Shown: positions 1 through 64,000 of the stretch, piece after piece
How positions within the stretch are numbered: the first letter of the stretch is position 1
Layout of the letters: every line of letters starts with the position of its first letter
Notes under the pieces: generated by a model
What the model was told of the DNA's origin: nothing
The model's input: only the letters and a program-made list of their open reading frames with translations
Database searches by the model: none
Translations under genes and position numbers: made by a program
DNA from: an uncultured Fusobacterium sp.
Lineage (GTDB): Bacteria > Bacillota > Clostridia > Lachnospirales > Lachnospiraceae
Length of the DNA stretch: 64,000 nucleotides
Direction of reading: 5' to 3'
NCBI GenBank assembly: GCA_963540885.1
Contig: CAUTRK010000009.1
Coordinates: 26 to 64,025, forward strand

Positions 1-77
1 ACTCAACTGGGTCTATCCGACCCACAATTATTTATCGCCGGGCGGTTTCGTTTCCTCCGCCGCCCGTCGGCTATAAC

Positions 78-181
78 AGGACGGGAGCCGTAGTTCGCGT
101 TCGAGTTCGAGAACCCATTGTTGCAGTTCCGATAGCGCGGAGACACGTTCGAGCCATTGTTCAAGTTGCCGCCGAAGAACG
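78..181 (-). repeat. DGR template repeat (TR)
   Basis: 104-nt copy of 321-424 that differs at 12 positions. All 12 are T on the plus strand (A on the coding strand) in this copy. In frame it reads as an AAC(Asn)-rich version of the fibre C-terminus. Confidence 0.85.
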
Positions 182-268
182 CAGACCGACTCAAGTGCTC
201 TTCCGAAGCCCTGAAGGTTTATAGTTACATTGGTTACTAAAGTTTTTACGCTGTGGCTATGCAGCATT

Positions 269-290
269 CGCGGGGGAGAAATCCCCCGCG
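269..290 (-). promoter_or_regulatory. GC-rich hairpin just downstream of the VR/stop codon (DGR target-recognition type hairpin)
   Basis: cgcggggga-gaaa-tcccccgcg forms a 9-bp stem with a 4-nt loop, 19 nt past the stop codon at 309-311. No U-run follows it on the minus strand. Confidence 0.55.
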
Positions 291-308
291 TGCCCTCTTA
301 AATGGTGT

Positions 309-2282
309 TCATCGCTTAAGAGGACGGGAGCCGTAGTACGCGTGCGAGCGCGAGAACCCATCGTTGCAGGACCGAGAGCGCGGAGACACGATCGAGCCAT
401 CGTTCAAGGCGCCGCCGAAGAACGGCCGCTGGCCGTTTTTATTCTTCCAGCAATACGCCGCCTCGTAGGTTTCCGAACCACCCGATACATCATCCGGCAT
501 CTGCAGGATCGGATAATCACGGAAGAAATATTCCTTCTTGATGTATCCGTTGAAGCTGTAATTTGCATCTCCGTCGCCGTTCAGTTTCAGCACTTCCGGA
601 AGCAGCACATAGCCGTCTCCGTAGGCATCCGAGTATTTGGACGGATCCTTGCAGACGTACATCTCCAGACCCATCTTGTCCTCGTTGAACTTAAGGTTCA
701 TGCCGTCAACGCCGGTGTGCAGCATTCCCCAGAAATCCTCGACCCACAGCGCACGGACGGAATGAACGCCGTCGTTCGGGCCGCAGGTTCCGTTCGGGCT
801 TGCCATGGATACGGTCGCGCCGGTCTTCTGTGCGCATCTCCATACCATCGACGTTCCCGCAGTGATATTGACCGCTGCGCCGTCGAAGGTGATGTCCGCG
901 GCATTGTCATAGCCTGCGCTTTCCGCGATCGCGGTGATAACCCGGTCACGCGCAATGGAAAAATTCCACATACCCGTGCCGATGCATACGGTCATGCCGA
1001 CGCGCATCTTTGTGGCATTTCCCTTGCTGATCGTGATCGTGTTCGTTCCGGTCGCGGTGTTGAGTGCCGCATAAGCTGTGCTGCCCGAATCACAGAAGCC
1101 ACGGCCAAATGTGGTGCGGAAGTTGGCGTTTGCGCTCATGATCTCCATAAGATAGGTCATGACTTCCCATGCCCACACATCAATGATCTGCCAGTCGGAG
1201 CCGTTTGTCTTGACAGAAGTTCTGTCCGCCGTGACGGTTCTGCTGTGGGCCGGGAACATGCCCGCCGCCGACACGAAATGCCCTGCGCCGTTCAGTGCGC
1301 CAAGGAAGATCGGGAAATAGAAGTGATCTGTTTCCGTCCCGTCTGCCCGCTTCATCAGTTCCCGGACGCTCACGCTGTGCGGATAGCGCGGCGAATCGGC
1401 GATGATCTTGTATTCCCAGTTCTGGCCGCTCTCGTCCTTCTGGAAGAAATGCGAGATATACATATCCGTCGGCACTTCATCCATGAGGGAAGTATCCTCC
1501 GCCGCCGTCCCTTCGGTCGCGTACCAGTCAAAGTCCGCGTCCCCGAGATAGGCAAGCACCGTGCCGTCCATTTTCAGGTTGCACGGCTTGATCTGGTTGT
1601 ACGGCCACATCTCCATGAGGTCATTCTGCACGGACTCGTCGCCCCGTGCGTACTCCACGGTTGCCCCGGTCGCCTGGCCGATCCTGGTCCATGTGGTCGT
1701 GCTCTGCGGCGTGCCGTCTGCCGTGCACTTCCGCTTGATGCCGACCATGCCCGCGCTTGCTTCTTCGAGCGCCGTCACCCTTACTTCCAGGTCTTCAAAA
1801 TCCTCGATGGATACCAGGCCGCCCGGGCTTACCTTGATCGTGATGCTCGTCGCATTGCCGACTGACATGTAGTCGATATACCGGAGAGAACCGGGTGCGA
1901 CATTGTTGTAGGCGGGCATCCAGTCCGGATGCTCCGGATCCGCAACGGTAATGGAATAAAGGATTTCCGCGCCGTCGCTTCCTTTTGCGAAGACGCCGAC
2001 CTCCGTTACATAGAAGCCCTCCGTCACTTCCAGGTTGGAAGCGTTCAGCGTCAGCTTGCAGGTCGCGTCGTTGACGACTTCCGCTTTCGTGACCGGATAA
2101 GTGGTCTTCGGAGATTTCAGCGCAGTCCTTGCGGCCAGTGCTTCCGTAGACTCGCTGCCCGTATAGGAACCGTTGCCAAGCTGGAACCGTGTAAATTCAA
2201 TGGAGCTGGATGTGCCCGCAAGGCATTTCGCATGGAGCGCCGAGCCTGCTGCCGTCAGCACCTTTTTATAATTTCCAAGCAT
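309..2282 (-). CDS. Tail fibre / receptor-binding protein, DGR target (C-terminal variable lectin-like region)
   Basis: 657-aa ORF that is last in the tail module. Its N-terminal ~170 aa are homologous to the 372-aa fibre protein at 3688-4806. The C-terminus contains the VR. Confidence 0.8.
   Translation of the reverse strand: MLGNYKKVLTAAGSALHAKCLAGTSSSIEFTRFQLGNGSYTGSESTEALAARTALKSPKTTYPVTKAEVVNDATCKLTLNASNLEVTEGFYVTEVGVFAKGSDGAEILYSITVADPEHPDWMPAYNNVAPGSLRYIDYMSVGNATSITIKVSPGGLVSIEDFEDLEVRVTALEEASAGMVGIKRKCTADGTPQSTTTWTRIGQATGATVEYARGDESVQNDLMEMWPYNQIKPCNLKMDGTVLAYLGDADFDWYATEGTAAEDTSLMDEVPTDMYISHFFQKDESGQNWEYKIIADSPRYPHSVSVRELMKRADGTETDHFYFPIFLGALNGAGHFVSAAGMFPAHSRTVTADRTSVKTNGSDWQIIDVWAWEVMTYLMEIMSANANFRTTFGRGFCDSGSTAYAALNTATGTNTITISKGNATKMRVGMTVCIGTGMWNFSIARDRVITAIAESAGYDNAADITFDGAAVNITAGTSMVWRCAQKTGATVSMASPNGTCGPNDGVHSVRALWVEDFWGMLHTGVDGMNLKFNEDKMGLEMYVCKDPSKYSDAYGDGYVLLPEVLKLNGDGDANYSFNGYIKKEYFFRDYPILQMPDDVSGGSETYEAAYCWKNKNGQRPFFGGALNDGSIVSPRSRSCNDGFSRSHAYYGSRPLKR
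321..424 (-). repeat. DGR variable repeat (VR) inside the 3' end of the fibre gene
   Basis: Offset by 243 nt from the TR. The 12 mismatches all fall at TR adenines. It encodes ..FFGGALNDGSIVSPRSRSCNDGFSRSHAYYGSRP. Confidence 0.85.
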
Positions 2283-2338
2283 GTTTTATCCTCCTGATGA
2301 TATTCTTCAAGCGCCGCCCCCTGGCGCGTGAATTTGGT

Positions 2339-3691
2339 TTAATAAACAATGACTGCCTGAATGAAGCAAAGTGTCGCGGCTCCGCTGTCGGCTGTGCACT
2401 GTACTTTGATCACATCGCCTTTTTTTACCGCGAACGATTTGTTGAACATAGTGTTTCGCCAATAGTAACTCGTTCCGGTAAGGTCTCTGTTATCCACAAC
2501 ACTGCCGTTCTTCATGATCCGGCACAGTCCGTTTCCGCTTGCGTTATACTTTGCGGCAATTCCGCCGTAGTATACCGTTCCGTCCTCCGGCATGGTGAAT
2601 TCCTGTGTTTCGTCAATGTCGGTCTGGCCTGAACCAAATCCGCGAATCGCCTGTGCTGCGATAACCTTCTTGTTCCCGTACCATGTTCCGGTAATGCCTG
2701 CAAACGTCGTTCCTTTTTTGATGGTTGCGGCAGTCAGCGCCATGGTCCCCGTGATCTTTCCGTCTTTTCCATACGCTGTTTTGCTTTTCAATATCTGGTC
2801 TGCGGTTGCTGTCGCGTCAGATCCATAGGTGCCTTTGAGTCCGGCAATGGTCGTGCCGTTCTTAATGACCGACGCGACAATGCCGAGTGCTTCACGCACC
2901 TGCGCAAATGTCCTGGAAAGATAGTTCCCTTTCGTATACCGCCCCGTCTCCGGCACGGTATAGCGGAGCTGTGAGCTGCCAGTGTCGGCTGTGCAGGCGC
3001 TGGCCGCTACGTTGCCTTTGTCCGGCATGGCTCCGTCCCGGTATGCGCCGTTTACCCATGCGCCGTATCCGTCAAGAATCTGCGCCGCCGCTGCCGCGCT
3101 GTCCCCGGACTTCGGCTGTGTCTGCGAGGATAATGTCGCCGCCTTGACGCTGCCTGCCTGGTGGAAACCTTTTTGTATCTTGTATTCCTCCCCGCAGTTC
3201 AGCGTTGCCGCTGCCGCCGCAAAATCTCCCGCTTCTCCGATCTGCCTCCCGTCCTTGTCGTAATAAACTTTGCCGTCTCTTACGTCCGCTGTGGTGGCTG
3301 TCGAATCGTTCCCGTAGGTTCCCGCGATTCCCCCGGCCTCTTCCCCGTTGGCAATCACTCCCGGTTCAATCCCGATTTCTGCTGGATACACGCCGACATA
3401 AGCAGTGTTGTCTCCCGGATACTTTCCATCCGGCGGGATAATGGCGATCTGCTTGTCTCCGTTGGTATCCGTCGTAACAGAGACGCCGACAGACTGATGG
3501 ACCGGCACATTCGGACGGGACGCAGAATACCCCGGCGCTCCGTACTGCTTCTGCCGGTCGATCATGGTTCCTTCCTGCGGTTCTTCGTCCCCGGCTCCGA
3601 TGAATGCTTTCCCTTCCAGTACGTCCGCCGGTTCTGCTGTCAGCGCGTCATAATCCACCGTGTCGCCGCCCGGTATCATTCTGAGGATCAT
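2339..3691 (-). CDS. Tail fibre-associated protein with internal repeats
   Basis: The motif A(D/A)x(I/V)LxGKxxY..G...G(T/A) recurs about 5 times (ADVLEGKAF, ADVRDGKVYY, AAQILDGYGAW, ADQILKSKTAY, TIKKGTTFAG). The start at 3691 forms an ATGA overlap with the upstream stop. Confidence 0.6.
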   Translation of the reverse strand: MILRMIPGGDTVDYDALTAEPADVLEGKAFIGAGDEEPQEGTMIDRQKQYGAPGYSASRPNVPVHQSVGVSVTTDTNGDKQIAIIPPDGKYPGDNTAYVGVYPAEIGIEPGVIANGEEAGGIAGTYGNDSTATTADVRDGKVYYDKDGRQIGEAGDFAAAAATLNCGEEYKIQKGFHQAGSVKAATLSSQTQPKSGDSAAAAAQILDGYGAWVNGAYRDGAMPDKGNVAASACTADTGSSQLRYTVPETGRYTKGNYLSRTFAQVREALGIVASVIKNGTTIAGLKGTYGSDATATADQILKSKTAYGKDGKITGTMALTAATIKKGTTFAGITGTWYGNKKVIAAQAIRGFGSGQTDIDETQEFTMPEDGTVYYGGIAAKYNASGNGLCRIMKNGSVVDNRDLTGTSYYWRNTMFNKSFAVKKGDVIKVQCTADSGAATLCFIQAVIVY

Positions 3692-4806
3692 GCGCTCACC
3701 CCCTTGATTTTCAGGCCGAAATCCGCCTGCGGGCATCTCTCACAGCATATCAGCCTGATCTTTCCCGCCATTCCTTCCGCATATCCTTTCCCAAAGAACA
3801 AGGATGCTGCTTTCTTCTCTGCCAGGATTCCCGCCGCCGTTTCAGCAATGATGTTCTGCCACACTTCCGCGTCCGTGCTTTCTGTCATGTCCGAAACGGT
3901 AATCTCCTGCGTAAAGATCGTAATACCGCCGGAGCTTCCTTCCGTCCAGCTTGCCGCTCTTGCGGTCACGGCAACTTCGGAAAGTTTTTTCTCCACATTC
4001 TCTGTTCTGATTTTCAGCGCCGCTATGGCGTTTTTGTTTTCCGTGATCTGCTGCTGCAGGGTGGCTGATGCTTCCGAGCCAAGCGGGAGTTTGAAGTATC
4101 CATACTCCCCGGACTGCAATAGCTGCCATACATAGATTTCCGAACTGTCGGTATCCACATAGATTGCATCGGCCTGTCCCGTCTCCGGGAAGTCGGCAAG
4201 CGACCTTGATACCACATTGGTATCCGCCCATCCATATTCGTTTTCGATGGACGATGATTTTTTCAGGTATTGCCCGCCGCTGCCGCCTGAAAGCCCCGCA
4301 ATGATCCGCAGCACACTGTTTCGGAATGCGGTATACTCTGCCGCCGACACATGCGCACCGTCCATGTTGATCGTCACGGAGGAGGAATTGGCGACTTCCA
4401 GATTGATTCTCTGAACGATATTGCTGTATCCCACGCCGTTGTAAGCGGGAACGTAGGTTGACTGCGACTCCGCCGCAAGGACGGCATAAAGAATCGTTCC
4501 TTCGTCCGGATCCTGCGCCATGATCCCGGCCTCGTTGAGATAATAAAGCTCCGTCAGGCTTTCGTTCGTGATGTTCACCGTCACGACCACTGTTGACGGG
4601 TTGCCGTCCGGGATGGAGATGTCGGAAAACGCGAACTGCTGCCTCGGTTCCTTCAGGGCGTTTGCATACTCCAAGTCTTCATCCGCCGCCCAAAGCCCGG
4701 AGCCTGTGACAAATCCCGTAAACTCAATGTTCGTGAGATCCGCCTGTGCCTTTGCGATAAGCTGCTGCCCCTTCCTTGTCAGGGCATACCGTGTAAATAT
4801 TGCCAT
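3688..4806 (-). CDS. Tail fibre protein (tail-collar fibre N-terminal domain)
   Basis: 372 aa. The N-terminus (..IEFTGFVTGSG.., ..EAGIMAQDPDEGTILYAV..) is paralogous to the N-terminus of 309-2282. It follows the baseplate genes. Confidence 0.65.
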   Translation of the reverse strand: MAIFTRYALTRKGQQLIAKAQADLTNIEFTGFVTGSGLWAADEDLEYANALKEPRQQFAFSDISIPDGNPSTVVVTVNITNESLTELYYLNEAGIMAQDPDEGTILYAVLAAESQSTYVPAYNGVGYSNIVQRINLEVANSSSVTINMDGAHVSAAEYTAFRNSVLRIIAGLSGGSGGQYLKKSSSIENEYGWADTNVVSRSLADFPETGQADAIYVDTDSSEIYVWQLLQSGEYGYFKLPLGSEASATLQQQITENKNAIAALKIRTENVEKKLSEVAVTARAASWTEGSSGGITIFTQEITVSDMTESTDAEVWQNIIAETAAGILAEKKAASLFFGKGYAEGMAGKIRLICCERCPQADFGLKIKGVSA

Positions 4807-4819
4807 GCCAAAACGCCTC

Positions 4820-5632
4820 CTACATTAGTACCGACAAAGTGTCCTGAACGACCGCAAGGCCGGTATAGATTCCTTCCGGCCACTCGTATTCCCCTATGGT
4901 TTCCACGGTCACGGAAAGAGAGTCATAAGCCACGCCTATTGCAAGATGAAGCGGAACCTCCGTCTCCTGCTCCCGCTCCTTGCGAAACAGCGCGATATCT
5001 TCCACCAGCTCCGAGACTTCCCCGAGCGCGAAATATTCTCCAATCGGATATCCCTGTCCCGGGTCGTTCACATTGATATCGTTCGTGAGCATGGTCTTTT
5101 CATCCCACGCCGTCCCGAACAGATGCTTCCAGTCCGCGTCCACATCCCGGATTCCGGTAATAGACGCAAGGACGGAGCGGACATTTTTCACGCTGCGGAT
5201 GATCTGCTCAATCCTTGCCGCTGTCGTTGGTGAAAACTGCGCCGTCGTCTCGATCTCGAACATGTACGGATCCAGTCCGTTCTCGAACCACTCCGTCACC
5301 TTTCCGCTTCCGAAAACCGTATTGACCATTCTCTCGACGGCTGCCGTCGTGCCGGACTGCATTTCATTGATGATCGCATCTTTCAGCATTTGCCGTCTGG
5401 TTGCTTCGTCTGCGGTATCGTCGTAATACGGCGCGTCGATCTCTGCCGCCAGCGCGTCCACCACCTCGATATCCAGGCTGTCAACATCCGTGTTGACCAT
5501 GGATTTCAGCGTCCAGTCCCGCAGTCTTTGCGACGCGGCCCGCAGCGCCCAGGACAAAGCCCGTACTTTCGGCAGCTTCCTCATTGGTTCCGGGCAGAGT
5601 TCGTAAAACATGACATCGAATAAATCAGTCAT
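4820..5632 (-). CDS. Baseplate protein (P2 gpI / XkdU-like position)
   Basis: 270 aa, immediately downstream of and overlapping the baseplate J-like gene. It ends in a TAG stop. Confidence 0.5.
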   Translation of the reverse strand: MTDLFDVMFYELCPEPMRKLPKVRALSWALRAASQRLRDWTLKSMVNTDVDSLDIEVVDALAAEIDAPYYDDTADEATRRQMLKDAIINEMQSGTTAAVERMVNTVFGSGKVTEWFENGLDPYMFEIETTAQFSPTTAARIEQIIRSVKNVRSVLASITGIRDVDADWKHLFGTAWDEKTMLTNDINVNDPGQGYPIGEYFALGEVSELVEDIALFRKEREQETEVPLHLAIGVAYDSLSVTVETIGEYEWPEGIYTGLAVVQDTLSVLM

Positions 5633-6770
5633 TTTCCACGCCTCCGTAAGTAATGGTCTTCGTCCCGAATGTCGGCACTGCTCCCGCCGGAACGACGGTA
5701 AATGCCGGAGCGCTCAATACGACTCGCTTTGCACCCGCTGCCATGACGAGACGGACAAGGTAATCCGGAACGATATCCCGCCCGATTACCCCGGTCTGCC
5801 ATGCGATATAATCCTCGACCGCCTGCGCTACCTGTGACTGTATCGCCGCCGCCTGGTTCCGCTCCGAATAGTTGATGTAGTAGGTGAAGCTGATATTGAA
5901 TGTCACCTGCCCCACCGGCTCGATCTGCACGGTATCCGTCAGCGGCCTGCGCGTCTTTTCTGACAGGAAGCTGACCAACCCTTCCAGGAATGCCGCGTCC
6001 GGTGTGCTCTTATCCTTCATCAGCAGATATATCTTGACCACGCCCGGCGTTCCGTCTTCTATATAGGCATCTTCTATCAGGCTCGAATAGCTCATGATCC
6101 AGAACTTGTAGGCATCTTCCGAACCGGCTGTGTTCCACTCTGCCCGGGCGGAATAAATCCGCTGCCGCAGCTCGTCGTCTGTCTCCGCGTCCGTGCCGCC
6201 CTGCGTCTCTGATATGTTTGCCACGCTTGCCACATAACCGATGCGGTCAACGAGTGTGTTCAGCTTTCCGGTTTCTATGCCATTCTTGCCGCTTCCGACT
6301 TCCGTGCATGTGCAGGACACATCAATATAGGTGCTGCCTATAGGAATCTCCGCGTACTCGTCTGTCGCAAAGTATGTCCCGCTGCCGTCTGATACCCGCG
6401 TGCCTGCAGGTATGGCGATAACAGAGCTTTGCGCCGCCTGGAGCGTGAATCGAACCGTCGTTACTGCCGCGTCGCCCTCTGACCGCGTAATACCGAACCG
6501 CGCCGCGTAGTTATCCAGATACGCCCCGGTCGCATATTTGAGCATGTTCATCTTGCCCATATTGTCGATCCAGAGCGCCTGCTGATATGTCCGGTCTGAA
6601 TTGACCATGATCAGGATTTTCCACGGCGACGCATCCGGGAGAACGAGAGTGTTCCCCGTGATCTCCTTATACTTTGCCTGGAAGTCTGCCAGCTCATAGG
6701 CGTATTCCTGTTCCAGTGTCAGATTTTCTATGAAACTGACCTCTGGTATCTTGTCAAATACTGTTGCCAT
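5625..6770 (-). CDS. Baseplate J-like protein
   Basis: 381 aa with size, position and sequence character typical of gpJ/XkdT baseplate wedge proteins. Confidence 0.75.
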   Translation of the reverse strand: MATVFDKIPEVSFIENLTLEQEYAYELADFQAKYKEITGNTLVLPDASPWKILIMVNSDRTYQQALWIDNMGKMNMLKYATGAYLDNYAARFGITRSEGDAAVTTVRFTLQAAQSSVIAIPAGTRVSDGSGTYFATDEYAEIPIGSTYIDVSCTCTEVGSGKNGIETGKLNTLVDRIGYVASVANISETQGGTDAETDDELRQRIYSARAEWNTAGSEDAYKFWIMSYSSLIEDAYIEDGTPGVVKIYLLMKDKSTPDAAFLEGLVSFLSEKTRRPLTDTVQIEPVGQVTFNISFTYYINYSERNQAAAIQSQVAQAVEDYIAWQTGVIGRDIVPDYLVRLVMAAGAKRVVLSAPAFTVVPAGAVPTFGTKTITYGGVEND

Positions 6771-6771
6771 A

Positions 6772-7140
6772 TCATCCCTCCAGCTCGTTCACCCAGAAAT
6801 CGTACATGTGACCGTCGTCCTCCACGGTCGTTGCTTCCCCTTCGTATCCGTCGTTTTCCGAAACACTGATAACCGGCGTAAGAATGCCCTGCGCGAAATC
6901 GGACTTATCCCATGTCACCTCGTCCACAATGACGCGAGGCTCGTATCTGTCCACCTTCTCCGTCGCTTCCACGGAAAACTCATTCATGGCAATCTCCATC
7001 GGAAGCGAAAGCATGTTGGTTGCAATGCCAAAATCCCGGTCCAGGACCACCGTCCCGGCGGTGATGGAAAACAGCGTCCGCAGGCTTTGCAGGATATCCT
7101 TACTGTATGCTCCCTGAAATATCGGTGCGTTGATCTGCAT
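6772..7140 (-). CDS. Baseplate wedge protein (gpW/gp25-like)
   Basis: 122 aa from the ATG at 7140, preceded by AAGGAGG. Sits between the gpU-like and J-like genes. Confidence 0.5.
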   Translation of the reverse strand: MQINAPIFQGAYSKDILQSLRTLFSITAGTVVLDRDFGIATNMLSLPMEIAMNEFSVEATEKVDRYEPRVIVDEVTWDKSDFAQGILTPVISVSENDGYEGEATTVEDDGHMYDFWVNELEG

Positions 7141-7151
7141 ATCCCGCCTCC

Positions 7152-7550
7152 TTAGTAAACGTATTCCCGGAACGTAAGCTGCAGGTTCGCCTGATAGATT
7201 CCGCCGTCCCACATCACAACATTGTATGCTTCGGACATGGATTCAATCGCCATACGGTACTGACTCATTCTTCTGCCGCCAATGACCAGGTGCGCCGTCT
7301 TTCCGGTTCGTACGGCCCGCTCGATCTTCCGTATCATGGTTGCCGGGCGCACGCCAAGCGACGCGTCAAGCGTGATCTCCAGCGACGCCTCATCCAGATC
7401 CGGGCCTTGAAAATAACTGATTGGCTTCCCGTATACCGGCGTAAGCGTGCCCCATCTCCCTTTGACGGTCTTCTGCATGTTTCGGAAGGTAAGCACGCGG
7501 TCGTCCGATACTCTGAATCGTATGATCGATCCGAAATTGCCGATAGCCAT
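7152..7550 (-). CDS. Phage tail protein, P2 GpU-like
   Basis: 132 aa. The pattern IGNFG..F......GKP.S.FQGPDLDE.SLEI.L......HLVIGG..... resembles the GpU family layout. Confidence 0.45.
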   Translation of the reverse strand: MAIGNFGSIIRFRVSDDRVLTFRNMQKTVKGRWGTLTPVYGKPISYFQGPDLDEASLEITLDASLGVRPATMIRKIERAVRTGKTAHLVIGGRRMSQYRMAIESMSEAYNVVMWDGGIYQANLQLTFREYVY

Positions 7551-7562
7551 ATGCTCCCCTCC

Positions 7563-7925
7563 TTACGTTCCGACTTTTGCTTCCAGCGCTTCGATGCGCT
7601 TTAAGATATTCCCTACGGTATCGCTGCCCCCGGAGTCCCTAAGAAGCAGGCTTCCGTTTGAGAAATCGAGGACGGCCTGTGAGATTCCAGCTCCGGCCAT
7701 CTTCTGCGCTTCGTTGTGCAGGATCCCCAGCACCACGCCCTCCTCGCTGCCGTTTCCCATGTGGGCGACGGCTACCATGTCGCCGACCTGCGGCGCTCTG
7801 TACAGCCCGTTTGCCAGCACTGGGAGCGGTGTTGTTGCCCCGGTTCCTCTGTCCGGATATGTGACCGCCACCATGCCGGAAGCATCTACCGAGGACACCC
7901 TGCCGATTCTTACTATGTCGTCCAT
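7563..7925 (-). CDS. Baseplate spike / gpV-like (XkdR-like) protein
   Basis: 120 aa. The N-terminal OB-like segment RIGRVSSVD...VGDMVAVAH..G..EGVVLG is typical of baseplate assembly protein V. Confidence 0.55.
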   Translation of the reverse strand: MDDIVRIGRVSSVDASGMVAVTYPDRGTGATTPLPVLANGLYRAPQVGDMVAVAHMGNGSEEGVVLGILHNEAQKMAGAGISQAVLDFSNGSLLLRDSGGSDTVGNILKRIEALEAKVGT

Positions 7926-7934
7926 ATCCTTCTC

Positions 7935-8993
7935 CTACTGTATAAGCGTCGGTATCTTGTAGGCTTCAATGCTCTCCGAGAAGTTCCCGTTGCTTACCGA
8001 GTAGGTAACTTTCTTCACGAAGTACCGCCCGTCCACCCGTCCGCCGAACAGCTCCAATGTCACGACGGAAGATGCCGCGATAAAGCGCGGGACCGTCAGC
8101 CCAAAAGTCACGGTTGCCGCATCCCGGTTCGCATCATTCAGTGCGTTCCTGGCTTTTTCCAGTGCCTCCGCTTCCGTCTTAACAGACTGGTTCAGCGTGA
8201 GCAGCCGTTCCGGCGTGCCTACAGATACGTCAATGGTTGTTTTCTTCTTTGAGTCCGTATAGGCCAGCCGTGCCCCCGTATAGCTGCCCTGTGCCGTCGA
8301 TGTGAAATGGCAGTCTGTGCAGATATCGCCGTTCACCGTCAGCACGGATTCCTTCGCTTCATATGTGGCAAGGTCATAGATGATCACCTTGTCGGCATAG
8401 ACCTTGATTTTCTTTCCGTAGTCGTCGCAGAGCTTTTTCAGGAAGTCAGAGTCCGTCTGTTTGGACTGCTCCACGGATTCAATGATTGCCGTGTCCGCAG
8501 CATCGAACAAAAGCGCAAGCCCGGCATTCCCGACCATTTCCTCCGCGATCTTTTTCAGCGTAACGGCCTGCCATATCTTCGACTTCTCCGTTACCGTAAA
8601 GTCCTGGAAAATAGGTTTGGAGACCGCTTCAAAATCAATCACTCTGGATGGCCATGTCAGATCCACGGTATCCACATAGAACGCGCCGCATGGATATTCC
8701 ATATCCGGCCAGTTGTCCGGCGTGTAAATCAATGTCGGCTCTATGCGGTCATAGGGATCCGGATACCAGTTGTTCCCCCATCGTCCGTCTATGTTGTCGC
8801 ACTGCATGGATATCCGGTCGGAATTGCTGTGCGCTTCATCCGTATAGGAGAAGGAAGCGAGTGCACTGCTGAAAACCTTCGTCGCGTCCACCGCCATGTA
8901 TTTAATCCCGACATTGACGCGTCTCGTCCCCCGTATCGGCGCGACATAAAATCCCCCGCCTGGTCCGTAACCGTATGCCATCACTGCCTCCAT
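7935..8993 (-). CDS. Late control gene D-like tail/baseplate hub protein
   Basis: 352 aa located between the gpX-like and gpV-like genes, as in P2-type tails. Confidence 0.6.
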   Translation of the reverse strand: MEAVMAYGYGPGGGFYVAPIRGTRRVNVGIKYMAVDATKVFSSALASFSYTDEAHSNSDRISMQCDNIDGRWGNNWYPDPYDRIEPTLIYTPDNWPDMEYPCGAFYVDTVDLTWPSRVIDFEAVSKPIFQDFTVTEKSKIWQAVTLKKIAEEMVGNAGLALLFDAADTAIIESVEQSKQTDSDFLKKLCDDYGKKIKVYADKVIIYDLATYEAKESVLTVNGDICTDCHFTSTAQGSYTGARLAYTDSKKKTTIDVSVGTPERLLTLNQSVKTEAEALEKARNALNDANRDAATVTFGLTVPRFIAASSVVTLELFGGRVDGRYFVKKVTYSVSNGNFSESIEAYKIPTLIQ

Positions 8994-9181
8994 ATCGGGA
9001 GTGAGATATCCGAGCCGAATGTGATCTCCGGGCAGGAAAGCTCTGCTCCCGCGCTGAAAATGATTGTGCGGAGATATTCCGGATTGGCTGCCATCAGAAT
9101 GTCTGCCTTCATCTCATCCCCGTATACTTCCTTCGCGATCTGGTCCCACATGTCCCCGGATTTCGTAATGTATGTCGTCAT
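8981..9181 (-). CDS. Tail protein X (LysM-like)
   Basis: 66 aa reading YITKSGDMWDQIAKEVYGDE....ANPE....F.AG..L..P, which matches the gpX pattern. Lies directly after the tape measure gene. Confidence 0.7.
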   Translation of the reverse strand: MTTYITKSGDMWDQIAKEVYGDEMKADILMAANPEYLRTIIFSAGAELSCPEITFGSDISLPIWRQ

Positions 9182-9239
9182 ATCTCACCCCATAAAAGAT
9201 TTGCGGGTGACATCTCTGCCGCCCGCAAACCCTGCTGCC

Positions 9240-12200
9240 TTATTCTGTTGCAAAACCGTAGCGCTTTTTCCGCTGCATCATCCGGTCGTACATCTTCTCG
9301 AACTCGTCCATAGCCATCTGTAACCCGGCCTGCACTTCGTTCCTGTCCGCATTCCCCATGATAGTGATCTGCGGCGAGAAGATAATGTCTCCGCCTCCGC
9401 CAAATCCGGCACCGCCGATATCCGCAAGCTCCCGTTCCTTGATGCCGAGCATCTTTCCGGCCTGCTGCCACAGCGCGATATTCTCCCGCCTTGCCGACCG
9501 CTGGAAGGAGATAACCGCTTCTGTCCCGGCTTCGCCCGCGATAGACGGGCCGTTGGTAAAGCCGCCTTTTGCAAGCATCGGTATATTCAGCGGGCCGAAA
9601 GTCTTGCCGCCAACCATCGGCACCCAGTCAGGTATATTGACCTGAATGCTGTTGATCTTTCCGATTATGCCGTTGATAATCGCCTTGATTGCTTCAATCG
9701 GCGTGGATACAAGCCCGACCATTGCTTCAAATGCTCCGCCGAGCATTGTCTTGCAGCCTTCCCATACCTGCCCCCAGTTGCCGGTAAAGACTCCCGTAAG
9801 GAAATCAATAAGACCCTGGAAGAATGTCTGGATTCCCTGAACTATCGTCAGGATTCCTTCGGAAAGCACCTGGAACCCGGCAAGCACCGCAGGCACTACC
9901 ACGCTTCCTACGTTCAACAGTGCCGTCGCAATCGCACCGATGATCGGTTCCGCCGCCTGAATCACCTGTGCTATTGTCGTAAATACCGTCATGACCGCAG
10001 TTCCGAGCGCGGTAAAAATCGCCGCTATGGTCGGTGCTGCTGCCGTAAATGTCTGCATCAGGATCGGTACGACCGTCTGCGTGATGAAGTTGAAAATGTC
10101 TAATATGATCGGCTTCACGTAGGTTGTGGCGAAAGTAACGATCTGCCCTACCACTCCCATGATGGATTGCAGTATCGTTACCAGCCCGCCGAATGCCGCA
10201 CCGGCATCATCGCCAAACATTCCGGTAATGGCCTGCTGAACCGGTGCAAGTGCTTTCGCTACTCCGCCATCAGCAAACAGTCCTGTGATAAAATCACCGA
10301 CCGCTGCCAGCTTCCCGGTAAACTTATCAAAGACGGCCACGCCTTTTTCACCGAACACATTCCCGATGATTGTCCGGATGTCCTCCAGATGATCCCCGAG
10401 AATGCTGACCACGGCTATGATGCCCGAGATAGCCAGCACGACCGGCGCTGCTCCCGTCACAAGGCTCCCGAACCCGGAGGCAATCGGCCCCCAGAATGCC
10501 CCGCCCAGGTTCGCTGCCGCGCCGCCAAATTCAAGCCCGGCTCCCAACGCTCCTTTTCCGAGGTTCAGCATCCCGCCGCCGATTTGCGCGGCTTTACCCG
10601 CTGCGCCGCCGATAAACTGCCCGGCTTTGCTGTTTTGCAGCATGGCAAGCCCGGCTCCGGCTTTTGTCTTTAGCGCATCAACTCCCATTCCGCCGAGCAT
10701 AAGCCCGCCGTCTACCAGGTCTTTGAATGTCGCGCCGTAAATGCCGGAAAGAATCTGTCCTGTGACGCTTGCGGTTCCTTTTGCCGCTCCGATCAGTCCG
10801 CCGCCGATCTTCGTACCACCAAGGCCCTTGATTCCGCCGAGGATGTTTCCTCCCCACGCCTTTCCTGAACCGAGCATTCCGCCGAGCATATTTGAAATGC
10901 CCGGTATCATGCCGCCCTTGACGCCGCCGTTTTTCAGTTTATGTCCAAACAGCATTGTCGAAAGCATTCCCGGTGCTCCGGTAATGCCTTTGATCAGGCC
11001 GCCGCTTCTTCCGCCGAATGCTGACTTTGAGCCAAACAATAAGTCCGCGCCGCCGCCGAGCAGTCCCTCGATGGCCGGGGCGAACTTCATACCGACGAAT
11101 GCCGCCGCGATCTTCCCGATAGTCGCCGCCACCTGCGGGCCGTTGTCGTTCACATAGTCCAGCGCCTTAGTGATGTACGGCAGATACTTTTCGATCATAT
11201 CTCCGACTTTGGAGATTCCCTTCGATGCCAGCTCCGCCAGCGTCCCGGAAAGCTCCTGGAGCTGCGGCATGTTGTCGTTGAGCCGCAGGAACAGTTGCCG
11301 GATGGAATCATCCCACTGCGTCTGCAATGGGACAAAACTCTTTCCTATGTTCACTTTGAACATGTCTATGGCGCTGTTCCGCATCTGCCGCACGGCTTCC
11401 GGCGTCGCAGTCTTAATGTCGAACTCCCGCTGCATACTGTTCATGTATGCCTGTTCATCCGCCACCATTTCAAGCGCGTGCTGGTATACGTCCAGATTGT
11501 TGACGATCTTCGCTCCGCCCTCTGCGGCCCATACGCCGAATAATTGTCCGACGGCATTCAGCCGACGTTCTTCCGGGAGATTGGCGATTCCTTTAAAGAG
11601 CGTGTTCAGAGTTCCTACGCTGTCCTTCGTCATGGACTTCGAGACTTCTTCCGCAGTCAGGCCCATTTCCGCAAGCACGCCCTTCTGCTTCTTTGTCATG
11701 TCCGAACCTTTGGAAAGATTCAGCGCCATACGCTTAATGCTTGTACCGACGCGATCCGATGCAACGCCCGTTGCCAGCATGGCGTCAGCCAACGCGACCG
11801 TTGTTGACGGGTCGATGCCCGCAAGCTGTCCCAGCGCTGCCGACTGATTGACCGCGTTTGCAATCTCCGCCGCCGTCGTTGCAGAGTTCGCGCCCAGGTA
11901 ATTGATCTGGTTTGCCAGAGTCATTACCTCTTCGTGGGACATGTTGAATGCGTTTTCCCACTTTGCGCCGTACTCTGCGGCTTCCTTCGCTTCAATGTCC
12001 CATGCTGACGCCATCACAGCCGCATCTTTTACCAGTCCGCCGATATTCCCTTTTTCGTCAACCTGGAACATCTGCTCGATGGTTTTGCCAGACTGTCCCA
12101 TGGCTGCGGTCATTTCGGCAAGATATTCGCGCGTCAAAGGAACCTGCGTGCTTACCTTCTGGATGGCGTCATAGACATATTCATAGTTTTCTGCGTATGT

Positions 12201-12530
12201 CTTTCCGTTCGATGCGGTTTTCAGCGTGCCGTCAAGGTTCTTCGCCGCAGAGCCGATATTCCCCAGCTCGTCAGCCATACCGTCCACGTACTTGATAACA
12301 TCGCCAAGCTCGTTCTTGTACTTTACGGCTTCGTTGGCGCATGCCTTTAATCCCGCCACCGTCGCCGTTGTCATGGCTCCCATGGCCGCAAGACCGACCG
12401 TGCCGATCCGGCTTAGTGTCCGCGAGAATCCGCTGATCTGCCGCTGTGACGAATTGAGTGCGGACAAGAGGCTTTTGTCCATCTTGCCCGCGATTTTTAT
12501 TGTCAGAGCTAATGTTTTGTCTTTCGCCAT
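9240..12530 (-). CDS. Tail tape measure protein
   Basis: 1096 aa, Gly/Ala-rich with helical repeats, positioned after the chaperone gene. Confidence 0.9.
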   Translation of the reverse strand: MAKDKTLALTIKIAGKMDKSLLSALNSSQRQISGFSRTLSRIGTVGLAAMGAMTTATVAGLKACANEAVKYKNELGDVIKYVDGMADELGNIGSAAKNLDGTLKTASNGKTYAENYEYVYDAIQKVSTQVPLTREYLAEMTAAMGQSGKTIEQMFQVDEKGNIGGLVKDAAVMASAWDIEAKEAAEYGAKWENAFNMSHEEVMTLANQINYLGANSATTAAEIANAVNQSAALGQLAGIDPSTTVALADAMLATGVASDRVGTSIKRMALNLSKGSDMTKKQKGVLAEMGLTAEEVSKSMTKDSVGTLNTLFKGIANLPEERRLNAVGQLFGVWAAEGGAKIVNNLDVYQHALEMVADEQAYMNSMQREFDIKTATPEAVRQMRNSAIDMFKVNIGKSFVPLQTQWDDSIRQLFLRLNDNMPQLQELSGTLAELASKGISKVGDMIEKYLPYITKALDYVNDNGPQVAATIGKIAAAFVGMKFAPAIEGLLGGGADLLFGSKSAFGGRSGGLIKGITGAPGMLSTMLFGHKLKNGGVKGGMIPGISNMLGGMLGSGKAWGGNILGGIKGLGGTKIGGGLIGAAKGTASVTGQILSGIYGATFKDLVDGGLMLGGMGVDALKTKAGAGLAMLQNSKAGQFIGGAAGKAAQIGGGMLNLGKGALGAGLEFGGAAANLGGAFWGPIASGFGSLVTGAAPVVLAISGIIAVVSILGDHLEDIRTIIGNVFGEKGVAVFDKFTGKLAAVGDFITGLFADGGVAKALAPVQQAITGMFGDDAGAAFGGLVTILQSIMGVVGQIVTFATTYVKPIILDIFNFITQTVVPILMQTFTAAAPTIAAIFTALGTAVMTVFTTIAQVIQAAEPIIGAIATALLNVGSVVVPAVLAGFQVLSEGILTIVQGIQTFFQGLIDFLTGVFTGNWGQVWEGCKTMLGGAFEAMVGLVSTPIEAIKAIINGIIGKINSIQVNIPDWVPMVGGKTFGPLNIPMLAKGGFTNGPSIAGEAGTEAVISFQRSARRENIALWQQAGKMLGIKERELADIGGAGFGGGGDIIFSPQITIMGNADRNEVQAGLQMAMDEFEKMYDRMMQRKKRYGFATE

Positions 12531-12657
12531 TCCTCTGCCACCTCGTTATTGATTTCCAAAAACTCCCGGACTGGCAGATTCAGATAGAAGTCAACTCCTG
12601 TATTGGTAGCTGCGGAAAGCCGGATAGCGGCTCTCCTTAACTCCTTCGCTCCGCCCT

Positions 12658-13311
12658 TTACTCGAAAAAACTTGAATCATTCACCGCCGATTTCAGCTTC
12701 ATAACTTCCCGGAGCGGAAGCCCGGTAAAGAAATTCTCCGGCAGTCCTGTCGCCATGGAGGCCATAGCGCACGCATAGACAAAGTTCTGTGATGCATTCG
12801 CCGCCGCGAACCCTTCCTCTGCCATGCGGTTTTCCGCGCGAGACTCGTTCATGCTGGTGAGGTCCCCGACCCCCGAAAGGTCAATCTCCGTGTAGGCTTT
12901 CCCCTCGTAGTCGTAAGGCTCATTCAGCGTAATAACGTGGTTCTTCGCGCCGCCGTTCAGGTTCATGGTTCCCATGATTACCTGCTTTACCGCCCGGGAG
13001 ATATCCAGCCGCGCCAGCTTGAAGAACTCCACCGGAAGCCCCGTTGCCTTTGCGGCAATGATCCGCGCGAATGACGTGCTCGTTTCCGTGAGCACTACCG
13101 CTGCGATATCCTCGCCGTTGAATAATGCGCTCTGGGCTTCGATGCCATCCCGGATTGTCAGTTTCTTTACTCCGTTCAGGTCGATCTCTGTATACTCTTT
13201 TCCTTCAAAGGCATACGGTTTTTTCAGCTTAATGACATATTCTTCATCCCTTGCCGCTTCTTTTATTTCGATCACATTTTTCTCTGCGGCTACGCTCATT
13301 TCTTCTGCCAT
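12658..13311 (-). CDS. Tail assembly chaperone (two tandem gpE-like domains)
   Basis: 217 aa lying between the tube and tape measure genes. It carries an internal duplication: VIKLKKPYAFEGKEYTEIDLNGVKKLT... and VITLNEPYDYEGKAYTEIDLSGVGDLT... Confidence 0.6.
   Translation of the reverse strand: MAEEMSVAAEKNVIEIKEAARDEEYVIKLKKPYAFEGKEYTEIDLNGVKKLTIRDGIEAQSALFNGEDIAAVVLTETSTSFARIIAAKATGLPVEFFKLARLDISRAVKQVIMGTMNLNGGAKNHVITLNEPYDYEGKAYTEIDLSGVGDLTSMNESRAENRMAEEGFAAANASQNFVYACAMASMATGLPENFFTGLPLREVMKLKSAVNDSSFFE
12664..12670 (-). promoter_or_regulatory. Candidate -1 programmed ribosomal frameshift site (T TTT TTC) of the tail assembly chaperone
   Basis: The slippery heptamer lies 1 codon before the stop (agt ttt ttc gag taa). 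The -1 frame stays open for about 50 codons to the TAG at 12509-12511, overlapping the tape measure start. Confidence 0.55.
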
Positions 13312-13350
13312 GTCGGCTCCTTTCGATTCTGTTTTTGTCCTTTAAGCACC

Positions 13351-13400
13351 AAAAAGCACAGCCCCGGCGGGATGTTCCCGGCCGTAAGCCGTGCTTTTCT
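13351..13400 (-). terminator. Hairpin plus U-run after the tail tube gene
   Basis: The minus strand reads AAAAGCACGGC...GCUGUGCUUUUU, an imperfect GC-rich stem followed by a T-run, lying between the tube and chaperone genes. Confidence 0.45.
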
Positions 13401-13418
13401 GATTACCCGATGGGTAAT

Positions 13419-13943
13419 TTATGTGAGTGCGTTGATCTCCGCCAGCATGTCCACGCCGTTGACCTTGTAAACGGAGTTGAGCTTATCCACCTCGATAAGC
13501 TGCTTGCCGTCCACTTCGATCATGATGTAGGTCAGCTCCAGGGTGACTTCCGCCTCCATGGTCTCGCCCTTCTCCACCTTTCCGGGCTTAAAGGACTTGA
13601 CGCGGCCAACCTCCACGACACGGAGTCCCTTGTGCGTGTATCCGCCGGTCTTGTCATAGACCTGCTGTGCGGCGCGGAAAGTCAGGTTGACGGTTTTCGT
13701 CGGGGACAACATGTCCATAGCGGAGCTGTAAAGGGTGTTGAACGGTACGACCTGCTCCATGCTCTCGAACTGGCCGATAGTGGGGCTATCGATCTCGCCG
13801 CTGATGCCGCCGCCCTCAATGGTGCTGGTCTTCATGTTGATCTCCGGCAGATCCATGGATGCGCCGTTGCCAATCATCTTCGTGCCGTCAAGATAAACAT
13901 TGAAGTCATTGATCTTCTCGGGTACGTAATTATTTCCGATCAT
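13419..13943 (-). CDS. Tail tube protein (P2 FII-like)
   Basis: 174 aa directly downstream of the sheath gene, with N-terminus ..EKINDFNVYLDG. Confidence 0.8.
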   Translation of the reverse strand: MIGNNYVPEKINDFNVYLDGTKMIGNGASMDLPEINMKTSTIEGGGISGEIDSPTIGQFESMEQVVPFNTLYSSAMDMLSPTKTVNLTFRAAQQVYDKTGGYTHKGLRVVEVGRVKSFKPGKVEKGETMEAEVTLELTYIMIEVDGKQLIEVDKLNSVYKVNGVDMLAEINALT

Positions 13944-13956
13944 TTCTCATTCCTCC

Positions 13957-15411
13957 TTATGCCGTGAGCGCAGTCGCAAGGGCGTTCGGGTCGAACTCGA
14001 TCACGTCCTCGATATCCTCTGCCGGGGTATACGGCGTAATGTACTGATGGAAGGTCAGCTTTCCGTCGAGAAGGTCTGCGGTGGTGTTCTCATCCTCGTT
14101 GAAGGTGATTTCATACCGTGCGCAGACTCCACGGGCGACAAAGCCATTTCCGCGTACATTCTCCGAATCCACGATAGCCTCAATCAGCCGCTTATTTGCC
14201 GGGGAGTCTACTTTCTGGAAATAAGTCAGGATAAAGGTATTTGCCGCCCAGCTCATGAAACGCCGCACGGAGAACCATCTGTCCTTCGGGTCAGTGTTGC
14301 CCGGATAAGCCGCCGTGTTATTGCCCCACAGGCGGAAGCCGTTCATGTTGAGCCACGTCGCCACGCCGAAGCTGTTGACGGTGTTCGCCTGCTCCTGGTC
14401 CAGAAGAACCTCCGTGCCGTCCGCAAGGCAGGCTGCGGAAATGGAGATGGTCTTGTTGGACGGGGAGACATTGGGGGTGTCGTCGTTCGCCGCATCGGTG
14501 TATGCGGTCAGAGCGCCCGCCAGGGAGGATCCGCTGTATACGGTGTCGCCAACCTTGCCGTACAGCCATACGTCATAGGCGTTTTCAGAAGTAGCGCCCT
14601 GCGCTTCCTTCTTCGTCTTTACGTCGGTGTACTTCTTGGCTCCGGTCGATCCACAGTCGATGTCGATGATGCAGACGGACTTGAACACGCCGTTCAGTTC
14701 CTTGGTCTTTGCCTGCAGGGCTGCTGCCACGGTTGCGTCTGTAGACCATCTCGGGGCAAGCAGAATGCCCGGGGTCATGCCCAGCTTCGGATATACCTGC
14801 CGCACGACTTCAATGCCGGTCTCTGCGCCCGTAGAGGCGTTCACGCCCCCAACGATATGCGCCGCCGTCACAGCGTCCGGGTTCAGCTTATTGCCGGAAA
14901 CCTTGACTGCGGTTGCGCCGTTGCCATTTCCGCCAGCGATCAGCACGATATCCGCGCTGCCGTCCTCCTCGAATGTCACGGTGTAATCCGTGTCCTTCGT
15001 GAGCGTGGTACTGTCCTTCTTGACGGTAAGGCCGTCCAGGATCAGACCGACAATGCCGGTCTTCGCCACACCGTCAGTCACGGTAACGTTGGTCTCCGCA
15101 ACAGCGGTCTTATGCGTCGCGGGATCCAGCACGTTGATCAGGATGATCGGGCCGTTGCCGACGACCTGGAAGTTTGCCGCAATCGCTTCACACAGCGTAT
15201 ACTTCTCAAAGTCCGGCACAAAGCCCACCGCTTCGACTGCCTCCTTGTAGTTGTATGCGATGATCGGAGTATTCACCGCCGCTGACGGATCCGCCGCCAT
15301 ATTGACCGGAGCCGTGCCAACGATCACCTGCAGGCCAGCCGTTCCCGTAACCGGGGCAACGAGGCTGGTTGCTACTTCGCTGGTGTATACTCCATGCTTG
15401 TAAGTTGCCAT
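13957..15411 (-). CDS. Contractile tail sheath protein
   Basis: 484 aa with N-terminus MATYKHGVYTSEVATSLVAP.. typical of FI-like sheath proteins. Confidence 0.85.
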   Translation of the reverse strand: MATYKHGVYTSEVATSLVAPVTGTAGLQVIVGTAPVNMAADPSAAVNTPIIAYNYKEAVEAVGFVPDFEKYTLCEAIAANFQVVGNGPIILINVLDPATHKTAVAETNVTVTDGVAKTGIVGLILDGLTVKKDSTTLTKDTDYTVTFEEDGSADIVLIAGGNGNGATAVKVSGNKLNPDAVTAAHIVGGVNASTGAETGIEVVRQVYPKLGMTPGILLAPRWSTDATVAAALQAKTKELNGVFKSVCIIDIDCGSTGAKKYTDVKTKKEAQGATSENAYDVWLYGKVGDTVYSGSSLAGALTAYTDAANDDTPNVSPSNKTISISAACLADGTEVLLDQEQANTVNSFGVATWLNMNGFRLWGNNTAAYPGNTDPKDRWFSVRRFMSWAANTFILTYFQKVDSPANKRLIEAIVDSENVRGNGFVARGVCARYEITFNEDENTTADLLDGKLTFHQYITPYTPAEDIEDVIEFDPNALATALTA

Positions 15412-15425
15412 AGTCCTTTCTCTCC

Positions 15426-15749
15426 TTAAAGTTCAGACTTTAATTTCCCGTAGAGAAGTGCCTCTGCCGTGCCCTTGGTTTCAAGTTTCGTTCTCATTTC
15501 TGCGAATCTCTCCACCGGCACGATCATTGTCCTCGCGATAGGGTGCTTTTCTGCGAAATCTCTGACATAATCCGGGATGCCGCCGTTAAAGACAGTGTAT
15601 TGCCTTGCCACGCCACGGATAGACGGTCCGCAGTAAACGAATAACCCGGATTCTTCCGGGTCGTTCTTCTCTGCTTCCATCTGCTCCATGACTGCAGGCT
15701 CCTGTTGCCGTTCTTCCGCAGTCTGCTCTTTGCTTATTCTTTTCGTCAT
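15426..15749 (-). CDS. Hypothetical phage protein
   Basis: 107-aa ORF in the operon, with a 4-nt overlap with the upstream gene. Confidence 0.45.
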   Translation of the reverse strand: MTKRISKEQTAEERQQEPAVMEQMEAEKNDPEESGLFVYCGPSIRGVARQYTVFNGGIPDYVRDFAEKHPIARTMIVPVERFAEMRTKLETKGTAEALLYGKLKSEL

Positions 15750-16276
15750 AAAAGCTCCTCCAACTCTGTATCCTGCGTCATGGCCGGGGCCGTACAGTCA
15801 AATGTGATTGCGCCGTAGAAATACGGCCTTGTGTCCTGAATCTGCAAAGCCCATGAAATCGGTTTCAGCACGGTAAACGCGCCGCCAAAATACGGATGTG
15901 AGCACAAGCGCTGAATGATATCTTCTTTGATGTTTGCCACATCCTGATATCCTTCCCGCTTCACACCCTCGTCGTAACAGCAGATAACCAGTGCAAAGCT
16001 CACGATCTGCGGGCTGTCCTCCCTCGGGATTTCTCCCTCGGTCATTTGCACGAGAATGTAGGGGCAGGGCGCGTCTGCCGAATCGGCGTCCACATCGTTA
16101 TCCTCCGGAACCGGCAAGTCCTGTTTGTAGAACGTGAGCAGTTCCCTTCCCTGCTGCCCGACATACTTCCTGCCGTCGAACAGTTCTTTCAGTTCATCGA
16201 TCAATGCATCCTGGCAAAGCTGCGGCGTCCGTCCGATACCGGCGGCTTCGACCATGCTTATATAGTTTTTTGCCAT
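15746..16276 (-). CDS. Neck / tail completion protein (positional call)
   Basis: 176 aa lying between the head-tail connector genes and the sheath gene. Confidence 0.4.
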   Translation of the reverse strand: MAKNYISMVEAAGIGRTPQLCQDALIDELKELFDGRKYVGQQGRELLTFYKQDLPVPEDNDVDADSADAPCPYILVQMTEGEIPREDSPQIVSFALVICCYDEGVKREGYQDVANIKEDIIQRLCSHPYFGGAFTVLKPISWALQIQDTRPYFYGAITFDCTAPAMTQDTELEELL

Positions 16277-16279
16277 GCC

Positions 16280-16975
16280 TTATCTTCCTTTCGCCTGTTG
16301 CAGCTCCAATACCCGGTACGCTCTGGTTATCAGCGCGTCCATGAGAAAATCCTCTGCTCCCGGCTCAACTTCCGGCCAGATGGTGTGATGCATTGCGGTA
16401 GCCGACGGGGATCCCATCGTCATAAGTTTTTCTACTCTGCCGTCCTTCGTGGTCCATCTCGGGACTTTGCTCCGGAATGTCACTTTGTTCTTGGAGTTGG
16501 AACCGATCACTCTCTGCACCATGCCGACATGCCCGGACTTAAACGGGAGGAGGAAACCTTTGCTCAGTCTCCCTGCTCCCGTCAGCGCTTTCATGGCGCT
16601 TGATTTCAGGACTTTGCCCTTGAAATAATCCGGGGCATTGGCTGCATTGCCCCCGATATAAAATGTCCCCGGCTGACTCTTGAAGTAGCCGAGGTCGTTT
16701 CTCATGGTTGCAATATGCAGCTCTGCGCTGATGTCCTTATTGCTTGCGCTCTTGGTCTTTTTCAGGTCGTTCAGGTGCCTTGCTCCGGCGGCATTGACTG
16801 CATACCTTGCTTTGGCGTGCTTGATCATCTCCCGGCGCGTATATCTTGCCGTGGAGTTGACTGCCACCTTCGCGACTGCCGGAGTCTTTGCTTTCAGGTT
16901 CCCGAGGATCCGTTCTACTTCATTGATCCCCTCCAGCCCAATCACGATATTGTTTCCTTCGTAGACGATGCTCAT
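16280..16975 (-). CDS. Head-tail connector protein (HK97 gp10-like, positional call)
   Basis: The start at 16975 (MSIVYEG..) forms an ATGA overlap with the upstream stop. Confidence 0.45.
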   Translation of the reverse strand: MSIVYEGNNIVIGLEGINEVERILGNLKAKTPAVAKVAVNSTARYTRREMIKHAKARYAVNAAGARHLNDLKKTKSASNKDISAELHIATMRNDLGYFKSQPGTFYIGGNAANAPDYFKGKVLKSSAMKALTGAGRLSKGFLLPFKSGHVGMVQRVIGSNSKNKVTFRSKVPRWTTKDGRVEKLMTMGSPSATAMHHTIWPEVEPGAEDFLMDALITRAYRVLELQQAKGR

Positions 16976-17382
16976 TGCCGTACCCTCTGCATGGTCATTC
17001 GGTATACGCCGTCCTCTTCTCTGCACTGTAGGATTGTGAAGGTGCGCTGCTGACTGGTTCCCTTGTCAACAACAAGGTCTTTGCCGATCTTCGGTCTCGG
17101 CCCGTAGTCCGCTGCCTTAATGTAGAGAATCGTGTGTGACGTATACAGTCCGGTATCGAAGTTCTGCTTTGCTCCTGCTTCCCAATGCGCGGAATGCTCC
17201 CGGAGTGTGCTTTCCTCGATGATCACCGGCGCTTCCTTGCCGTCTATCGTGTGAGTCTCGGCGTGCTCGTCCAGATTGAAGAATGCAAGGCTGATATCCG
17301 CTTTTGCGCAGTCTTTGAAGGTCGGGCGCTTCCATTCGCTTTCCGCATTCTCATAATCCTGTGTCACTTCAAACAGCGCCAT
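16972..17382 (-). CDS. Head-tail adaptor / head closure protein (positional call)
   Basis: 136 aa and the first gene after the capsid terminator. Confidence 0.4.
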   Translation of the reverse strand: MALFEVTQDYENAESEWKRPTFKDCAKADISLAFFNLDEHAETHTIDGKEAPVIIEESTLREHSAHWEAGAKQNFDTGLYTSHTILYIKAADYGPRPKIGKDLVVDKGTSQQRTFTILQCREEDGVYRMTMQRVRQ

Positions 17383-17394
17383 ATCTTAACCTCC

Positions 17395-17424
17395 AAAAAG
17401 CCCCGCCGGTCTCCCGGCGAGGCT
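17395..17424 (-). terminator. Rho-independent terminator after the major capsid gene
   Basis: The minus strand reads GCCUCGCCGG-GAGA-CCGGCGGGGC followed by UUUUU. Confidence 0.6.
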
Positions 17425-17434
17425 CCTGTCTCTA

Positions 17435-18487
17435 TCAGCACACGAAAGCTACGAACCAGCTATCCACCTTGTCCGGGATGGGAAGCGGGCGTGCCTGAAC
17501 TTCAAGCAGCCGTCTGTCGGGCTGATGCTTTACGAAGCTGCGGAATACTCTCTCGGACTGTGCTGTTACCCACTGCTGGGAAGCGTCCTCGATGTAGTTG
17601 CAAGCGCCGTATGCCATCATGAAGCCCGGGTTGGCCGGAATCAGGATAACGGCATTGTCCGGAATGAGCGGCTTGGTCTCCGGGTTCTCCGGGTCTGTCC
17701 AGTCGTCCAGATATACCTCGCCGTAGCTGTAGATATCCAGTGCCGGATTTGCCAGATGGCCGATATACTTCACGCCGTTCGGAAGGTCTCTCGGCGCGAC
17801 TTCGCCGTAGAGATATCTTCTGTTGTCTAGGCGCTTCATAACGGTTTCGTCTGCCAGGAACGCCCGGAGTGCGGACTTGCCCATGATCACAGTGTCTACG
17901 TTGGCAAAGCCGTTGATAAGCACCCTGTCGGTCCAGTCCTCCAGATTGTCGAGAATCTTTGCTGCGGACTTACCCCACTGCGCAGTCCCGGTAAGTGACT
18001 CGGTGTTGCTGAATCCGAAGCTGATTACCTCGTTCACGCCCTCGCCCACGACCGGAATCTGTCCGGTGACGATTGCCTGTACAGCCATCCACTCTTCACG
18101 ACGGGTTACAGCGTCATTCAGGCGGTTGTAATCCTCGGTGAGCTGACGCGCCGCACGCTGCGCCGGGGTCATGCCGCTGTAAAGGGTCTCGCCCGGAAGC
18201 CTGCTCATAAGGCGGTCTGCCGTGGTGATGTCGGACGGATTGATGAGCGGAGCCGCGTAGCTCTCGGTCTTATATCCCTCCGCCCGAAGCGCCTTGCCGC
18301 CGACTCTCGGATGGACGAAAGCCGCCATGCGGCGGTTGCCCTTCACGATGTCGATGTCAACGCGCTCGGTAACGAAAGTCTTCACGTTGGTGAAGAACTT
18401 GTCCTTGAAAAACGTATGAACCGGCGGTGCGGTTCTCACAACCTCTGCCAGATAGCGCGGGCTGTAGATGTTGACTTCGTTCGCCAT
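17435..18487 (-). CDS. Major capsid protein (lambda gpE-like)
   Basis: 350 aa with N-terminus ..IYSPRYLAEVVRTAPPVHTFFKDKFF.. characteristic of the phage capsid E family. Follows the decoration protein gene. Confidence 0.85.
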   Translation of the reverse strand: MANEVNIYSPRYLAEVVRTAPPVHTFFKDKFFTNVKTFVTERVDIDIVKGNRRMAAFVHPRVGGKALRAEGYKTESYAAPLINPSDITTADRLMSRLPGETLYSGMTPAQRAARQLTEDYNRLNDAVTRREEWMAVQAIVTGQIPVVGEGVNEVISFGFSNTESLTGTAQWGKSAAKILDNLEDWTDRVLINGFANVDTVIMGKSALRAFLADETVMKRLDNRRYLYGEVAPRDLPNGVKYIGHLANPALDIYSYGEVYLDDWTDPENPETKPLIPDNAVILIPANPGFMMAYGACNYIEDASQQWVTAQSERVFRSFVKHQPDRRLLEVQARPLPIPDKVDSWFVAFVC

Positions 18488-18507
18488 GTCTTATCCCTCC
18501 TCTTAAA

Positions 18508-18840
18508 TCACTTTAAGAAAATGCCGATGTTCCTGAATCCGGTTTCCAGATCCGCTGCGGTGACGCCGGTCGGCAGTGCCAGCTTGTCAGCGAAGAACTC
18601 TCCGGTAAGGTAGATAACGACAGATGCGTCCGCTACGGCGTCCTCTGCGGCGATGCCGTACAGAGTGTCACCACTTGCGGTAACTGCCGCTGCCTTGCCG
18701 TTGGAATCGAGCTTCACGGGAGCGCCCTTGCTGATTGCGCCCGCCGCCGTCTTTGCCTTGGTCTCAATGGCGACATTCGCGCCAGCAATGAGATAATCCG
18801 GCTCCGTGGAGAAGGTCTGCTTTGCTAAATCCATTGCCAT
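18508..18840 (-). CDS. Head decoration protein (lambda gpD-like)
   Basis: 110 aa with ..PDYLIAG......KAKTAAG..ISKGAPV........YGIAAEDA. Confidence 0.7.
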   Translation of the reverse strand: MAMDLAKQTFSTEPDYLIAGANVAIETKAKTAAGAISKGAPVKLDSNGKAAAVTASGDTLYGIAAEDAVADASVVIYLTGEFFADKLALPTGVTAADLETGFRNIGIFLK

Positions 18841-18853
18841 GGTCTCGTCCTCC

Positions 18854-19966
18854 TTATCTCTTGTTCTGTGCTCTGATGGCGTCCATGAACTCGTCAGGCT
18901 CGTTGCCGCCGTTCATGGGCGGTGTTGACTTCACGCCGTTTGCGCCGCCGTCCTTCGCATCTTTCTTAAGGCTGTTCAGATAGGCTTCGCCCCGGGACTT
19001 CATGTTTTTCAGCGCCGCTCTTGCGAAAGCGTCCGCGCTGACCGGATTGACGAACATTGCGTCATTGGCAATCTCCTCGCACCCGTCTACGCTGGTATCC
19101 ATGATGTCCCTGATTCTCTGACGCTCTGCGACAGTAGCCTCATTCGCCGCCGCCTCTACAAGCTGATTGCACAGCTCCGGATATGCTTTGCGCAGGTCGT
19201 CAATGGTTGTAATGGTTTCCATTCCGTCTCCCTCCTTTGTGGTGATGGTGTTTCCCGGCTTTGCTCCGGGAGCTTTATTTTCAAAACGTCCGGCGGCGGG
19301 GGCTGCTGCCAAACTGTCCTGAACAAATTTCGGTGCCGTGCTGAACGGCATATTCATGCTGACGCTGTTCACGAAAAGAACTCCGTCCCGGTTCTCATAG
19401 GCAGTGTCCTCTTCCTCGTCCACCAGCTCGTCCACGAATCCGTTTTCCTTCGCGTCCGCCGCTGTCCACCAGCTTGTCGCGTCCATGAGCGCTGCGACTT
19501 CTTCCTTGTCGCGCCCGGTTTTTTTCGCATAGAGCGTCACGATATTTTCCCGAATGGCCTCTATCGCTTCGATGCACTTTTGCAGTGTTTCCGCATCTGC
19601 GTAATCAAAGATTCCCATGCGGACCGGATGGATCATGTAGGTGGCATCCGCTGCCGCGACCACTTTGTTGCAATGGCAGGCGACAATCGTTGCCGCACTG
19701 GCGCACAGTCCGTCGATCATTGCCGTAACGGTCGCGCCGTTCTGTTCCAGCATGTTTCCGATGGTGGTTGCCGCGAACACGTCTCCGCCGCCGGAGTTGA
19801 TCCGCACCGTGATCGTGTCCACATTCCCCAGCTTGTCGAGGTCTTCCTTGAACTCCCTCGGCGTTGCTTCGTCTCCCCACCAGGAACGCTGCGAAATGTC
19901 GCCATATAAAAGCAGCTCCGCCCCGGACTCTGCCGAGTTGCGGAACTGCCAGAACTTTTTTGGCAT
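18854..19966 (-). CDS. Prohead protease (ClpP/S49 type) fused to scaffold-like C-terminus
   Basis: 370 aa with ..ITVRINSGGGDVFAATTIGNML......DGLCASAATIVA.. Lies between the portal and decoration genes. Confidence 0.8.
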   Translation of the reverse strand: MPKKFWQFRNSAESGAELLLYGDISQRSWWGDEATPREFKEDLDKLGNVDTITVRINSGGGDVFAATTIGNMLEQNGATVTAMIDGLCASAATIVACHCNKVVAAADATYMIHPVRMGIFDYADAETLQKCIEAIEAIRENIVTLYAKKTGRDKEEVAALMDATSWWTAADAKENGFVDELVDEEEDTAYENRDGVLFVNSVSMNMPFSTAPKFVQDSLAAAPAAGRFENKAPGAKPGNTITTKEGDGMETITTIDDLRKAYPELCNQLVEAAANEATVAERQRIRDIMDTSVDGCEEIANDAMFVNPVSADAFARAALKNMKSRGEAYLNSLKKDAKDGGANGVKSTPPMNGGNEPDEFMDAIRAQNKR

Positions 19967-19969
19967 ATC

Positions 19970-21589
19970 CTATTCCTCCTTTGGCTTTACCGGCGCTGCT
20001 GTCGGCTGCGGTATCAGAATCGGATTTATGATTTCATCCACCTCTTTTTTCCGCCTTGCTTCAATCACTCGCGCCCTGACATTCTTGTTAAAGTCTCCGC
20101 CCGTCATTTGTGCCGTTTCGTCTGCCGCCGTTGAGAAGCAGTTTTCTACCCGGAGCGCTGCCGCCTGGACTTCCTGAACCGGATTAAGGTTCGTCCGCGC
20201 CGGTCCGCTCCATGTGCAGGCAATATAGGTTTTCCGAATGGCGGGATCCGAGAAGAAGCCCGGAGCCTTAATCCGTCCCCTTGCTACCGCTTCCGCGAAC
20301 CATTCATCATAGATTGGCTTGCAGAAATCATCTTTGAACCAATCCCGCTGCATGGCGCATGTCCGCCAAAACTCATTGAGTGCGCCCCTGGCCGCGCTGT
20401 AGGATGCCGTAAACTGTTTGAACAGCACTTCCGGCGGAATCTCCAATGCCGCCCCGATCTGCCTTATCAGCGCATTCGTGAACTCGTCGTATCCGGTGTT
20501 CGGGTGCTTCGGGTCGATCATCTTGATATCTTCGCCCGGTGCCATATCGACAAATGCGCCCGGGCCAAGTTCAATGCTGCTCTGGTCTGCCGAATCAATC
20601 AGCATGTCCGGCGGAAGCATTTCTCCGAAAGGCCGTCCATCTGACGGATTCTGTTTCAGCACTGCTACCGTAAACATGGCGGAAAGCACCGCCGCCGTTA
20701 CTTCCGCGTCGGTGTACCTTCCGAGCTGCTTGATCGATTCAAGGACCGGCGCAAGGATCGGGACGCCGCGCCGCTGTCCTGCCCTCTCCCGGTTCATGAT
20801 GTGCAGAATATTCCGCCGCCCGGTCTCCCTTCCGAATGCTTCAACTCTCGTCCACTTCATTTCCCCGGGCTGAATCGTCGCCGTGTTGGAAAGCGGATGG
20901 CGATTACAGATCCAGTAGGCAACTACCACGCCCTCTGCGTCCGTTTCGACGCCCTGGACGATCTGGTGTACATGGATCCCGTTTACTTCGCACGGCACAA
21001 GTCTGTCAAAAAGATCAGGGCTGCACACTCTGTCCGCTTCGATGATCCTTACCCGAAGCGCATAAGGCTGTCCCGGCTCTTTCCGCATCGGCATCAGCAC
21101 AAATGCATCGCCGTTCATGAGGTAACTCAAAAATGCAAGCTGCTGTAGCTTGTAAAAGTTATCCACCTTTTCCGCGTCGCAGGCCGGTGTGTCCGCCCAA
21201 AGTGAAAACTCTCTCGTGATCTGCTGCTGCAGGCGTTCCAGCTCATCGTCGCTCATGCCGAGGAACTCTCCGTCAATCTGCGGGGACGGAATCAGTCCGC
21301 CCGCAATGACATTCGTCCGCATGGTCTTAAGGGCTGCTGCCGCCGTCGGGATCCCCATGTACGCGTCCCGGCTGCGCTGTCTTAAGATATCTATGTTGTC
21401 TTCGATATCTTCTTTCGCGCTGCCGCCTGCGAAGTCCCAGCCCCGCATGGATTTCTTTGTCAGATTCGCGCCGTAATTACCGTATCCCGTATTGATGATT
21501 TCAAGGGCGGTACGCGCCGCCATTCTCCGCATTCCGCATGTCGGAGAGATGGCAGCGATTGCTTTGTCCAATATGTTCTGCTTTACCAT
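19970..21589 (-). CDS. Portal protein (lambda family)
   Basis: 539 aa, downstream of the gpW-like gene and the terminase. Confidence 0.85.
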   Translation of the reverse strand: MVKQNILDKAIAAISPTCGMRRMAARTALEIINTGYGNYGANLTKKSMRGWDFAGGSAKEDIEDNIDILRQRSRDAYMGIPTAAAALKTMRTNVIAGGLIPSPQIDGEFLGMSDDELERLQQQITREFSLWADTPACDAEKVDNFYKLQQLAFLSYLMNGDAFVLMPMRKEPGQPYALRVRIIEADRVCSPDLFDRLVPCEVNGIHVHQIVQGVETDAEGVVVAYWICNRHPLSNTATIQPGEMKWTRVEAFGRETGRRNILHIMNRERAGQRRGVPILAPVLESIKQLGRYTDAEVTAAVLSAMFTVAVLKQNPSDGRPFGEMLPPDMLIDSADQSSIELGPGAFVDMAPGEDIKMIDPKHPNTGYDEFTNALIRQIGAALEIPPEVLFKQFTASYSAARGALNEFWRTCAMQRDWFKDDFCKPIYDEWFAEAVARGRIKAPGFFSDPAIRKTYIACTWSGPARTNLNPVQEVQAAALRVENCFSTAADETAQMTGGDFNKNVRARVIEARRKKEVDEIINPILIPQPTAAPVKPKEE

Positions 21590-21598
21590 CCTTCCTCC

Positions 21599-21835
21599 TT
21601 ACACGTCCCTCGGGACAAAGTGGTAAAGGCGATTCCTTCCGCCTGTCTTTTCTTCTGCGTCGATCTCTGCCAGCTTGCCTGCCCAATACTCCATTTCTTC
21701 CCTGACTTGTTTCAGGTCTGCCCTGGTCAGCATCCGGGTTCCGATCTGGTAGCTCTGCCCCGTGGCGATGCTTTCCTCTGCGGCAAGCCAAGTGTTCAGT
21801 TTTTCTTCGCAGATTTTTCTTGAAAACACTGCCAT
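21599..21835 (-). CDS. Head-tail joining protein (lambda gpW-like)
   Basis: 78 aa lying between the large terminase and the portal, with ..SYQIGTRMLTRADLKQV.. Confidence 0.6.
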   Translation of the reverse strand: MAVFSRKICEEKLNTWLAAEESIATGQSYQIGTRMLTRADLKQVREEMEYWAGKLAEIDAEEKTGGRNRLYHFVPRDV

Positions 21836-21836
21836 A

Positions 21837-23663
21837 TCAGATTCCTCCTGACCTTACCCGTCTTCCTCTGGCTTTCGGTGTCTGCTCCGGATTGATCATC
21901 AGTTCCGCCGGGTTCAGCACTTCCATCATTGCCTGCGCGTAGTTCCGGCAGTCCAGTGGTTCATTTCTCTTGTGAGCGCTGTCCACCAGCTCCCAGACAA
22001 TGACGCTTCGTCCCTTCCGGATCCTGACTACCATTCGCTCCGCTGTCAGCCCCTTAAAATATTCCTCTCCGTATCCTGCTTCCTCGTTCAGCGGGAAATG
22101 ACAGTAGTTCGGGCCGACCGTCTGCATTTTCAGGCGATTAAAGAGAAGTGCCTTTCCTGTGTCTACGCCAATCACAAAGAGCGGCGCTTTCTCGCGGTTG
22201 TTCTTCGTCGGATTCGAGAAGAACGGCACGTCCTGACCGCCCCGGCCTTTCAGCGCCCAGACGCGGCGTTCATATCTTTGTTTCGTGAACCGGTATACTT
22301 CATTCGCATGATGTCCGCCGGAATCGACAAATGCCCCGGCGATCCGCAGCGCTGTTCCGTCTTTCTTGAAAAACGGCTGCAATAAAAAAGCGTCCAGATC
22401 CCGCCAGACCTGTTCGCCCTCCATATATCCGAATATCTTTTGATACCGTATTCCCCAGCTTTCCTTCCCGGCTCCCCAGCCGACCACTTCCACCTCGAAG
22501 CGGTCATCCTGGACATCGACCCCGGCAGTAAGGATGAGCACGCCGTCCGGCACCTGTGCCTCGTAAATCTCCCGCCGGTTGATAAGCTCTGTCTCGTCCA
22601 TGGCGGTTCCCGGCTCGTCCCACGGCTCCCCGAGTTCCGTATTGATCCACGTTTTCAGCTTATCATGGTCGCCCTTCTTCGATAGATCGTCCGCAATGAG
22701 GAACTTCTCCGCAATCTCCTTCCATCCGCAGAAGGTGGAGGCCAGTGTGTTCAGATGGAAGCCCCGGGTTTCCGCTCCCGGATTTGCGGCGACGAAATGC
22801 CCCTGTTGCTCCATCTTCTTCCATTCGTGTTCCTGCGACTGAATGCCGCATTTCTCGCATTCATAGGTCACGCCCTTCGATAAGTCTGTTTTATCGAAAC
22901 GGATATTTCCCCAGGTAAGCGGCTGTAAATGTCCGCACTTCGGACACGGCACACACCATTCTTCCCGGGTGCTTTCTTCAAACTCCTTCGCAATCCGGCT
23001 GTTGACCTTTAATACCGGCGTGCTGACGACCACGGTCTTTTTATCCCAGAACGTCGTCTGACGCTTCATGGCGAGGAGGAGCGGGTCGCCCTCGGAACCG
23101 GCGGACGCCGGGTAACGGTCCACCTCGTCCGCAAGCAATACCTTGATCGGTCGGCTTGCAAGGCTTGCCGGGGAGTTTGCCCCGATGATCGTCACATGTC
23201 CGCCCGGAAAGTTCTTTTTCAAAATCGTGTTTCCGCTGTATCGTGACTTTGTGTCTACCAGTTCCCGGAGAACCGGTGTATCCCGCAGCATAGGCGCGAG
23301 GAAATCTTTTGAGAAGGTCTGCGCCATGTCGAGTGTCGGCTGCATAACAAGTACCGGGGCCGGGTAATAATGCATGTAATAGCCAAGCATGTTCATGAGC
23401 ATTGCGGTCTTTCCAATCTGTGCCGCGCTCATGATCACCACTTTTCTGATATGCGGATCCCCGATGGCGTCCATGATCTCCCGCTGATACGGTGCTTTGT
23501 CTGTATGCCACCGTCCCGGCTCCGCGCTGTTTTCCGCCGAAAGCATCCGGTATCTGTCCGCCCACTCGCTAAGTGTCAGCTCCGGCGGCGGTTTCAGTGC
23601 TGCTATGCACCTCGCGAACATGTCCTCCGTGTTCTTCGGTATGTCTATCGTTTTTCGTTTCAT
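21837..23663 (-). CDS. terL: Terminase large subunit (GpA type)
   Basis: 608 aa containing a Walker-A-like SAAQIGKT and a zinc-ribbon CPKCG...CEKCG, as in lambda gpA-type terminases. Confidence 0.9.
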   Translation of the reverse strand: MKRKTIDIPKNTEDMFARCIAALKPPPELTLSEWADRYRMLSAENSAEPGRWHTDKAPYQREIMDAIGDPHIRKVVIMSAAQIGKTAMLMNMLGYYMHYYPAPVLVMQPTLDMAQTFSKDFLAPMLRDTPVLRELVDTKSRYSGNTILKKNFPGGHVTIIGANSPASLASRPIKVLLADEVDRYPASAGSEGDPLLLAMKRQTTFWDKKTVVVSTPVLKVNSRIAKEFEESTREEWCVPCPKCGHLQPLTWGNIRFDKTDLSKGVTYECEKCGIQSQEHEWKKMEQQGHFVAANPGAETRGFHLNTLASTFCGWKEIAEKFLIADDLSKKGDHDKLKTWINTELGEPWDEPGTAMDETELINRREIYEAQVPDGVLILTAGVDVQDDRFEVEVVGWGAGKESWGIRYQKIFGYMEGEQVWRDLDAFLLQPFFKKDGTALRIAGAFVDSGGHHANEVYRFTKQRYERRVWALKGRGGQDVPFFSNPTKNNREKAPLFVIGVDTGKALLFNRLKMQTVGPNYCHFPLNEEAGYGEEYFKGLTAERMVVRIRKGRSVIVWELVDSAHKRNEPLDCRNYAQAMMEVLNPAELMINPEQTPKARGRRVRSGGI

Positions 23664-23779
23664 AGTTTTTCATTCCGCGCCATATCGCATCCAGAATCCT
23701 TTTTCTGCATTTCTGGTATGGGCAGAACACTATGCTGCTGCCCGTGTGGGCTTTCCATACGCAGTCCCGGCACGGCGGC

Positions 23780-24259
23780 TCATTCTTCCGTTTCATTGTC
23801 GTTGCCCGTGATTGCCATTGCGGCGTTATAGCCGCTCATTTCTTCCAGCGCCTCCGTAATGGCGGTCTTCAAAAGGTCGAAGATTGCCGCCTGATCCCGT
23901 GGCATTTCCGCCAGCGTCGGGGACAGCTTCGCCGGGATGATCAGCATTCGGCTTCTGACATTTATGCACAGTGCCTTGATCCCCTTCTCTATATCTTCCG
24001 TGCTGTGGAGATTGCCGAGGCGTTCGTCATTGTCCATCTCTGCCGCCTTGCGTTTCTCCGCCGTCAGTTTCATTCGCTCCGTCTGCAGGCTTTCCTTCCC
24101 AGTACCACCGAGATAGGTAATGTACTTGTTGACCGTCTGCTGCAGGTCGTAAAGCCCCGGCCTTGCTTCCTGGATCACTCCCTCATCCCGGAGCTGCCGC
24201 ACCCGCCGTTCCGTAAGGCACAGCCAGTTCGCAACCACCCTGCTTGTGTACAGCTTCAT
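23780..24259 (-). CDS. HTH protein, candidate Nu1-like small terminase subunit
   Basis: 159 aa from the ATG at 24259 (MKLYTSRVVANWLCLTERRVRQLRDEGVI..), with an N-terminal HTH. Lies directly upstream of terL. Confidence 0.5.
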   Translation of the reverse strand: MKLYTSRVVANWLCLTERRVRQLRDEGVIQEARPGLYDLQQTVNKYITYLGGTGKESLQTERMKLTAEKRKAAEMDNDERLGNLHSTEDIEKGIKALCINVRSRMLIIPAKLSPTLAEMPRDQAAIFDLLKTAITEALEEMSGYNAAMAITGNDNETEE

Positions 24260-24345
24260 TGTCTGCCCTCTTGCCCCGCTCCTTCCTTCGGTTCTATAAT
24301 TGATCTGCCAAAACCATTTAAGCCCGATAGGAAGGAGGTGAATGT

Positions 24346-24555
24346 ATGGGCGTAAACTACACTGCGTGGGAAGTTGATATTTCCAATCTCCCCGTACCAG
24401 ACCGCGAACCGCTTTATAAAAAATTATCCGGAGTTGGTTGGGACGCTTACTGGAACGAACCACCTTATACAACTATTAAAGTCCTGATCCCGGAAGGAAA
24501 GCAGCTTCGCGATCTTGTCTCAATACCAGATATCTGTATTGTCCGGAAGGTCTGA
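24346..24555 (+). CDS. Small protein, family A copy 1 (antisense-oriented partner of a convergent pair)
   Basis: 69 aa with a strong RBS (ggaaggaggtgaatgtATG). The C-terminal motif L..L.SIPD.C.V is shared with 30049-30258 and 35202-35423. Confidence 0.55.
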   Translation: MGVNYTAWEVDISNLPVPDREPLYKKLSGVGWDAYWNEPPYTTIKVLIPEGKQLRDLVSIPDICIVRKV

Positions 24556-24813
24556 TAGATCCTTCATTTTTTCCATTGGTTCGCGGTATGCGTGTATATT
24601 TATGGCTGCCGGGTCGTACTCAATAACGATCCGGCATTTGTTTTTCGGGACCATGAGTGGAAAGATATGTTCGCATACTACTTCTATTCCGCGCCATGTA
24701 ACGTCTTTTTCTCCAATGAGCCGCAATCCGTGCAATGCCTTTGCAAGATCGTGCAGATTTTTAAAGGCGTTCTCGTATCCTTCTCTGTTCATTGAGTTAT
24801 ATACGGCTTTCAT
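24520..24813 (-). CDS. Small protein, family B copy 1
   Basis: 97 aa with RBS gaggaaatagaacATG. The motif KCRIVIEYDPA is shared with 30249-30443 and 35404-35652. Its 3' end overlaps 24346-24555 by 36 nt. Confidence 0.55.
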   Translation of the reverse strand: MKAVYNSMNREGYENAFKNLHDLAKALHGLRLIGEKDVTWRGIEVVCEHIFPLMVPKNKCRIVIEYDPAAINIHAYREPMEKMKDLSDLPDNTDIWY

Positions 24814-24960
24814 GTTCTATTTCCTCTTTTCCGTAATTGCTCTATGCACTGTTTGATTTCCCATTCTTCCGGTGCATCGAGTCCCTTATTTGTTATCCAT
24901 CGTGTTAAGACTCTTAGGACGACATATTGTTTTATCAGCAAATATGCTATATACGCAGCT

Positions 24961-25740
24961 TCAGCTATCACTATCAGTAATAACATTTTCGCTTTCCTCT
25001 CCGTCTTCGTCCGGGCCGACTTCCACGGCTCCGGTTGCCCGCATCATCATGATTTCCAAGCGGCGCTTTTCAAGCTCTATTCTTCTGTCGCTTTCTTCTG
25101 CCGACCGCAGGGCATTCGCTATGGTAGCAATCCGTCCTTGAACCTTGTACAGCGCTTCATTCAACTTCATGACCCGGCTGAATGCGGTGTCGCTGCTGTA
25201 CATGCCCATCTGCTGCCGCCCGCCGTCCTGGCGTTCCCCGGCTTCGTCTTTTCTCCCCGGTTCCCGCATATCCATAAGGCTTGACAGATGCAGCGTGTCT
25301 TCCGGCTCTGCTTCGTACTGCGCGATCTTCGCAAGGATCCTGTGCTCCCGGACCTTCAATATCTTCATCTCGTGTTCAAGTGCCGCCCTGCTGCCCATTG
25401 GCGCATTGTCGGCTATCGCCTTTTCAGAATCCGTCAGCATATCAAAAAAGATGGTGCTGTATGCTCCATCCTTTTCCGCGTTCTTATTCCCGATTGGTGC
25501 GCCGTCATGATGCCCGGCGGCATTCTTCTTGCCCTTGCTGTTCCGGTTTCCCGGCTGACCGCCGCGCTTTTTCTTCGGCAGGCTTTCGTCCCATTTGTCC
25601 TTCTGCTTCCAATTCCGCAAAGTCTGATACGACGCGCCCAGCTCTGCGGCAAGTTCCCGGAGATTGACCTCCGCGCCCTTGCTCCTTCTCGCGATGTATT
25701 CAGACTTGGCGGTGTCGCGCATTTCGCTCCGCTTCGCCAT
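24961..25740 (-). CDS. YjcR-like HTH protein (terminase small subunit-related)
   Basis: 259 aa from the ATG at 25740, with ..LRELAAELGASYQTLRNWKQKDKW..KKKRGGQPGNRN..GAPIGNKNA.., typical of the PBSX XtmA/YjcR family. Confidence 0.6.
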   Translation of the reverse strand: MAKRSEMRDTAKSEYIARRSKGAEVNLRELAAELGASYQTLRNWKQKDKWDESLPKKKRGGQPGNRNSKGKKNAAGHHDGAPIGNKNAEKDGAYSTIFFDMLTDSEKAIADNAPMGSRAALEHEMKILKVREHRILAKIAQYEAEPEDTLHLSSLMDMREPGRKDEAGERQDGGRQQMGMYSSDTAFSRVMKLNEALYKVQGRIATIANALRSAEESDRRIELEKRRLEIMMMRATGAVEVGPDEDGEESENVITDSDS

Positions 25741-25853
25741 CCTACACCCCCAATGAAAAAGCCGGGAGCTGCTGCCCTCGGCCCAAAATTTCATGATATC
25801 AATATAGCTCGAAAACCCGGCAAAAGTCGGCAAACTTTTTCGGTTGCGAACAT

Positions 25854-26882
25854 TTATGGAAGATTTTTTATAAACTCCTTCGCGGCCTTATATGCTCCCG
25901 CTCTGCCGTCCAATCTTTCGTATCCGGGAAGCGTATACCTGATATAGTTTATCTGTTTCTTTGTAAGCTCGAATCTCGAAAATGCGCTGTCCGTATATTT
26001 CAGCTTTGTTTCTCCTGCTGTCAATCCATTCTCCTGACAATAAACCACGTAGCAGTAGAATCGCACTCTTTCTGCATCATCCATTCCTCCCCAGATATAT
26101 GATGCGATCTGTTTTTGAGATGAAAACATAGAGAAGCAGATTCGTCGCTCTTTGGCTATCTCCTTTATCCCCTCCGTTGCCCTGGTGTCGTCCCCGTCCT
26201 GGTATCGAGTCAGAAGCGCCGCCACATCTATACTGCACATCAGGTTTGGATGTGGGATTCCGGCTCCATTCAGATATTTAATCTGTTCAAACGACGGCGG
26301 GCTGTCCAAAAACTTTACGCTTTCGTATGGCGGCATGGTGTCTTTCTTTTCGGCTTCTGCTATGGCATCTTCCGCACTATTTGCATTTACAACGATTTTC
26401 GATTTTCTGTTTGTTGGCTTCCGCGTCTTTTCGCTTATGCCGTATCTTCTCCCGGTAACTTCATACTGGTAAAAACTCGCGTAACCTATCCCGGTTGGGG
26501 GTCCGTCATAATATTCCCAAAAGATCGGAATGAACTCGTCCATGGCTTCGCCGTTCTTGACGCTCTTTGGAACTGCCTTTTCAAGTTCTTTGTATCTTCC
26601 GTTTCTCAACATCAGGAATATCATATGTTTGCACGGCACATGTTTTTTCCTGAAATCTTCACAGTCGCATTCCGTAATGGATACTCTGTGAATGTTGCCG
26701 CTTTCCCGGTTCTCAACCATCGCTTCATTCTTTGAATCATTCAGATATTCCTTTATACGCAAATCATCAGACCGCGCTCTAATGAGCCTGTTTTCAAAAT
26801 CCCTGCTACGCAAATAACTCTGGCTGAATCCCGCCCCTGCTGCCGTACCCATTGAACGCAGAAAAGAAAATATTCCCATCAT
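25854..26882 (-). CDS. SWIM zinc-finger protein (moron)
   Basis: 342 aa with a CxCx10CxH signature (CDCEDFRKKHVPCKH). GC content is clearly lower than in the flanking phage genes. Confidence 0.6.
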   Translation of the reverse strand: MMGIFSFLRSMGTAAGAGFSQSYLRSRDFENRLIRARSDDLRIKEYLNDSKNEAMVENRESGNIHRVSITECDCEDFRKKHVPCKHMIFLMLRNGRYKELEKAVPKSVKNGEAMDEFIPIFWEYYDGPPTGIGYASFYQYEVTGRRYGISEKTRKPTNRKSKIVVNANSAEDAIAEAEKKDTMPPYESVKFLDSPPSFEQIKYLNGAGIPHPNLMCSIDVAALLTRYQDGDDTRATEGIKEIAKERRICFSMFSSQKQIASYIWGGMDDAERVRFYCYVVYCQENGLTAGETKLKYTDSAFSRFELTKKQINYIRYTLPGYERLDGRAGAYKAAKEFIKNLP

Positions 26883-26903
26883 ACCTCCTTTGCAAAATTT
26901 ATC

Positions 26904-26978
26904 ATTTAGTCATCTTTGGGATAATTATATGAGCGACTTCATGCTACCGTCAATTCGATTTAGTCATTTTTGGAATAA
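26904..26978. promoter_or_regulatory. Two 21-bp direct repeats (candidate operators) between the SWIM and XRE genes
   Basis: atttagtcatctttgggataa (26904-26924) and atttagtcatttttggaataa (26958-26978), with 2 mismatches. Confidence 0.5.
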
Positions 26979-26992
26979 AGGCGGATGGTGGT

Positions 26993-27238
26993 ATGAAGAT
27001 TTACAAGAGTGAATACGGCAAGTGCAATGTTGCCGGTCAAAAGATTCGTTCCCTTCGGGAAGCTGCGGAACTCTAGCAAGAGCAGCTTGCCGCAAAGATT
27101 CAGCTTGCCGGGTACAACATCAATCAGAAAGCGATAAGCAGGATTGAGACCGGGGAACGTGTGCTTGCGGATTATGAGTTGATCTGTTTTGCAAATGCTC
27201 TGTGCGTCTCTGTGAATGAATTGCTCGGCCTGGAGTAA
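26993..27238 (+). pseudogene. XRE-family HTH regulator interrupted by an in-frame TAG
   Basis: MKIYKSEYGKCNVAGQKIRSLREAAEL*QEQLAAKIQLAGYNINQKAISRIETGERVLADYELICFANALCVSVNELLGLE. The TAG at 27074-27076 sits where XRE proteins normally have Ser/Thr (..LSQEQLA..). Confidence 0.6.
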
Positions 27239-27437
27239 TCCGGGCTTTTATTTTTTTTTGAACCCGCCTCATATTTTCGCGCCCGGTCGAGGGGAAGGCG
27301 AAAAATCCCCTTATACCTAACCAAAAATTGCGCTTCCGAACCCGTGTAGGTGAAAACGCGGCTCCCAGTACCTTGCCTGGAATGGGGGCTGGGCCGGTCG
27401 AGGTCGATTTTTCGCATTATATAGGTAGAAAGTCGTT

Positions 27438-27501
27438 CCGGTGGCGGGCTGTGCTCCGGTGGCGCGGTGCTTCCGGGTGGCGCGGTGCTTCCGGGTGGCG
27501 C
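27438..27501. repeat. Tandem 17-18-bp repeat, about 3.5 copies
   Basis: ccggtggcgggctgtgct / ccggtggcgcggtgctt / ccgggtggcgcggtgctt / ccgggtggcgc. Confidence 0.7.
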
Positions 27502-27519
27502 TTTTCCTATATGGCATAG

Positions 27520-27550
27520 AAAAAGCGCGGTTTTATGGCCGCGCTTTTGT
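27520..27550. terminator. Bidirectional hairpin terminator
   Basis: aaaaagcgcgg-ttttatgg-ccgcgcttttgt. The stem is flanked by an A-run on one side and a T-run on the other. Confidence 0.5.
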
Positions 27551-27568
27551 CCTGGTATTGATCCGGCT

Positions 27569-27748
27569 TTATTCGTTGTTTAGTGCTAAATCTCTTATAT
27601 ATTGGTTTACTGACTTTCCTGCTCTTTTGGCGTTGTTTTCAATTATTGTTTTTTCCTCCGGTTTTATTCTTATTCTGATTTCTGCCTGTTTTGCTAAATA
27701 TCTTGCATTGCTTGCTTTTTTCTTTTCCGTATATCCATTGTATCCCAT
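27569..27748 (-). CDS. Ribbon-helix-helix (CopG/Arc-like) DNA-binding protein
   Basis: 59 aa (below the ORF-track cutoff): MGYNGYTEKKKASNARYLAKQAEIRIRIKPEEKTIIENNAKRAGKSVNQYIRDLALNNE, with RBS aggtgaaataATG. Confidence 0.6.
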   Translation of the reverse strand: MGYNGYTEKKKASNARYLAKQAEIRIRIKPEEKTIIENNAKRAGKSVNQYIRDLALNNE

Positions 27749-27804
27749 TATTTCACCTGCCTTTTTTATATTATTTCATGCTTATTATACTATATAAAAG
27801 CGGA

Positions 27805-27884
27805 ATGTTCCCATGTGCAAATTGCACGAAATCGCATGGGAACTTTTGTGTACGATTACATATTGACTGTCGCATGTTCCCATG
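27805..27884. promoter_or_regulatory. Operator set: three copies of GTTCCCATG (one inverted) plus the palindrome TGCAAATTGCA
   Basis: gttcccatg at 27807-27815 and 27876-27884, catgggaac at 27835-27843, and tgcaaattgca at 27816-27826. All lie in the divergent region between the RHH gene and the plus-strand island. Confidence 0.5.
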
Positions 27885-27891
27885 CTATCAT
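27863..27891 (+). promoter_or_regulatory. Sigma-A type promoter with an operator in the spacer
   Basis: TTGACT, a 17-nt spacer containing gttcccatg, then TATCAT. Confidence 0.5.
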
Positions 27892-27953
27892 AAAGCCACA
27901 ACGAACGAAGCAAGCCGCAAGGCAAGCGGAAAAGAGTTGTAGCACATTGAAAA

Positions 27954-27982
27954 TTGAATAGGGCTTGCGTCCATGGTATAAT
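27954..27982 (+). promoter_or_regulatory. Sigma-A type promoter (extended -10)
   Basis: TTGAAT, a 17-nt spacer, then tgg-TATAAT, 28 nt upstream of the ATG at 28010. Confidence 0.6.
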
Positions 27983-28009
27983 GAATCCTGAAAAGGAGGA
28001 CGTTAGAAA

Positions 28010-28177
28010 ATGGAGAACGAAGAAATGGCCGAACTTGCCACACTTGAAAGACTCATTAAAGAACGCAATCACTTAACCGATTTGTTAGAGCTTATTCAAT
28101 CCGGCGATATTGAAAAGGCCATGAAAATCCTTAATCGTGATATTGAATCAATCAATGAGGCGATAAAGGAAAAGTAA
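28010..28177 (+). CDS. Small helical protein (first gene of the plus-strand island)
   Basis: 55 aa (MENEEMAELATLERLIKERNHLTDLLELIQSGDIEKAMKILNRDIESINEAIKEK) with RBS aaaaggagga. Below the ORF-track cutoff. Confidence 0.55.
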   Translation: MENEEMAELATLERLIKERNHLTDLLELIQSGDIEKAMKILNRDIESINEAIKEK

Positions 28178-28199
28178 AAAGAACAGCAACTAACCTAAA

Positions 28200-28237
28200 G
28201 ATGCAAGCCTGATTCAATTCGAGCTTGCATCTTTTTT
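28200..28237 (+). terminator. Rho-independent terminator
   Basis: gatgcaagc-(14 nt)-gcttgcatc followed by tttttt. Confidence 0.65.
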
Positions 28238-28269
28238 ATTCAGAAAATCAAAATCAGGAGGATAAAGAA

Positions 28270-28695
28270 ATGACTAACAACGAAATCATTTATAAGGCAC
28301 TGCAGGCAAAAGGATTTTCCGAGGATCAGTTAACGCAGCTTATGCAGGCTTTTCGCGGCGATCTCCCATTTCACACTTTCGCAGAATGGAAAGCACGCGG
28401 TTATTACGTTAGAAAAGGTGAAAAGGCATTTTTGGCGGTTCCGCTTTGGAAATATACGGATCGTCCCAACATGGCAGCACGCAAGGCCGCCGAGGAGGCC
28501 GGTGAAGAAATCAATCCGGATCCGCACTATTACAAGAAAATGTCTTACATCTTCGGTTTTAACCAGGTTGAAAAGGCCGGAGCCAAAAAGAACAACGCGC
28601 CGCAGGTGGTAGCAGTCCAGGCCGTAAACGAAAACAAGCCGCTTATGCTTCCGACGGTTTACAAGCCGGAGTGCACAGCATTAGCAGTTATCTAA
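28270..28695 (+). CDS. ArdC N-terminal-like (ssDNA-binding, anti-restriction-type) protein
   Basis: 141 aa from the ATG at 28270 (RBS aggagg). ..HTFAEWKARGYYVRKGEKAFLAVPLWKY.. resembles the ArdC-N/DUF1738 core motif. Confidence 0.45.
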   Translation: MTNNEIIYKALQAKGFSEDQLTQLMQAFRGDLPFHTFAEWKARGYYVRKGEKAFLAVPLWKYTDRPNMAARKAAEEAGEEINPDPHYYKKMSYIFGFNQVEKAGAKKNNAPQVVAVQAVNENKPLMLPTVYKPECTALAVI

Positions 28696-28845
28696 CAAAA
28701 CCATCATACGAGAAGATCAACAAATTCATTAAGAGCATCCCGGACGACGCCAGGAGCATTTACGGCCTGCCCTATAGCATCCGTGTCAACTAAACAAAAC
28801 GTATCCCGCCGCCGGTCGGGCAAAACCGGCAGAAAGGACTTTGAT

Positions 28846-29019
28846 ATGTGGGAAGCATCCGCAGAATATGCCGACGGCACGACGATCACAAAGTATTTCC
28901 CGTATAATGAAAATGGCAACTATCATCTTGAAAACGAACGCCAGTACGAGCTTGAAGAATGGTTGATCGGATACCACGATGATTGTACATGGTATAGCGT
29001 TGTTTATATCGCCGCGTGA
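28846..29019 (+). CDS. Small hypothetical protein
   Basis: 57 aa (MWEASAEYADGTTITKYF..), preceded by the conserved 35-nt leader ending in the RBS agaaagga. Confidence 0.5.
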   Translation: MWEASAEYADGTTITKYFPYNENGNYHLENERQYELEEWLIGYHDDCTWYSVVYIAA

Positions 29020-29065
29020 GCAATTTCCCGTCGCCGGTCGGGCAAAGCCGGCAGAAAGGAACAAA

Positions 29066-29272
29066 ATGTATCAGGTAACAAAAAGCCAATGGTCAAGGAT
29101 CGTCCGCGAACATTCTGACTTTGTTTGTAAGGCGTTCCGCCGGTATGAGCATGACGGAAAAGTGTGTAATCCCGGCGAATGGTGCTGCTTTGAATGTCTG
29201 CTCCCCGGCGCTCCGAATAATGGCGCTGTCCTGGTCTTTGAGCACATTCATTTTGAAATTGTCCCCGGCTGA
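29066..29272 (+). CDS. Small Cys-rich hypothetical protein
   Basis: 68 aa (MYQVTKSQWSRIVREH..), preceded by the second copy of the 35-nt leader. Confidence 0.5.
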   Translation: MYQVTKSQWSRIVREHSDFVCKAFRRYEHDGKVCNPGEWCCFECLLPGAPNNGAVLVFEHIHFEIVPG

Positions 29273-29320
29273 TTATCAATGTAGCTTTGTTTATGTCTGC
29301 ACAAAAAGAAGGAGGAAGAA

Positions 29321-29404
29321 TGGCCGAACTGATTGAATACAAGGTGATCCGTGAATATATGGACGGAAAGCGCGGAAAGCGCAACAAAAAACTATATATG
29401 TAGG
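29321..29404 (+). CDS. Mini-ORF (27 codons) ending in TAG; the frame stays open 37 more codons to 29518
   Basis: Strong RBS gaaggaggaagaATG. MAELIEYKVIREYMDGKRGKRNKKLYM*DDEGQLTIGGLYMHLGPGYPGMQRIVSAKPTGTKDDW. Confidence 0.35.
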
Positions 29405-29629
29405 ACGACGAAGGGCAGCTTACTATAGGCGGGCTATATATGCACCTCGGCCCCGGCTACCCCGGGATGCAGCGCATTGTCTCCGCGAAGCCGACCGGCA
29501 CAAAAGATGATTGGTAATATATGCTTTGATCTCATCCGCAAAACGCCCGGAATAATCCGGGCGCTGTGTGCTATACTTATGTCATATCTTTGCTATAACA
29601 AAAAGCATTTACAAAAAGAAGTTGCTATC

Positions 29630-29881
29630 ATGGCTGAACAAAAAATACTTTTCTTTCCGCCTTATCGGCTTGTGGCGCAGTTTGCCGATGGAAAGCGCCT
29701 GATCTTTGACGGCATGAGTGAAACGGAAGCTATGGCCGCGATGGAATCCGCCCAGGATGAACACGGCGATATCTCATGGTATGATGGCGTGACCGATGAA
29801 CATTATGAAAACGGTGTGCTGTACCGCATGACTCCGGATCCGCCAGTGATCGACCCGGAATCCGGTAACATGCATGATTGA
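29630..29881 (+). CDS. Small hypothetical protein
   Basis: 83 aa from MAEQKILFFPPYRLVAQFADGKRLIFDG.., with a weak RBS. Confidence 0.4.
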   Translation: MAEQKILFFPPYRLVAQFADGKRLIFDGMSETEAMAAMESAQDEHGDISWYDGVTDEHYENGVLYRMTPDPPVIDPESGNMHD

Positions 29882-30048
29882 ACCAAAAATGCACGAAATC
29901 GGTTTTATTTGCCCGTTTACTCGTAAAAAATGCGCAGATAGAACAAAAAGTGATCGTTAAAACAAAAATTTGTACGTTTTGAAGCAAAAACGCCCCGGCG
30001 GCTCCCACAAGCCAGCCGGGGCAAAACCCTCGCAGAAAGGATTTTCTC

Positions 30049-30258
30049 ATGAGAAATGTAATATTGAACTGTAGTAAACTGTCGTATAATTCAAAGGTTG
30101 AACTCTTTGATAAGCTAAGAGCCTTAAATATCATTGGCGTTGGTGAATTTGTTTCTGACGAATATGATCTGTATCCGGAAGATTTTGAGCTGCAATCGCT
30201 TATAGATATCATACCGGACGGATGCAGATATACCGTCTTTCCCGAGCATCATTCCTGA
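30049..30258 (+). CDS. Small protein, family A copy 2
   Basis: 69 aa with RBS gaaaggattttctcATG. The C-terminus LQSLIDIIPDGCRYTV matches the family A motif. Confidence 0.5.
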   Translation: MRNVILNCSKLSYNSKVELFDKLRALNIIGVGEFVSDEYDLYPEDFELQSLIDIIPDGCRYTVFPEHHS

Positions 30259-30443
30259 TAAATATAATATCGTCCTTCTGCCGGATCGTACTCGAATATG
30301 ATCCGGCATTTCTGATCTTCCACTGACAACATTTCTGATAAAATTCCCATGATTTCCGCCGCCGTTTTCATGTCCTGCAACGGTCCGAAACTGCACTTTT
30401 TATTTTTTGCTATTATTTCTCTTTCTTTCTCTTTATTTCTCAC
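30249..30443 (-). CDS. Small protein, family B copy 2
   Basis: 64 aa with a GTG start and a GGAGG RBS 9 nt upstream. Contains ..QKCRIIFEYDPAEG.. Its 3' end overlaps 30049-30258 by 10 nt. Confidence 0.5.
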   Translation of the reverse strand: MRNKEKEREIIAKNKKCSFGPLQDMKTAAEIMGILSEMLSVEDQKCRIIFEYDPAEGRYYIYQE

Positions 30444-30780
30444 GACCTGCTGCCTCCATCGCTTTCTCGAATATCTTTTTGCTGATCTTGTATCCTTCTT
30501 GCCATTCCGGCGTCCCCGGTATGTGGCGCGGCGTCAAATATTTTTCCGGATCCATGCGCATAGCTTCCCATTCCTGCGTTGATATCCCCAGCTCCGCATG
30601 TTCTGCCGGATAATCACTCTTTGTCAAGTCTGCACCGATACCGCCTTTTATAAGTCTCTTGATGTCCCCGTGCGCGAAAAACAAAACAGATTTAAGCACA
30701 AGACACGCAAGGCGCAGTTCTTCATAATCCGGCCTGCCGTTATCTTCTAAATCCGCCAGAATTTCCGCTGTAGTTCTCAT
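30433..30780 (-). CDS. Hypothetical phage protein
   Basis: 115 aa from the ATG at 30780 (RBS ggaaggagag). Confidence 0.5.
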   Translation of the reverse strand: MRTTAEILADLEDNGRPDYEELRLACLVLKSVLFFAHGDIKRLIKGGIGADLTKSDYPAEHAELGISTQEWEAMRMDPEKYLTPRHIPGTPEWQEGYKISKKIFEKAMEAAGREK

Positions 30781-30967
30781 TTGCTCCGTTCTCTCCTTCC
30801 CTGATCCACATAACTGCGCCGCAATACGGGCAACTATCCCAATATCCGCGTCCCAGGTGCCCACACTTCGAGCACTTATAAATTCCCAATATTGCCCCCG
30901 TTACTGTGTTTACTCTATAGTCCGCGGCCCATTCCGCCGGTCCTTTTTTCGGTATTATCACGCCCAT
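30740..30967 (-). CDS. Zinc-ribbon protein
   Basis: CSKCGH....CPYCG. The start is uncertain (ATG at 30967 or TTG at 30991). Confidence 0.4.
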   Translation of the reverse strand: MGVIIPKKGPAEWAADYRVNTVTGAILGIYKCSKCGHLGRGYWDSCPYCGAVMWIREGENGANENYSGNSGGFRR

Positions 30968-30971
30968 TCTT

Positions 30972-31553
30972 TTATGGCTCTTTTTCGTCAAGATGCGTTG
31001 CCATCATATCCGCCAGATGCAGCATTGCTGCCAGCTTGCATTGTTTGAATGCTCTGTCCAGCTCCCGCAGATCCGACCGTGCCGCCGCGTCATAAGCTCC
31101 CATGTGCCAGCGTATAGCTATGATCTCTACCGGATCCAGCTCCATAAACGGCTGTATCATGATCACAGACTTTTCCCCGTGTCCAATCGGCAGCGCGTCC
31201 CCGCGATAAATGTACTGCTGCCCCGTCGGCACTCTTTCCAGGCTATAAACTTGCGCCTTGCAAACATCATGAAGCAGCGCCACGACCGCGATATGCTCCG
31301 CGCTGTAGCTTTGCTGCCCCTTCCGGGCTTCTTCCCCGTTCAGCCAAGCAAGCCGCCTGAAAACATTGTTGGAATGCTCCACAAGCCCGCCCGGATAGGC
31401 TCCATGATATTTCGTGCTTGCGGGTGCTTCAAAGAATCCGATCTTTTCAAGCCCTTTGAGCAGGTCTTCTGCTCCCGGCCTTTTAATTATGCTCCGGAAA
31501 TCCTCTCTATACTTTTCTCCTTCTGACAGCTTGTCCCAATCCGTTAAATCCAT
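30972..31553 (-). CDS. HD-domain phosphohydrolase
   Basis: 193 aa with ..KYHGAYPGGLVEHS..., ..LLHDVCK.., ..GHGEKS.. Confidence 0.7.
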   Translation of the reverse strand: MDLTDWDKLSEGEKYREDFRSIIKRPGAEDLLKGLEKIGFFEAPASTKYHGAYPGGLVEHSNNVFRRLAWLNGEEARKGQQSYSAEHIAVVALLHDVCKAQVYSLERVPTGQQYIYRGDALPIGHGEKSVIMIQPFMELDPVEIIAIRWHMGAYDAAARSDLRELDRAFKQCKLAAMLHLADMMATHLDEKEP

Positions 31554-31557
31554 GATC

Positions 31558-31842
31558 TTACTCCCCTTCAACAATGTTTCCCGTGAACAATCCACCTTCC
31601 GCAAGAGCCTTCTCCGCTGTTTCCTGCTCCGTAAGCTCCAACGCCTTATTGAGATACCACCTCGCCTTTTCCCAGTCTTCCTGCGGTGTCTCGTGCTTAT
31701 TCTCGCAACGATAAAGATACTTGAAAGCATTGCACTCGCAGAATGCGGCGACCTTCTCCGCGCCGAATACTTCCACCATCACGTCGATGCATTCAAACTT
31801 CCCGGTCTCATAATGTGCCGGATGATTCACATTGTCCGTCAT
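31558..31842 (-). CDS. DUF3310-like phage protein
   Basis: 94 aa reading ..NHPAHYETGKFECIDVM......NAFKYLYRCENK....EDWEKARWYL, the characteristic DUF3310 pattern. Confidence 0.6.
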   Translation of the reverse strand: MTDNVNHPAHYETGKFECIDVMVEVFGAEKVAAFCECNAFKYLYRCENKHETPQEDWEKARWYLNKALELTEQETAEKALAEGGLFTGNIVEGE

Positions 31843-31850
31843 ACATCCCC

Positions 31851-32039
31851 CTATTCCAGCTCCATGATAGCTTCGTACAGCTCTTCCGTCCGCTCCCCGG
31901 CCTCGAATCGTTCCTTTAGCGGAATAATTGCCATTGCCAGCCCGTATGCGCCCGGTAATCCGATCTCCTGATACGCCTCTTCGATAACTTTCAAATACTT
32001 TTCCGCGTTCTCCCACCTGCCGCCGTCTGCCTGCTCCAT
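31851..32039 (-). CDS. Hypothetical phage protein
   Basis: 62-aa ORF within the operon. Confidence 0.4.
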   Translation of the reverse strand: MEQADGGRWENAEKYLKVIEEAYQEIGLPGAYGLAMAIIPLKERFEAGERTEELYEAIMELE

Positions 32040-32240
32040 AAGCCCTCCTTTTTACCTATTCGCAAATTGTTTTTCCTGCGCCCCTTTACGGTTTGCAGAA
32101 ATCCCTTTTCGCGCATGAGTTCTTTCGCTTGAAAATTACCATTTTCGTTAAAATCTGCGCCCGCTGCCGCCGTCAAATTTTCGTGCCCTGGAACCGCCGC
32201 CGGACTGTTCCCCGCTTTCCGGTTTTGGAATCTGTTTCTT

Positions 32241-32726
32241 CTATTTCCGCGCGCGCGAGGCTCTCTCTAAGATTTCGTCCACCATCGGCACGTCTTCCAA
32301 GGCGTAAATCAGCCGGTCAAGAGCTTTTTCATGCCAATACCTGACGGCTCTGTCCGACGCGTGCAAGCTCATTGAAATTTTTGTCCAACTGTACTCATTC
32401 AGATACCGGAAGAAAAGCAGCTTTTTGTACCTACCGTTCAGAACGTCCAAAGAGGCCCTTATATGCCCCTTGTCCTGCTCCAAGATGCGGATATTCGTCT
32501 CGATCTCTTTCAGCCGTCCTGCTGCGTCGTTGTCGGCGGCGAGAAGCGCCATTGATTCCGTAGGCCGTCCCGGATTTGACCCGTGCGGCATCCCGTCCAT
32601 GTCAATGCCACGGATCCCATTGTAATATGCGTCCTCGATCTCCGTTTTCTGCTGCCGGAAGATTTTCAGCATATCCGGTATGCCCTTGTAGTAAATCAAG
32701 ATGAGTTTTGCTTCCTCGCGCTGCAT
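32241..32726 (-). CDS. ArpU/RinA-like late transcriptional regulator (sigma region-4-like HTH)
   Basis: 161 aa. The C-terminal ..LLFFRYLNEYSWTKISMSLHASDRAVRYWHEKALDRL resembles a sigma-70 region 4 HTH. Confidence 0.55.
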   Translation of the reverse strand: MQREEAKLILIYYKGIPDMLKIFRQQKTEIEDAYYNGIRGIDMDGMPHGSNPGRPTESMALLAADNDAAGRLKEIETNIRILEQDKGHIRASLDVLNGRYKKLLFFRYLNEYSWTKISMSLHASDRAVRYWHEKALDRLIYALEDVPMVDEILERASRARK

Positions 32727-32745
32727 CCGCCGCCCCCTCTGCCTG

Positions 32746-33255
32746 TTACGCCGCTGCTTCTTTTGCTTTCTCTCTGTAAACGTCTCCCGCCAGCCATAAA
32801 ACGCGGTCGATCTGCTCTTTCTCGAACGACAGCGCCTTATTCATTGCCAAGGCATAGAGACGCGCCACCATTTCCCCGGCCTGCCGCTGTGCCGTCAAAA
32901 TATCCCAGTCTTTATTTTTCTTCGGCGCTTTCGCTGCCGGAAGAATGAACGGACGCATGAAAAGCGGCTCTGACTTTTCTTTCAGTTCCTTCTTTGCCGC
33001 TTTCGGTCCCTGGACTCTCTGCGCATTGATGTACATAGCGGAAAATCTGTCCGCCCACTCCGCAACTTCATTCACCTTTTCTTCCTGCAGGCCGTAAGCA
33101 GTTGAAAGCGCCGTCCAGATGCAAAGATGCATCATTTCCGCCGTTCGTGTCCTTGCGTCGTCAAATATCTGCTCCGCAGTCTTTTTCCCGGACTTCTGAT
33201 ACCGTTTCTGTGCGTGTTGCGCCATCAGTCGGCGGTTGTCAAAGTAATTCCCCAT
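32746..33255 (-). CDS. Hypothetical phage protein
   Basis: 169-aa ORF within the operon. Confidence 0.5.
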   Translation of the reverse strand: MGNYFDNRRLMAQHAQKRYQKSGKKTAEQIFDDARTRTAEMMHLCIWTALSTAYGLQEEKVNEVAEWADRFSAMYINAQRVQGPKAAKKELKEKSEPLFMRPFILPAAKAPKKNKDWDILTAQRQAGEMVARLYALAMNKALSFEKEQIDRVLWLAGDVYREKAKEAAA

Positions 33256-33586
33256 CCCGTCTCCTTCCGCCCGGAAGTTTTATATGCCCCGGGCAATAAT
33301 TTCTGTCGTCGATATAGAAATCCGCACAAATCTTTCGCGGATTGTTCCCGTACTTTGCTTTCAGCTCCGGCAGATTGTCATTCACGGCGTCAAACTCCAA
33401 GCCGTGCTCCCGGCACCACAAAAGAGCCGCCTGCAGGTCTTCCTCTTCCCGGAGTGTATTCAGGATGATCTTGTCTCCCATCTGCTTTGCCGCTATCAGA
33501 AAGCGTATCAGTTCTTTGTTTGGTTCACCAATCTCCGGCCAGCACTCATGACAGAGCGTGCCGTCAAAATCTACAGCGAATACCAT
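33239..33586 (-). CDS. HAD-like hydrolase
   Basis: The start MVFAVDFDGTL.. carries the DxDGT motif I. The start overlaps the upstream stop. Confidence 0.5.
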   Translation of the reverse strand: MVFAVDFDGTLCHECWPEIGEPNKELIRFLIAAKQMGDKIILNTLREEEDLQAALLWCREHGLEFDAVNDNLPELKAKYGNNPRKICADFYIDDRNYCPGHIKLPGGRRRDGELL

Positions 33587-34074
33587 CAGCAACCCTCCTT
33601 CCAGGCTTCTGTATCCTTCTTTCTCTCGTCTGTTATTATTTCCCGGAACTTCCACCCGTTCGGCTTTGCATACTGCTCTATGAACAGACGCCGCCGCAGA
33701 GGGTAATCCCGCTGCTGTTTCCGCACAAACCGACTCTTGATTTCCACAATCTCCACGGTCCCGTCAGCATAATCAAGCCGGAAGTCCGCCGTATAGCGGA
33801 TCGCCCCCAGCTTCACGCCGCAGTATTCAGCCGCCCCGAATAGCGGGAACTCCGGATGCTCCGTGCATTCCCTGATCTTCCCGGCGCGAATGTCGGGAAC
33901 AACGGTCCCGTAATAAAACTCATACTCTCCCCGGCTGTCAAACCTTCCCCGCTCATGCTTTGCTTTCATGAGCAGATTCAACTTTTTGTTCCTGATATCT
34001 TCCTCCTGCATTGCCAGTTGCCGCATGGCCTGCGCCCGCATCCCCGGCGGCAGGTCTTTCAGCTCAAAATGCAT
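33586..34074 (-). CDS. DUF1064-like nuclease-fold protein
   Basis: 162 aa reading ..RFDSRGEYEFY......G.I........F.L........YTADF.....DG.VEIVEIKS.. Confidence 0.6.
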   Translation of the reverse strand: MHFELKDLPPGMRAQAMRQLAMQEEDIRNKKLNLLMKAKHERGRFDSRGEYEFYYGTVVPDIRAGKIRECTEHPEFPLFGAAEYCGVKLGAIRYTADFRLDYADGTVEIVEIKSRFVRKQQRDYPLRRRLFIEQYAKPNGWKFREIITDERKKDTEAWKEGC

Positions 34075-34914
34075 TCATCTTCGCCGCCTTTCCTTCACCG
34101 CGTCCCGGCGGTACATGATAATGACCGTGTGCCGCTGCCCCGTATCCGTTACCTTCGTCTCGACCCGCTCCAATGTGTACCCCGGATACTGCCGCGCCCA
34201 GAAATCCGAATCGTCTATGTAAGTCGTTGCCGCTTCCTCGAATTTCTTCCGGCTCCACTTTGTGTCATTCGGCGGCGGCGTCTTCGGCTTTTCCAGTCCC
34301 CTTGACTGCCGCCAATGCCGATCACACCGCTTGTTCTTGCCAATGTAATTAACAAGACTCTCGACGGATCCATGATTGACTTCCAGCCGGTCACAACGGC
34401 ACATGCCCATGCTCTCACCGTTTTTGTCTTTCCAAAGCTCCTCCAGAACATCCCGCGTCAACCCCTCCGTGTGCTGAATGATAGCGTGGTGATGATGCCG
34501 CCCGATATAGCTCCCGTCTTCCTGCTGTGTCGCGTACTCCGTCGCCATGACCCATTTCGGGCGGCTGACTCCGTGCCGGTCGCACCACCGATACACCCGT
34601 TTCATGTAATTCGTGAAATCTTGATCCGCCCTCTTCTGGTCTCCCGGATCCGGTAAGTGTTCGTCGTTATATGTTCCCGTCCATGAGAAGTCCCCTTCAC
34701 CAAAGTTTGTATTCACGAGCTGCACATGGTATCGTTTCGCCCTTCTGTCGTTGTATGCCTGCTGTGCCAGCTCCGTTGCCTTTTTCTTTTTCGCCCTCCG
34801 GCTCTCTCTGTGCTCCCGCTCCGATACCTGGTACAGATCCACCTCCATGTATCTTGCCGTATCGTAACTTCTCCCGCAGATATGCTTTTGCTCTCTGTAG
34901 TACACCCTGCCCAC
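34075..34914 (-). CDS. HUH-type rolling-circle replication initiator (Rep)
   Basis: 279 aa with motif I-like FSWTGTY, the HUH motif GRHHHHAII, and a Y-motif LVNYIGKN. Confidence 0.6.
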   Translation of the reverse strand: MGRVYYREQKHICGRSYDTARYMEVDLYQVSEREHRESRRAKKKKATELAQQAYNDRRAKRYHVQLVNTNFGEGDFSWTGTYNDEHLPDPGDQKRADQDFTNYMKRVYRWCDRHGVSRPKWVMATEYATQQEDGSYIGRHHHHAIIQHTEGLTRDVLEELWKDKNGESMGMCRCDRLEVNHGSVESLVNYIGKNKRCDRHWRQSRGLEKPKTPPPNDTKWSRKKFEEAATTYIDDSDFWARQYPGYTLERVETKVTDTGQRHTVIIMYRRDAVKERRRR

Positions 34915-35104
34915 ATCCAGCTCCGATCATCAACCATGCTTAACCATTTATGACTATATATCTATGTCTCTAAAGATAAGAGGGATATACAAGCCCTATA
35001 CCGCCGACTTTGCGGTTAATTTTTTGAAAGCCTTTTTCGGTATTGCTTTTAAAAAGGCTTCCGTGTCCGAAGCGGAGAACGCATTTCCTGCGCACTCCGC
35101 TTTT

Positions 35105-35150
35105 TGTTATCTGTCGTTATCTGTTGTCTTTTATTTGCGTCGATGTTATC
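35105..35150. repeat. GTTATC iterons upstream of rep (candidate origin elements)
   Basis: tgttatctgtcgttatctgttg....gatgttatcat gives three GTTATC copies in the rep upstream region. Confidence 0.3.
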
Positions 35151-35201
35151 ATTTCTGTTGCCCGACTACTCTGCCAAAACCATTGAAAGGAGGTTATTGC
35201 T

Positions 35202-35423
35202 TTGAAGCTGCTTTATTATCGCTTTGATGTTTCCGGTCTCTCGACTGAGGAGCGTCGCTCTGTCGCTTCTGCTCTTGACATGCAGGCTCATACCGGATGC
35301 ATCATTGACGCTCGCAACCGTAATATTTTCTATAGCTTTTTCCCTGAAAGCATCAATATGGACGACTTGAAGACATATTTCCCCGTTCTTTACAAGTGCC
35401 ATATCACTCTGACGACTCCGTGA
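35202..35423 (+). CDS. Small protein, family A copy 3
   Basis: 73 aa with a TTG start and RBS gaaaggaggttattgcTTG. The C-terminus MDDLKTYFPVLYKCHITL matches family A. Confidence 0.5.
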   Translation: MKLLYYRFDVSGLSTEERRSVASALDMQAHTGCIIDARNRNIFYSFFPESINMDDLKTYFPVLYKCHITLTTP

Positions 35424-35652
35424 TATCCGGAATCTGCTCCACTCTAAACATTGATCTCGGAAAGTTCGGGTCAAAATCAAGAATCACCCGGACTTTCCTG
35501 TTTCCTGTCATGTTCATATAGCTTTCAAGGTACTGGATATTCTTGTAAACATCTTCGGTTTTCCATAGCCCGATTGGCATGACTCTGTACAATATCGGAT
35601 CATATCCGTAGTGCTCTAATATTTCGTCTTTAGTTAAATGGCAGTCCTTCAT
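35404..35652 (-). CDS. Small protein, family B copy 3
   Basis: 82 aa with RBS ggaaggagtggaagATG and ..RKVRVILDFDPNFP.. Its 3' end overlaps 35202-35423 by 20 nt. Confidence 0.5.
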   Translation of the reverse strand: MKDCHLTKDEILEHYGYDPILYRVMPIGLWKTEDVYKNIQYLESYMNMTGNRKVRVILDFDPNFPRSMFRVEQIPDITESSE

Positions 35653-36139
35653 CTTCCACTCCTTCCGGAATACTCATGAACCCTTCGCCCACGTCCGACG
35701 CCTGATAGCCGCCCTGCTGCCCGGTTCCGTATCCACCGGAATAATTGCCGCCCTGCCCTCTTTGCGTCTGCTGCTGCCCGCTCTGTGCGTTTCCGCCGCC
35801 CTGCGCGTTCTTGCTCTCTGCAAACTCCGCTTCTTCGACAACAACATCTGTCGTGTAGACTTTGTTTCCGTCCCGGTTCGTATAGCTCCCGGTTGCAATC
35901 CGCCCGGTAATGGCAAGTTTCGTTCCCTGGTGCGTGTACTTCTCCATAAACTCCGCTACCCTTCCGAAAGCGATGCATGACGGAAAATCCGCCGTCTGCT
36001 GCTGGTCGTTTCCTTCCTGCCGCTTTACCCGTCTGTCTACCGCCAATGTGAAACGGGCAGTGCACTTCTGGTCCTGGCCCTGTGTCCACCGGATATCCGG
36101 GTCCCGCGTCAGCCGCCCCATGAGTATTACTTTGTTCAT
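35630..36139 (-). CDS. ssb: Single-stranded DNA-binding protein
   Basis: MNKVILMGRLTRDPDIR..., a Gly/Gln-rich linker, and an acidic tail ..EDEGLPFN. Confidence 0.9.
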   Translation of the reverse strand: MNKVILMGRLTRDPDIRWTQGQDQKCTARFTLAVDRRVKRQEGNDQQQTADFPSCIAFGRVAEFMEKYTHQGTKLAITGRIATGSYTNRDGNKVYTTDVVVEEAEFAESKNAQGGGNAQSGQQQTQRGQGGNYSGGYGTGQQGGYQASDVGEGFMSIPEGVEDEGLPFN

Positions 36140-36546
36140 TCCTTCGATTCTCCTATTGCTTCAATCATCATTGACGGCTCCGAACCGGTATGTAAACGGC
36201 TGCCCCATCTGCTCCGCCCGGTTGCGTATCTGATTGCGTCCCAGATATCCTCGGCAATCAGCATTTTCTCCGTTTTTTCCTTCAGGTATCCTTGCGGTTC
36301 AAATGTCACCCGGAACAGGTACTTCATAATCTCCCGCATATGATCCCGGCGGTTGATAAAGCTGTCGAAAGCCCGGCGGTTTTCTTCGTTGTAGATTTCC
36401 CGGCCCATGCTTGCCAGGTCGTTGCAGAAATCCATATCCTGCCCCATGCGGAGACGAAAATATTCCTCCGTGGTCTCCATAATCAGGTCTAACTGTGCTT
36501 CGGATACTGTCAGCTTATAAAATTTCCGTTCTTCCTTCTTCTTCAT
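36136..36546 (-). CDS. Hypothetical phage protein
   Basis: 136-aa ORF with a 4-nt overlap with ssb. Confidence 0.5.
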   Translation of the reverse strand: MKKKEERKFYKLTVSEAQLDLIMETTEEYFRLRMGQDMDFCNDLASMGREIYNEENRRAFDSFINRRDHMREIMKYLFRVTFEPQGYLKEKTEKMLIAEDIWDAIRYATGRSRWGSRLHTGSEPSMMIEAIGESKE

Positions 36547-36656
36547 TCTCCGTCCCGTCTGTCTCTCCTGGAGACGATCATAAGCGCCGACAGGAACACG
36601 CCCAGCGACGCCCCGATGAATAGCCCAACCCCGAAAGCGATTAAAACATCTATCAT
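36543..36656 (-). CDS. Small membrane peptide (37 aa)
   Basis: MIDVLIAFGVGLFIGASLGVFLSALMIVSRRDRRDGE. Translationally coupled at both ends (TAAATG upstream, ATGA downstream). Confidence 0.35.
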   Translation of the reverse strand: MIDVLIAFGVGLFIGASLGVFLSALMIVSRRDRRDGE

Positions 36657-37331
36657 TTACACCGCATCCTCCATGGTCTGCTGTTCGTATATCTCCCCGG
36701 TATCCGGGTCAATCTTGCGTCCGTCCTCCGTTTCCATCTTTCTGGCCTGCTCCCGGCGTTGTTCCCGAAGAAGCTGTGCATATACCTTGTCCTCGAACTT
36801 TTTCAGCTCTTTCAGATAGTCTTCCGTGACTATCGCCATCGGCATAATCCCGGCCAGCACCTCGAATCCGTCCATGACGACGATATATTTCACACCTTTT
36901 GTCGTCTCCCTGACGGCCAGACTGATGTATTCGCTCTCTTTGAAGCGATCTGACAACGGCGCAAGAAATGCCTCGTCATAGAAAATCAGCTCTCCGTCGT
37001 CCACTTCCAGTGCCTGTGCATAAATGCCCTTTACGAAAGCGGCGCTTTGAATCTTCTTTGCCCCGGTCGTCCTTTTGTCAAGTCCGTCCGTAAGATCCAT
37101 GCCGTATACATCGTCAAAACTTTCCGCGTAATCTTCTGTGATGAAGATTTTCTTTGCCTGCCCCGGCTCAATGTCCAGCACCGCCCTGATCTGTTCTTCT
37201 CCGCGCATATCCGGCAGCTCCGGCGCTTTGTAGAGTGCTGCGCTATTCCCTAAGAGGATTCCGTCGTCAGTGTGAACGACCCGGATATATCCCCGGCGCT
37301 TTGCAAGTGCCACATACTTTGATATCTTCAT
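36657..37331 (-). CDS. Hypothetical phage protein
   Basis: 224-aa ORF. Confidence 0.5.
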   Translation of the reverse strand: MKISKYVALAKRRGYIRVVHTDDGILLGNSAALYKAPELPDMRGEEQIRAVLDIEPGQAKKIFITEDYAESFDDVYGMDLTDGLDKRTTGAKKIQSAAFVKGIYAQALEVDDGELIFYDEAFLAPLSDRFKESEYISLAVRETTKGVKYIVVMDGFEVLAGIMPMAIVTEDYLKELKKFEDKVYAQLLREQRREQARKMETEDGRKIDPDTGEIYEQQTMEDAV

Positions 37332-37831
37332 TACTCGCTCCCCGTACTTCCGAAGCCGCCCCGGTCTTTGTTCCCAAGGCTTTTCACCTGGACGAACTCG
37401 ACCGGCTCATGCTTCCTGACCAAACAGAACTGACATACTCGCGTTCCCTTCGGAATGAATGTCTTCCGAATGGCTACAGCCGGGAACCCCCATACATCAT
37501 GATCGCCGCAGTAATCGTTCTCTATGATCCCCATGCTGTTTGCAAGCATGATGCCATACTTCATGCAGAGGCTTGACCTCGGTACGATCTGCGCATAATA
37601 TCCTTCCGGAAGTTCCATAGAAACGCCCAGGGAAATCAGTTTGCATTCCAGCGGTTCAAGCTCTGCGTCTTCCGCCGTTGCAAGATCGATCCACTCCCCG
37701 TGCTGCTCCGGCATTTTGTTTCCGTGCGTATTGATACGAACTTTGAGTGGTTTCTTATTGCTTTCCACCCATTCCGTCGCCGCCGCAACTGTCGCTTCGA
37801 TCTGTTGCCAATTCAAATCCGGTTTCTTCAT
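37331..37831 (-). CDS. dut: dUTP diphosphatase
   Basis: ..IENDYCGDHD.. together with the C-terminal ..KDRGGFGSTGSE (dUTPase motifs 3 and 5). Confidence 0.8.
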   Translation of the reverse strand: MKKPDLNWQQIEATVAAATEWVESNKKPLKVRINTHGNKMPEQHGEWIDLATAEDAELEPLECKLISLGVSMELPEGYYAQIVPRSSLCMKYGIMLANSMGIIENDYCGDHDVWGFPAVAIRKTFIPKGTRVCQFCLVRKHEPVEFVQVKSLGNKDRGGFGSTGSE

Positions 37832-37986
37832 GACGTTTTCTTCCCCCGCTGCCCTTTGAGCCGTCGCATATACCGATTATCGGTCGCAAACTCTGCCACC
37901 GGCTTTGACTTTCCGGTATACTGACTTGCTCCAATCAGTGCCCCGGCGGTCAATGTCTTATGCTTACTGTGCTTTGTCCACCCCAT
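37828..37986 (-). CDS. Small basic protein (52 aa)
   Basis: MGWTKHSKHKTLTAGALIGASQ... It fills the gap between neighbours, and its stop forms an ATGA overlap with the dut start. Confidence 0.35.
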   Translation of the reverse strand: MGWTKHSKHKTLTAGALIGASQYTGKSKPVAEFATDNRYMRRLKGQRGKKTS

Positions 37987-37990
37987 CGCC

Positions 37991-38461
37991 TTATCTCCCC
38001 AATACTTCCGGGAACGGAAGATACTCTCCGTATGCTCTCCTGTGTCCCTGCTCCGATACGGTCACATAGGCCGTGCCCCGACGGTTGAGCCGCATCTTGA
38101 CCATGTTCCCGCAGGTGATGCACTTATGTTCCGTTTCTTCGTCCTGCAGGTTTGTCTTGTAACGGAAATCCGCGCCGCATTTACACCGGAGATACAGTGG
38201 CCTTAAATCCTGCAATGGTGTTTCTTCTCCGCACTCGCACTTATACACATAGATTTCGCGCTTCGCATTGAACGCCCGCACCTTTCCGCAGTGTTCGCAC
38301 TGTATAATCAGAAAACCGCGCCAAGGTCCCTCGAAATTTCTTTCCCGCTGATCCCGTGCCATTTCTTCCGTATCCTGTGCGGCTGTGCCCCAGCTCTCGC
38401 GGCTTCCGAACAGGCTCTCCGCCCTGCTCCTTCCTTTCTGCTTCATCTGTCCTCCTGTCAT
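37991..38461 (-). CDS. Multi-zinc-ribbon protein
   Basis: CEHCG..CECG..CKCG..CITCG. Confidence 0.45.
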   Translation of the reverse strand: MTGGQMKQKGRSRAESLFGSRESWGTAAQDTEEMARDQRERNFEGPWRGFLIIQCEHCGKVRAFNAKREIYVYKCECGEETPLQDLRPLYLRCKCGADFRYKTNLQDEETEHKCITCGNMVKMRLNRRGTAYVTVSEQGHRRAYGEYLPFPEVLGR

Positions 38462-39192
38462 GAAAGATTGAACTGCTCCATATGAAAAAGATTCATCTGC
38501 GCCGTGTGGGCGCTGAATCGTTTTTCCTGTTTTTTGAAATAATCCTCGTCAATCTCGAAGCCGATAAACTCCAGGTCAAGCCCCGACTCCCACGCCGCAA
38601 TCCGGCTGCTCCCGCTGCCAAGATGCGTGTCCAGTATCCTGAATCCCTTCTTTGCGTACTTTTGGAATATCCAGGCATACAGCTCTATCGGCTTTTGTGT
38701 CGGATGGAACCGCCCGCCGCCCGAGCTGGAACATTTCATGATCTTTGCGTTATCGTTAAAACTGCACCATGCATATTCCGCCATTGCCATTGAGAAGTTT
38801 TCCGGAATGTTCGTTTTCTCCCAGACAAGGAAGCATCTGTTCGGAGGAAGCTGAAAGTAGTTCCCGCCCCATATGATCTGCTCTTTGCTGACTCTGAAAA
38901 GCTCCTCGAAATATTCTTCTCCCGGCGCTGTATCCCATTCGATTATCTTTGTGCCGTACTTCTCCATGTGGCCGCCGCCGCGCCTGTCAATCTTCCGAGT
39001 ACCCCCCCCGGTCAGTTTTTCGCGCTTATAACGATCGAACTTCCCGCCGAATCGGCTCTTGTCCTGCCGCTTGAAATCCTGTCCCCCGTCCCCATATGGC
39101 GGATCCACAACGGCCAGGTCAAAGAATTTATCCGGGAACTCCCGCATTCCCTCCATGCAGTCCATGTTATAGGCTTTGTTTAGTTCCAGCAT
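38458..39192 (-). CDS. DNA methyltransferase, amino-MTase beta class (N6-A or N4-C)
   Basis: 244 aa with an N-terminal DPPY motif (AVVDPPYGDG) and a C-terminal SAM motif (FHPTQKPIEL...ILDTHLGSGSS). Contains an in-frame G8 run at 39002-39009. Confidence 0.85.
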   Translation of the reverse strand: MLELNKAYNMDCMEGMREFPDKFFDLAVVDPPYGDGGQDFKRQDKSRFGGKFDRYKREKLTGGGTRKIDRRGGGHMEKYGTKIIEWDTAPGEEYFEELFRVSKEQIIWGGNYFQLPPNRCFLVWEKTNIPENFSMAMAEYAWCSFNDNAKIMKCSSSGGGRFHPTQKPIELYAWIFQKYAKKGFRILDTHLGSGSSRIAAWESGLDLEFIGFEIDEDYFKKQEKRFSAHTAQMNLFHMEQFNLS

Positions 39193-39442
39193 TTCTTTTT
39201 CTTGTGAGATTCTTTCCGCAGACCGGGCAAAATCTAAGCGGAAAATTTCCGTATGTGATTTGCCCTGCGTGATTTACTCTTCCTCCGCCCGTCCTATAGG
39301 TATGTATCTGCATAGCTGACGTGTATCGCGCTTTCAGATTGAATGTCCGCTCCGGATCCTTGTTATGCTCTTTGTGGGATTCCGCATGGCTCTTTTTCAT
39401 ATATCTGTACAGCTCACAGAATTTGCACTCGTTCGTTTTCAT
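39167..39442 (-). CDS. Zinc-ribbon protein
   Basis: CKFC....CPVCG; 91 aa. Confidence 0.4.
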   Translation of the reverse strand: MKTNECKFCELYRYMKKSHAESHKEHNKDPERTFNLKARYTSAMQIHTYRTGGGRVNHAGQITYGNFPLRFCPVCGKNLTRKRNAGTKQSL

Positions 39443-39588
39443 TTCTCCACCAGTTTTTGAAACTCTTCATCCAGGAGAAAACCTCCAACAAATACCAATA
39501 GCAGCCTTGCAATATATTCTCCCGATGTCCTGCATCCGCCTATGCACGTTGCCGTCCCCAATATGAACCACGCCAGATAACGCTTCAT
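39439..39588 (-). CDS. Small membrane protein (49 aa)
   Basis: MKRYLAWFILGTATCIGGC...LLLVFVGGFLL.. ATGA couplings at both ends. Confidence 0.3.
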   Translation of the reverse strand: MKRYLAWFILGTATCIGGCRTSGEYIARLLLVFVGGFLLDEEFQKLVEK

Positions 39589-39710
39589 TTCGCCATCTCC
39601 AATACGACTATTCCCGCAATCGCAATTATCAGCGATGCGATCCTGTCTGCTGTATCTCGTCTTCCGAACGAAACTGCAATTCCTATCAGGATTCCTCCGA
39701 GCGCATGCAT
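39585..39710 (-). CDS. Small membrane protein (41 aa)
   Basis: MHALGGILIGIAVSFGRRDTADRIASLIIAIAGIVVLEMAK. Confidence 0.3.
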   Translation of the reverse strand: MHALGGILIGIAVSFGRRDTADRIASLIIAIAGIVVLEMAK

Positions 39711-39976
39711 TTCCTTTTTCTCCTCGTTTCTGCGTGATGCTTCGCGTCGTATCTCAAATGGCACGGAGCGCAAAGCGCTTTCAGGTTTTCTGGCCGCATA
39801 TCCTCCGGCGTATGGTTCAAATGCGCTACCGTCAACGTGTTCCTGTGCGTGTCAAACGGTTCTCCCGGCCTGCGGCATTGCTTCCCGCAGAACTCACATT
39901 TCCAATCCGCTTTTTCTTTGATCGCATACGCTATCCTTTTCCAGTTCTTTGGATATCGCTTGTAATTCATCGGCAT
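39686..39976 (-). CDS. HNH endonuclease
   Basis: CEFCG...VAHLNH...NLKALCAPCHLRYD. Confidence 0.8.
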   Translation of the reverse strand: MPMNYKRYPKNWKRIAYAIKEKADWKCEFCGKQCRRPGEPFDTHRNTLTVAHLNHTPEDMRPENLKALCAPCHLRYDAKHHAETRRKRKCMRSEES

Positions 39977-40090
39977 TTCGCGCCAGTCTCCCGTTATATT
40001 CCGCTATCCTTATAAGCGTTTCCGGACCGCTGTACCCTTCCAACGCTTCCGGTATGCAATATTGCTTTCCCATGACTTCTTCCGTCGGCG

Positions 40091-40327
40091 TTATTCCAGT
40101 ACAAACCTCGCGGTATCTGCTGTCGCCACGAGCTTATCTTCCGCGTATATCCGCACATCCCTTCCCACACATCCGAAATATGGGCAGTGTGCTTCGTCGC
40201 ATATCCCCCAGCTCTCCCCTGGCGGTCTTTTCTTGCGACACACAAAGTCAAATGTTGTATGATCGTCTGGATCTGTGCACGCTATGCGCACCCACTTACA
40301 AGCTGTGGTGAACCTTTCAAAGTCCAT
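40091..40327 (-). CDS. Hypothetical phage protein
   Basis: 78 aa from the ATG at 40327 (RBS agagaggagaaaATG). The longer ORF-track version would run through the tRNA-like elements. Confidence 0.45.
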   Translation of the reverse strand: MDFERFTTACKWVRIACTDPDDHTTFDFVCRKKRPPGESWGICDEAHCPYFGCVGRDVRIYAEDKLVATADTARFVLE

Positions 40328-40382
40328 TTTCTCCTCTCTTTTAGTCCGGCGTCGTGCGGCAACCGCCCCGGACTCAGGCTCC

Positions 40383-40460
40383 CCCGAGCGGTGGGAGTCG
40401 AACCCACCATGCCGCACTAATGACCGTTGAGTGTTGCGGTGCCGGAACGGGAACGCCCGG
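40383..40460 (-). ncRNA. tRNA-like element B (tRNA 3' half or aberrant tRNA)
   Basis: Perfect T arm GUGGG-UUCGACU-CCCAC plus a 3' acceptor strand CGCUCGG-G. The only complementary 5' strand (CCGGGCG) overlaps element A. There is no D arm. A CCGCA/UGCGG stem encloses an 18-nt loop. Confidence 0.3.
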
Positions 40461-40521
40461 AATTGAACCGGAATCAAAGGTCTTACTCCCTTGCGAAGCT
40501 CTACCGTTGAGCTACATTCCC
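40448..40521 (-). tRNA. tRNA-like gene A with a non-canonical anticodon arm (isotype unassignable)
   Basis: Acceptor GGGAAUG/CGUUCCC, D arm GCUC-AACGGUA-GAGC and T arm UCCGG-UUCAAUU-CCGGG are canonical. The anticodon region folds only as a 6-bp stem CAAGGG/CCUUUG with loop AGUAAGA, which lacks U33. Confidence 0.4.
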
Positions 40522-40649
40522 GTGCGCGGTCCATCCAAAGATCGGTTCAAGCAAGACCGCCTGCGTCGGCTTATCTCCGCTCCTTTCGGTCACGACTTCT
40601 CTTGCCTTTCCTGTGAGCTGTTCTCCGCGCGGTAGTATTTCATTTCTTA

Positions 40650-40723
40650 TCGGGAATCCGGGACTCGAACCCGGGACACGCGGCTTATAAGGCCGCCGCT
40701 CTAACCGCCTGAGCTAATTCCCA
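40650..40723 (-). tRNA. tRNA-Ile (anticodon UAU)
   Basis: Full cloverleaf: acceptor UGGGAAU/AUUCCCG (U1-G72), D stem GCUC/GAGC, anticodon stem GCGGC/GCCGC, loop CUUAUAA, T arm CCGGG-UUCGAGU-CCCGG. No CCA is encoded. Confidence 0.8.
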
Positions 40724-40936
40724 AAATCGCGCCATATCCCCAAAGGCGCGTCCTACTTCTCCGAGTACCTGACTACCGGATTTTCGATTTTCTCGCTCGA
40801 CTGGATTTCAGGGTTCCAGCAGGAGGAGGATTCGTTCTGCCGCACTCCTGCATACTACAGATATCTATAGCATCGGAAATCCGCGCGTTCGGGAAACTGT
40901 AAACCCGTCTGGTTTAGCGAGGGAAGATACCTCGGC

Positions 40937-41083
40937 TGCCGTGGGCAAAGATTTGCACTTTGCATGATAATGTACACTCTCGTTCCTTGTGAGATAGGAT
41001 CTGCTATCCGCAGTTTGCGTTATTCATGCTTCACGCATTCCGCTTTTGCACAAGGACGCGTCTACCTATTCCGCCACCACGGC
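40937..41083 (-). ncRNA. Enlarged tRNA-like RNA, unit 1 (147 nt)
   Basis: 7-bp acceptor GCCGUGG/CCACGGC, a class-II-like D arm UGGCGGAAUAGGUAGACGC, and a T-like arm GCAAAG-UGCAAAU-CUUUGC. An 8-bp stem UCCUUGUG/CACAAGGA carries an insert of about 57 nt. Confidence 0.45.
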
Positions 41084-41169
41084 GCTGCGCCAATGCGTCC
41101 ACGGCACATTTCTGCATGTCCTGCGGGATAAGCGATTGAACAGGCTTTCTTCTTATCCCCTATGCATAT

Positions 41170-41352
41170 TCTGCGGGCAAGGATTTGCACCTTGCATAAA
41201 ATAGGATAGGCGTGTTGTGGACGACGCCTCGTTTTACGTCTTACCCGACCAACTTACCATACTCATCTGGTTGGTTTTGCCCGCGCCGTATCGCTTACAC
41301 CGAGCAAATTCTCCTATTTCTGATTAGCGTCTACCTATTCCGCCACCGCAGC
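41170..41352 (-). ncRNA. Enlarged tRNA-like RNA, unit 2 (183 nt)
   Basis: Acceptor CUGCGG/CCGCAG, the same 21-nt D-arm block as unit 1, and a T-like arm GCAAGG-UGCAAAU-CCUUGC whose base changes are compensatory relative to unit 1. The stem GAAAUAGG/CCUAUUUU encloses about 105 nt. Confidence 0.45.
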
Positions 41353-42042
41353 TATTCATCATTCCGGAAAGTGGAACTTCGTTACGGCTATCGGAAATTC
41401 CTCAATCTCCGACGCCCAACGCGCCGTCCCCGGTCCGTTGCATCTCTCCCAACAAAGCGGGAATCCGCCTATCCCGTCGAACAGGCTTCCCATGGTTGCC
41501 GGTCTCTCATACTGTGCCGATATTCTCCGCAGAAGGTAAAACCAGAACGGAAGCGCTATAGAGTTTCCGAGCGCCTTATACCTGGCGCTGTCCGAACTTT
41601 TGTGCTTCTTTCCCTTACTGTCCGTCCATTCCCCTATATCCGTCCATCCGTCCGGGTATCCCTGCAGGCGTTCCTCTTCCAGCGGGGTATATCTCCGCGC
41701 CACTCCATTTACTCTGCATACATTGTTCAGATTCAGGCTTTCTCCGCCGTTTGGCTTCGCCTGGAGCGTACCGTTAATGTTCGGATTTTCTGTGCCGTTC
41801 CGGCAGTCAACCGCCGTCACAATATAGGTTTTCGAATCTTCCCGGAAATCGAGATTCGCTTTTGCCTTTAGCGTGTGCGAAATCTCCGGCGCGTATATCA
41901 ACACTGCCTGTGTGTCGTGCATCGTGTCCAATGTGTTTGCTATCGGTTCCATGGTGATATTGTTCGTCTGGCCGTTGCCAATGCTGACTGCTTCTTTATG
42001 TTCCATGCTCACCACCTCCGAAATCACGCACGGGATCCGCTG

Positions 42043-42049
42043 CCCCCCC
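42043..42049 (-). repeat. Poly-G(7) tract at the second methyltransferase frameshift
   Basis: G6 would join ..SPTLNTAGG to QRIPCVISEVVSMEHK.. in frame. Confidence 0.7.
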
Positions 42050-42634
42050 GGCGGTATTCAGCGTCGGAGATATGTCATATCCGATCCTCGGCGTTCCGTC
42101 CTGGCTCCGTGGCTCAATAATCATTACTCCGTGCCGGTCCGATGTTGATAATGTCGGGCTTGGGTCTCCCGGCTTCCCGATGCCGAGTCCGTTCCCTGCT
42201 CCGTCTCCGTGTCTTGTCGGTCCGCCGCCCTGAAAGCGTGTTGCCTTGTCGTTTATCAGATACGTCTCTCGATCTTCTCCGAATCGGCAGACGGATTGCA
42301 CATAATTTGCTCTTAAAGCTGCGGACTTTTCTTCTTGAATCAGGATTCCTTTTCCTCCGCCGTCTTTTCCGCTCCGTTCCTGGAAGCTGATTGCCTGATC
42401 AGCACTTCCCGCAGCTTCTCCGGCAGTTCCTTCCCCCGTTTCTCCGCCCGTCGGAGGATACCAGCGCAAGCCCTTTCGCTCAAAGAGTACCTCTCCGGCA
42501 CAGAGTCCTCCAAAATCTGCGACAAGAGCGATCCGTTTTCTTCTCTGGGGCACTCCCCAAAACTGGGCGTCGTGTACTCGCCAAGCAACGGACCATCGGC
42601 CCATCCTGTCGTAAAGAAGCCCGCTTGCTGGCCA

Positions 42635-42643
42635 CCCCCCCCC
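42635..42643 (-). repeat. Poly-G(9) tract at the first methyltransferase frameshift
   Basis: G8 would join ..APTLHVPRGG to WPASGLLYDRMGRWSVAWRVHDAQFWGVPQRR.. in frame. Confidence 0.7.
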
Positions 42644-42982
42644 GAGGCACATGCAAAGTTGGGGCTTCCGGGCAGGCGATCCGGACTGTTTCTTCGAGGA
42701 CTGCCGCGAAGTCTTCCCCTTTGTTGGAGCTGAATGCTCCGGGGACGTTTTCCCAAACCATGAATCGTGGTCGAACATTGAAATCTGTACCGCGTCGTTT
42801 CCTGTCAACATCCCGCATCTCCTTTATTACCCTGATCTGCTCCATGAAAAGCCCCGACCTTGCCCCGGCAAGTCCCGCCCGTTTACCGGCTACGCTCAAA
42901 TCCTGGCACGGGCTGCCGCCTATGATGCAGTCCACCGGCTCGATCTCTGCGCCGTTGATCTTCGTGATATCCCCTAAATGAA

Positions 42983-43258
42983 TCATCTTATAAACCCATC
43001 TTGAATATGAATGACCGGGCTTGTCTTCGGCGCGTTCTTGTACATCTCGTTAAGCTGATGCCGCCTGACGCGCTGAATATCCGCGTTCCTGTGTCCATCC
43101 TGACACGTCTCATATTTTCTACACCTAATGCAGTTGTAACCGGCTGTGCATAGATCGCATCTGTCCGCATCGCACTGATACCGGAACCGCAGTTTATATT
43201 TGCATTCGTGCTCCGAGCAATCCTTTATGCTGCAATGCTTAATATCATTGAACAGCAT
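42983..43258 (-). CDS. Cys-rich hypothetical protein
   Basis: 91 aa with about 12 Cys residues. Its stop overlaps the start of the methyltransferase ORF. Confidence 0.45.
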   Translation of the reverse strand: MLFNDIKHCSIKDCSEHECKYKLRFRYQCDADRCDLCTAGYNCIRCRKYETCQDGHRNADIQRVRRHQLNEMYKNAPKTSPVIHIQDGFIR

Positions 43259-43493
43259 TTCTTTCCTCTTTTGCCCGCATTGTAAGCGCTGCTATCTGCT
43301 GTATGGTTTCCGCTTCCTCGGTTCCGTCCATTGCTTCTCCGCAGTATGGGCAGTACCGATATGTGCATATCTTTTTCTTGTCTGTTGATTTCTTCGGCGC
43401 TCCTATCGCTACATCCTGGACGCGCTCCCCGCACGCCGGGCAAATGAATATTCTCGACTTGATGCGCGTGTTCTCCGGTGTCCACAGTCTCAT
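43245..43493 (-). CDS. Zinc-ribbon protein
   Basis: The start MRLWTPENT.. at 43493 forms an ATGA overlap. Contains CPACG....CPYCG. Confidence 0.45.
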   Translation of the reverse strand: MRLWTPENTRIKSRIFICPACGERVQDVAIGAPKKSTDKKKICTYRYCPYCGEAMDGTEEAETIQQIAALTMRAKEERNAVQ

Positions 43494-44380
43494 AGCATGT
43501 TCCCCTTTGCTTTCTGATATGCCGCCTGCCACTTTCTGTAGTTCTCCATAACCGCCCGCGAATATTCCGTGCTGTCATACTTTGCCGAACCCATGTTGTA
43601 AGCGACGACCGCCCGCTCCGTCTCTCCGTACCTTCTGACGCAATCCCCGTATACATAGATCGCGCCCTTGATATTCAACTCATAATCAAGCATTTCGTCC
43701 ATGGAGCTGATACCGAACATTTTTTTGAATGTTCCCTGCCAGGACTTCCGGTTGAGCTGAAACAGCCCGTAATCATGCGTGTTATGATTGACCGCTGTCG
43801 TGCTGAATGTCCCACCGGTTTCCTTGTCTGCCAGCGCAAGCGCCATGATGTAGTCATATCCCGCGCCCGTCCACATGGTATAAAGTGTTTTCTGCTGCTC
43901 CCGTGTGAGCGGCACTTCTTCCAGATAGATAAACCATGCTGCCTCGTCCGGTTCCGTTTCTTCTGTCGGTGCTGCTGCCGTCTCCGCCTGCTCCGCCGTC
44001 TCGATTGGCGGTGCTTCATCGATCTCGATTACATCCCGTTCCGAATGAATCTCAATCATGATTGGTTCTTCCGCCGTCTCCATCGTCTCGACTGCTGCCA
44101 TGGCCGGGAATGTGTCCGCCGTGTTTGCCCCGATGAATACCGCGACTGTTGCCAGGACTGCTCCCGCTGCCGCGATAGTTCCCCGGCAGGCGGTTCTTCT
44201 CCGTCTTATCCTTCTGCGGATCCTTGCCGCTTTCTGGAATGTGGCTCCCGCCGCCATCATCAGCATACATGCCAGCATACCGCCGACTGTCACGCTCACC
44301 TCATTCAAATCAGCCCCGGACGCAAAGAGCATTTCCCCGAAAAATCCGATACCGATCAGAACATCCCCGACCACCTTCAT
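43490..44380 (-). CDS. Membrane-anchored lytic transglycosylase (SLT domain)
   Basis: N-terminal TM helices, an acidic linker, and a C-terminal ..ADKETGG...HDYGLFQLN....AYNMG.. Confidence 0.65.
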   Translation of the reverse strand: MKVVGDVLIGIGFFGEMLFASGADLNEVSVTVGGMLACMLMMAAGATFQKAARIRRRIRRRRTACRGTIAAAGAVLATVAVFIGANTADTFPAMAAVETMETAEEPIMIEIHSERDVIEIDEAPPIETAEQAETAAAPTEETEPDEAAWFIYLEEVPLTREQQKTLYTMWTGAGYDYIMALALADKETGGTFSTTAVNHNTHDYGLFQLNRKSWQGTFKKMFGISSMDEMLDYELNIKGAIYVYGDCVRRYGETERAVVAYNMGSAKYDSTEYSRAVMENYRKWQAAYQKAKGNML

Positions 44381-44381
44381 T

Positions 44382-44621
44382 TCACACCTCCTGCTTTAAT
44401 CTCTCCTTATTCCAGTATGTTTTTTCCTGTGCCACTTCCGCCCTGTACTCCGGTTTTCCGTTCTTGTCCACATTCCCGGTTCTTCCCCTGCGCAATTCCC
44501 TATAAATCACCGATCTGTCTGCGCCTAAGACTCTTGCAATCTCCATGACCGAGCTTCCATTCTCGTAAAGTTCTTCAATCTTCTTTCTGTTTTCCAGCGT
44601 AAGCCATGGTCTCCTGTTCAT
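44382..44621 (-). CDS. HTH DNA-binding protein
   Basis: 79 aa with ..ENRKKIEELYENGSSVMEIARVLGADRSVIYRELRRG.. (HTH_38/IS30-N-like). Confidence 0.6.
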   Translation of the reverse strand: MNRRPWLTLENRKKIEELYENGSSVMEIARVLGADRSVIYRELRRGRTGNVDKNGKPEYRAEVAQEKTYWNKERLKQEV

Positions 44622-44638
44622 TCCTTCCCTCGTCTTTC

Positions 44639-44932
44639 TTATATTTCAATCCTTCGATACACTGTCAGTTGCAGATCCGCAAAGCTATAGTCCGCCAGCT
44701 TATCCGGTTCCAACGGGTTTAACAGTCCTCGTTCCTTCCACTGCTTATGCGAAATGTCCGTTTGAATTGTCAGCCTCTTAACCGGCCTATCCTTCACTGC
44801 TTCATATTCTTGGCAATGGTTGAGCATGATCCCGCGATATCCGGCGAATATAACCCTGCTGCCCTCCGTTATCATCACACTGTCCGGATTTTCCATGAGT
44901 TCTACTATCTGACTGACTATGACCGGCTCCAT
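44639..44932 (-). CDS. Hypothetical protein (first gene at the right prophage end)
   Basis: 97-aa ORF. Confidence 0.45.
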   Translation of the reverse strand: MEPVIVSQIVELMENPDSVMITEGSRVIFAGYRGIMLNHCQEYEAVKDRPVKRLTIQTDISHKQWKERGLLNPLEPDKLADYSFADLQLTVYRRIEI

Positions 44933-44950
44933 TGTTCCTCCGATTTTTGC

Positions 44951-44992
44951 ATAAAAAATAGTGCGCCAGAAGCATTTAACTTCTGACGCACT
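44951..44992 (-). terminator. Hairpin plus U-run on the minus strand
   Basis: agtgcgtcagaag-ttaaatg-cttctggcgcact followed by attttttat on the minus strand. A 12-bp stem with one mismatch. Confidence 0.45.
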
Positions 44993-45187
44993 TCGTCATT
45001 GCTCAATCCTTATGAAGTGCTCCGTCCGTCCAGTTGGCTAACTGTTGGCTTCTGTTGCACTTAGTTTATTATCTCGGCCCTGAATGCTTGACAGCGCTTT
45101 TTCACCTGAATGGTTACCATTTAGCACAGCATCACAGCTTGAATTCTCAGGCTGGCGCCTGTCCTCAGCCCTGCGCGCAAGCCTCAT

Positions 45188-46252
45188 CTACAGGCGCCGC
45201 TCCAGCAGCACATATTCATAGCGCCGCACGATCCGGCTGCGGGCATAGTTCTGTGTGACCTTCCCGTCCCGCGCGAGTGCGGCTATGCTCGAAAGACGTT
45301 TTTCTCTCAGCTGTCTCCAGATACAGCCGGCAATCGCGCTTCCAAGTCCGGGGTGCTCCGGCGCCGCGCCAAGATACAGCAGCACATAAGCCTTTGGTTT
45401 CCGCCTCAGGCAAAGTATACGCAGAAGGTTGCGTGGATCGCCCGTGTGGTACACCCTGTTTCCGTAGTCCGGCACACCGACCAAAAAGCCGACCGCTTCT
45501 CCCTGATAATATGCTATCTTTACCATCTCCATATTCAAAATATGGCGATAGCCGTCAAACAGGGTGCGGAAATCTGCGAGGGAAATCTCCTTGTAGACAG
45601 GAAAATCCCGATAAAGCGACGTAATCAGACCATAGAGCGTCTCAAGCGCGCTGTCAAAGTCCTTCCGCTCAGGGCTCACAATATCGTAGCCCCTCTCCAG
45701 AAAAAGTTCCAAGCGCCGCTCGCACTTTTCTTTGTCCGCAGGAATATCCGCCGGATAGCCGTTGGAGACATAATGCTCCTTTACCCTGTAACCATTCTCC
45801 AGAAAAAGCTCATAGTAATACTCCCTGTTGTAGGGCTCTCCGGTGTAGGGCGTCCGCTCAAAGCCGTTGATCTTCAGACGGTAGCCAAGCCAGAAGGACG
45901 CATTTACCGGTCCGATGACGCTTTCGCAGTTCATTTTTTTCGCAAATCGCCGGACGTTTTCAAAGAGGAAGCGCGCCACCGCCGTGCTGTTCACGCACTC
46001 AAAAAAGCCAAGGTAAGCAAGCGCATCCTCCGGATAACGGACGATACAGAACCTCCCGACCGCTTCCTTCCCGTCATAGATCAAAAATGCCGTGAGCCGG
46101 AAATACCCGCTCAGAGGATGAATCCCCAGAAGAAGCTTCTTCACCTCCTCCGGGCTTTCCATATTGGTGCTTCTGCTGTAAAGCTTCTTCGGCAGTCTCA
46201 GAAAATCCCGAACACGGCGTCTCTCCAGCTCAACGCTCACTGCCCGCAGCAT
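45188..46252 (-). CDS. Two-domain GNAT-fold acyltransferase-like protein
   Basis: 354 aa with ..LGFFECVNSTAVARFLFENVRRFAKKMNCESVIGPVNASFWLGYRL.. and a second ..LYLGAAPEHPGLGSAIA.. segment. Last gene of the operon. Confidence 0.4.
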   Translation of the reverse strand: MLRAVSVELERRRVRDFLRLPKKLYSRSTNMESPEEVKKLLLGIHPLSGYFRLTAFLIYDGKEAVGRFCIVRYPEDALAYLGFFECVNSTAVARFLFENVRRFAKKMNCESVIGPVNASFWLGYRLKINGFERTPYTGEPYNREYYYELFLENGYRVKEHYVSNGYPADIPADKEKCERRLELFLERGYDIVSPERKDFDSALETLYGLITSLYRDFPVYKEISLADFRTLFDGYRHILNMEMVKIAYYQGEAVGFLVGVPDYGNRVYHTGDPRNLLRILCLRRKPKAYVLLYLGAAPEHPGLGSAIAGCIWRQLREKRLSSIAALARDGKVTQNYARSRIVRRYEYVLLERRL

Positions 46253-48554
46253 CGCTTTTCATCACCTCCAGCTCTCCCGTACTCCCGTTCATTCTAATCC
46301 GATCACCATTTCTGATCTTCTCCGTGATACCCTTCACGCCCACGACAGACGGAAGCTTCAGTTCTCTTGAAATAATTGCGGTGTGTGAGAGGAGCGAACC
46401 GCGCTCCGAGACAACGCCCTTCGCCAACATCAGAAGAAATACCCAGCCGGGATCCGTCATTTTTGTGATCAGGATTTTCCCTCTGACATCGCCGGGACGA
46501 TTCACGTCTGTCACGACAAGCGCCTCTCCCTCCGCGATTCCCGCAGCGCAGGGTGTGCCGTACAGACGGTTGTTCTCGCTCCGAAAGAAGCTCTCTGCAT
46601 TCACACTCCGATGAACCTTATCAAACTCCTCCTTTTCAAAAATCAAACGGCTGTAGGCGGGAAGCTTTTCATAGAGCCTCCACCGCTCCTTTTTCACCTC
46701 GATTCTGCCTCTGTATTCCGTGCGCAGCGTCTCACTGCCTGTCAGAGGCGCTTTTCTCTCCGCAAGCGCGAAAACCTCCGCCTCCTCCAGCCAGAAAATC
46801 TCCTCTTTCCCCTCCAAAAGCCCTTCTTCCGCGAAACGCTCTCCCAGCGCAAGAAAAATCCCCCTCACCATGCCGTAAATCCGACTCCGGTTCAATCGCG
46901 CCGTCTCGCGGCTGCGAATCCCCTTCGCGCACTTCTCCGCAAGCAGCGCAGTCAGAAAACCCTCTCCCCGAGGCGCCGTCCGCCGCGCTCCGTGCAGCCT
47001 GGTATGCAACTCCCTCAGACGCTCCGGCGCCGCCGCGTATTCCTCCACCTTCTGCTGCAGCAGCTCCGGATCGCTCCGGAAGGTTCTGCTCTCAAGCTTC
47101 AGCTCCTCCATGCTGCGGTCCCCATATTCCTCCAGATAGCTCTGAAAGGCGCTTCTGTACTCCACGCTTTCCAACGCGCCCCGTCCGCCTCCGTTTTCCA
47201 GCCAGCACAGAGCGAGCGCTGTCAGCGCCTTCAGCGGCCGCAGACTCTCAATATCGGAGATTCCTGAGATGTACCGGTGCAGTTTCTCCTCCGCATCCCC
47301 GTACCTTTTCTGAAGCCGGCGCTTCAGAAGCCCCGTGAAAATAAACGCATAGAGATCGTTCAACAGCGTGACATCCCAGACAGCGAAGAGACGTTCCTGA
47401 AGCAGACGATAGAGGGAGGCGAGCTCTGCCGCGGACATACCGGGGTCAAAGCGTTCCCTGTACAGTGTCTTCACCTCCTTGAAGGCTGCACCCAGCTCCT
47501 CCATGTGCCGCTGCACAGTCAGCAGCTCATATGCCGCGTTAAAATACGTCCCAAGCCGGAGAAGAAGCGGCAGCTTTACCGCGCGGCTGTCGTACTCCCT
47601 GCTTCTCACGCCCATCATCTCCTGCCAGACAGGAATCAGCTTTCGGTTCAGCGGCAGAAATCGGATCGCCGTGTACCAGTTGCTGATCTTGTAGTACATC
47701 CTTCCATTGACGCTGCCAACCATATTCCGGAATGTTTCCTCATGCCTCTGCAGCACCCGCTCATTTTTCAGAACTCTTGCGGAGAGCCCCCGGAAGACAC
47801 CGGCGTACACCTTCTTCACAAAGCTGCAGGTGAGCGGCAGAGAGATACCGGGATAGCTCTCTACAATGTTGCTGTTGTCCATGATCAGCGGTGCGGAAAA
47901 ATCCAGCGTCGTGATTCGGCGCGCCTGAAGAATAAAAACGCTTCCGCCCGCAATGGCAAACTCGATGTCCATGCCCTCTCCCAGCAGCGCGCAGATTCTC
48001 TCCGAGAGAGCGACCAGCTCCTCCACCCTGTCCTTTTCCAGCAGCGCCTCCCGTCCTTCACGGTAATAGACGCGGTCTGTGCGATGATAGTAATAGCTGC
48101 TGGTCTCTGTCGTACCGCTTACGACGCCCTCCCCCGGCCCTCTCCCACAGACAATGACGCTCTCATTCAGAAGCCCCTGCGGATTGGAGCTGAAGATGAC
48201 GCCGGAAAGCTCCGCCGGAACCATTTTCTGGACGATGACATGCATCCTGATTTTCCGTGAACCTTTCTGATAGGCAGCGACCGCCTTTTTCTCAGCCGAA
48301 GCAAAGCACGCCGCAATTTTCTCCTTCAGCGCCGCTCTTCCCACATTCAGAAAAGTATCGAACTGCCCCGCAAAGCTCTGCTCCGCACCGTCCTCCACGT
48401 CGGCGGAGGAACGGACAGCCGAATACTCCCATGGAAACACCGTCTTCCATTGCTCCGGTGTATTTCTCTGTTCATTCGGGATAACGCGAAACTCCGGCAC
48501 CGGAAATCCGTTTTCCAACAGCAGTGTGAGATTTTCCGCTTTTTTCCCTGTCAT
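46230..48554 (-). CDS. PEP-utilising dikinase-like protein (PPDK-N ATP-grasp plus swivel phosphohistidine domain)
   Basis: N-terminal GKKAENL...SSADVEDGAEQSFAGQFDTFLNV and C-terminal ..ILITKMTDPGWVFLL..AKGVVSERGSLLSHTAIISRELKLPSVVG. An alternative upstream start lies at 48626. Confidence 0.75.
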   Translation of the reverse strand: MTGKKAENLTLLLENGFPVPEFRVIPNEQRNTPEQWKTVFPWEYSAVRSSADVEDGAEQSFAGQFDTFLNVGRAALKEKIAACFASAEKKAVAAYQKGSRKIRMHVIVQKMVPAELSGVIFSSNPQGLLNESVIVCGRGPGEGVVSGTTETSSYYYHRTDRVYYREGREALLEKDRVEELVALSERICALLGEGMDIEFAIAGGSVFILQARRITTLDFSAPLIMDNSNIVESYPGISLPLTCSFVKKVYAGVFRGLSARVLKNERVLQRHEETFRNMVGSVNGRMYYKISNWYTAIRFLPLNRKLIPVWQEMMGVRSREYDSRAVKLPLLLRLGTYFNAAYELLTVQRHMEELGAAFKEVKTLYRERFDPGMSAAELASLYRLLQERLFAVWDVTLLNDLYAFIFTGLLKRRLQKRYGDAEEKLHRYISGISDIESLRPLKALTALALCWLENGGGRGALESVEYRSAFQSYLEEYGDRSMEELKLESRTFRSDPELLQQKVEEYAAAPERLRELHTRLHGARRTAPRGEGFLTALLAEKCAKGIRSRETARLNRSRIYGMVRGIFLALGERFAEEGLLEGKEEIFWLEEAEVFALAERKAPLTGSETLRTEYRGRIEVKKERWRLYEKLPAYSRLIFEKEEFDKVHRSVNAESFFRSENNRLYGTPCAAGIAEGEALVVTDVNRPGDVRGKILITKMTDPGWVFLLMLAKGVVSERGSLLSHTAIISRELKLPSVVGVKGITEKIRNGDRIRMNGSTGELEVMKSDAAGSER

Positions 48555-48667
48555 ATCCTCTCCCCGATGCTCCGGAGCCTCCGAAGCCTCTGACGCTGCC
48601 GACCACACTCCGGCTCCGCCGCCCATCCCTCCGCGGGAGGGCAGTCTCCTTTTTGCGGCGCTCTTAT

Positions 48668-49639
48668 CTATCCGATCTTTCCGAATACGAGATAGCCCAT
48701 GATCGTCAGGAGCATCAGCGATTCCTGAAGATAGGTATAGCGCTCCACCTGGGCGACAAGCGCAAAGCGCTCCGGATTCCGGATGAACTGCACAAAGCGC
48801 AGGCTCATCCAGCCGACCAGAAGCGCGAGCAGAAGCAGGGTGAGCTTATTCAGATTCCAGACAAGAATCATATTCGTGACAATATCTGCCAGCGTCAGGA
48901 TCAGTACAAAGCGCGTCGGGCGCACATAGCCGAAAAGCTTTGAGTAGGTGACGTAGTCATTTTCATCCTTCGGCGCTCTGATCTTTCTGGATATCTCCCA
49001 GATCAAGGCCGGAAAATACAAGGTCCAGAGCGTCATGACCGTAATCAGCGAAACTGCCGGCGTCAGACGATACTTGATCACAGTAAAGGAGATGATGTAG
49101 AGGTTTACAAACATCTGCACCGGATTGTGTGTGACAAGCGCCAACGGAAGGCTCGGCTGAATTCTTGCCCGCTGAAAGAACCACTTGCTCATAAGGTAGC
49201 CGTAGAGATACAGGATGCAGAAGAAGGGTAAATTATTCATGAAGCAGAAATTCAGTCCTGCGGCGACCGTCTGTGCGATGGCGCAGATAATCACGACATC
49301 GCTCCTTCTGGTCCTGCCGCTCGGCAGCGGGCGTTCCGGAAACAGCCGCATATCCGTCTCATAGTCCTTCAGATCATCCGCGATGCGGAGCCAGAGAAGA
49401 AAGGCAAACACTGTATAAGCGCCCGTGATTTCCTGTACACCGATCCGGAACTCCGTCACCCCGTAATTCAGCAGAACAATGAAATGAATCTCCAGAAATA
49501 TGATAAGTCCGAGCAGAAGACGCGCGAATACAGGATAGCGCTCCCGAAAATAGATATACAGTCGTCCTCCCACAGCTCCCCCGTTCCTTCTCCGCTCTTT
49601 TTCGCGACACACTCTGTTCCTTCTCAGTCCCGGCGGCAA
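48668..49639 (-). CDS. UbiA-family prenyltransferase-like membrane protein
   Basis: Polytopic membrane protein with an Asp-rich motif (LRIADDLKDYETD). The start is uncertain. Confidence 0.5.
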   Translation of the reverse strand: MPPGLRRNRVCREKERRRNGGAVGGRLYIYFRERYPVFARLLLGLIIFLEIHFIVLLNYGVTEFRIGVQEITGAYTVFAFLLWLRIADDLKDYETDMRLFPERPLPSGRTRRSDVVIICAIAQTVAAGLNFCFMNNLPFFCILYLYGYLMSKWFFQRARIQPSLPLALVTHNPVQMFVNLYIISFTVIKYRLTPAVSLITVMTLWTLYFPALIWEISRKIRAPKDENDYVTYSKLFGYVRPTRFVLILTLADIVTNMILVWNLNKLTLLLLALLVGWMSLRFVQFIRNPERFALVAQVERYTYLQESLMLLTIMGYLVFGKIG

Positions 49640-50526
49640 GACTGACGCACCGCATTCTGCGCCTCTGCCGCAGCTGTACGTCCTATCGTCTCCCTGTACC
49701 GCACCCGGATCTCCGTCTCTCTCCCGCAGAATGCCAGGATATCCTTATCAAGCACCGCTGCGTTCTTTTTCAAGAGCAGCACAATGGTGGAGCCGCCCAG
49801 CTGAAAAAAGCCCTTTTCCTCCCCCTTCCAAAAGCGACGGATGCCGTGATCCACTATGCTCCCCACCAGCAGCGCACCGACCTCGACCATGATGATTTCC
49901 CCAAAGTGCCTGCTCTTCAGGATGCTGACCAGGCGGGCATTCTCCTGATAGATCCGATATTCGTTGGAAAAATCGGACACAGTGTGCAATCTTCCCCTCA
50001 GTCTTTTCTTTCTCAGCAGCACCCCGTCGTCCGGAAAGCAGTAGCGATGATAGTCGTCCATCGACAGGCGGAAAACAAGGCAGAGCCCTCCCTCAAAGCC
50101 GCTCAGTGCAACGCCTCCGGTCAGCTGCCGCAGCGTATATTCATGTCCCTTGATGTGCAGCCTTCCGTCTCTCCGGATCGGGAACAGGCGAAGCTTTGCA
50201 TCTGCAGGAGAGATCAGCGCATCCGCCTCTCCGCGAAGGGGACGCGCCTCCTCCCTGATTTTTCGTATAAAAAAATCATTGAAGGAGCGATAGCGCGCCG
50301 TCTCATACTCCGGGAGAGCAATGTGCCAACGCCTTATAAAGGGCAGGATTTCTCTTCTGCTGAGCAGCGAGCGGTAGTACACACCGCACAGCGCGGAAAA
50401 TGCCGGATGCAGCACGAGGACAGACAGGAAACGCCCTCCGGCTGTCCCGTACAGCTTTTTCAGGAGCGCGCCGCCATACTGTCCATCCTCCTCGCAGCTC
50501 TGCTTATTTCGGTCGTAAATCCGCAT
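49624..50526 (-). CDS. psd: Phosphatidylserine decarboxylase proenzyme
   Basis: C-terminal ..FQLGGSTIVLLL (the G-S-T self-cleavage motif). Start MRIYDRN with RBS gggagag. Confidence 0.75.
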   Translation of the reverse strand: MRIYDRNKQSCEEDGQYGGALLKKLYGTAGGRFLSVLVLHPAFSALCGVYYRSLLSRREILPFIRRWHIALPEYETARYRSFNDFFIRKIREEARPLRGEADALISPADAKLRLFPIRRDGRLHIKGHEYTLRQLTGGVALSGFEGGLCLVFRLSMDDYHRYCFPDDGVLLRKKRLRGRLHTVSDFSNEYRIYQENARLVSILKSRHFGEIIMVEVGALLVGSIVDHGIRRFWKGEEKGFFQLGGSTIVLLLKKNAAVLDKDILAFCGRETEIRVRYRETIGRTAAAEAQNAVRQSCRRD

Positions 50527-50562
50527 TCTTCTCTCCCTTCTCCCCATCCTCCGATCGCGCTC

Positions 50563-51219
50563 TCATCCGCACAGCGCGGGGATCCCAATCCAGTAAAACA
50601 GAAGAAGCCCAACAAACAAAAGCCCGAACAGCAAATACGCTGCGCCCGACGGCTTCCTGACGGGAATATCCAGAATCTCAAGGACGCCGATAGCAGGAAG
50701 CGCCCAGCCGTAGAAAACTGCGAACTGCGCAGCTGTCAGCCTCCACAGAAGGGCGTAGAGGAGAGGCAGCAGCAGCGCTGTATAGGTGACCGGAAGCCCG
50801 CGATAAAAGTGGAGCGGTTCTCCGTCCATCTCCCCGACAAGAATATGAAAGTACGCGAGCCGCGCAATGCCGCAGACTGCAAAGAAAATCAGCAGGAGCA
50901 AACGATACCATGTCATCGCGCCGAGGGACAGCGCGATCACAGCAGGAAAGGCGACAAAGCTGACCGCATCCGCCAACGAGTCCAGTTCTGTCCCAAAGTG
51001 TTTTTCTTCTTCACTTCGCCTGCAGCGTCTCGCCACAGGTCCGTCCGCAAGATCGAAGACCCCTGCAAAAGCGAGGCAGCTCATTGCTGCGCGGAGGCGG
51101 AACGCCGGGAGCTCCGCCCCCGGAAGCCCTCCTGCCGCGAAGCCCATGCCAAGAATCGACGCAGCGACACCCGCGTAGGTCAGAACGACAGATCGGTTCC
51201 ATTTTCCAACTATTTTCAT
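50563..51219 (-). CDS. pssA: CDP-alcohol phosphatidyltransferase (phosphatidylserine synthase-like)
   Basis: DLADGPVARRCRRSEEEKHFGTELDSLADAVSF matches DGx2ARx8Gx3Dx3D. Confidence 0.8.
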   Translation of the reverse strand: MKIVGKWNRSVVLTYAGVAASILGMGFAAGGLPGAELPAFRLRAAMSCLAFAGVFDLADGPVARRCRRSEEEKHFGTELDSLADAVSFVAFPAVIALSLGAMTWYRLLLLIFFAVCGIARLAYFHILVGEMDGEPLHFYRGLPVTYTALLLPLLYALLWRLTAAQFAVFYGWALPAIGVLEILDIPVRKPSGAAYLLFGLLFVGLLLFYWIGIPALCG

Positions 51220-53765
51220 CTTTTCTCCGCGCGCGTCACGATTCCGCTCCCGCCATCGACTGTGACACGCTCCCCGTCCCTGATTTTTTTCATGGCGTCA
51301 TGGCAGCTGACAACTGCGGGGATGCCGTACTCCCGCGCTACGATCGCCGCGTGACAGAGTATCCCGCCGTACTCCGTGACAATGCCGGAGAGCACCGCAA
51401 ACTTCGGCGTCCAGCCGGTATCTGTGAACCTCGTCACCAGAATATCTCCCGCCTTCAATCTGTCAATTTCGGAAAAATCCCCGATGACGCGTGCCGTCCC
51501 CGTGACCACGCCGCTGTTCGCACCGAGCCCCCGAATACCCTTCGCCTCAGTCTCTCCTTTTTTCTCCTGTGCCCCTTCAAACGCCGGCCCTATCTCATTT
51601 TCACTCATGTAATTGCGGTAGGAATTGTAATATCTCCGGTTTTTTTCGATGATCCTCCGCAGCGCTTCCGCATCAAGCCGTCCATCCTGATATGCCCAGA
51701 GCTGCCTGATCTTCAAAAACCATATTTCATCGGCCTCCCGCAGAACCCCCTGTGCCACCAGAAGCTTCGCGTATTCGAGCGTATACATACGGATAATGCA
51801 GTAAAATCTGGTGGAGATATCGCGGAACTCCTCGCGCCACCAGAGCATCTCCCGCATTTCAAGCAGCTTTTTCTTCAGCGCCTCAAAACGGCTCGCCGTC
51901 ATCCTTCCTCTGATACTCTCAAGGAGCGCTGCATAGCGCTTTTTGCCCTCCGCCTGATCTCTTTCGGGGCTGTATTCATCCGAAAGCACCGCCATATCCC
52001 GCACCCCCGTGACCAGGGGCGTTATATCCTCAAAATAGTTCGGATACGCCACGTCCAGCTCATGGTCGGAGTGATAGCCGAAGCGCTCTTTCAGCTCCCT
52101 GACCTCATCAAAGAAGCGCCCGTCAGTCGCTGCACCCGCCTCCGGCTCCCCGTCCTCCTCTCCCCTGAGCTCGGAGACAATCTGCCGCGGCTCCGTGTCC
52201 CTCCAGTAAGCAAACGCCTCCGGCAGCCGCCGGATTTTTCGGGAGAGCTTCCACATCGCATAAAAGGGCAGGAGATGCGAAATGTTTTCGATGCTGCTGA
52301 GCAGTGTCAGATACTCGCTTTCCGACACATATTTCAGGAGCGCTTCCTTGTAAAGCGACTGATGCACAGTATTGATGAATATCTGCCAGAAGTAAGTGCT
52401 CTCGCTCCGGAGATAATCATCTTCCGTCAGCTTCCGCCAGGTCTTCGCGATATCTCCCGCCTGTCCTGAGCGCAGCGCGGAGAGATAGCCTTCGTAGACA
52501 TGCAGCAGTTCTTCTCTGTAGCGCTCCACGTTCCGCTTCCGCTCCCTCACAATGCGCTTCTGCGCGAGCGCCATCCGGATAATATGGAGGAGGGAAAGGA
52601 AGGAGAGCTTTGTCACCTGTCCGTCTCCCTCGTACATCATCCGGATGCCGTACTCCGAATCAAACTCCCGCTCCCTGTAGCCGATGATTTTGCTCATGGC
52701 AAGCTTCACGACAGACAAATTCCAGTAGCATCTCGCATAGAACATCTCTCCTAACTTCCGGAGCTCCCTTTCCTTCAGTATTTTAGCATCCAGAAGGAAC
52801 TTTTTCAGCGCGTACTCCCAAATATATTCGTAGAGACTCCACATATACGGATAACAGACCGCAGCGGACACGCCGCCGTCCTTAAAATCTGCCGTGCTCC
52901 AGAGATCGCGAAGCCCCGCGTAGTTCAGCCGGGTAATCTGCCTCGCCTGAAGGATCGCAAGCGCCCCACCCGCAAGCGCAAACTCGATGTCGCAGGGATA
53001 GCCGAACAGCAGCTGAATTTTCAGAAATTCCTCTCCCAGCGCCTCTATCCTCTCCCTGTCAAGCGCCGACGCGCCGTCCTCCGCCCTGCCGCTGCCCTCA
53101 TACCAGTCGTAGGAATACCGCTCCGGCTTTACTCTTCCTCCTACCAGCGCATCTCCCATGCCGGGCGCAAGTTCAATCAGCATGCTTTTGTCACAGCCTG
53201 TGATCGGATTCACCGTGAAGCAGATGCCACTGTACTCCGCCGGAACCATCTCCTGTATGACCACCGCCATGGCATAGCCCGTAAAATCTATTTTCCGATA
53301 AACAAGATAGTTCAGGATCGTCTCGCCGAACATGGACTGATAGCAGCGGACCACCTGCGCGGCGATCGCTTCCATGTCGCGTATATGCAGGAACGTGTCG
53401 TACTGTCCCGCAAAGGAGTACGCCTCCATATCCTCCTTCATCCCGCTGCTTCTGACGGCGTAGGCTTTCTCTCTGTCCAGCCGGCGTGAGAGCGTTTTCC
53501 ACGTCTCATCTGAAAGCGTCCGCCCCTCAAACAGCGCTCGCAGCTCCTTTCCGCGCTCCCGCACGTTCCGCCCGGAGAGACCGGAGAGCAGCGCATCAAT
53601 CCTGTCTTCGATTCCATTCTCCCGGACAAAGCGGAAATATTCTTCCCGGTCCAGAATCACGCCGCCGGGAACCGGAAGGCCCTCTCCCTTCATCCGGCAG
53701 AGAAAAGCGCCCTTATTGCCGAGAATTTCCGCCTCGCGGCAGCTTCCGTCAAGCTCTCTTATCAT
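51216..53765 (-). CDS. PEP-utilising dikinase-like protein, second paralog
   Basis: N-terminal GNKGAFL...VRSSGMKEDMEAYSFAGQYDTFLHI and C-terminal ..ILVTRFTDTGWTPKF..LSGIVTEYGGILCHAAIVAREYGIPAVV. Start MIRELDG at 53765 (RBS gggag). Confidence 0.75.
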   Translation of the reverse strand: MIRELDGSCREAEILGNKGAFLCRMKGEGLPVPGGVILDREEYFRFVRENGIEDRIDALLSGLSGRNVRERGKELRALFEGRTLSDETWKTLSRRLDREKAYAVRSSGMKEDMEAYSFAGQYDTFLHIRDMEAIAAQVVRCYQSMFGETILNYLVYRKIDFTGYAMAVVIQEMVPAEYSGICFTVNPITGCDKSMLIELAPGMGDALVGGRVKPERYSYDWYEGSGRAEDGASALDRERIEALGEEFLKIQLLFGYPCDIEFALAGGALAILQARQITRLNYAGLRDLWSTADFKDGGVSAAVCYPYMWSLYEYIWEYALKKFLLDAKILKERELRKLGEMFYARCYWNLSVVKLAMSKIIGYREREFDSEYGIRMMYEGDGQVTKLSFLSLLHIIRMALAQKRIVRERKRNVERYREELLHVYEGYLSALRSGQAGDIAKTWRKLTEDDYLRSESTYFWQIFINTVHQSLYKEALLKYVSESEYLTLLSSIENISHLLPFYAMWKLSRKIRRLPEAFAYWRDTEPRQIVSELRGEEDGEPEAGAATDGRFFDEVRELKERFGYHSDHELDVAYPNYFEDITPLVTGVRDMAVLSDEYSPERDQAEGKKRYAALLESIRGRMTASRFEALKKKLLEMREMLWWREEFRDISTRFYCIIRMYTLEYAKLLVAQGVLREADEIWFLKIRQLWAYQDGRLDAEALRRIIEKNRRYYNSYRNYMSENEIGPAFEGAQEKKGETEAKGIRGLGANSGVVTGTARVIGDFSEIDRLKAGDILVTRFTDTGWTPKFAVLSGIVTEYGGILCHAAIVAREYGIPAVVSCHDAMKKIRDGERVTVDGGSGIVTRAEKR

Positions 53766-53820
53766 CGCTCCGCTCCCTTCATCGCCTTCCCTGTCGGCAC
53801 AGCCTTTCTCACCCAGGCGC

Positions 53821-54408
53821 TCAGAACATGTTCCGGCGCACCCCAAGAGCATACAGGAGCATATTGAAAACAATATGCGTCAGTGCGCCGAGCATCACGT
53901 ACAGAATATACATCCCTGCCGAGAGCGGATAAAACAGACAGAGCACAAGCACGCAGCCGAAGACCGAATCCGCCTGATCCAGAAAAATAAAAAAGCCTCT
54001 CAAAAATCCGTCCGGCGCTTTTCCCGGTGCAATGCCAAGCCGCCGCTTCATAAAGCTGTTCGGCAATTCAAACAGTGCGTAGGCAAGTCCCTCCAGAATT
54101 CCGATCCGCAGATTGAACAGAGCGCTGTTCTCATGGAGGGCATAAAAAAGATTCCTCGCCGAGAGTGCCTGGCTTTTACACACCCGCCCCCACAGAACAC
54201 CAAGGGCGGCATTGAACACGATATAGCCGAAAAAGCCTTTCCAGGTCTTATGCTCGCCGAAGATCCGTCTTCCATCCCTGAGCGTCCTCCCGCCGTCCAT
54301 CGGCAGCCTCAGGCTGTCAATCAGCCCTGACTTGCAGAATGCCGAAGTGGCGACGCCTGCAAGAATCGCCGGCATCAGGCTGATATACAATGAAATAATT
54401 GCGTCCAA
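53821..54408 (-). CDS. CDP-archaeol synthase-like (CarS/DUF46) membrane protein
   Basis: GEHKTWKGFFG, ..NSFMKRRLGI.. and ..FLDQADS.. match the CarS signature motifs. Confidence 0.6.
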   Translation of the reverse strand: MDAIISLYISLMPAILAGVATSAFCKSGLIDSLRLPMDGGRTLRDGRRIFGEHKTWKGFFGYIVFNAALGVLWGRVCKSQALSARNLFYALHENSALFNLRIGILEGLAYALFELPNSFMKRRLGIAPGKAPDGFLRGFFIFLDQADSVFGCVLVLCLFYPLSAGMYILYVMLGALTHIVFNMLLYALGVRRNMF

Positions 54409-54595
54409 GCTGTCTCTCCTTTTTTCCGCAGTTCATTATAGTTCATATCCCCCTGTATGTACAGCTTTCATATACTGCCGCCGACGCCACCCTCACCGAC
54501 ATGACAGTGCTACGGCTCTCTCCCCGCTTGACCTCCCAAAAAACAGCGTGATAGAATAGGCGCGGTCCTCTATTCTGCTCCGGAAAGGAACACCT

Positions 54596-55510
54596 ATGCC
54601 CAGAGAGCTCAAGTCCTGGCAGATCGCCGAGCGCAGCATTATCAAAAAATACAGGAAACAGCTCTGGAATCCCTTCATCGCCGCGGTCAAGCGCTATGAG
54701 CTGATCCAAAAGGGAGATAAAATCGCCGTCTGCATCTCCGGCGGAAAGGACTCCATGCTCTTAGCCAAGCTGATGCAGGAGCTTCACCGCCACAGCGAAA
54801 TCCCTTTTGATGTGGAATACGTCGTCATGGATCCCGGCTACAATGCGGAAAACCGCGCCCGAATCGAGGAAAATGCCCGCCTCCTCCACATACCGATCCA
54901 GGTATTTGAAACCGATATTTTTTCTGTCGCGAATACTGTCACCCAGAATCCCTGTTATCTCTGCGCGCGCATGCGCCGCGGCTATCTCTATAAAAGAGCG
55001 CAGGAGCTCGGCTGCAACAAGATTGCGCTCGGCCATCATCTGAGCGATGTCATTGAGACCACCGTCATGGCAATGTTCTACGGCGCGCAATTACAAGGGA
55101 TGATGCCCAAGCTGCACAGCCGGAATTTTCCCGGGATGGAGCTGATCCGTCCGATGTACTGCATTCGCGAGGAAGACATCATCGCATGGAGACGCTATAA
55201 TCAGCTGGAATTTATCCAGTGCGCCTGCCGTTTTACAGAAGAAGCGGGAAGCGCCGGGAACGAAATCGGCAAAAGCAAGCGCCGGGAAATCAAAGCGCTG
55301 ATTCAGCTGCTGAAAAAAGGAAATCCCGATATCGAGAAGAGCATTTTCCGCGCCCTGCACTCCGTCTGTATCGAAACCTTCCCGGGATACAAGGAAAGCG
55401 GAGAGGATCACAGCTTTCTTGAAAGCTATGCAGGCAGAGACATCCGCAAAGGCACCTCCGCTCAACTAATACAGCAAACACAGATACCGACTGCGCCGGC
55501 GTCACCATGA
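54596..55510 (+). CDS. ttcA: PP-loop ATPase, tRNA 2-thiocytidine synthase TtcA-like
   Basis: ..KIAVCISGGKDSMLLA.. (SGGKDS PP-loop) and conserved Cys pairs. Confidence 0.75.
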   Translation: MPRELKSWQIAERSIIKKYRKQLWNPFIAAVKRYELIQKGDKIAVCISGGKDSMLLAKLMQELHRHSEIPFDVEYVVMDPGYNAENRARIEENARLLHIPIQVFETDIFSVANTVTQNPCYLCARMRRGYLYKRAQELGCNKIALGHHLSDVIETTVMAMFYGAQLQGMMPKLHSRNFPGMELIRPMYCIREEDIIAWRRYNQLEFIQCACRFTEEAGSAGNEIGKSKRREIKALIQLLKKGNPDIEKSIFRALHSVCIETFPGYKESGEDHSFLESYAGRDIRKGTSAQLIQQTQIPTAPASP

Positions 55511-55584
55511 ATTAAGCCCCCGCGCCGCTCCGCCGCTTTCAGCAGCTCCCGCAGCGCTGACAATACAATGCGTGCACCGCCCAT

Positions 55585-56322
55585 TCAGAGCAGTGCACGC
55601 ACAAAAGACTGCAGCAGGAAGCCCACTGCATTATAATGATATAAAAATCCAAGCCAACCGGAGGCATCCACCAGCGCAAGCAGCTTCCCGCCTGTCACCG
55701 TGGTCTCAAACAGCCCCAGCAGTAAAAATCCGATCCAGACAAAAATCAGCGCTTCCAGAAGCCCCAGCACTGCTCCCGCAATCTGGTTCAGTCCATGAAT
55801 CACCGGAATCTCCGTAAACATATCAAGGATCCTCAATCCAAGATGCAGCAGCAGCCAGATCAGGATAAAGAGCAGCACAAACCCGATATACCCTATAATC
55901 GTTTTCCCGAGATAGCCTGCGACATACTGCTGGAAATGCTCTGCGCCGAGCTTTTGCCACATCTCTCCGTTATTATTGTCCCGCAGCGCTTTCTGAAGAA
56001 TTTTTGAAATATCCATTCCGGCAATAATCTGTTCCTGACTCTCCCGCGTCTCTACCTGCTCTTCCTTCAGATCGTCTATCCCCGTCGCCTTAATGATATA
56101 TTCTCTCGTCGCAGCCTCAATCCCTGTGTGCTCCTTCAGAAAATCGACCGTCTTCGGAAGGACAGCGCGCGTCGCGATTAAAGTAATCACAATCGCCATG
56201 AGAGATACCGCCAGACGGACAAAGCCACGGCTGTGCCCGTACAATGCCATTCCCACAATAAACAGCCCGATCAGGAGCGCAAACCAGTTTCCATCCAGCC
56301 ACTCCGCCGCAGTTTCAAGCAT
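55585..56322 (-). CDS. CvpA-like integral membrane protein
   Basis: 245 aa with several TM helices and a CvpA-like N-terminus. Confidence 0.45.
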   Translation of the reverse strand: MLETAAEWLDGNWFALLIGLFIVGMALYGHSRGFVRLAVSLMAIVITLIATRAVLPKTVDFLKEHTGIEAATREYIIKATGIDDLKEEQVETRESQEQIIAGMDISKILQKALRDNNNGEMWQKLGAEHFQQYVAGYLGKTIIGYIGFVLLFILIWLLLHLGLRILDMFTEIPVIHGLNQIAGAVLGLLEALIFVWIGFLLLGLFETTVTGGKLLALVDASGWLGFLYHYNAVGFLLQSFVRALL

Positions 56323-56344
56323 TCATAAGCCCTCTCTGTCTCCT

Positions 56345-58471
56345 TCAGGAAATAAAGTCATCTTCCTTCAGGATCAGCATCCCTTCCTTATCATATTTAC
56401 GGGAGAACATTCCCCCGATGCGTTTTAAGAGCGGCGGCTTTTCCGCTCTGTCTGCCACCTCCTCGATCAGGGCTTCCGCATTCTTCCGGCTCAGGCGAAC
56501 GCCGTCCTCCTGCATGATTTCGATCCGCTCGTAAAGAGCCAGCATGCTCTTTCCGGTGATCACGCAGTCTATCTTTTTCGCATAATCGCCGGCATAGTGC
56601 GCAAAAGCATCAATATCCAGCTCCTCTTCCTCATACGCCCGCTCCGCCGCACTCTGCCGTCTGCTTTCCGCTGCCTCCCCGGAGCGGGACAGCTCTGTGC
56701 GCTGCGTTTTTTCAGACGCTTCAGCGCGAGTCTCCGTCCCCGCGTCTAAAGCCTGATCCGATCCCCCGATCTCTGCCGCCGCCTTCGCATCCTGCCCTCC
56801 GCAAAATGCAGCTTCCAGCATCGGATAACGCTCCACCAGCCGGGAGAGCTGAAGCGGATTATCCACTAAAAGAATGGTTCTCTTTCCTTCGTCCGCCGCA
56901 ATCAGCTCCAGCAGCTCCGTGATGCTCTCCGGAGACAGATCTCCCGCCTCTTCAACAATCAGATCCTTACCCGCTATCTTCTCCGCGGAATTCTGCACTC
57001 CGCGCACGTTCAGCCTGCCAGCCCTGATTTTTGCCGCCGTATTCCGGATCCCTGTCGCTGTGTGGATCTCTTTCAGCCTGCTGATCGCCGCGTTCAGTCC
57101 CTCCCCTGCCGTTTTTCCCTCGATCAGGCAATTGAAAGAACCCGGATTTTTCGCTTGCTCCACAGCTCTTGTCTCTTCCGCTGCCTCAGATTGTATTTCC
57201 GGCTGTGTTTGTGTCGCATCTGCTGCCTTCACCGCTTCTTCGGCCGCTCTTCCACGCATCTCGTCTGCTTTTTGCTCCATTTTGGCATTCTTCAGCCGCG
57301 GAAGAATTCTGGTCTCTCCCATATTCTCCTCTGCAGCCTTCTTTTCCAGCGCTTTCCGGACATCCGGCAGAACGCGGGTGATATCTTCCGCTTCTGCCGT
57401 TTCCGGGATCTTTACATTTTTTTCGCTCTCCACAGCTTCGACATCTGCCGGTTGCTCCGCTGTATCCTCGCCCGCCGCTTCCAAGGGCTTCACAGCTTCT
57501 TCACGCGCTGCCTTTTCAGACACCTCTCCGGCTATTTCTCCCGCCTCTTCTTCCGTGGCTTCTTTGACCGCTTCCGATGCGCGTTCCCGCTCCTCCGGCA
57601 GCTCTGGCGCTTCTGTCCGCGCCACTGCTCCGACCGTCCGGGGGGGCGCCGTCTCTGTTTCAAGCGCCGCGCGCGCGCGTTCCGCTCTTACAACCGCCGC
57701 AGCCGCTTCATTTTGCCTCGCGTCCCGCAGCATTTCCGAGCGCTCTGTTTCCAGCTGCTCCAGATGTGCTTCGATCTCCGCATCAATTTCATCCCGTGCC
57801 GCCGACGCTTCATCCTTACCTGTTTCTGTACGGAACTCAGCCGCTTCCTCTGTCGCCTCCCGATTATCCAGAAGATTCTGCTGATATTCCGTCAAGGGCT
57901 GTCCCTCGCCCTCCAGCTTCAGCAGCAGCGCCTTCTCTACCCACTGCCCCATCCCGAACAGCACCGCAATCCTGTCACACAGCTCCACGCACTCGGCATG
58001 TCTACCCGCCTCATGGTACAGCTCTGCCAGCTCATACATCCTCTCTTCATCCAGTTCTTCTGAAATATAGCGCTCCAACGGCGGTATCTTCTGTGTCGCC
58101 GCGGCTCCCTTCTCCTTCAGAATGCTGTAGCGAAGAACATATTGTCTCGAATCTTCAGGTGCAAGCTCCAGAAATTCGTGATAATACTTCTCCGCCGCGG
58201 CACTGTCATGCTCCATCAGAACAAGCTCGATCAGATGAGCCAGAATTCCCCGCGCCATAGGCGCGCGCTCAAGCGCAAGCAGGAGGATCTCCTGCGCCTC
58301 CCTGTACTCGCCGTTCTTTTCATAGATCTCCGCGACCCGTGTGAGCTGAATCACATTCGGAACGCGCCGCCAGTCGATTTTATCGGCAATTTTCATCGCC
58401 GTCTCATAATCGCCGCGCTCCGCCTGCTTCTCCATCTGTTCGACCTTTATGCTGAACTCTCGCTTATCCAT
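56345..58471 (-). CDS. TPR-repeat protein with a long Glu/Ala-rich low-complexity centre
   Basis: 708 aa with an N-terminal TPR-like region (..GDYETAMKIADKI...IYEKNGEYREAQ..). Confidence 0.5.
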   Translation of the reverse strand: MDKREFSIKVEQMEKQAERGDYETAMKIADKIDWRRVPNVIQLTRVAEIYEKNGEYREAQEILLLALERAPMARGILAHLIELVLMEHDSAAAEKYYHEFLELAPEDSRQYVLRYSILKEKGAAATQKIPPLERYISEELDEERMYELAELYHEAGRHAECVELCDRIAVLFGMGQWVEKALLLKLEGEGQPLTEYQQNLLDNREATEEAAEFRTETGKDEASAARDEIDAEIEAHLEQLETERSEMLRDARQNEAAAAVVRAERARAALETETAPPRTVGAVARTEAPELPEERERASEAVKEATEEEAGEIAGEVSEKAAREEAVKPLEAAGEDTAEQPADVEAVESEKNVKIPETAEAEDITRVLPDVRKALEKKAAEENMGETRILPRLKNAKMEQKADEMRGRAAEEAVKAADATQTQPEIQSEAAEETRAVEQAKNPGSFNCLIEGKTAGEGLNAAISRLKEIHTATGIRNTAAKIRAGRLNVRGVQNSAEKIAGKDLIVEEAGDLSPESITELLELIAADEGKRTILLVDNPLQLSRLVERYPMLEAAFCGGQDAKAAAEIGGSDQALDAGTETRAEASEKTQRTELSRSGEAAESRRQSAAERAYEEEELDIDAFAHYAGDYAKKIDCVITGKSMLALYERIEIMQEDGVRLSRKNAEALIEEVADRAEKPPLLKRIGGMFSRKYDKEGMLILKEDDFIS

Positions 58472-58626
58472 CTGTTATCCTCTTCACCGTATAGGTCCGT
58501 GGCAGTCGCCGGACGCGATACAGACTTCGTCTCTTTCGCCTGCAAGCAGCACACGGCTCCAGCCGCGCACTTGTCGCCGGACGTGATACAGACTTCGTCC
58601 CCTCCGCTTAAAGCCGCGCCGCCTGC

Positions 58627-59223
58627 CTAAAGCTGTGTTCTTCCCTCTAATGCCCTGAGAAGCGTCACCTCATCGATATATTCAAGATCCCCGCCGACCG
58701 GAACGCCACTCGCAATCCTCGACACGCGGATGCCCGTCGGTTTTACGAGCTTCGCGATATACATCGCGGTCGTCTCTCCCTCAAGACTGGAGTTCGTCGC
58801 AATAATCACCTCATCCACATCGCCCTCGAGCCGCTGCATCAGCTCCTTCAGACGGATATCTGCCGGTCCGATGCCGAGCATTGGCGAGATGGCGCCGTGC
58901 AGCACATGGTAGACGCCCTCATACTTGCCGGTTTTTTCATACGCCGCCAGATCCCTGGTGTTCTCTACCACCATAATAACATGATGATCCCTCGACGGGC
59001 TCTTGCAGATCGGGCACAGCGCGTCATCTGTCAGTGTACAGCACTCCCTGCAGTAGCGAATGTTTCTCTTTGCGCCCAAAATCGTGTCGGTCAGCGCGGT
59101 CACACGCTCCTCCGGCATATTGATGATATGAAAGGCAAGACGCTGTGCGCTCTTTCTCCCCACGCCGGGCAGCGCGGAGAGCTCCTCGATCAGCCTTGTA
59201 ATCTGTTTGCTGTAATAATCCAT
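58627..59223 (-). CDS. recR: Recombination protein RecR
   Basis: ..LPGVGRKSAQRLAFH.., a CxxC..CxxC zinc finger, and a Toprim segment. Confidence 0.9.
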   Translation of the reverse strand: MDYYSKQITRLIEELSALPGVGRKSAQRLAFHIINMPEERVTALTDTILGAKRNIRYCRECCTLTDDALCPICKSPSRDHHVIMVVENTRDLAAYEKTGKYEGVYHVLHGAISPMLGIGPADIRLKELMQRLEGDVDEVIIATNSSLEGETTAMYIAKLVKPTGIRVSRIASGVPVGGDLEYIDEVTLLRALEGRTQL

Positions 59224-59227
59224 CCGG

Positions 59228-59575
59228 TCAGAACGGCAGTGCGCCGCCAAGCCCTCCGGTCAGCTTTCCCATGATCACCTGATTTTCCGCCTCCATCTGG
59301 CGCAGAGCCTCATTTGCCGCCGCAACAATCATGTCCTGAAGCAGCTCGACATCCTCCGGGTCCACAGCCTCCGGCTTAATAAGCACTTCGGTCAGCTCCC
59401 GCTTCCCTGAGACTGTCACGCTCACCGCGCCGCCGCCCGCCGTCGCAGTAAATTTTCTTGTCTCAAACTCCTTCGCCTGATCCGCCATCTGCTTCTGCAT
59501 TTTCTGCGCCTGCTTCATCAGATTACTCATATTGCCGGGAATCCCTCCGCCCGGAAATCCTCCGTGCCTTGCCAT
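59228..59575 (-). CDS. ybaB: Nucleoid-associated protein YbaB/EbfC
   Basis: ..MSNLMKQAQKMQKQMADQAKE....AGGGAVSVTVSGKRE. Confidence 0.85.
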   Translation of the reverse strand: MARHGGFPGGGIPGNMSNLMKQAQKMQKQMADQAKEFETRKFTATAGGGAVSVTVSGKRELTEVLIKPEAVDPEDVELLQDMIVAAANEALRQMEAENQVIMGKLTGGLGGALPF

Positions 59576-59622
59576 TGCTTTATCCTCCGTATCCTCTGAA
59601 CTTGTATTTTTCCTGCCTGCGT

Positions 59623-61209
59623 CTATTCTGTCTCCACCGGGAAATGAACCGCTTCTCTGAGCTCCTCCTTTGTCACAACATAGCTGTTTACAGGTTCTCC
59701 CCCGCCTTTCAGGACGCGCGTGCGAAAGGCAATATCCTTTTTATAGGTTTCGCGGACATAGTCTGTCAATTCCCTGATTGCGCCATCCTGTGCCCCAAAG
59801 CGCTGCAAGCCAATATTCGGAAATACCACGCACATCGCGCCGCTTCCGGCTGGCTCGACCGAGGTCCCGCGCAGCGCTGCGCCGTAGGCTCCGCCGATCG
59901 CATTGGTTATCTTTCCCCAGTCGTTCCGGATCGCCATGAAATCCTCGTACTCCGCCTTTGGCAGAGCGATGGTCCTCGCCTTCTCCGGCGCTTCTTCACG
60001 CCGCAAAGACGATGGCTCCGCCCCACCTTCCGCCCTCCGGATGCCGCCGGCTTTCAGTGCCTTCAGCTCCCGCTCCAGACCGGTGATCCGCTCCAGCAGC
60101 GCGTCGTTGGTATCGTCCATCTCCGGCGCTGTCAGCCGGATCAGCGCAAGCTCCGTCATCACTCTTTTCTGCGAGGAATAGCGCAGCCGGTTGGAAAGCT
60201 CGGACAGCGTCCGGATATAGCGCATCAGAACTACTGTAGAAGCCGATGCGGCGTCCTGCTTCATGAGCGCCAGCTTTTCCCCTGCGCTGTCAATCATCCG
60301 CTCCGCATTTTCCGCTGTCTTCAGGATCAGAAGATTGCGGAGATACCAGAGAAAATCATTGACAAGCTGTCCCAGCTCTCTTCCATCCTCAAACGCCCGG
60401 TCCAGAAGCCGCAGCGCCTCGCCGGTTCTTCCTCCTGAAACCGCGCGGAACAGCTCCGCAAATGCCGCGGCATCAACCGCGCCGAGAATTTCCAGGACCT
60501 CCTCATAGCTGATCTGCTCATCCGGATGAAATGCCACGCATTCATCCAGGAGACTGAGCGCGTCACGCATCGCGCCGTCTGCCTGCCTCGCAATATAAGA
60601 AAGCGCTTTGTCCTCGATCAGGATCCCTTCCGCCTCTGTGAGCTCTCTCAGCCTGTCAGTGATAATTTCTGCCTTGATTCTGTGAAAATCATAGCGCTGA
60701 CAGCGGGACAGCACCGTCACCGGAATTTTATTTGCTTCCGTGGTCGCAAGAATAAATATAACATACGCGGGAGGCTCCTCCAGTGTTTTCAGAAGCGCAT
60801 TAAAGGCGCCCGTCGAAAGCATGTGGACCTCATCTATAATAAATACCCTGTATCGCCCTTCCGCCGGAGGGTACTGAACCCGCTCCCGAATATCCCGTAT
60901 GTCATCCACACCGTTATTCGATGCCGCGTCGATTTCCTGTACGTTCATCGAATGATCCTCTGCGATGGCTCTGCACATGGCACATTCCCCGCAGGGATTT
61001 CCATTGACCGGACGCTCACAGTTTACCGCCCTTGCCATGATTTTTGCAACACTGGTTTTACCTGTTCCGCGTGTGCCGCAGAACAGGTAGGCATGTCCGA
61101 TCCTGCCGGAAATGATCTGATTTTTCAGCGTCACGCAAATAGCATCCTGTCCCCTGACCTCATCGAAGCTTCGGGGGCGCCACTTACGATACAGTGCCAC
61201 ATACGACAT
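59623..61209 (-). CDS. dnaX: DNA polymerase III subunit gamma/tau
   Basis: MSYVALYRKWRPRSFDEV.GQ....L......GRIGHAYLFCGTRGTGKTS. Confidence 0.9.
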   Translation of the reverse strand: MSYVALYRKWRPRSFDEVRGQDAICVTLKNQIISGRIGHAYLFCGTRGTGKTSVAKIMARAVNCERPVNGNPCGECAMCRAIAEDHSMNVQEIDAASNNGVDDIRDIRERVQYPPAEGRYRVFIIDEVHMLSTGAFNALLKTLEEPPAYVIFILATTEANKIPVTVLSRCQRYDFHRIKAEIITDRLRELTEAEGILIEDKALSYIARQADGAMRDALSLLDECVAFHPDEQISYEEVLEILGAVDAAAFAELFRAVSGGRTGEALRLLDRAFEDGRELGQLVNDFLWYLRNLLILKTAENAERMIDSAGEKLALMKQDAASASTVVLMRYIRTLSELSNRLRYSSQKRVMTELALIRLTAPEMDDTNDALLERITGLERELKALKAGGIRRAEGGAEPSSLRREEAPEKARTIALPKAEYEDFMAIRNDWGKITNAIGGAYGAALRGTSVEPAGSGAMCVVFPNIGLQRFGAQDGAIRELTDYVRETYKKDIAFRTRVLKGGGEPVNSYVVTKEELREAVHFPVETE

Positions 61210-61217
61210 AGTTCACC

Positions 61218-62399
61218 TTATCTGTCTCCGAAGGAAAGCCCCAGAAGTCGGGCTTCTTCAACAATTGACGCGTTCGGGTCCACTGTCTTGAGTTTCCCCG
61301 CCGATTCCTCCAGCGCTATGCTGGTCACTTCATTATTGCGTACAACCACCATGCGTCCGAAGCGCCCCTCCGCAATCAGCCTTGCCGCTCTTGCGCCCAG
61401 ACGGGTCGACAGCACGCGATCGTATGGATTCGGCGCTCCGCCGCGCTGTGTGTGTCCGGGAACTGTGACGCGGACCTCCCGTCCCGTCAGCTCCGAAATC
61501 TGCGCACCGATTTCATAAGCCACGGAAGGATATTTCCTGGCATTGTTTTTTCCCTTCTGCTCCTTCTTGCTGCGCGCCGCCAGCTCCTTGGAGCGCGCGC
61601 CCTCCGCAACCGCGATAATCGAAAATTTACTGCCCGCCTTTTCACGCTTCTTCAGCGCCTCTATCACCACATTGATGTCATAAGGAATTTCAGGAATCAG
61701 GATGATATCCGCCCCGCCTGCCATTCCCGCATACAGGGTGAGCCAGCCGACCTTATGTCCCATGACCTCTACAATAAACACTCTCCCGTGAGAGGCCGCG
61801 GTCGTGTGGATGCGGTCAATCGCATCCGACGCCACCTCAATGGCGCTCTGAAAACCAAAGGTCACATCGGTCCCGTACAGATCGTTGTCTATCGTTTTCG
61901 GCAGCGATACGATATTCAGTCCCTCCTGCCGCAGCAGGTTCGCGGTCTTCTGACTTCCGTTCCCGCCAAGCACACAGAGACAGTCCAGCTGCAGCTTCCG
62001 GTAGGTCGCCTTCATCAGCTCAACCTTATTGTTTCCGTTCTCATCCGGAACCGTCATCAGCTTGAACGGCTGACGACTGGTCCCCAACAGGGTCCCTCCC
62101 CGCGTCAGTATGCCTGAAAAATCGCTCTTCAGCATCAGACGATATTGCTCGTACATCAGCCCGCGGTATCCGTCCAGAAAGCCTATGATTTCCACATTTT
62201 CGCAGAGATTGTAAAGCGTTTTTGCAATGCCCCGCATGGTCGCGTTCAGCGCCTGACAGTCTCCCCCGCTCGTCAGCATTCCGACGCGGAGCTTTCTCGT
62301 TCCAAGCCGCTCTCTTCCCGCCTCATCCGACACTTTTTTTACCGTCCTTCTGCCTCGCTCCGCTTTTCCGTTCTTTTCCATTTTTGTTGTTTCCGCCAT
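61218..62399 (-). CDS. pfkA: 6-phosphofructokinase
   Basis: ..VGMLTSGGDCQALNA.., ..LPKTIDNDL.., ..GHTQRGG.. Start at 62399 with RBS ggaggga. Confidence 0.85.
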   Translation of the reverse strand: MAETTKMEKNGKAERGRRTVKKVSDEAGRERLGTRKLRVGMLTSGGDCQALNATMRGIAKTLYNLCENVEIIGFLDGYRGLMYEQYRLMLKSDFSGILTRGGTLLGTSRQPFKLMTVPDENGNNKVELMKATYRKLQLDCLCVLGGNGSQKTANLLRQEGLNIVSLPKTIDNDLYGTDVTFGFQSAIEVASDAIDRIHTTAASHGRVFIVEVMGHKVGWLTLYAGMAGGADIILIPEIPYDINVVIEALKKREKAGSKFSIIAVAEGARSKELAARSKKEQKGKNNARKYPSVAYEIGAQISELTGREVRVTVPGHTQRGGAPNPYDRVLSTRLGARAARLIAEGRFGRMVVVRNNEVTSIALEESAGKLKTVDPNASIVEEARLLGLSFGDR

Positions 62400-62629
62400 T
62401 TTACAGCTCCCTCCGCTCTCCAGAGCGGGTCTCATATTTCCAAAGACTGCCGACAGCGCTCTCCGCGTGCCATATTCGTTAAAAGTATACGACAGAATGC
62501 CGCATTCGGCAACTTTGATACCAGAAAATCGGTCCGTCTTTGATGCCAGAAAAGCGGTCCGTCTGACGACGCACCGCCTCACCATTTTTTTCATCCGCAC
62601 ATCCCGCTTTGAATGAGAACCATGAACGT

Positions 62630-62864
62630 TACCGCGGCAGCAAGCTCGGTGACGGTGATCCCGCATCACCCGTACGCATTCGCTTAGTGCTGCTGCATTC
62701 CTGCCCTGACACGGTTCGCGAAGGTCCGCCGCGCGGGGACCCTCACGTCAACACCGCTTTCCGCGGGCTGCTTCACAGTTCACGCACCCGAGGCGGGATA
62801 TCACCCCTGCTGTGGCGGGTTGCAGGTGCAGGGAACCGCCATCTCCCCGGCTGTGCGGACCTTC
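62630..62864 (-). ncRNA. ffs: Signal recognition particle RNA (large Bacillus-type, with Alu domain)
   Basis: The minus strand reads GGGGAGAUGGCGGUUCCCUGCACCUGCAACCCGCC...GGUGUUGACGU.AGGGUCC...GAACCGUGUCAGG...GCAGCACUAAGCG. This matches, block for block, my recollection of the B. subtilis scRNA. A TATACT -10 lies just upstream. The ends are approximate. Confidence 0.65.
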
Positions 62865-62934
62865 AGTATAAAATGACGCCTATCTGTTGTCAATCAGTTC
62901 TTCTGCGTCTTCTTTTCCTTTTCAGGAACTGTCA

Positions 62935-63169
62935 AGCAAATTTCTGTAAGGATGTTCCTGGACAGTTCGGGTATGCCAAAGTTGTGTACTGTGGCATAAC
63001 AAAGGAGCAAATGCCGCTCTGGAAGAGCGGCGACACTGCCCCCTACGCCCGTATTCTCGATTTTCGCAGAGACTCCGCCGAGCTGCTCTCCGTATTGAAG
63101 GAGCACGCTTCCATACCTATCATAAGCAAGGCGGCATCGGCACCCCGAACCTCTATGAATATCAGATAG
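62935..63169 (+). pseudogene. Possible remnant of a TmcAL/YlbM-type nucleotidyltransferase gene
   Basis: ..APYARILDFRRDSAELLSVLKEHASIPIISKAASA.. resembles an internal segment of that family. Only about 75 codons are present. Confidence 0.25.
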
Positions 63170-63227
63170 TGATTGTATGAGAGATTGTAAACAGCGAGAT
63201 CATTTATAACTCGCTTCTCTGGGTCTT

Positions 63228-64000
63228 TTATACTCGTCCCAGAATTAATCTTGGCAGCCATAAAGATAGCTCCGGAAAAAACGTAGTCAGAATTAAAGCC
63301 GGCAGCCACGCAAAAAGAATATATTGCAGCGTCGGTTTTATGGCTTCAATGGCGCTGGTTTTTGCAACCTGAGCACCCAGATAAAGCATGGGAGCGCAAG
63401 GAGGCGTAACCAATCCCATGCCAAGATTAACTCCCATAATTGCAGCATAATGTACAGAATTCACTCCAACACTGGTAGCAATAGGTAATAACAACGGTGT
63501 TGAAAGCACGATGGCTGATCCATCATCCATTAACATTCCTAAAACGATCATGACAATATTAATCATGACTAAGATCAGAGTTTTATTAGTTGTAATCCTC
63601 ATAGTTATGTCAACCAGCATATCCGGTACTCGCTCTGTCGTAAATATACGAGAAAGAATACCGCAGCTCATCAGCATCATCATAATTGCCCCGGAATTAT
63701 ATGCTGATTCTACTAAACTTGATCCCAACTCGTTGATTTGCATTCCCTTATAAAACAGGACCGCTATTGGCACGCAATAAAACACTGCGACCGCTGCTGC
63801 CTCCATTGTTGTCATAACACCACCATAGATACTTCCCAAAACTATTATGGGCATCAGTAATGCGGGAATTGCGTGTGCACTGCGCTTAATAATAGCGTTA
63901 AAACTCATATCCATCTTTTCCGGAGTGTTATCCTGAATGCTTTTTAATTTTCTCACCTGAAAATATTGAATGATGCAAAAAAAAGTCGCTACAATTATAC
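63228..64000 (-). CDS. dctM: TRAP transporter large permease DctM (C-terminal part; gene continues past the window)
   Basis: The polytopic sequence ..MLMDDGSAIVLSTPLLLPI....GVNSVHYAAIMGVNLGMGLVTPP.. is typical of DctM. GC content is lower than in neighbouring genes. Confidence 0.7.
   Translation of the reverse strand, partial: IIVATFFCIIQYFQVRKLKSIQDNTPEKMDMSFNAIIKRSAHAIPALLMPIIVLGSIYGGVMTTMEAAAVAVFYCVPIAVLFYKGMQINELGSSLVESAYNSGAIMMMLMSCGILSRIFTTERVPDMLVDITMRITTNKTLILVMINIVMIVLGMLMDDGSAIVLSTPLLLPIATSVGVNSVHYAAIMGVNLGMGLVTPPCAPMLYLGAQVAKTSAIEAIKPTLQYILFAWLPALILTTFFPELSLWLPRLILGRV

What the first reader, a model, noticed from the sequence alone, without database searches (positions are those of the whole stretch)
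1..440. Diversity-generating retroelement targeting the terminal tail-fibre gene (RT off-window)
Two 104-nt copies (78-181 and 321-424, offset 243) differ at exactly 12 positions. At every one of these the 78-181 copy carries T on the plus strand, which is A on the coding minus strand (positions 95, 101, 106, 107, 119, 127, 128, 133, 148, 158, 166, 167). That is 12 of the 22 T in that copy; no other base differs. The 321-424 copy is the last ~35 codons of the 657-aa fibre ORF (..FFGGALNDGSIVSPRSRSCNDGFSRSHAYYGSRP). The 78-181 copy reads in the same frame as an AAC-rich template (..FFGGNLNNGSNVSPRYRNCNNGFSNSNANYGSRP). Adenine-only TR-to-VR divergence at the C-terminus of a receptor-binding protein is the defining DGR signature. 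Only 127 bp separate VR and TR, so there is no avd between them. The RT and any accessory gene must lie left of position 1.
Basis: partly seen in the sequence, partly recalled or inferred. Interest (0 to 1): 0.8.

Follow-up and report, generated by a model that had tools for sequence, protein, structure and literature searches.

The report
Prophage tail-fibre diversity-generating retroelement
The left end of this window holds the template and variable repeats of a diversity-generating retroelement, which rewrites the tip of a prophage tail-fibre gene at adenine-coded positions; it is a clean but ordinary example, and its reverse transcriptase lies just outside the window.

Summary
Window 78-181 and 321-424 are 104-nt direct repeats (offset 243) with 12 differences. 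All 12 lie at coding-strand adenines of the 78-181 copy (12 of its 22 A; chance 3.7e-10). The 321-424 copy is the 3' end of a 657-aa tail-fibre gene.

Seven independent related metagenomic loci carry the same cassette. In them, 93 of 96 TR/VR mismatches are at TR adenines. A PF00078 reverse transcriptase, whose best solved match is Bordetella bRT, starts about 165 nt after the TR. The Rfam RT-18 RNA lies between TR and RT.

Two near-identical contigs differ at 21 of 6,966 nt. Fourteen of those are in the VR, all at TR-adenine sites, so the lineage is actively diversifying.

The window TR matches the BPP-1 TR itself (76%, E 2e-8). A 9-bp GC hairpin with a 4-nt loop follows the VR.

No avd is present. 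This is the known accessory-less "Architecture A" (29% of DGRs).

The window ends 77 nt after the TR, and its own contig could not be retrieved. The RT is therefore inferred by synteny only.

Small lineage quirks: an IGxxxSR RT motif, reversed hairpin-loop polarity, and a conserved RT-overlapping 112-aa ORF.

The parts
309..2282 (-). DGR target gene: 657-aa terminal tail-fibre / receptor-binding protein. It has an N-terminal tail-collar-fibre-type domain and a variable C-terminus.
   Evidence: ORF. PHROG 5302 'tail protein' E 4e-52 over the full length, and PHROG 7037 'tail fiber protein' over residues 7-164. It lies downstream of Baseplate_J, Tail_P2_I and a PF12571 fibre gene. 147 homologues were found, many carrying PF12571.
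321..424 (-). Variable repeat (VR), 104 nt, covering codons 621-654 of the target gene.
   Evidence: 12 differences from the TR, all at TR adenines. In the closest protein cluster, column entropy is 0.90 bits over residues 621-654 against 0.087 bits over residues 1-620.
321..333 (-). Adenine-free, G+C-rich 3' end of the VR (CGGCTCCCGTCCT), identical in the TR (78-90). It is the IMH-like block where TR/VR homology ends; the next base differs (C in VR, G in TR).
   Evidence: Read from the sequence. The block is invariant in all 8 loci. Its function as IMH is inferred by analogy with BPP-1 (PMC5758913, PMC3240598).
270..291 (.). Target-site hairpin/cruciform. It has a 9-bp G+C-rich stem and a 4-nt loop (sense strand CGCGGGGGA-TTTC-TCCCCCGCG) and lies 29 nt downstream of the VR.
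   Evidence: DNA fold of 255-325(-): -21.3 kcal/mol, z = -5.5, 0 of 200 shuffles as stable. It is conserved in all relatives, with a compensatory G-C/A-T change in the stem. It matches the 7-10 bp GC stem and 4-nt loop element required for BPP-1 retrohoming (PMC3240598), but the loop polarity is reversed.
182..217 (-). Conserved segment immediately upstream of the TR (CCTTCAGGGCTTCGGAAG.GCA..TGAGTCGGTCTG). It is the probable 5' flank of the template RNA.
   Evidence: It is conserved across all 8 loci while the rest of the VR-TR spacer varies in sequence and length. The role is inferred.
78..181 (-). Template repeat (TR), 104 nt with 22 adenines: 10 AAY codons plus TAT and TAC in the VR reading frame.
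   Evidence: It matches the annotated TR of Bordetella phage BPP-1 at 76% identity over 92 nt, E 2e-8. The TR is identical or nearly so between relatives whose VRs differ.
25..77 (-). TR-proximal part of the TR-RT spacer, including a conserved stem-loop at 40-65 (GGGCGG...CCGCCC).
   Evidence: 52 of 53 nt are identical to L001. The RNAalifold consensus hairpin has 5 of 10 pairs kept through changes on both sides.
1..24 (-). Divergent end of the spacer. It contains a local hairpin (TGGGTC..GACCCA). The last 4 nt fall where stem P1 of the RT-18 RNA begins in relatives. The RT-18 RNA, the RT and the 112-aa ORF are predicted beyond position 1.
   Evidence: Relatives have RT-18 (RF03021, 50-60 bits) starting 69-70 nt after the TR and the RT ATG about 165 nt after the TR. 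The window is about 4 nt longer in this sub-region. The continuation is inferred and not observed.

Best explanation
Window 78-181 is the template repeat (TR) and window 321-424 is the variable repeat (VR) of a diversity-generating retroelement. The element sits in a P2/PBSX-like myovirus prophage of a Clostridia-type host.

Proposed mechanism, by analogy with BPP-1:
1. An RNA spanning the TR and its flanks is made. The flanks are the conserved 5' segment (182-217), the 3' stem-loop (40-65) and, off-window, the RT-18 structured RNA.
2. The element's own reverse transcriptase copies this RNA. The RT gene is predicted to start about 90-100 nt left of window position 1.
3. The enzyme copies U, C and G faithfully but inserts any nucleotide opposite template adenines.
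4. The mutagenised cDNA replaces the VR at the 3' end of the 657-aa tail-fibre gene. Homing is directed by the shared adenine-free G+C-rich end (321-333) and the GC hairpin/cruciform at 270-291.
5. Ten AAY codons and two TAY codons are randomised, giving up to about 9e12 peptides with no stop codon possible. This varies the receptor-binding tip and hence host range.

No Avd is involved. This lineage belongs to the accessory-less target-TR-RT architecture.

What is shown: the repeats and their adenine-only divergence; the hairpin; the tail-fibre context; ongoing diversification in the lineage; and the RT plus RT-18 in all relatives.

What is inferred: that this prophage still has the RT, and the mechanistic steps listed above.
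For: - Repeat and adenine-only pattern; chance P = 3.7e-10.
- Eight independent loci give 105 of 108 TR/VR mismatches at TR adenines. Non-adenine TR differences between loci are mirrored in the cognate VR, which indicates TR-to-VR information flow. Two more distant loci give 18/18 and 18 within the core repeat.
- L001 and L019 are the same phage from two samples. They have 21 differences in 6,966 nt, 14 of them in the 104-nt VR, all at TR-adenine positions.
- In the 90% protein cluster of 52 members, hypervariable columns coincide with the TR A-codons.
- The window TR matches the annotated BPP-1 TR, and the VR peptide aligns with the Mtd VR.
- A hairpin follows the VR, z = -5.5, as required in BPP-1.
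- In relatives the RT follows the TR: PF00078 E 2e-18; PHROG 1423 reverse transcriptase E 7e-84; best solved match bRT 8ub7, E 2.6e-12, with the R74 and I181 equivalents conserved; YVDD catalytic motif.
- RT-18 RNA lies between TR and RT in all 10 relatives scanned.
- Synteny shows the prophage continues left of the window. The SLT and p118 genes, which follow the lysis cassette in phage contig L022, lie at window 43.5-44.9 kb next to host genes.
- Accessory-less DGRs are documented: Architecture A, 75 of 372 (PMC5758913).
Against: - The RT of this prophage is not in the window (tblastn).
- Its contig could not be retrieved.
- The last 24 nt of the window differ from all relatives, including in the otherwise invariant GTCCTTAGC that precedes RT-18.
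- The clade's RT motif is IGIDPSR rather than the signature [I/V/L]GxxxSQ.
- The hairpin loop is TTTC on the sense strand, whereas the published consensus is GRNA on the sense strand.
- A C-type-lectin fold was not recovered from the PDB fold search.
- No promoter-like site lies between VR and TR.
Confidence: 0.88

Rival explanations
1. Orphaned or fossil DGR. The TR/VR pair is real and was made by mutagenic retrohoming, but in this prophage the RT has been lost, truncated or inactivated, so the VR is now frozen.
For: The RT is not in the window. The last 24 nt of the window diverge from all seven close relatives, including in the otherwise invariant GTCCTTAGC that precedes RT-18. A weak terminator-like hairpin on the + strand at 8-24 could belong to a gene entering from the left.
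Against: There are zero differences at the 82 non-adenine positions between TR and VR. The TR flank 25-77 is 52/53 identical to active relatives. The divergent sub-region is also variable among relatives and differs by only about 4 nt in length. All tail genes in the window are intact full-length ORFs. Every one of 10 related loci keeps TR, RT-18 and RT together. The terminator-like count is not above the shuffle expectation (3 found against 2.3 expected).
Confidence: 0.1
2. An ordinary partial gene duplication or recombination cassette (a pseudogene fragment of the fibre 3' end, or a silent cassette for gene conversion) that diverged by ordinary mutation.
For: A direct repeat of a gene's 3' end just downstream of that gene is also what a tandem duplication or a cassette system would leave.
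Against: Ordinary mutation does not place 12 of 12 differences (105 of 108 over 8 loci) on the adenines of one copy only. The donor copy is AAY-rich and invariant while the recipient varies. An RT gene and an RT-associated RNA are always adjacent in relatives. No invertase or recombinase sites or inverted repeats flank the copies.
Confidence: 0.01
3. The 78-181 copy is part of a genuine protein-coding gene (the 63-aa TTG-initiated ORF 3..194 on the - strand), that is, a small paralogue of the fibre tip.
For: An ORF in the VR frame spans the copy.
Against: The ORF exists only because the TR keeps the VR frame. Downstream of the TR the relatives differ by indels and by compensatory stem changes typical of RNA structure, not of coding sequence. 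The start is TTG. The region matches the non-coding TR of BPP-1.
Confidence: 0.01

Closest known systems
Bordetella phage BPP-1 DGR (mtd-avd-TR-brt), the prototype
   Same: The gene order and orientation match (target with C-terminal VR, then TR, then RT). Both show adenine-only TR-to-VR divergence and AAY-rich TRs. The TRs share recognisable DNA similarity (76% over 92 nt), and the VR peptides align (FFGG..N..GS...R vs LFGGAWNGTSLSGSR). Both have a GC hairpin with a 4-nt loop after the VR and a structured RNA between TR and RT. The target is a phage receptor-binding tail protein in both. The RT of relatives finds bRT as its best solved match, with the R74 and I181 equivalents kept.
   Different: There is no avd; only 139 nt separate VR and TR. 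The spacer RNA is Rfam RT-18 (RF03021) rather than Phage_DGR (RF03022), which scores 104.7 bits in BPP-1 and is absent here. The RT motif is IGIDPSR rather than IGSLTSQ. The hairpin loop GAAA is on the antisense strand instead of the sense strand. The target is 657 aa with a tail-collar N-terminal domain and an inserted beta-barrel, against 381 aa for Mtd. The host is a Clostridia-type Firmicute rather than Bordetella.
Accessory-less DGRs: 'Architecture A1' (target-TR-RT) and Mtd-type target 'category a' of Wu et al. 2018 (PMC5758913)
   Same: The cassette consists only of target, TR and RT, with no avd, HRDC, MSL or CH1 gene. This is 29% of the curated set. The VR is CLec1/Mtd-like at the C-terminus. 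Wu et al. already list one Mtd-type target with an N-terminal phage tail-collar fibre motif.
   Different: I could not check whether this RT clade is one of their named lineages; Lineage 3/3A is described as Bacteroides-associated. A conserved 110-125-aa acidic ORF overlapping the RT 3' end accompanies the RT throughout this clade and is not among their accessory classes.
Rfam RF03021 RT-18 RNA motif (Weinberg et al. 2017, PMC5737381)
   Same: All ten relatives scanned match above the gathering score, immediately upstream of an RT gene, as the motif was defined. Weinberg et al. showed that RT-10 lies between the TR and RT of BPP-1 and speculated that other RT motifs serve other DGRs.
   Different: In that paper RT-18 had no assigned element. 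Here it sits in the TR-RT spacer of a demonstrably active DGR lineage. The motif itself lies outside the window, which holds at most its first 4 nt.
Retrons and group II intron RTs
   Same: The RT of relatives also hits group II intron/maturase and retron RT models and structures.
   Different: All those NCBIfam hits are far below their cut-offs (for example TIGR04416 at 107 bits against 300). There is no intron RNA domain and no msr/msd. The TR/VR adenine pattern is not a feature of those elements.

Membership tests
Diversity-generating retroelement (DGR) | A TR/VR pair of near-identical repeats whose differences fall (almost) only at adenines of the TR | tested here: met
   12 of 12 in the window, P = 3.7e-10. 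105 of 108 over 8 loci. 18/18 in L024.
Diversity-generating retroelement (DGR) | The VR lies inside a protein-coding target gene (usually its 3' end), and the TR is a nearby non-coding copy with adenines at codon positions 1-2 (AAY) | tested here: met
   The VR covers codons 621-654 of the 657-aa ORF. The TR is 139 nt downstream. All 22 A are at codon positions 1-2, in 10 AAY codons.
Diversity-generating retroelement (DGR) | A DGR-clade reverse transcriptase encoded next to the TR | not testable with these tools
   The RT is off-window. There is no RT in the 64 kb, and the window's contig could not be retrieved. In all 10 related loci an RT of 377-383 aa starts about 165 nt after the TR.
Diversity-generating retroelement (DGR) | RT signature motif [I/V/L]GxxxSQ (against QGxxxSP in other RTs) and a YxDD active site | tested here: inconclusive
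   Tested on relatives only. They have IGIDPSR (I, G and S kept, Q replaced by R) and YVDD/YIDD in all 7. Of the 120 listed homologues, 72 have IGxxxSQ and 25 IGxxxSR. The motif definition is from PMC7826257.
Diversity-generating retroelement (DGR) | Target-site elements: a G+C-rich end of homology (IMH) and a GC-rich hairpin/cruciform with a 4-nt loop 4-34 bp downstream of the VR | tested here: met
   Adenine-free GC-rich end at 321-333. A 9-bp GC stem with 4-nt loop at 270-291, 29 nt from the VR, z = -5.5. Conserved with a compensatory change. The loop is not GRNA on the sense strand; GAAA is on the antisense strand.
Diversity-generating retroelement (DGR) | Population-level hypervariation confined to TR-adenine positions, showing activity | tested here: met
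   Tested in the lineage, not in this strain. L001 against L019: 14 of 21 differences fall in the VR, all at TR-A sites. Cluster entropy is 0.90 bits in the VR against 0.087 bits elsewhere.
Diversity-generating retroelement (DGR) | The variable protein presents the VR on a C-type-lectin (or Ig) fold | tested here: inconclusive
   AF2 model of the last 299 aa has pLDDT 82. PDB Foldseek gave no CLec, Mtd or TvpA hit; the best E was 1e-3, to a beta-barrel only. BFVD hits were tail-collar fibre proteins (E 8e-20), crAss-like fibres and one protein annotated as TvpA-like (E 7.7e-6). Profile searches link only the 40-residue VR to Mtd (E 0.026) and found no PDB sequence hit.
BPP-1-type (Architecture B) DGR | The avd accessory gene (about 128 aa, basic, PF05635) adjacent to the TR | tested here: not met
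   There is no room between VR and TR (139 nt). There is no tblastn hit to BPP-1 Avd in the window or the loci. No PF05635 appears among the called genes of L022, L023 or L024 or among ten small window ORFs. The RT-adjacent 112-aa ORF is acidic (pI 4.5) and predicted as a sheet plus a long helix, not a helical bundle.
BPP-1-type (Architecture B) DGR | The Phage_DGR (RF03022, RT-10) spacer RNA between TR and RT | tested here: not met
   RF03022 is found in BPP-1 (104.7 bits) but in none of the relatives, which carry RF03021 RT-18 instead.
Accessory-less DGR, Architecture A1 (Wu et al. 2018) | A cassette of target(VR)-TR-RT with no avd, HRDC, MSL or CH1 | tested here: met
   The window shows target-VR-TR with no intervening gene. 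Relatives complete it with the RT. The definition is from PMC5758913. Whether the conserved 112-aa ORF is an accessory gene is unresolved.

The most novel reading that the evidence does not exclude
The cassette may belong to a coherent Avd-independent DGR clade with its own machinery:
- the RT-18 RNA in place of the BPP-1 spacer RNA;
- an RT with IGxxxSR in place of IGxxxSQ;
- a target hairpin whose G-rich arm and loop polarity are reversed relative to the published sense-strand GRNA rule;
- a conserved, acidic 110-125-aa protein whose gene overlaps the RT stop by about 53 nt, acting as a new, non-Avd accessory factor.

The protein is predicted as a four-stranded sheet plus a long helix and has no Pfam, PHROG or PDB match. 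It co-diverges with the RT down to 50% RT identity, across different targets and different lysis cassettes.
Probability: 0.25. Interest if true: 0.55.

Novelty: new member of a known kind. Interest (0 to 1): 0.3.

Why it matters
The immediate value is for annotation. The 657-aa gene is the host-range determinant of this prophage, and its last 34 codons should not be used for strain typing or clustering, because they are rewritten at about 12 codons.

More broadly, the lineage is a well-sampled, demonstrably active DGR that works without Avd. How accessory-less DGRs prime and home is an open question raised by Wu et al. 2018. This lineage offers defined candidates to test: the RT-18 RNA, the IGxxxSR RT, the reversed hairpin and the RT-overlapping 112-aa ORF. 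It also gives the orphan Rfam motif RT-18 a concrete genomic role.

None of this changes what DGRs are understood to be.

Tried and rejected
**Retrieving the window's own left flank (all failed).**
- Exact-product look-ups failed for the fibre protein, two neighbouring tail proteins, the terminase and host DnaX.
- An exact 42-nt TR pattern found nothing in viral contigs.
- A 36-nt invariant TR pattern found nothing in GTDB genomes. In metagenomes and IMG/VR it found relatives only.
- A protein-based scan of genome contigs found no relative.

**RT or second target within the window.** tblastn with the relatives' RT gave no hit. A TR-with-A-as-N scan found no second VR.

**Avd.**
- tblastn with BPP-1 Avd gave only noise.
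- Pfam on ten small prophage ORFs found no Avd.
- The RT-adjacent 112-aa ORF has no Pfam, NCBIfam or PHROG family, no tblastn hit in 50,697 phage records and no PDB fold match. It is therefore neither Avd-like nor demonstrably XkdW-like.

**C-type-lectin fold.**
- Sequence and profile searches of the PDB were negative.
- Foldseek against the PDB was negative.
- The model contains an inserted beta-barrel, which dominated the hits.

**Other checks.**
- No sigma-70-like promoter lies between VR and TR.
- Minimum-free-energy folding of the whole TR-spacer RNA of L001 was no more stable than shuffles (z = +0.57). Only the local, covarying elements are claimed.

**Readings rejected on the mismatch spectrum and on indel/covariation patterns.**
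- The 63-aa ORF over the TR as a real gene.
- Plain duplication.
Full report
**1. The observation**

Reading window 1-2700, a repeat search and a base-by-base comparison confirm the finding to the nucleotide.
- Window 78-181 and 321-424 are direct repeats in register at offset 243.
- Over 104 nt they differ at 12 positions: 95, 101, 106, 107, 119, 127, 128, 133, 148, 158, 166 and 167.
- At each of these the 78-181 copy has T on the + strand, which is A on the - strand. That copy has 22 such bases.
- The repeat ends at a C/G mismatch at 77/320.
- The 321-424 copy encodes residues 621-654 of the 657-aa ORF 309..2282(-).
- In the same frame the 78-181 copy reads FFGGNLNNGSNVSPRYRNCNNGFSNSNANYGSRP. 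All 22 adenines are at codon positions 1-2, in ten AAY codons plus TAT and TAC.
- The probability that 12 random mismatches all fall on the 22 adenines is 3.7e-10.
- The repeats are 139 nt apart. The "127 bp" in the finding is the distance from the stop codon to the TR.

**2. Context**

The 657-aa gene is the last gene of a tail module, read on the - strand:
- Baseplate_J (5625-6770)
- Tail_P2_I (4820-5632)
- a PF12571 tail-collar fibre gene (3688-4806)
- a 465-aa gene
- the 657-aa gene

The 657-aa protein matches PHROG "tail protein" over its whole length (E 4e-52) and "tail fiber protein" families over residues 7-164.

Further right in the window are gp25, GpU and spike genes, a large terminase at 21837-23663 and phage early genes. 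From about 45 kb onwards there are host genes: PEP-utilising enzymes, dnaX at 59623-61209, and the large bacterial SRP RNA at 62595-62858. The window is therefore a prophage in a Firmicute-type chromosome, cut a few hundred bases after the fibre gene.

**3. Related sequences**

The window's own contig is in none of the collections, but relatives are. IMG/VR and metagenome scans gave seven independent loci with the same fibre gene at 74-90% identity. Protein look-ups gave three more: L022, L023 and L024.

Every one of them has a VR/TR pair in the same place.
- Over the window plus seven close loci, 105 of 108 TR/VR mismatches are at TR adenines.
- The VRs all differ from one another.
- Where the TRs of different loci differ at non-adenine positions, the cognate VR carries the same change. 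This is what TR-to-VR copying predicts.
- The two distant loci give 18/18 (L024) and 18 A-mismatches within the core (L023).

Evidence for ongoing activity:
- L001 and L019 come from different samples. They differ at 21 of 6,966 positions. Fourteen of these lie in the 104-nt VR, and every one is opposite a TR adenine.
- The closest protein cluster has 52 members at 90% identity or more. Its mean column entropy is 0.087 bits over residues 1-620 and 0.90 bits over residues 621-654. The variable columns are exactly the TR A-codons.

**4. The missing half**

In all relatives the TR is followed, after about 165 nt, by an ORF of 377-388 aa. Its properties:
- RVT_1 (PF00078, E 2e-18)
- PHROG 1423 reverse transcriptase (E 7e-84)
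- The best solved match is the Bordetella DGR enzyme bRT (8ub7, E 2.6e-12), just ahead of group II intron RTs.
- The two bRT residues shown to promote adenine mutagenesis, R74 and I181 (PMC7826257), are conserved in the alignment.
- The active site is YVDD.

Between TR and RT every relative carries the Rfam motif RT-18 (RF03021, 50-60 bits against a gathering score of 41.3). In BPP-1 the same position is occupied by RF03022 Phage_DGR. This appears to be the RT-10 motif that Weinberg et al. (PMC5737381) placed between the BPP-1 TR and RT.

The window holds 77 nt after the TR.
- The first 53 nt are 52/53 identical to L001. They contain a stem-loop at 40-65 that is kept through compensatory changes in 5 of 10 pairs.
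- The last 24 nt diverge from all relatives, in a sub-region that is also variable among the relatives. The net length difference is about 4 nt, and the final four bases fall where RT-18 stem P1 starts.
- The RT start is therefore predicted about 90-100 nt left of position 1.

Synteny also says the prophage continues leftwards. In the 50.9-kb phage contig L022 the order is RT, the 112-aa ORF, XkdX, holin, lysozyme, then p118 and SLT. In the window, p118 and SLT lie at the other end of the prophage (44932-43505), next to host DNA.

No RT and no second VR exist inside the 64 kb.

**5. Target-site elements**

TR/VR homology ends in an adenine-free, G+C-rich block, CGGCTCCCGTCCT (321-333 in the VR, 78-90 in the TR). 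This block is invariant in all loci.

Twenty-nine nt downstream of the VR lies CGCGGGGGA-TTTC-TCCCCCGCG (270-291). Folded as DNA, the region gives -21.3 kcal/mol, z = -5.5. Relatives keep the hairpin, with an A-T/G-C compensatory change.

This corresponds to the 7-10 bp GC stem and 4-nt loop hairpin/cruciform required for BPP-1 retrohoming and found 4-34 bp after phage VRs (PMC3240598).

There is one difference. The published loop consensus is 5'-GRNA on the sense strand, and BPP-1 has GAAA there. Here the sense-strand loops are TTTC, TCTC, ACCC and ATCC, so the purine-rich loop is on the antisense strand.

**6. Relation to the prototype**

A sensitive blastn of window 1-2400 against 50,697 phage records returned only Bordetella phages BPP-1, BMP-1, BIP-1 and vB_BbrP_003. 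The match was window 93-184 against the annotated template repeat (76%, E 2e-8). At protein level only the VR aligns with Mtd.

An AlphaFold model of the last 299 residues (pLDDT 82) did not retrieve Mtd, TvpA or any CLec structure from the PDB. In BFVD it matched tail-collar fibre proteins (E 8e-20), crAss-like phage fibres and one TvpA-annotated protein (E 7.7e-6).

I therefore treat the VR as a CLec1/Mtd-type VR by sequence, and the fold as not demonstrated.

**7. Accessory genes**

No avd can fit between VR and TR, and none was detected anywhere in the window or the relatives. This is not unusual. Wu et al. (PMC5758913) report 29% of DGRs with no accessory gene (Architecture A; A1 is TR-RT) and suggest Avd-independent homing. 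They also list an Mtd-type target with a tail-collar N-terminal extension.

What does travel with the RT in this clade is a 110-125-aa acidic ORF (pI 4.5).
- Its start overlaps the RT 3' end by about 53 nt.
- It is present in all relatives, including L023 and L024. There the RT is only about 50% identical, the target is different (997 aa in L024) and the lysis genes are different. hhalign gives E 1e-28 to 1e-30.
- It has no family and no match in sequenced phages.
- Its predicted fold is four strands plus a long helix (pLDDT 77), unlike Avd and without a PDB neighbour.
- It is followed by an XkdX-like gene, so it could equally be a PBSX-type tail-module gene. This is unresolved.

**8. RT motif**

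The close clade has IGIDPSR where DGR RTs have [I/V/L]GxxxSQ. Among the 120 best RT homologues, 25 have SR and 72 have the canonical SQ. This is a sub-clade substitution inside the DGR RT family, not evidence against membership.

**9. Verdict**

- Confidence that this is a DGR cassette is about 0.9.
- The residual doubt, about 0.1, is whether this particular copy still has a working RT.
- It is a new member of a known kind: Architecture A1 with an Mtd/CLec1-type phage target.
- The lineage-specific features are worth a note but do not make it a new kind of system. They are RT-18 as the spacer RNA, IGxxxSR, reversed hairpin-loop polarity and the RT-coupled 112-aa ORF.
- Interest: 0.3.

Noticed in passing
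L001 2291-2370; also L002 7802-7881, L004 12253-12332, L005 12236-12315, L013 1281-1359, L018 3366-3445, L019 3554-3633, L022 12275-12354, L023 5903-5983, L024 5913-5992: The Rfam motif RT-18 (RF03021) was defined only as 'near RT genes' with no assigned element. Here it always sits in the TR-RT spacer of this DGR clade, where BPP-1 has RF03022 Phage_DGR. It is likely the priming/spacer RNA of Avd-less DGRs of this type.
   Followed up: partly
L001 3468-3806; L022 13452-13790; L002 8980-9339; L023 7097-7429; L024 7079-7456 (off-window in the window itself): A conserved acidic ORF of 110-125 aa (pI 4.5) overlaps the RT 3' end by about 53 nt in every relative, down to 50% RT identity. It has no Pfam, PHROG or PDB match and is predicted as a four-stranded sheet plus a long helix. 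It is either a candidate new DGR accessory factor or a PBSX-type tail-module gene (it precedes XkdX).
   Followed up: partly
window 270-291; L023 and L024 between VR and TR: The target-site hairpin has its purine-rich 4-nt loop (GAAA, GAGA, GGGT or GGAT) on the antisense strand. The published rule, and BPP-1 itself, have GRNA on the sense strand.
   Followed up: partly
RT of L001 residue 203 (IGIDPSR); same in L002, L004, L005, L013, L018, L022: The DGR RT signature [I/V/L]GxxxSQ is IGxxxSR in this sub-clade (25 of 120 listed homologues). More distant homologues keep SQ (72 of 120).
   Followed up: partly
L005 13195-13700 vs 13760-14266: A tandem duplication of about 566 nt (82-86% identical) covers the RT 3' end and the 112-aa ORF in one relative.
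   Followed up: no
window 40447-40522 and 40649-40724 (- strand): Two tRNA genes, Leu(TAA) and Ile(TAT), lie inside the prophage early region. Both read A/U-ending codons. A low-G+C stretch (45-46%) lies at about 26-30 kb, against 55% elsewhere.
   Followed up: no
window 62595-62858 (-), 59623-61209 (-): The large bacterial SRP RNA (159.5 bits) lies next to dnaX, the usual Firmicute dnaX-ffs neighbourhood. This marks 45-64 kb as host chromosome and places the prophage end near 45.0-45.2 kb, beside the SLT and p118 homologues at 43505-44932.
   Followed up: partly
window 46230-48626 and 51216-53873 (- strand): Two paralogous genes each carry PPDK_N and PEP-utilizers domains (798 and 885 aa) in the host part of the window.
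   Followed up: no
window 3688-4806 and 309-2282 (- strand): Two genes in the same tail module share a tail-collar-fibre-type N-terminal domain. Only the distal one carries the VR. Relatives L008 and L009 share only the N-terminal 168 residues (79%), which suggests modular exchange of fibre tips.
   Followed up: no
L023 9247-10074 (- strand): A Cas7-family (PF05107) gene lies directly beside the lysis module of a related DGR prophage, next to a serine recombinase.
   Followed up: no

What the first reader, a model, noticed from the sequence alone, without database searches (positions are those of the whole stretch)
24270..24835. Triplicated convergent, 3'-overlapping two-gene module (copy 1): an undescribed small-protein pair scattered through the prophage
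A ~70-aa plus-strand ORF and a 64-97-aa minus-strand ORF converge and overlap at their 3' ends at three sites: 24346-24555/24520-24813 (36 nt), 30049-30258/30249-30443 (10 nt) and 35202-35423/35404-35652 (20 nt). All six ORFs have good RBSs. The plus-strand proteins are divergent paralogs, sharing an N-terminal (D/C)-x-S-x-L...(L/V)...L segment and a C-terminal L..L...(I/F)P(D)..C.(I/Y).(V/L). The minus-strand proteins share (K)CR(I/V)(V/I)(I/F)(E/D)(Y/F)DP(A/N). Copies 1 and 3 also share an identical 15-nt leader (tctgccaaaaccatt, 24304-24318 and 35170-35184) about 20-27 nt upstream of the plus-strand start. Copy 1 has a plausible promoter (TTGCCC-18 nt-TATAAT ending at 24300). In copies 1 and 3 the plus-strand gene is a lone antisense insertion inside long minus-strand operons (packaging and replication). 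Obligatory 3' antisense overlap combined with paralogy of both partners suggests a self-contained, mobile regulatory or toxin-antitoxin-like or exclusion cassette. This resembles the convergent type I TA loci of Bacillus prophages, except that here both partners appear to encode proteins. I do not recognise either family.
Basis: seen in the sequence. Interest (0 to 1): 0.75.

Follow-up and report, generated by a model that had tools for sequence, protein, structure and literature searches.

The report
Antisense small-gene cassettes with embedded terminators
Three copies of a real but undescribed small phage gene point against the prophage's own genes. Each appears to end at a terminator hairpin that lies inside the opposing gene and is read there as a conserved peptide, so the second 'protein family' is largely the mirror image of that hairpin.

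Summary
All six ORFs, their 36/10/20-nt 3' overlaps, the shared 15-nt leader and the copy-1 promoter are present.

The plus-strand genes (p1, p2, p3) are real. Orthologues of p2 and p3 show mainly third-position changes. With 17 members collected, a profile built without p1 finds it at E = 4e-8. AlphaFold predicts a confident ferredoxin-like fold. The family is absent from Pfam, PHROGs, NCBIfam, PADLOC and PDB sequences. It is unannotated in Faecalibacterium phage FP_Toutatis.

The minus-strand "family" is different. Similarity covers only 16-28 residues, K-x-R-I-V-x-E-Y-D-P-x, and these are encoded by an 11-bp hairpin. In the p sense the hairpin has G·U pairs, compensatory changes that alter the amino acids, and a T-tract. 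It therefore looks like the p gene's intrinsic terminator.

Nine of 13 hairpin lineages carry a p gene. Near-identical phages have p present, precisely deleted, or swapped together with its partner between flanking promoter repeats.

Best reading: moron-like accessory cassettes driven by host-type promoters, with unknown protein function. Nothing supports a toxin-antitoxin system.

The parts
24271..24300 (+). sigma-A-type promoter-like site of p1 (TTGCCC-18-TATAAT). It lies back to back with the RBS and start of the terS gene, which starts at 24259 on the minus strand.
   Evidence: sequence. Promoters sit at the same relative position before 9 of 11 p genes.
24304..24318 (+). 15-nt leader TCTGCCAAAACCATT, identical to 35170-35184
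   Evidence: two exact copies. It is only partly conserved in the p3 orthologues.
24346..24555 (+). p1: 69-aa member of the new small acidic protein family, with RBS GGAAGGAGG at 24330-24338
   Evidence: profile built without p1 gives E = 3.9e-8; AlphaFold pLDDT 82.8; BLASTP against L074p E = 7e-6
24607..24646 (+). Predicted intrinsic terminator of p1: TGCCGGGTCGT-ACTCAATA-ACGATCCGGCA followed by TTTGTTTTTC. It lies inside m1 and is read there as K-C-R-I-V-I-E-Y-D-P-A.
24520..24813 (-). m1: 97-aa gene of the packaging operon, translationally coupled to the upstream 58-aa ORF. Its 3' third holds the p1 terminator and overlaps p1 by 36 nt.
   Evidence: AlphaFold pLDDT 47.6, with the motif modelled as a beta-hairpin
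29993..30021 (+). Stem-loop CCCCGGC...GCCGGGG in the leader of p2, followed by CAAAACCCTCGCAGAAAGGA (RBS). It is conserved in L008.
   Evidence: related repeats at 28804-28838 and 29026-29060
30049..30258 (+). p2: 69-aa family member and last gene of a plus-strand operon of small genes
   Evidence: Orthologue P0008 is 83% identical in protein, with 30 synonymous against 12 non-synonymous codon differences and differences by codon position of 11/4/34.
30279..30318 (+). Predicted terminator of p2: TGCCGGATCGTA-CTCGAA-TATGATCCGGCA followed by TTTCTGATCT. It lies inside m2 and is read there as K-C-R-I-I-F-E-Y-D-P-A.
   Evidence: In L008 a G-C to U-A swap keeps the pair while changing Cys to Ile and Ala to Glu.
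30249..30443 (-). m2: 64-aa gene that overlaps p2 by 10 nt
   Evidence: orthologue 60% identical, codon-position differences 18/14/29
35124..35152 (+). Promoter-like site of p3 (TTGTCT-17-TATCAT, with TG before the second hexamer). L010 and L011 have TTGCTA-18-TATACT at the same position.
35170..35184 (+). Second copy of the 15-nt leader
35202..35423 (+). p3: 73-aa family member with a TTG start and RBS AAAGGAGG
   Evidence: Orthologue P0009 is 65% identical, with codon-position differences 20/17/33. Leave-out profile E = 7.6e-4.
35459..35507 (+). Predicted terminator of p3: GGAAAGTTCGGGT-14 nt-ACCCGGACTTTCC followed by TGTTTCCTG. It lies inside m3 and is read there as K-V-R-V-I-L-D-F-D-P-N.
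   Evidence: (compensatory G-C/A-U change relative to L010, where T7 follows the stem)
35404..35652 (-). m3: 82-aa gene just downstream of the SSB gene; overlaps p3 by 20 nt; member of phrog_34489
   Evidence: (E = 2.3e-8)

Best explanation
**What it is.** Each copy is a small autonomous transcription unit set against the phage's own genes. It consists of a host-type (sigma-A) promoter, a short leader, a strong RBS, a 61-73-aa ORF and a Rho-independent terminator. At copy 2 the unit is instead the end of a short plus-strand operon.

**The p proteins.** They form a new family of soluble, mostly acidic proteins with a predicted beta-alpha-beta-beta-alpha-beta (ferredoxin-like) fold. Conserved features are an N-terminal strand-turn x-D-x-S-x-L-(S/P)-x-x-E-R and a C-terminal P-x-G-C.

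**The terminator.** It lies 20-90 nt past the p stop codon, inside the last third of the convergent gene. Read on the other strand, stem-loop-stem gives x-R-I-V-x-E-Y-D-P-x and the U-tract gives the preceding Lys codons. The 'minus-strand family' is therefore mostly the mirror image of a terminator under dual constraint.

**Inferred mechanism (not shown).**
- Host RNA polymerase transcribes p independently of the phage operons, either in the lysogen or immediately after infection.
- The hairpin stops p transcripts before they run antisense through the phage operon.
- Transcription in the partner's sense meets a weaker hairpin with no U-tract, reads through, and then runs antisense across p. 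Expression of p and of the phage operon would then tend to be mutually exclusive.

**Evolution.** p, the terminator and the 3' part of the partner are physically interlocked, so they travel together. The p gene is accessory: present, deleted or replaced among near-identical phages.

**Function.** The biochemical role of p is unknown. A binding protein directed at a host or phage target (anti-defence, exclusion or host takeover) is a guess.
For: **The p genes are coding.** p2 differs from its orthologue by 30 synonymous and 12 non-synonymous codons, with differences by codon position of 11/4/34. For p3 the positions are 20/17/33.

**The family is real.**
- A full HMMER search of 1.84 billion representatives found only p1, the p2 and p3 representatives, and P0010.
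- Further members turned up next to hairpins.
- FP_Toutatis carries an unannotated member, E = 6e-16 against a profile that did not include it.
- In the leave-one-group-out test on the 11-member family the left-out group was the top-ranked non-member ORF every time. With 16 members the left-out sequences score E = 3.9e-8 for p1 and 7.6e-4 for p3, but only 0.013/0.34 for the p2 pair and 0.24 for L022p.
- AlphaFold gives p1 pLDDT 82.8 and pTM 0.65.

**The hairpin is under selection as a structure.**
- 94.5% of cells are paired across 10 lineages. None of 500 shuffles reached the observed values for paired cells, cells changed on both sides, or the covariation score; the two pair/type-count measures were not exceptional (37/500 and 69/500). 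Slid controls pair at 23-45%.
- Pair 7-34 is GC in 4, UA in 4, CG in 1 and UG in 1.
- The flanking codon pairs are reverse complements although the amino acids differ: Cys/Ala, Ile/Asp, Ile/Glu, Val/Asn, Ser/Gly, Ala/Asp.

**The structure works in the p sense.**
- The 9 G·U cells would be A·C mismatches in the m sense.
- The p-sense fold is more stable in 14 of 15 lineages.
- 13 of 15 lineages have 6-8 T in the 10 nt after the stem; the m sense has none or one.
- Eight chance matches of the same DNA pattern in unrelated cellular genes lack these features.

**Promoters.** Sigma-A-type sites, often with an extended -10 element, lie 25-50 nt before 9 of 11 p genes.

**Accessory status and exchange as a unit.**
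- In group A, p is present in L015, L020 and L024, cleanly deleted in L021 with promoter and RBS retained, and replaced at its 5' end in L016 and L026.
- L031 and L034 are 93-99% identical outside the cassette but carry different p+m pairs between two ~100-nt promoter repeats.

**Co-occurrence.** 9 of 13 phage hairpin lineages have a p gene 24-66 nt upstream. The ORFs overlap at their 3' ends by 4-65 nt wherever measured, apart from FP_Toutatis, where the two stops are 2 nt apart with no overlap.
Against: - There is no transcript evidence. Promoters and terminators are consensus and covariation inferences only.
- CGG is the commonest Arg codon here (36%) and CCG the commonest Pro codon (78%). 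The core of the stem could therefore arise from the peptide alone.
- Four loop positions are invariant across the ten hairpins, and two of them (the TC at columns 19-20) are the first two bases of the Glu/Asp codon read on the m strand. That points to additional protein-level constraint on the motif.
- Four hairpin lineages lack p. In L002 no convergent gene is present at all.
- The T-tracts of copies 2 and 3 are mediocre.
- p2's membership rests on weak scores.
- The function of p is entirely unknown. Foldseek gave only generic ferredoxin-like matches with E > 0.02.
Confidence: 0.65

Rival explanations
1. p and the convergent partner are a functional two-protein system, as the first reader proposed (toxin-antitoxin-like, exclusion, or regulator plus target). 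p could, for example, recognise the conserved beta-hairpin peptide of its partner.
For: - The pair is exchanged as a unit between flanking repeats.
- The four closest p pairs are also the four closest partner pairs in their N-terminal parts.
- Two of the four invariant loop positions are the first two bases of the partner's Glu/Asp codon, which suggests protein-level constraint on the partner's motif.
- AlphaFold models the motif as a beta-hairpin.
Against: - Physical overlap alone forces co-inheritance.
- Partner proteins are unrelated outside 16-28 residues and range from 64 to 289 aa.
- In L014 the partner lacks the motif.
- p is cleanly deleted in L021 with the partner kept.
- Across all lineages, similarity among p proteins does not track similarity among their partners (Mantel 0.03, 2071 of 5000 permutations at least as high).
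- Both partners are soluble with negative GRAVY and pI 4.3-6.7.
- There are no hits in PADLOC, NCBIfam or Pfam.
- The orientation is convergent, not an operon.
Confidence: 0.15
2. K-x-R-I-V-x-E-Y-D-P is primarily a protein motif of a genuine, fast-evolving phage protein family. The inverted repeat is then a by-product of preferred codons (CGG/CCG, ATC/GAT, GTx/xAC), and p simply tends to sit downstream of such genes.
For: - Codon usage favours exactly the stem codons.
- The same DNA pattern arises by chance in histidine kinases, an ABC ATPase and a HicB-like protein, in the same frame.
- m3-type proteins share N-terminal similarity with each other (phrog_34489).
- Hairpin-bearing genes exist without p.
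Against: - The flanking codon pairs covary as reverse complements while the amino acids change.
- All wobbles fall on the p-sense strand.
- The Lys codons/T-tract are present in every phage lineage and absent in the chance controls.
- 34-44 nt are 85-89% identical at DNA level between genes that otherwise cannot be aligned.
Confidence: 0.12
3. The hairpin acts at the DNA level. It could be a short conserved 'linker' that promotes module exchange by homologous recombination, or a single-strand signal linked to the rolling-circle (HUH Rep) replication of these phages. Termination would then be incidental.
For: - Mosaic breakpoints lie next to or inside the cassette.
- Short DNA stretches are highly conserved between unrelated genes.
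- The prophage encodes an HUH Rep protein and SSB.
Against: - The exchange in L031/L034 maps to the flanking R repeats, not to the hairpin.
- G·U tolerance and the U-tract are RNA-terminator features.
- The hairpins sit at varied genome positions.
Confidence: 0.05
4. The plus-strand ORFs are chance open frames in gaps of the minus-strand operons, and the resemblance among them is accidental.
For: Pairwise scores for p1-p3 and p2-p3 are not significant. p1 has no close homologue in 5.8 billion proteins.
Against: There is purifying selection on p2 and p3, family-level significance, a confident predicted fold, and conserved promoter, RBS and terminator.
Confidence: 0.02

Closest known systems
Morons of temperate phages (own knowledge: Juhala et al. 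2000, HK97/HK022; Hendrix's definition of an extra gene with its own promoter and terminator between two phage genes)
   Same: A small accessory gene with a host-type promoter and a factor-independent terminator. It is present or absent between otherwise near-identical phages, and it is often expressed independently of the phage operons.
   Different: - The terminator is not in intergenic DNA. It lies inside the coding sequence of the convergent gene and is conserved there as a peptide.
- The ORFs overlap at their 3' ends in nearly every lineage.
- Three paralogues sit in one prophage.
- Cassettes are bounded by repeated promoter/RBS elements.
- Expression from the prophage has not been shown.
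Convergent type I toxin-antitoxin loci of Bacillus prophages (own knowledge: txpA/RatA, bsrG/SR4)
   Same: Convergent transcription units whose 3' ends overlap by tens to about 100 nt, which would allow sense-antisense pairing. They are located in prophages.
   Different: Neither partner here is a hydrophobic toxin peptide. Both strands encode conserved soluble proteins and there is no non-coding antitoxin RNA. Partner proteins are unrelated to one another outside the hairpin.
Overlapping convergent transcription, the 'excludon' idea (PMC7154746), and the phage lambda oop RNA, which overlaps the 3' end of cII (own knowledge)
   Same: A transcript that ends inside a convergent gene, so that the two units can interfere with each other.
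   Different: Here the short unit is a protein-coding gene, and the arrangement is a portable, repeated cassette. Interference is inferred, not shown.
phrog_34489 (phage proteins of unknown function)
   Same: m3 matches it at E = 2.3e-8. Homologues include gp06 of Faecalibacterium phage FP_Toutatis.
   Different: m1 and m2 do not match it. The family has no known function.
Ferredoxin-like small domains (HMA, ACT/RAM of Lrp/AsnC, papillomavirus E2 DNA-binding domain, Cas2, PII-like)
   Same: The same beta-alpha-beta-beta-alpha-beta topology in the p1 model, with TM-scores of 0.5-0.66.
   Different: The best Foldseek E-value is 0.025 and sequence identity is 9-19%. No metal-binding or catalytic motif is shared. 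This is a fold-class resemblance only.

Membership tests
Type I toxin-antitoxin system (convergent, 3'-overlapping) | The toxin is a small hydrophobic or membrane peptide | tested here: not met
   All p and m proteins have negative GRAVY, pI 4.3-6.7 and no hydrophobic stretch.
Type I toxin-antitoxin system (convergent, 3'-overlapping) | The antitoxin is a non-coding antisense RNA | tested here: not met
   Both strands carry ORFs under purifying selection. Rfam finds nothing at these sites.
Type I toxin-antitoxin system (convergent, 3'-overlapping) | Convergent transcripts overlap at their 3' ends | tested here: inconclusive
   ORFs overlap by 4-65 nt (they abut in FP_Toutatis), and the predicted p terminator lies 50-125 nt inside the partner. 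No transcript data are available.
Type II toxin-antitoxin system | Two co-directional, co-transcribed genes with recognisable toxin and antitoxin domains | tested here: not met
   The orientation is convergent. No Pfam, NCBIfam or PADLOC hits.
Moron (autonomous accessory transcription unit in a temperate phage) | Own promoter | tested here: met
   Sigma-A-type sites, often TGnTATAAT, lie 25-50 nt before 9 of 11 p genes and are conserved in position between orthologues. This is a consensus-level test only.
Moron (autonomous accessory transcription unit in a temperate phage) | Own factor-independent terminator | tested here: met
   A hairpin with covariation, strand asymmetry and a T-tract. This is an in silico test only.
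Moron (autonomous accessory transcription unit in a temperate phage) | Present or absent between otherwise related phages | tested here: met
   Group A: p is present in L015, L020 and L024, deleted in L021 and replaced in L016 and L026. L031 and L034 carry different cassettes at the same site.
Moron (autonomous accessory transcription unit in a temperate phage) | Expressed from the repressed prophage | not testable with these tools
   This needs strand-specific RNA-seq of a lysogen.
Rho-independent (intrinsic) terminator | G+C-rich stem, short loop, then a U-tract on the transcribed strand | tested here: met
   Stem of 11-13 bp, dG -13 to -24 kcal/mol, and 6-8 T in the next 10 nt in 13 of 15 lineages. 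The tracts of copies 2 and 3 are weaker.
Rho-independent (intrinsic) terminator | Transcripts end at the element | not testable with these tools
   This needs Term-seq, 3'-RACE or a reporter assay.
phrog_34489 | Significant match to the family profile | tested here: met
   m3 matches at E = 2.3e-8. m1 and m2 give no match at E <= 1.
Any described protein family for p (Pfam, PHROGs, NCBIfam, PADLOC, PDB sequences) | Significant profile match | tested here: not met
   No hit for any of 17 members.

The most novel reading that the evidence does not exclude
The p gene, its terminator and the C-terminal beta-hairpin of the partner together form a portable, dual-coded switch. One stretch of DNA serves both as an RNA terminator and as a peptide that p itself recognises. 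Under this reading the cassette can be moved between promoter repeats onto different phage genes, placing them under p control. Alternatively, it could make p and the phage operon mutually exclusive through convergent transcription. Either way it would be a new kind of mobile regulatory cassette in gut phages.
Probability: 0.12. Interest if true: 0.8.

Novelty: new variant of a known kind. Interest (0 to 1): 0.55.

Why it matters
- **A missing gene family.** These small genes appear in no family database, and the RefSeq record of a cultured Faecalibacterium prausnitzii phage does not annotate one. This host is among the most abundant and health-associated gut bacteria. Accessory genes driven by host-type promoters are where temperate phages usually keep lysogenic-conversion, exclusion and anti-defence functions. 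Three paralogues in one prophage suggest that the function matters to the phage.
- **A warning for small-protein family detection.** A conserved 'protein motif' shared by otherwise unrelated small proteins turned out to be the mirror image of a terminator on the other strand. Amino-acid pairs covary only because their codons must base-pair. The case is also a clean natural example of dual coding.
- **An experimental system.** FP_Toutatis and its cultivable host make the predictions directly testable.

Tried and rejected
**Searches that found nothing useful**
- Peptide-pattern searches for p1, m1, P0009, P0010 and the m alignment in IMG/VR found no relatives.
- The p alignment was too divergent for that tool.
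- The JGI metagenome scan with the p3-group alignment found nothing.
- The GTDB scan with the m alignment gave one 22-residue match in a Chitinophagaceae MAG, which I take as chance.
- Megablast of 16 kb against cultured phages gave no match. tblastn of p3 and a group-A p protein against cultured phages also gave none.
- Word-index protein searches found only one orthologue for p2 and one motif-sharing protein for m.
- Exact look-up of p1 and m1 as window references failed, although both are in the collection.

**Analyses that were uninformative or blocked**
- Foldseek against PDB and BFVD returned only generic ferredoxin-like hits.
- My greedy ORF maps of high-GC loci were unreliable, so I used them only for L020 and L022.
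- The short motif GCCAAAACC is not enriched in the window. Only the exact 15-mer is notable.
- Codon identity (CGG/CCG) proved weak evidence once codon usage was measured.
- A Mantel test of p against partner similarity was not significant overall.

**Ideas considered and rejected**
- Integron-type cassettes: there is no integrase, and the p genes have their own promoters.
- A HicB-like relationship for the motif: the only HicB-like hit was one of the chance DNA matches.
- tRNA-linked insertion in L014: ARAGORN finds no tRNA there.
Full report
**1. The observation**

The overlaps are 36, 10 and 20 nt. All six have Shine-Dalgarno sequences, though p2's is weak. The 15-mer TCTGCCAAAACCATT occurs exactly twice in the window, once before p1 and once before p3. 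TTGCCC-18-TATAAT ends at 24300. All six ORFs are also called as genes in the public protein collection, each as a singleton cluster.

The surroundings are a prophage that occupies the window up to about 44.5 kb:
- terL at 21837-23663
- two terS-like genes at 23783-24259 and 24964-25833
- an HD-domain protein
- an HUH Rep gene at 34078-34914
- SSB at 35633-36139
- a tail tape-measure protein (9243-12530), a DNA methylase (38461-39192) and a lytic transglycosylase (SLT-domain protein, 43493-44380)

Host genes (DnaX and the large SRP RNA) follow.

p1 and p3 are lone plus-strand genes within minus-strand arrays. p2 is the last gene of a plus-strand operon of small genes.

**2. Are the plus-strand ORFs genes, and are they related?**

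Pairwise similarity is weak: z is 3.7, 1.7 and 1.0. None of the three matches Pfam or PHROGs. Two orthologues settle the question of coding status.
- P0008 lies in L008, which is syntenic with the window at 74% nucleotide identity. It differs from p2 by 30 synonymous and 12 non-synonymous codons, with differences by codon position of 11/4/34.
- P0009 lies in L010-L013, in the same Rep/SSB context. It is 65% identical to p3, with codon-position differences of 20/17/33.

A full HMMER search of 1.84 billion representative proteins found only one further member, P0010. The family is therefore rare among called proteins.

More members appeared next to hairpins (section 4). With 16 sequences, a profile built without p1 finds p1 at E = 3.9e-8 among about 3,260 six-frame ORFs. 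The same test gives 7.6e-4 for p3 and 0.013/0.34 for the p2 pair. In the earlier test on the 11-member family, each left-out group ranked first among all non-members. hhalign of {p1, p2} against {p3 group} gives P = 7e-5 over 58 collinear columns.

AlphaFold, with only six sequences in the alignment, gives p1 a mean pLDDT of 82.8 and pTM of 0.65. The topology is beta-alpha-beta-beta-alpha-beta. Foldseek returns only generic ferredoxin-like domains, with E > 0.02.

The proteins are soluble and mostly acidic. No member matches Pfam, PHROGs, NCBIfam, PADLOC or PDB sequences.

**3. The minus-strand 'family' is a hairpin read backwards**

m1 and m2 are significantly similar (z = 10.3), but only over 26 residues. 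m3 shares 16-23 residues.

The terminator scan placed a hairpin exactly there on the plus strand:
- 24607-24636: TGCCGGGTCGT-ACTCAATA-ACGATCCGGCA, followed by TTTGTTTTTC
- 30279-30308: TGCCGGATCGTA-CTCGAA-TATGATCCGGCA, followed by TTTCTGATCT

A 13-bp stem lies at 35459-35498. Read on the minus strand, these give K-C-R-I-V-I-E-Y-D-P-A and its variants: Arg CGG pairs with Pro CCG, Ile ATC with Asp GAT/GAC, and Val GT- with Tyr -AC.

Four lines of evidence indicate that the nucleic-acid structure itself is under selection, and that it acts in the p sense.

- **(a) Covariation.** Across ten lineages, 94.5% of cells pair, against 23-45% when the partner column is slid. None of 500 shuffles reached the observed values for paired cells, cells changed on both sides, or the covariation score; the counts of pairs and of pair types with changes were not exceptional (37/500 and 69/500). 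Pair 7-34 is GC in 4 lineages, UA in 4, CG in 1 and UG in 1 (one search gives the six-sequence version). The two codons flanking R-I-V...Y-D-P change together as reverse complements while the amino acids change: Cys/Ala, Ile/Asp, Ile/Glu, Val/Asn, Ser/Gly and Ala/Asp.
- **(b) Strand asymmetry.** All nine wobble cells are G·U in the p sense and would be A·C mismatches in the m sense. The p-sense fold is more stable in 14 of 15 lineages.
- **(c) T-tract.** A T-tract follows the stem in the p sense, with 6-8 T in 10 nt in 13 of 15 lineages. It is supplied by the Lys codons that precede the motif in the m frame. Nothing comparable follows in the m sense.
- **(d) Natural controls.** The same 26-nt DNA pattern occurs by chance in unrelated cellular genes, including histidine kinases, an ABC ATPase, a GH42 enzyme, an epimerase and a HicB-like protein. 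Those copies have no T-tract, no Lys codons, and flanking pairs that pair only at the random rate.

There are caveats. CGG and CCG are the preferred Arg and Pro codons here, so codon identity alone proves little. Four loop positions are invariant, and two of them (TC at columns 19-20) are the first two bases of the m-frame Glu/Asp codon, so the peptide is probably constrained as well. AlphaFold models the motif as a beta-hairpin, but m1 as a whole is predicted poorly, with pLDDT 47.6.

**4. Recurrence**

Searching public collections with the hairpin DNA pattern gave 12 IMG/VR loci and 53 metagenome loci.

Counting the window's three sites and L002, the phage-type hairpins fall into 13 lineages. 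Nine of these carry a p-family ORF ending 24-66 nt before the hairpin. The p and partner ORFs overlap by 4-65 nt wherever measured.

The exceptions are informative:
- The L019 group has a different small convergent gene in front of the same hairpin.
- L002, L065 and L075 have no p gene.
- In L014 a clear p gene (P0010) converges on, and overlaps by 47 nt, an unrelated gene of at least 229 aa. That gene lacks the motif but holds a different 13-bp hairpin with one U·G wobble.

The constant feature is therefore 'p, then a hairpin inside whatever gene faces it'.

tblastn with m3 led to Faecalibacterium phage FP_Toutatis (NC_047915; the phage is described in PMC5883640). Its gp06 is m3-like. The 300-nt 'intergenic' gap after gp06 holds an unannotated 69-aa p gene on the other strand, with cgTGcTATAAT, GGGGAGGGGG and the hairpin. 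This gene scores E = 6e-16 against a profile that did not include it. In this one lineage the two ORFs abut rather than overlap, with the stop codons 2 nt apart. The source of the window is therefore probably a Faecalibacterium-like Firmicute. This is an inference from relatives, 53.6% G+C and the large SRP RNA.

**5. Autonomy and mobility**

Nine of 11 p genes have a sigma-A-type promoter 25-50 nt upstream, often with an extended -10 element. The position is conserved between orthologues.

Among near-identical group-A phages, p is present in L015, L020 and L024. It is cleanly deleted in L021, where promoter and RBS remain. It is replaced from its 5' side in L016 and L026. The p 3' end and the hairpin stay in every case, because they are coding sequence of the partner.

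L031 and L034 are 93-99% identical on both sides of the cassette but carry different p+m pairs. The swapped 450 bp lies between two copies of a ~100-nt repeat. That repeat holds the RBS and start of a minus-sense gene back to back with TTGCTT-17-TATACT, a 5' stem-loop and an RBS. The same repeat drives other small plus-sense genes.

The four most similar p pairs are also the four most similar partner pairs. Across all lineages, however, there is no correlation.

**6. Interpretation**

The best-supported reading is a moron-like accessory cassette. The host polymerase would transcribe p from its own promoter. The hairpin would stop that transcript 50-125 nt into the facing gene, shielding the phage operon from antisense transcription. 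Transcription of the phage operon would meet a weaker hairpin with no U-tract and read through, as it must to reach terS or Rep. It would then run antisense over p, so the two would tend to exclude each other.

Shown or strongly supported here:
- p genes are coding and form a family.
- The hairpin shows covariation and strand asymmetry.
- p is an accessory gene, and the p+m pair is exchanged as a unit.

Inferred but not shown:
- promoter and terminator activity
- timing of expression
- interference between the two transcription units
- any function of the p protein

The toxin-antitoxin reading finds no support. There is no hydrophobic peptide and no non-coding partner. The genes are not in an operon, no TA or defence model matches, and partner proteins are unrelated outside the hairpin.

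**7. Verdict**

The p family is new and absent from current family databases. The architecture is a new variant of a known kind, the moron or autonomous accessory unit, with an unusual dual-coded terminator. Interest is moderate to good, at 0.55. It would rise if p turns out to act on its partner's hairpin peptide, or if it proves to be an anti-defence or exclusion factor in a key gut commensal.

Noticed in passing
window 26993-27238 (+): An XRE-type helix-turn-helix ORF (MKIYKSEYGKCNVAGQKIRSLREAAEL*QEQLAAKIQ...) carries an in-frame TAG at about 27074-27076. It may be a pseudogene, or the stop may be read through.
   Followed up: partly
window 27458-27501: An 18-nt tandem repeat, GGTGGCGCGGTGCTTCCG x 2.4 with 100% matches, in the region between the XRE-like ORF and a minus-strand ribbon-helix-helix-like 59-aa ORF.
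   Followed up: no
window 28804-28838 and 29026-29060: A 35-nt repeat (94% identical) made of a stem-loop, GCCGGT-CGGGCAAA-ACCGGC, followed directly by AGAAAGGA (RBS). It precedes two small plus-strand genes. A similar stem-loop plus GCAGAAAGGA precedes p2, and related leaders precede p genes in L014 and L021. These may be 5' mRNA stabilisers or processing sites.
   Followed up: partly
window 23783-24259 (-) and 24964-25833 (-): Two different terminase-small-subunit-like genes (phrog_57 at 1e-29 and phrog_1889 at 6e-56) lie in one packaging region. They are separated by a 58-aa ORF, m1 and p1.
   Followed up: no
window 35106-35124; L010 and L011, about 75-95 nt before the p3-orthologue start (near 4906-4925): A direct repeat, GTTATCTGTC x 2, lies between the HUH Rep gene and p3. 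It sits within a block (CCGCTTTTTGTTATCTGTCGTT.TCTGTTG) that is nearly identical in the related phages. It could be Rep iterons or origin, or the Rep promoter.
   Followed up: no
window 40447-40522 and 40649-40724 (-); 62595-62858 (-): The prophage carries tRNA-Leu(UAA) and tRNA-Ile(UAU). A host large SRP RNA lies beyond the prophage end.
   Followed up: no
L014 3840-4330: Three stretches look like the 3' halves of tRNAs on the minus strand (...GGTTCGAGTCCC...CCA in reverse complement) just upstream of the p gene P0010. ARAGORN calls no tRNA there.
   Followed up: no
L080 (Faecalibacterium phage FP_Toutatis NC_047915): locus 2722-2931 (-), record 3482-3691: A 69-aa p-family gene with promoter, RBS and hairpin is not annotated in the GenBank or RefSeq records. 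The related phage Lelie annotates it as hypothetical. Toutatis gp05, annotated as 'kinase' (71 aa, antisense), is homologous to a repeat-driven small ORF of L034. gp05 seems to share the promoter cassette of the group-A p genes, judging from the matching translated upstream stretch; I did not examine the DNA directly.
   Followed up: partly
L031 9893-9990 and 10439-10542; L034 6615-6698 and 7148-7250; also L047 and L066: A ~100-nt repeat combines the RBS and start of a minus-sense gene with a plus-sense promoter, a 5' stem-loop (GCCGGCTGTTGCGGCAGCCG) and an RBS. It brackets the p+m pair and also drives unrelated small genes (MIDTDALRQ..., MWVYRSPIGPF...). This looks like a promoter-bounded cassette system for accessory genes.
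   Followed up: partly
L043, L057, L062 (metagenome): One chance match of the hairpin DNA pattern lies at the N-terminus of a HicB-like antitoxin (YRIVLEYDPATRHYTATVPGLPG...). Others lie in the N-box region of histidine kinases. R-I-V-x-E-Y-D-P is thus a recurrent beta-hairpin-type peptide in unrelated proteins of high-GC genomes.
   Followed up: no
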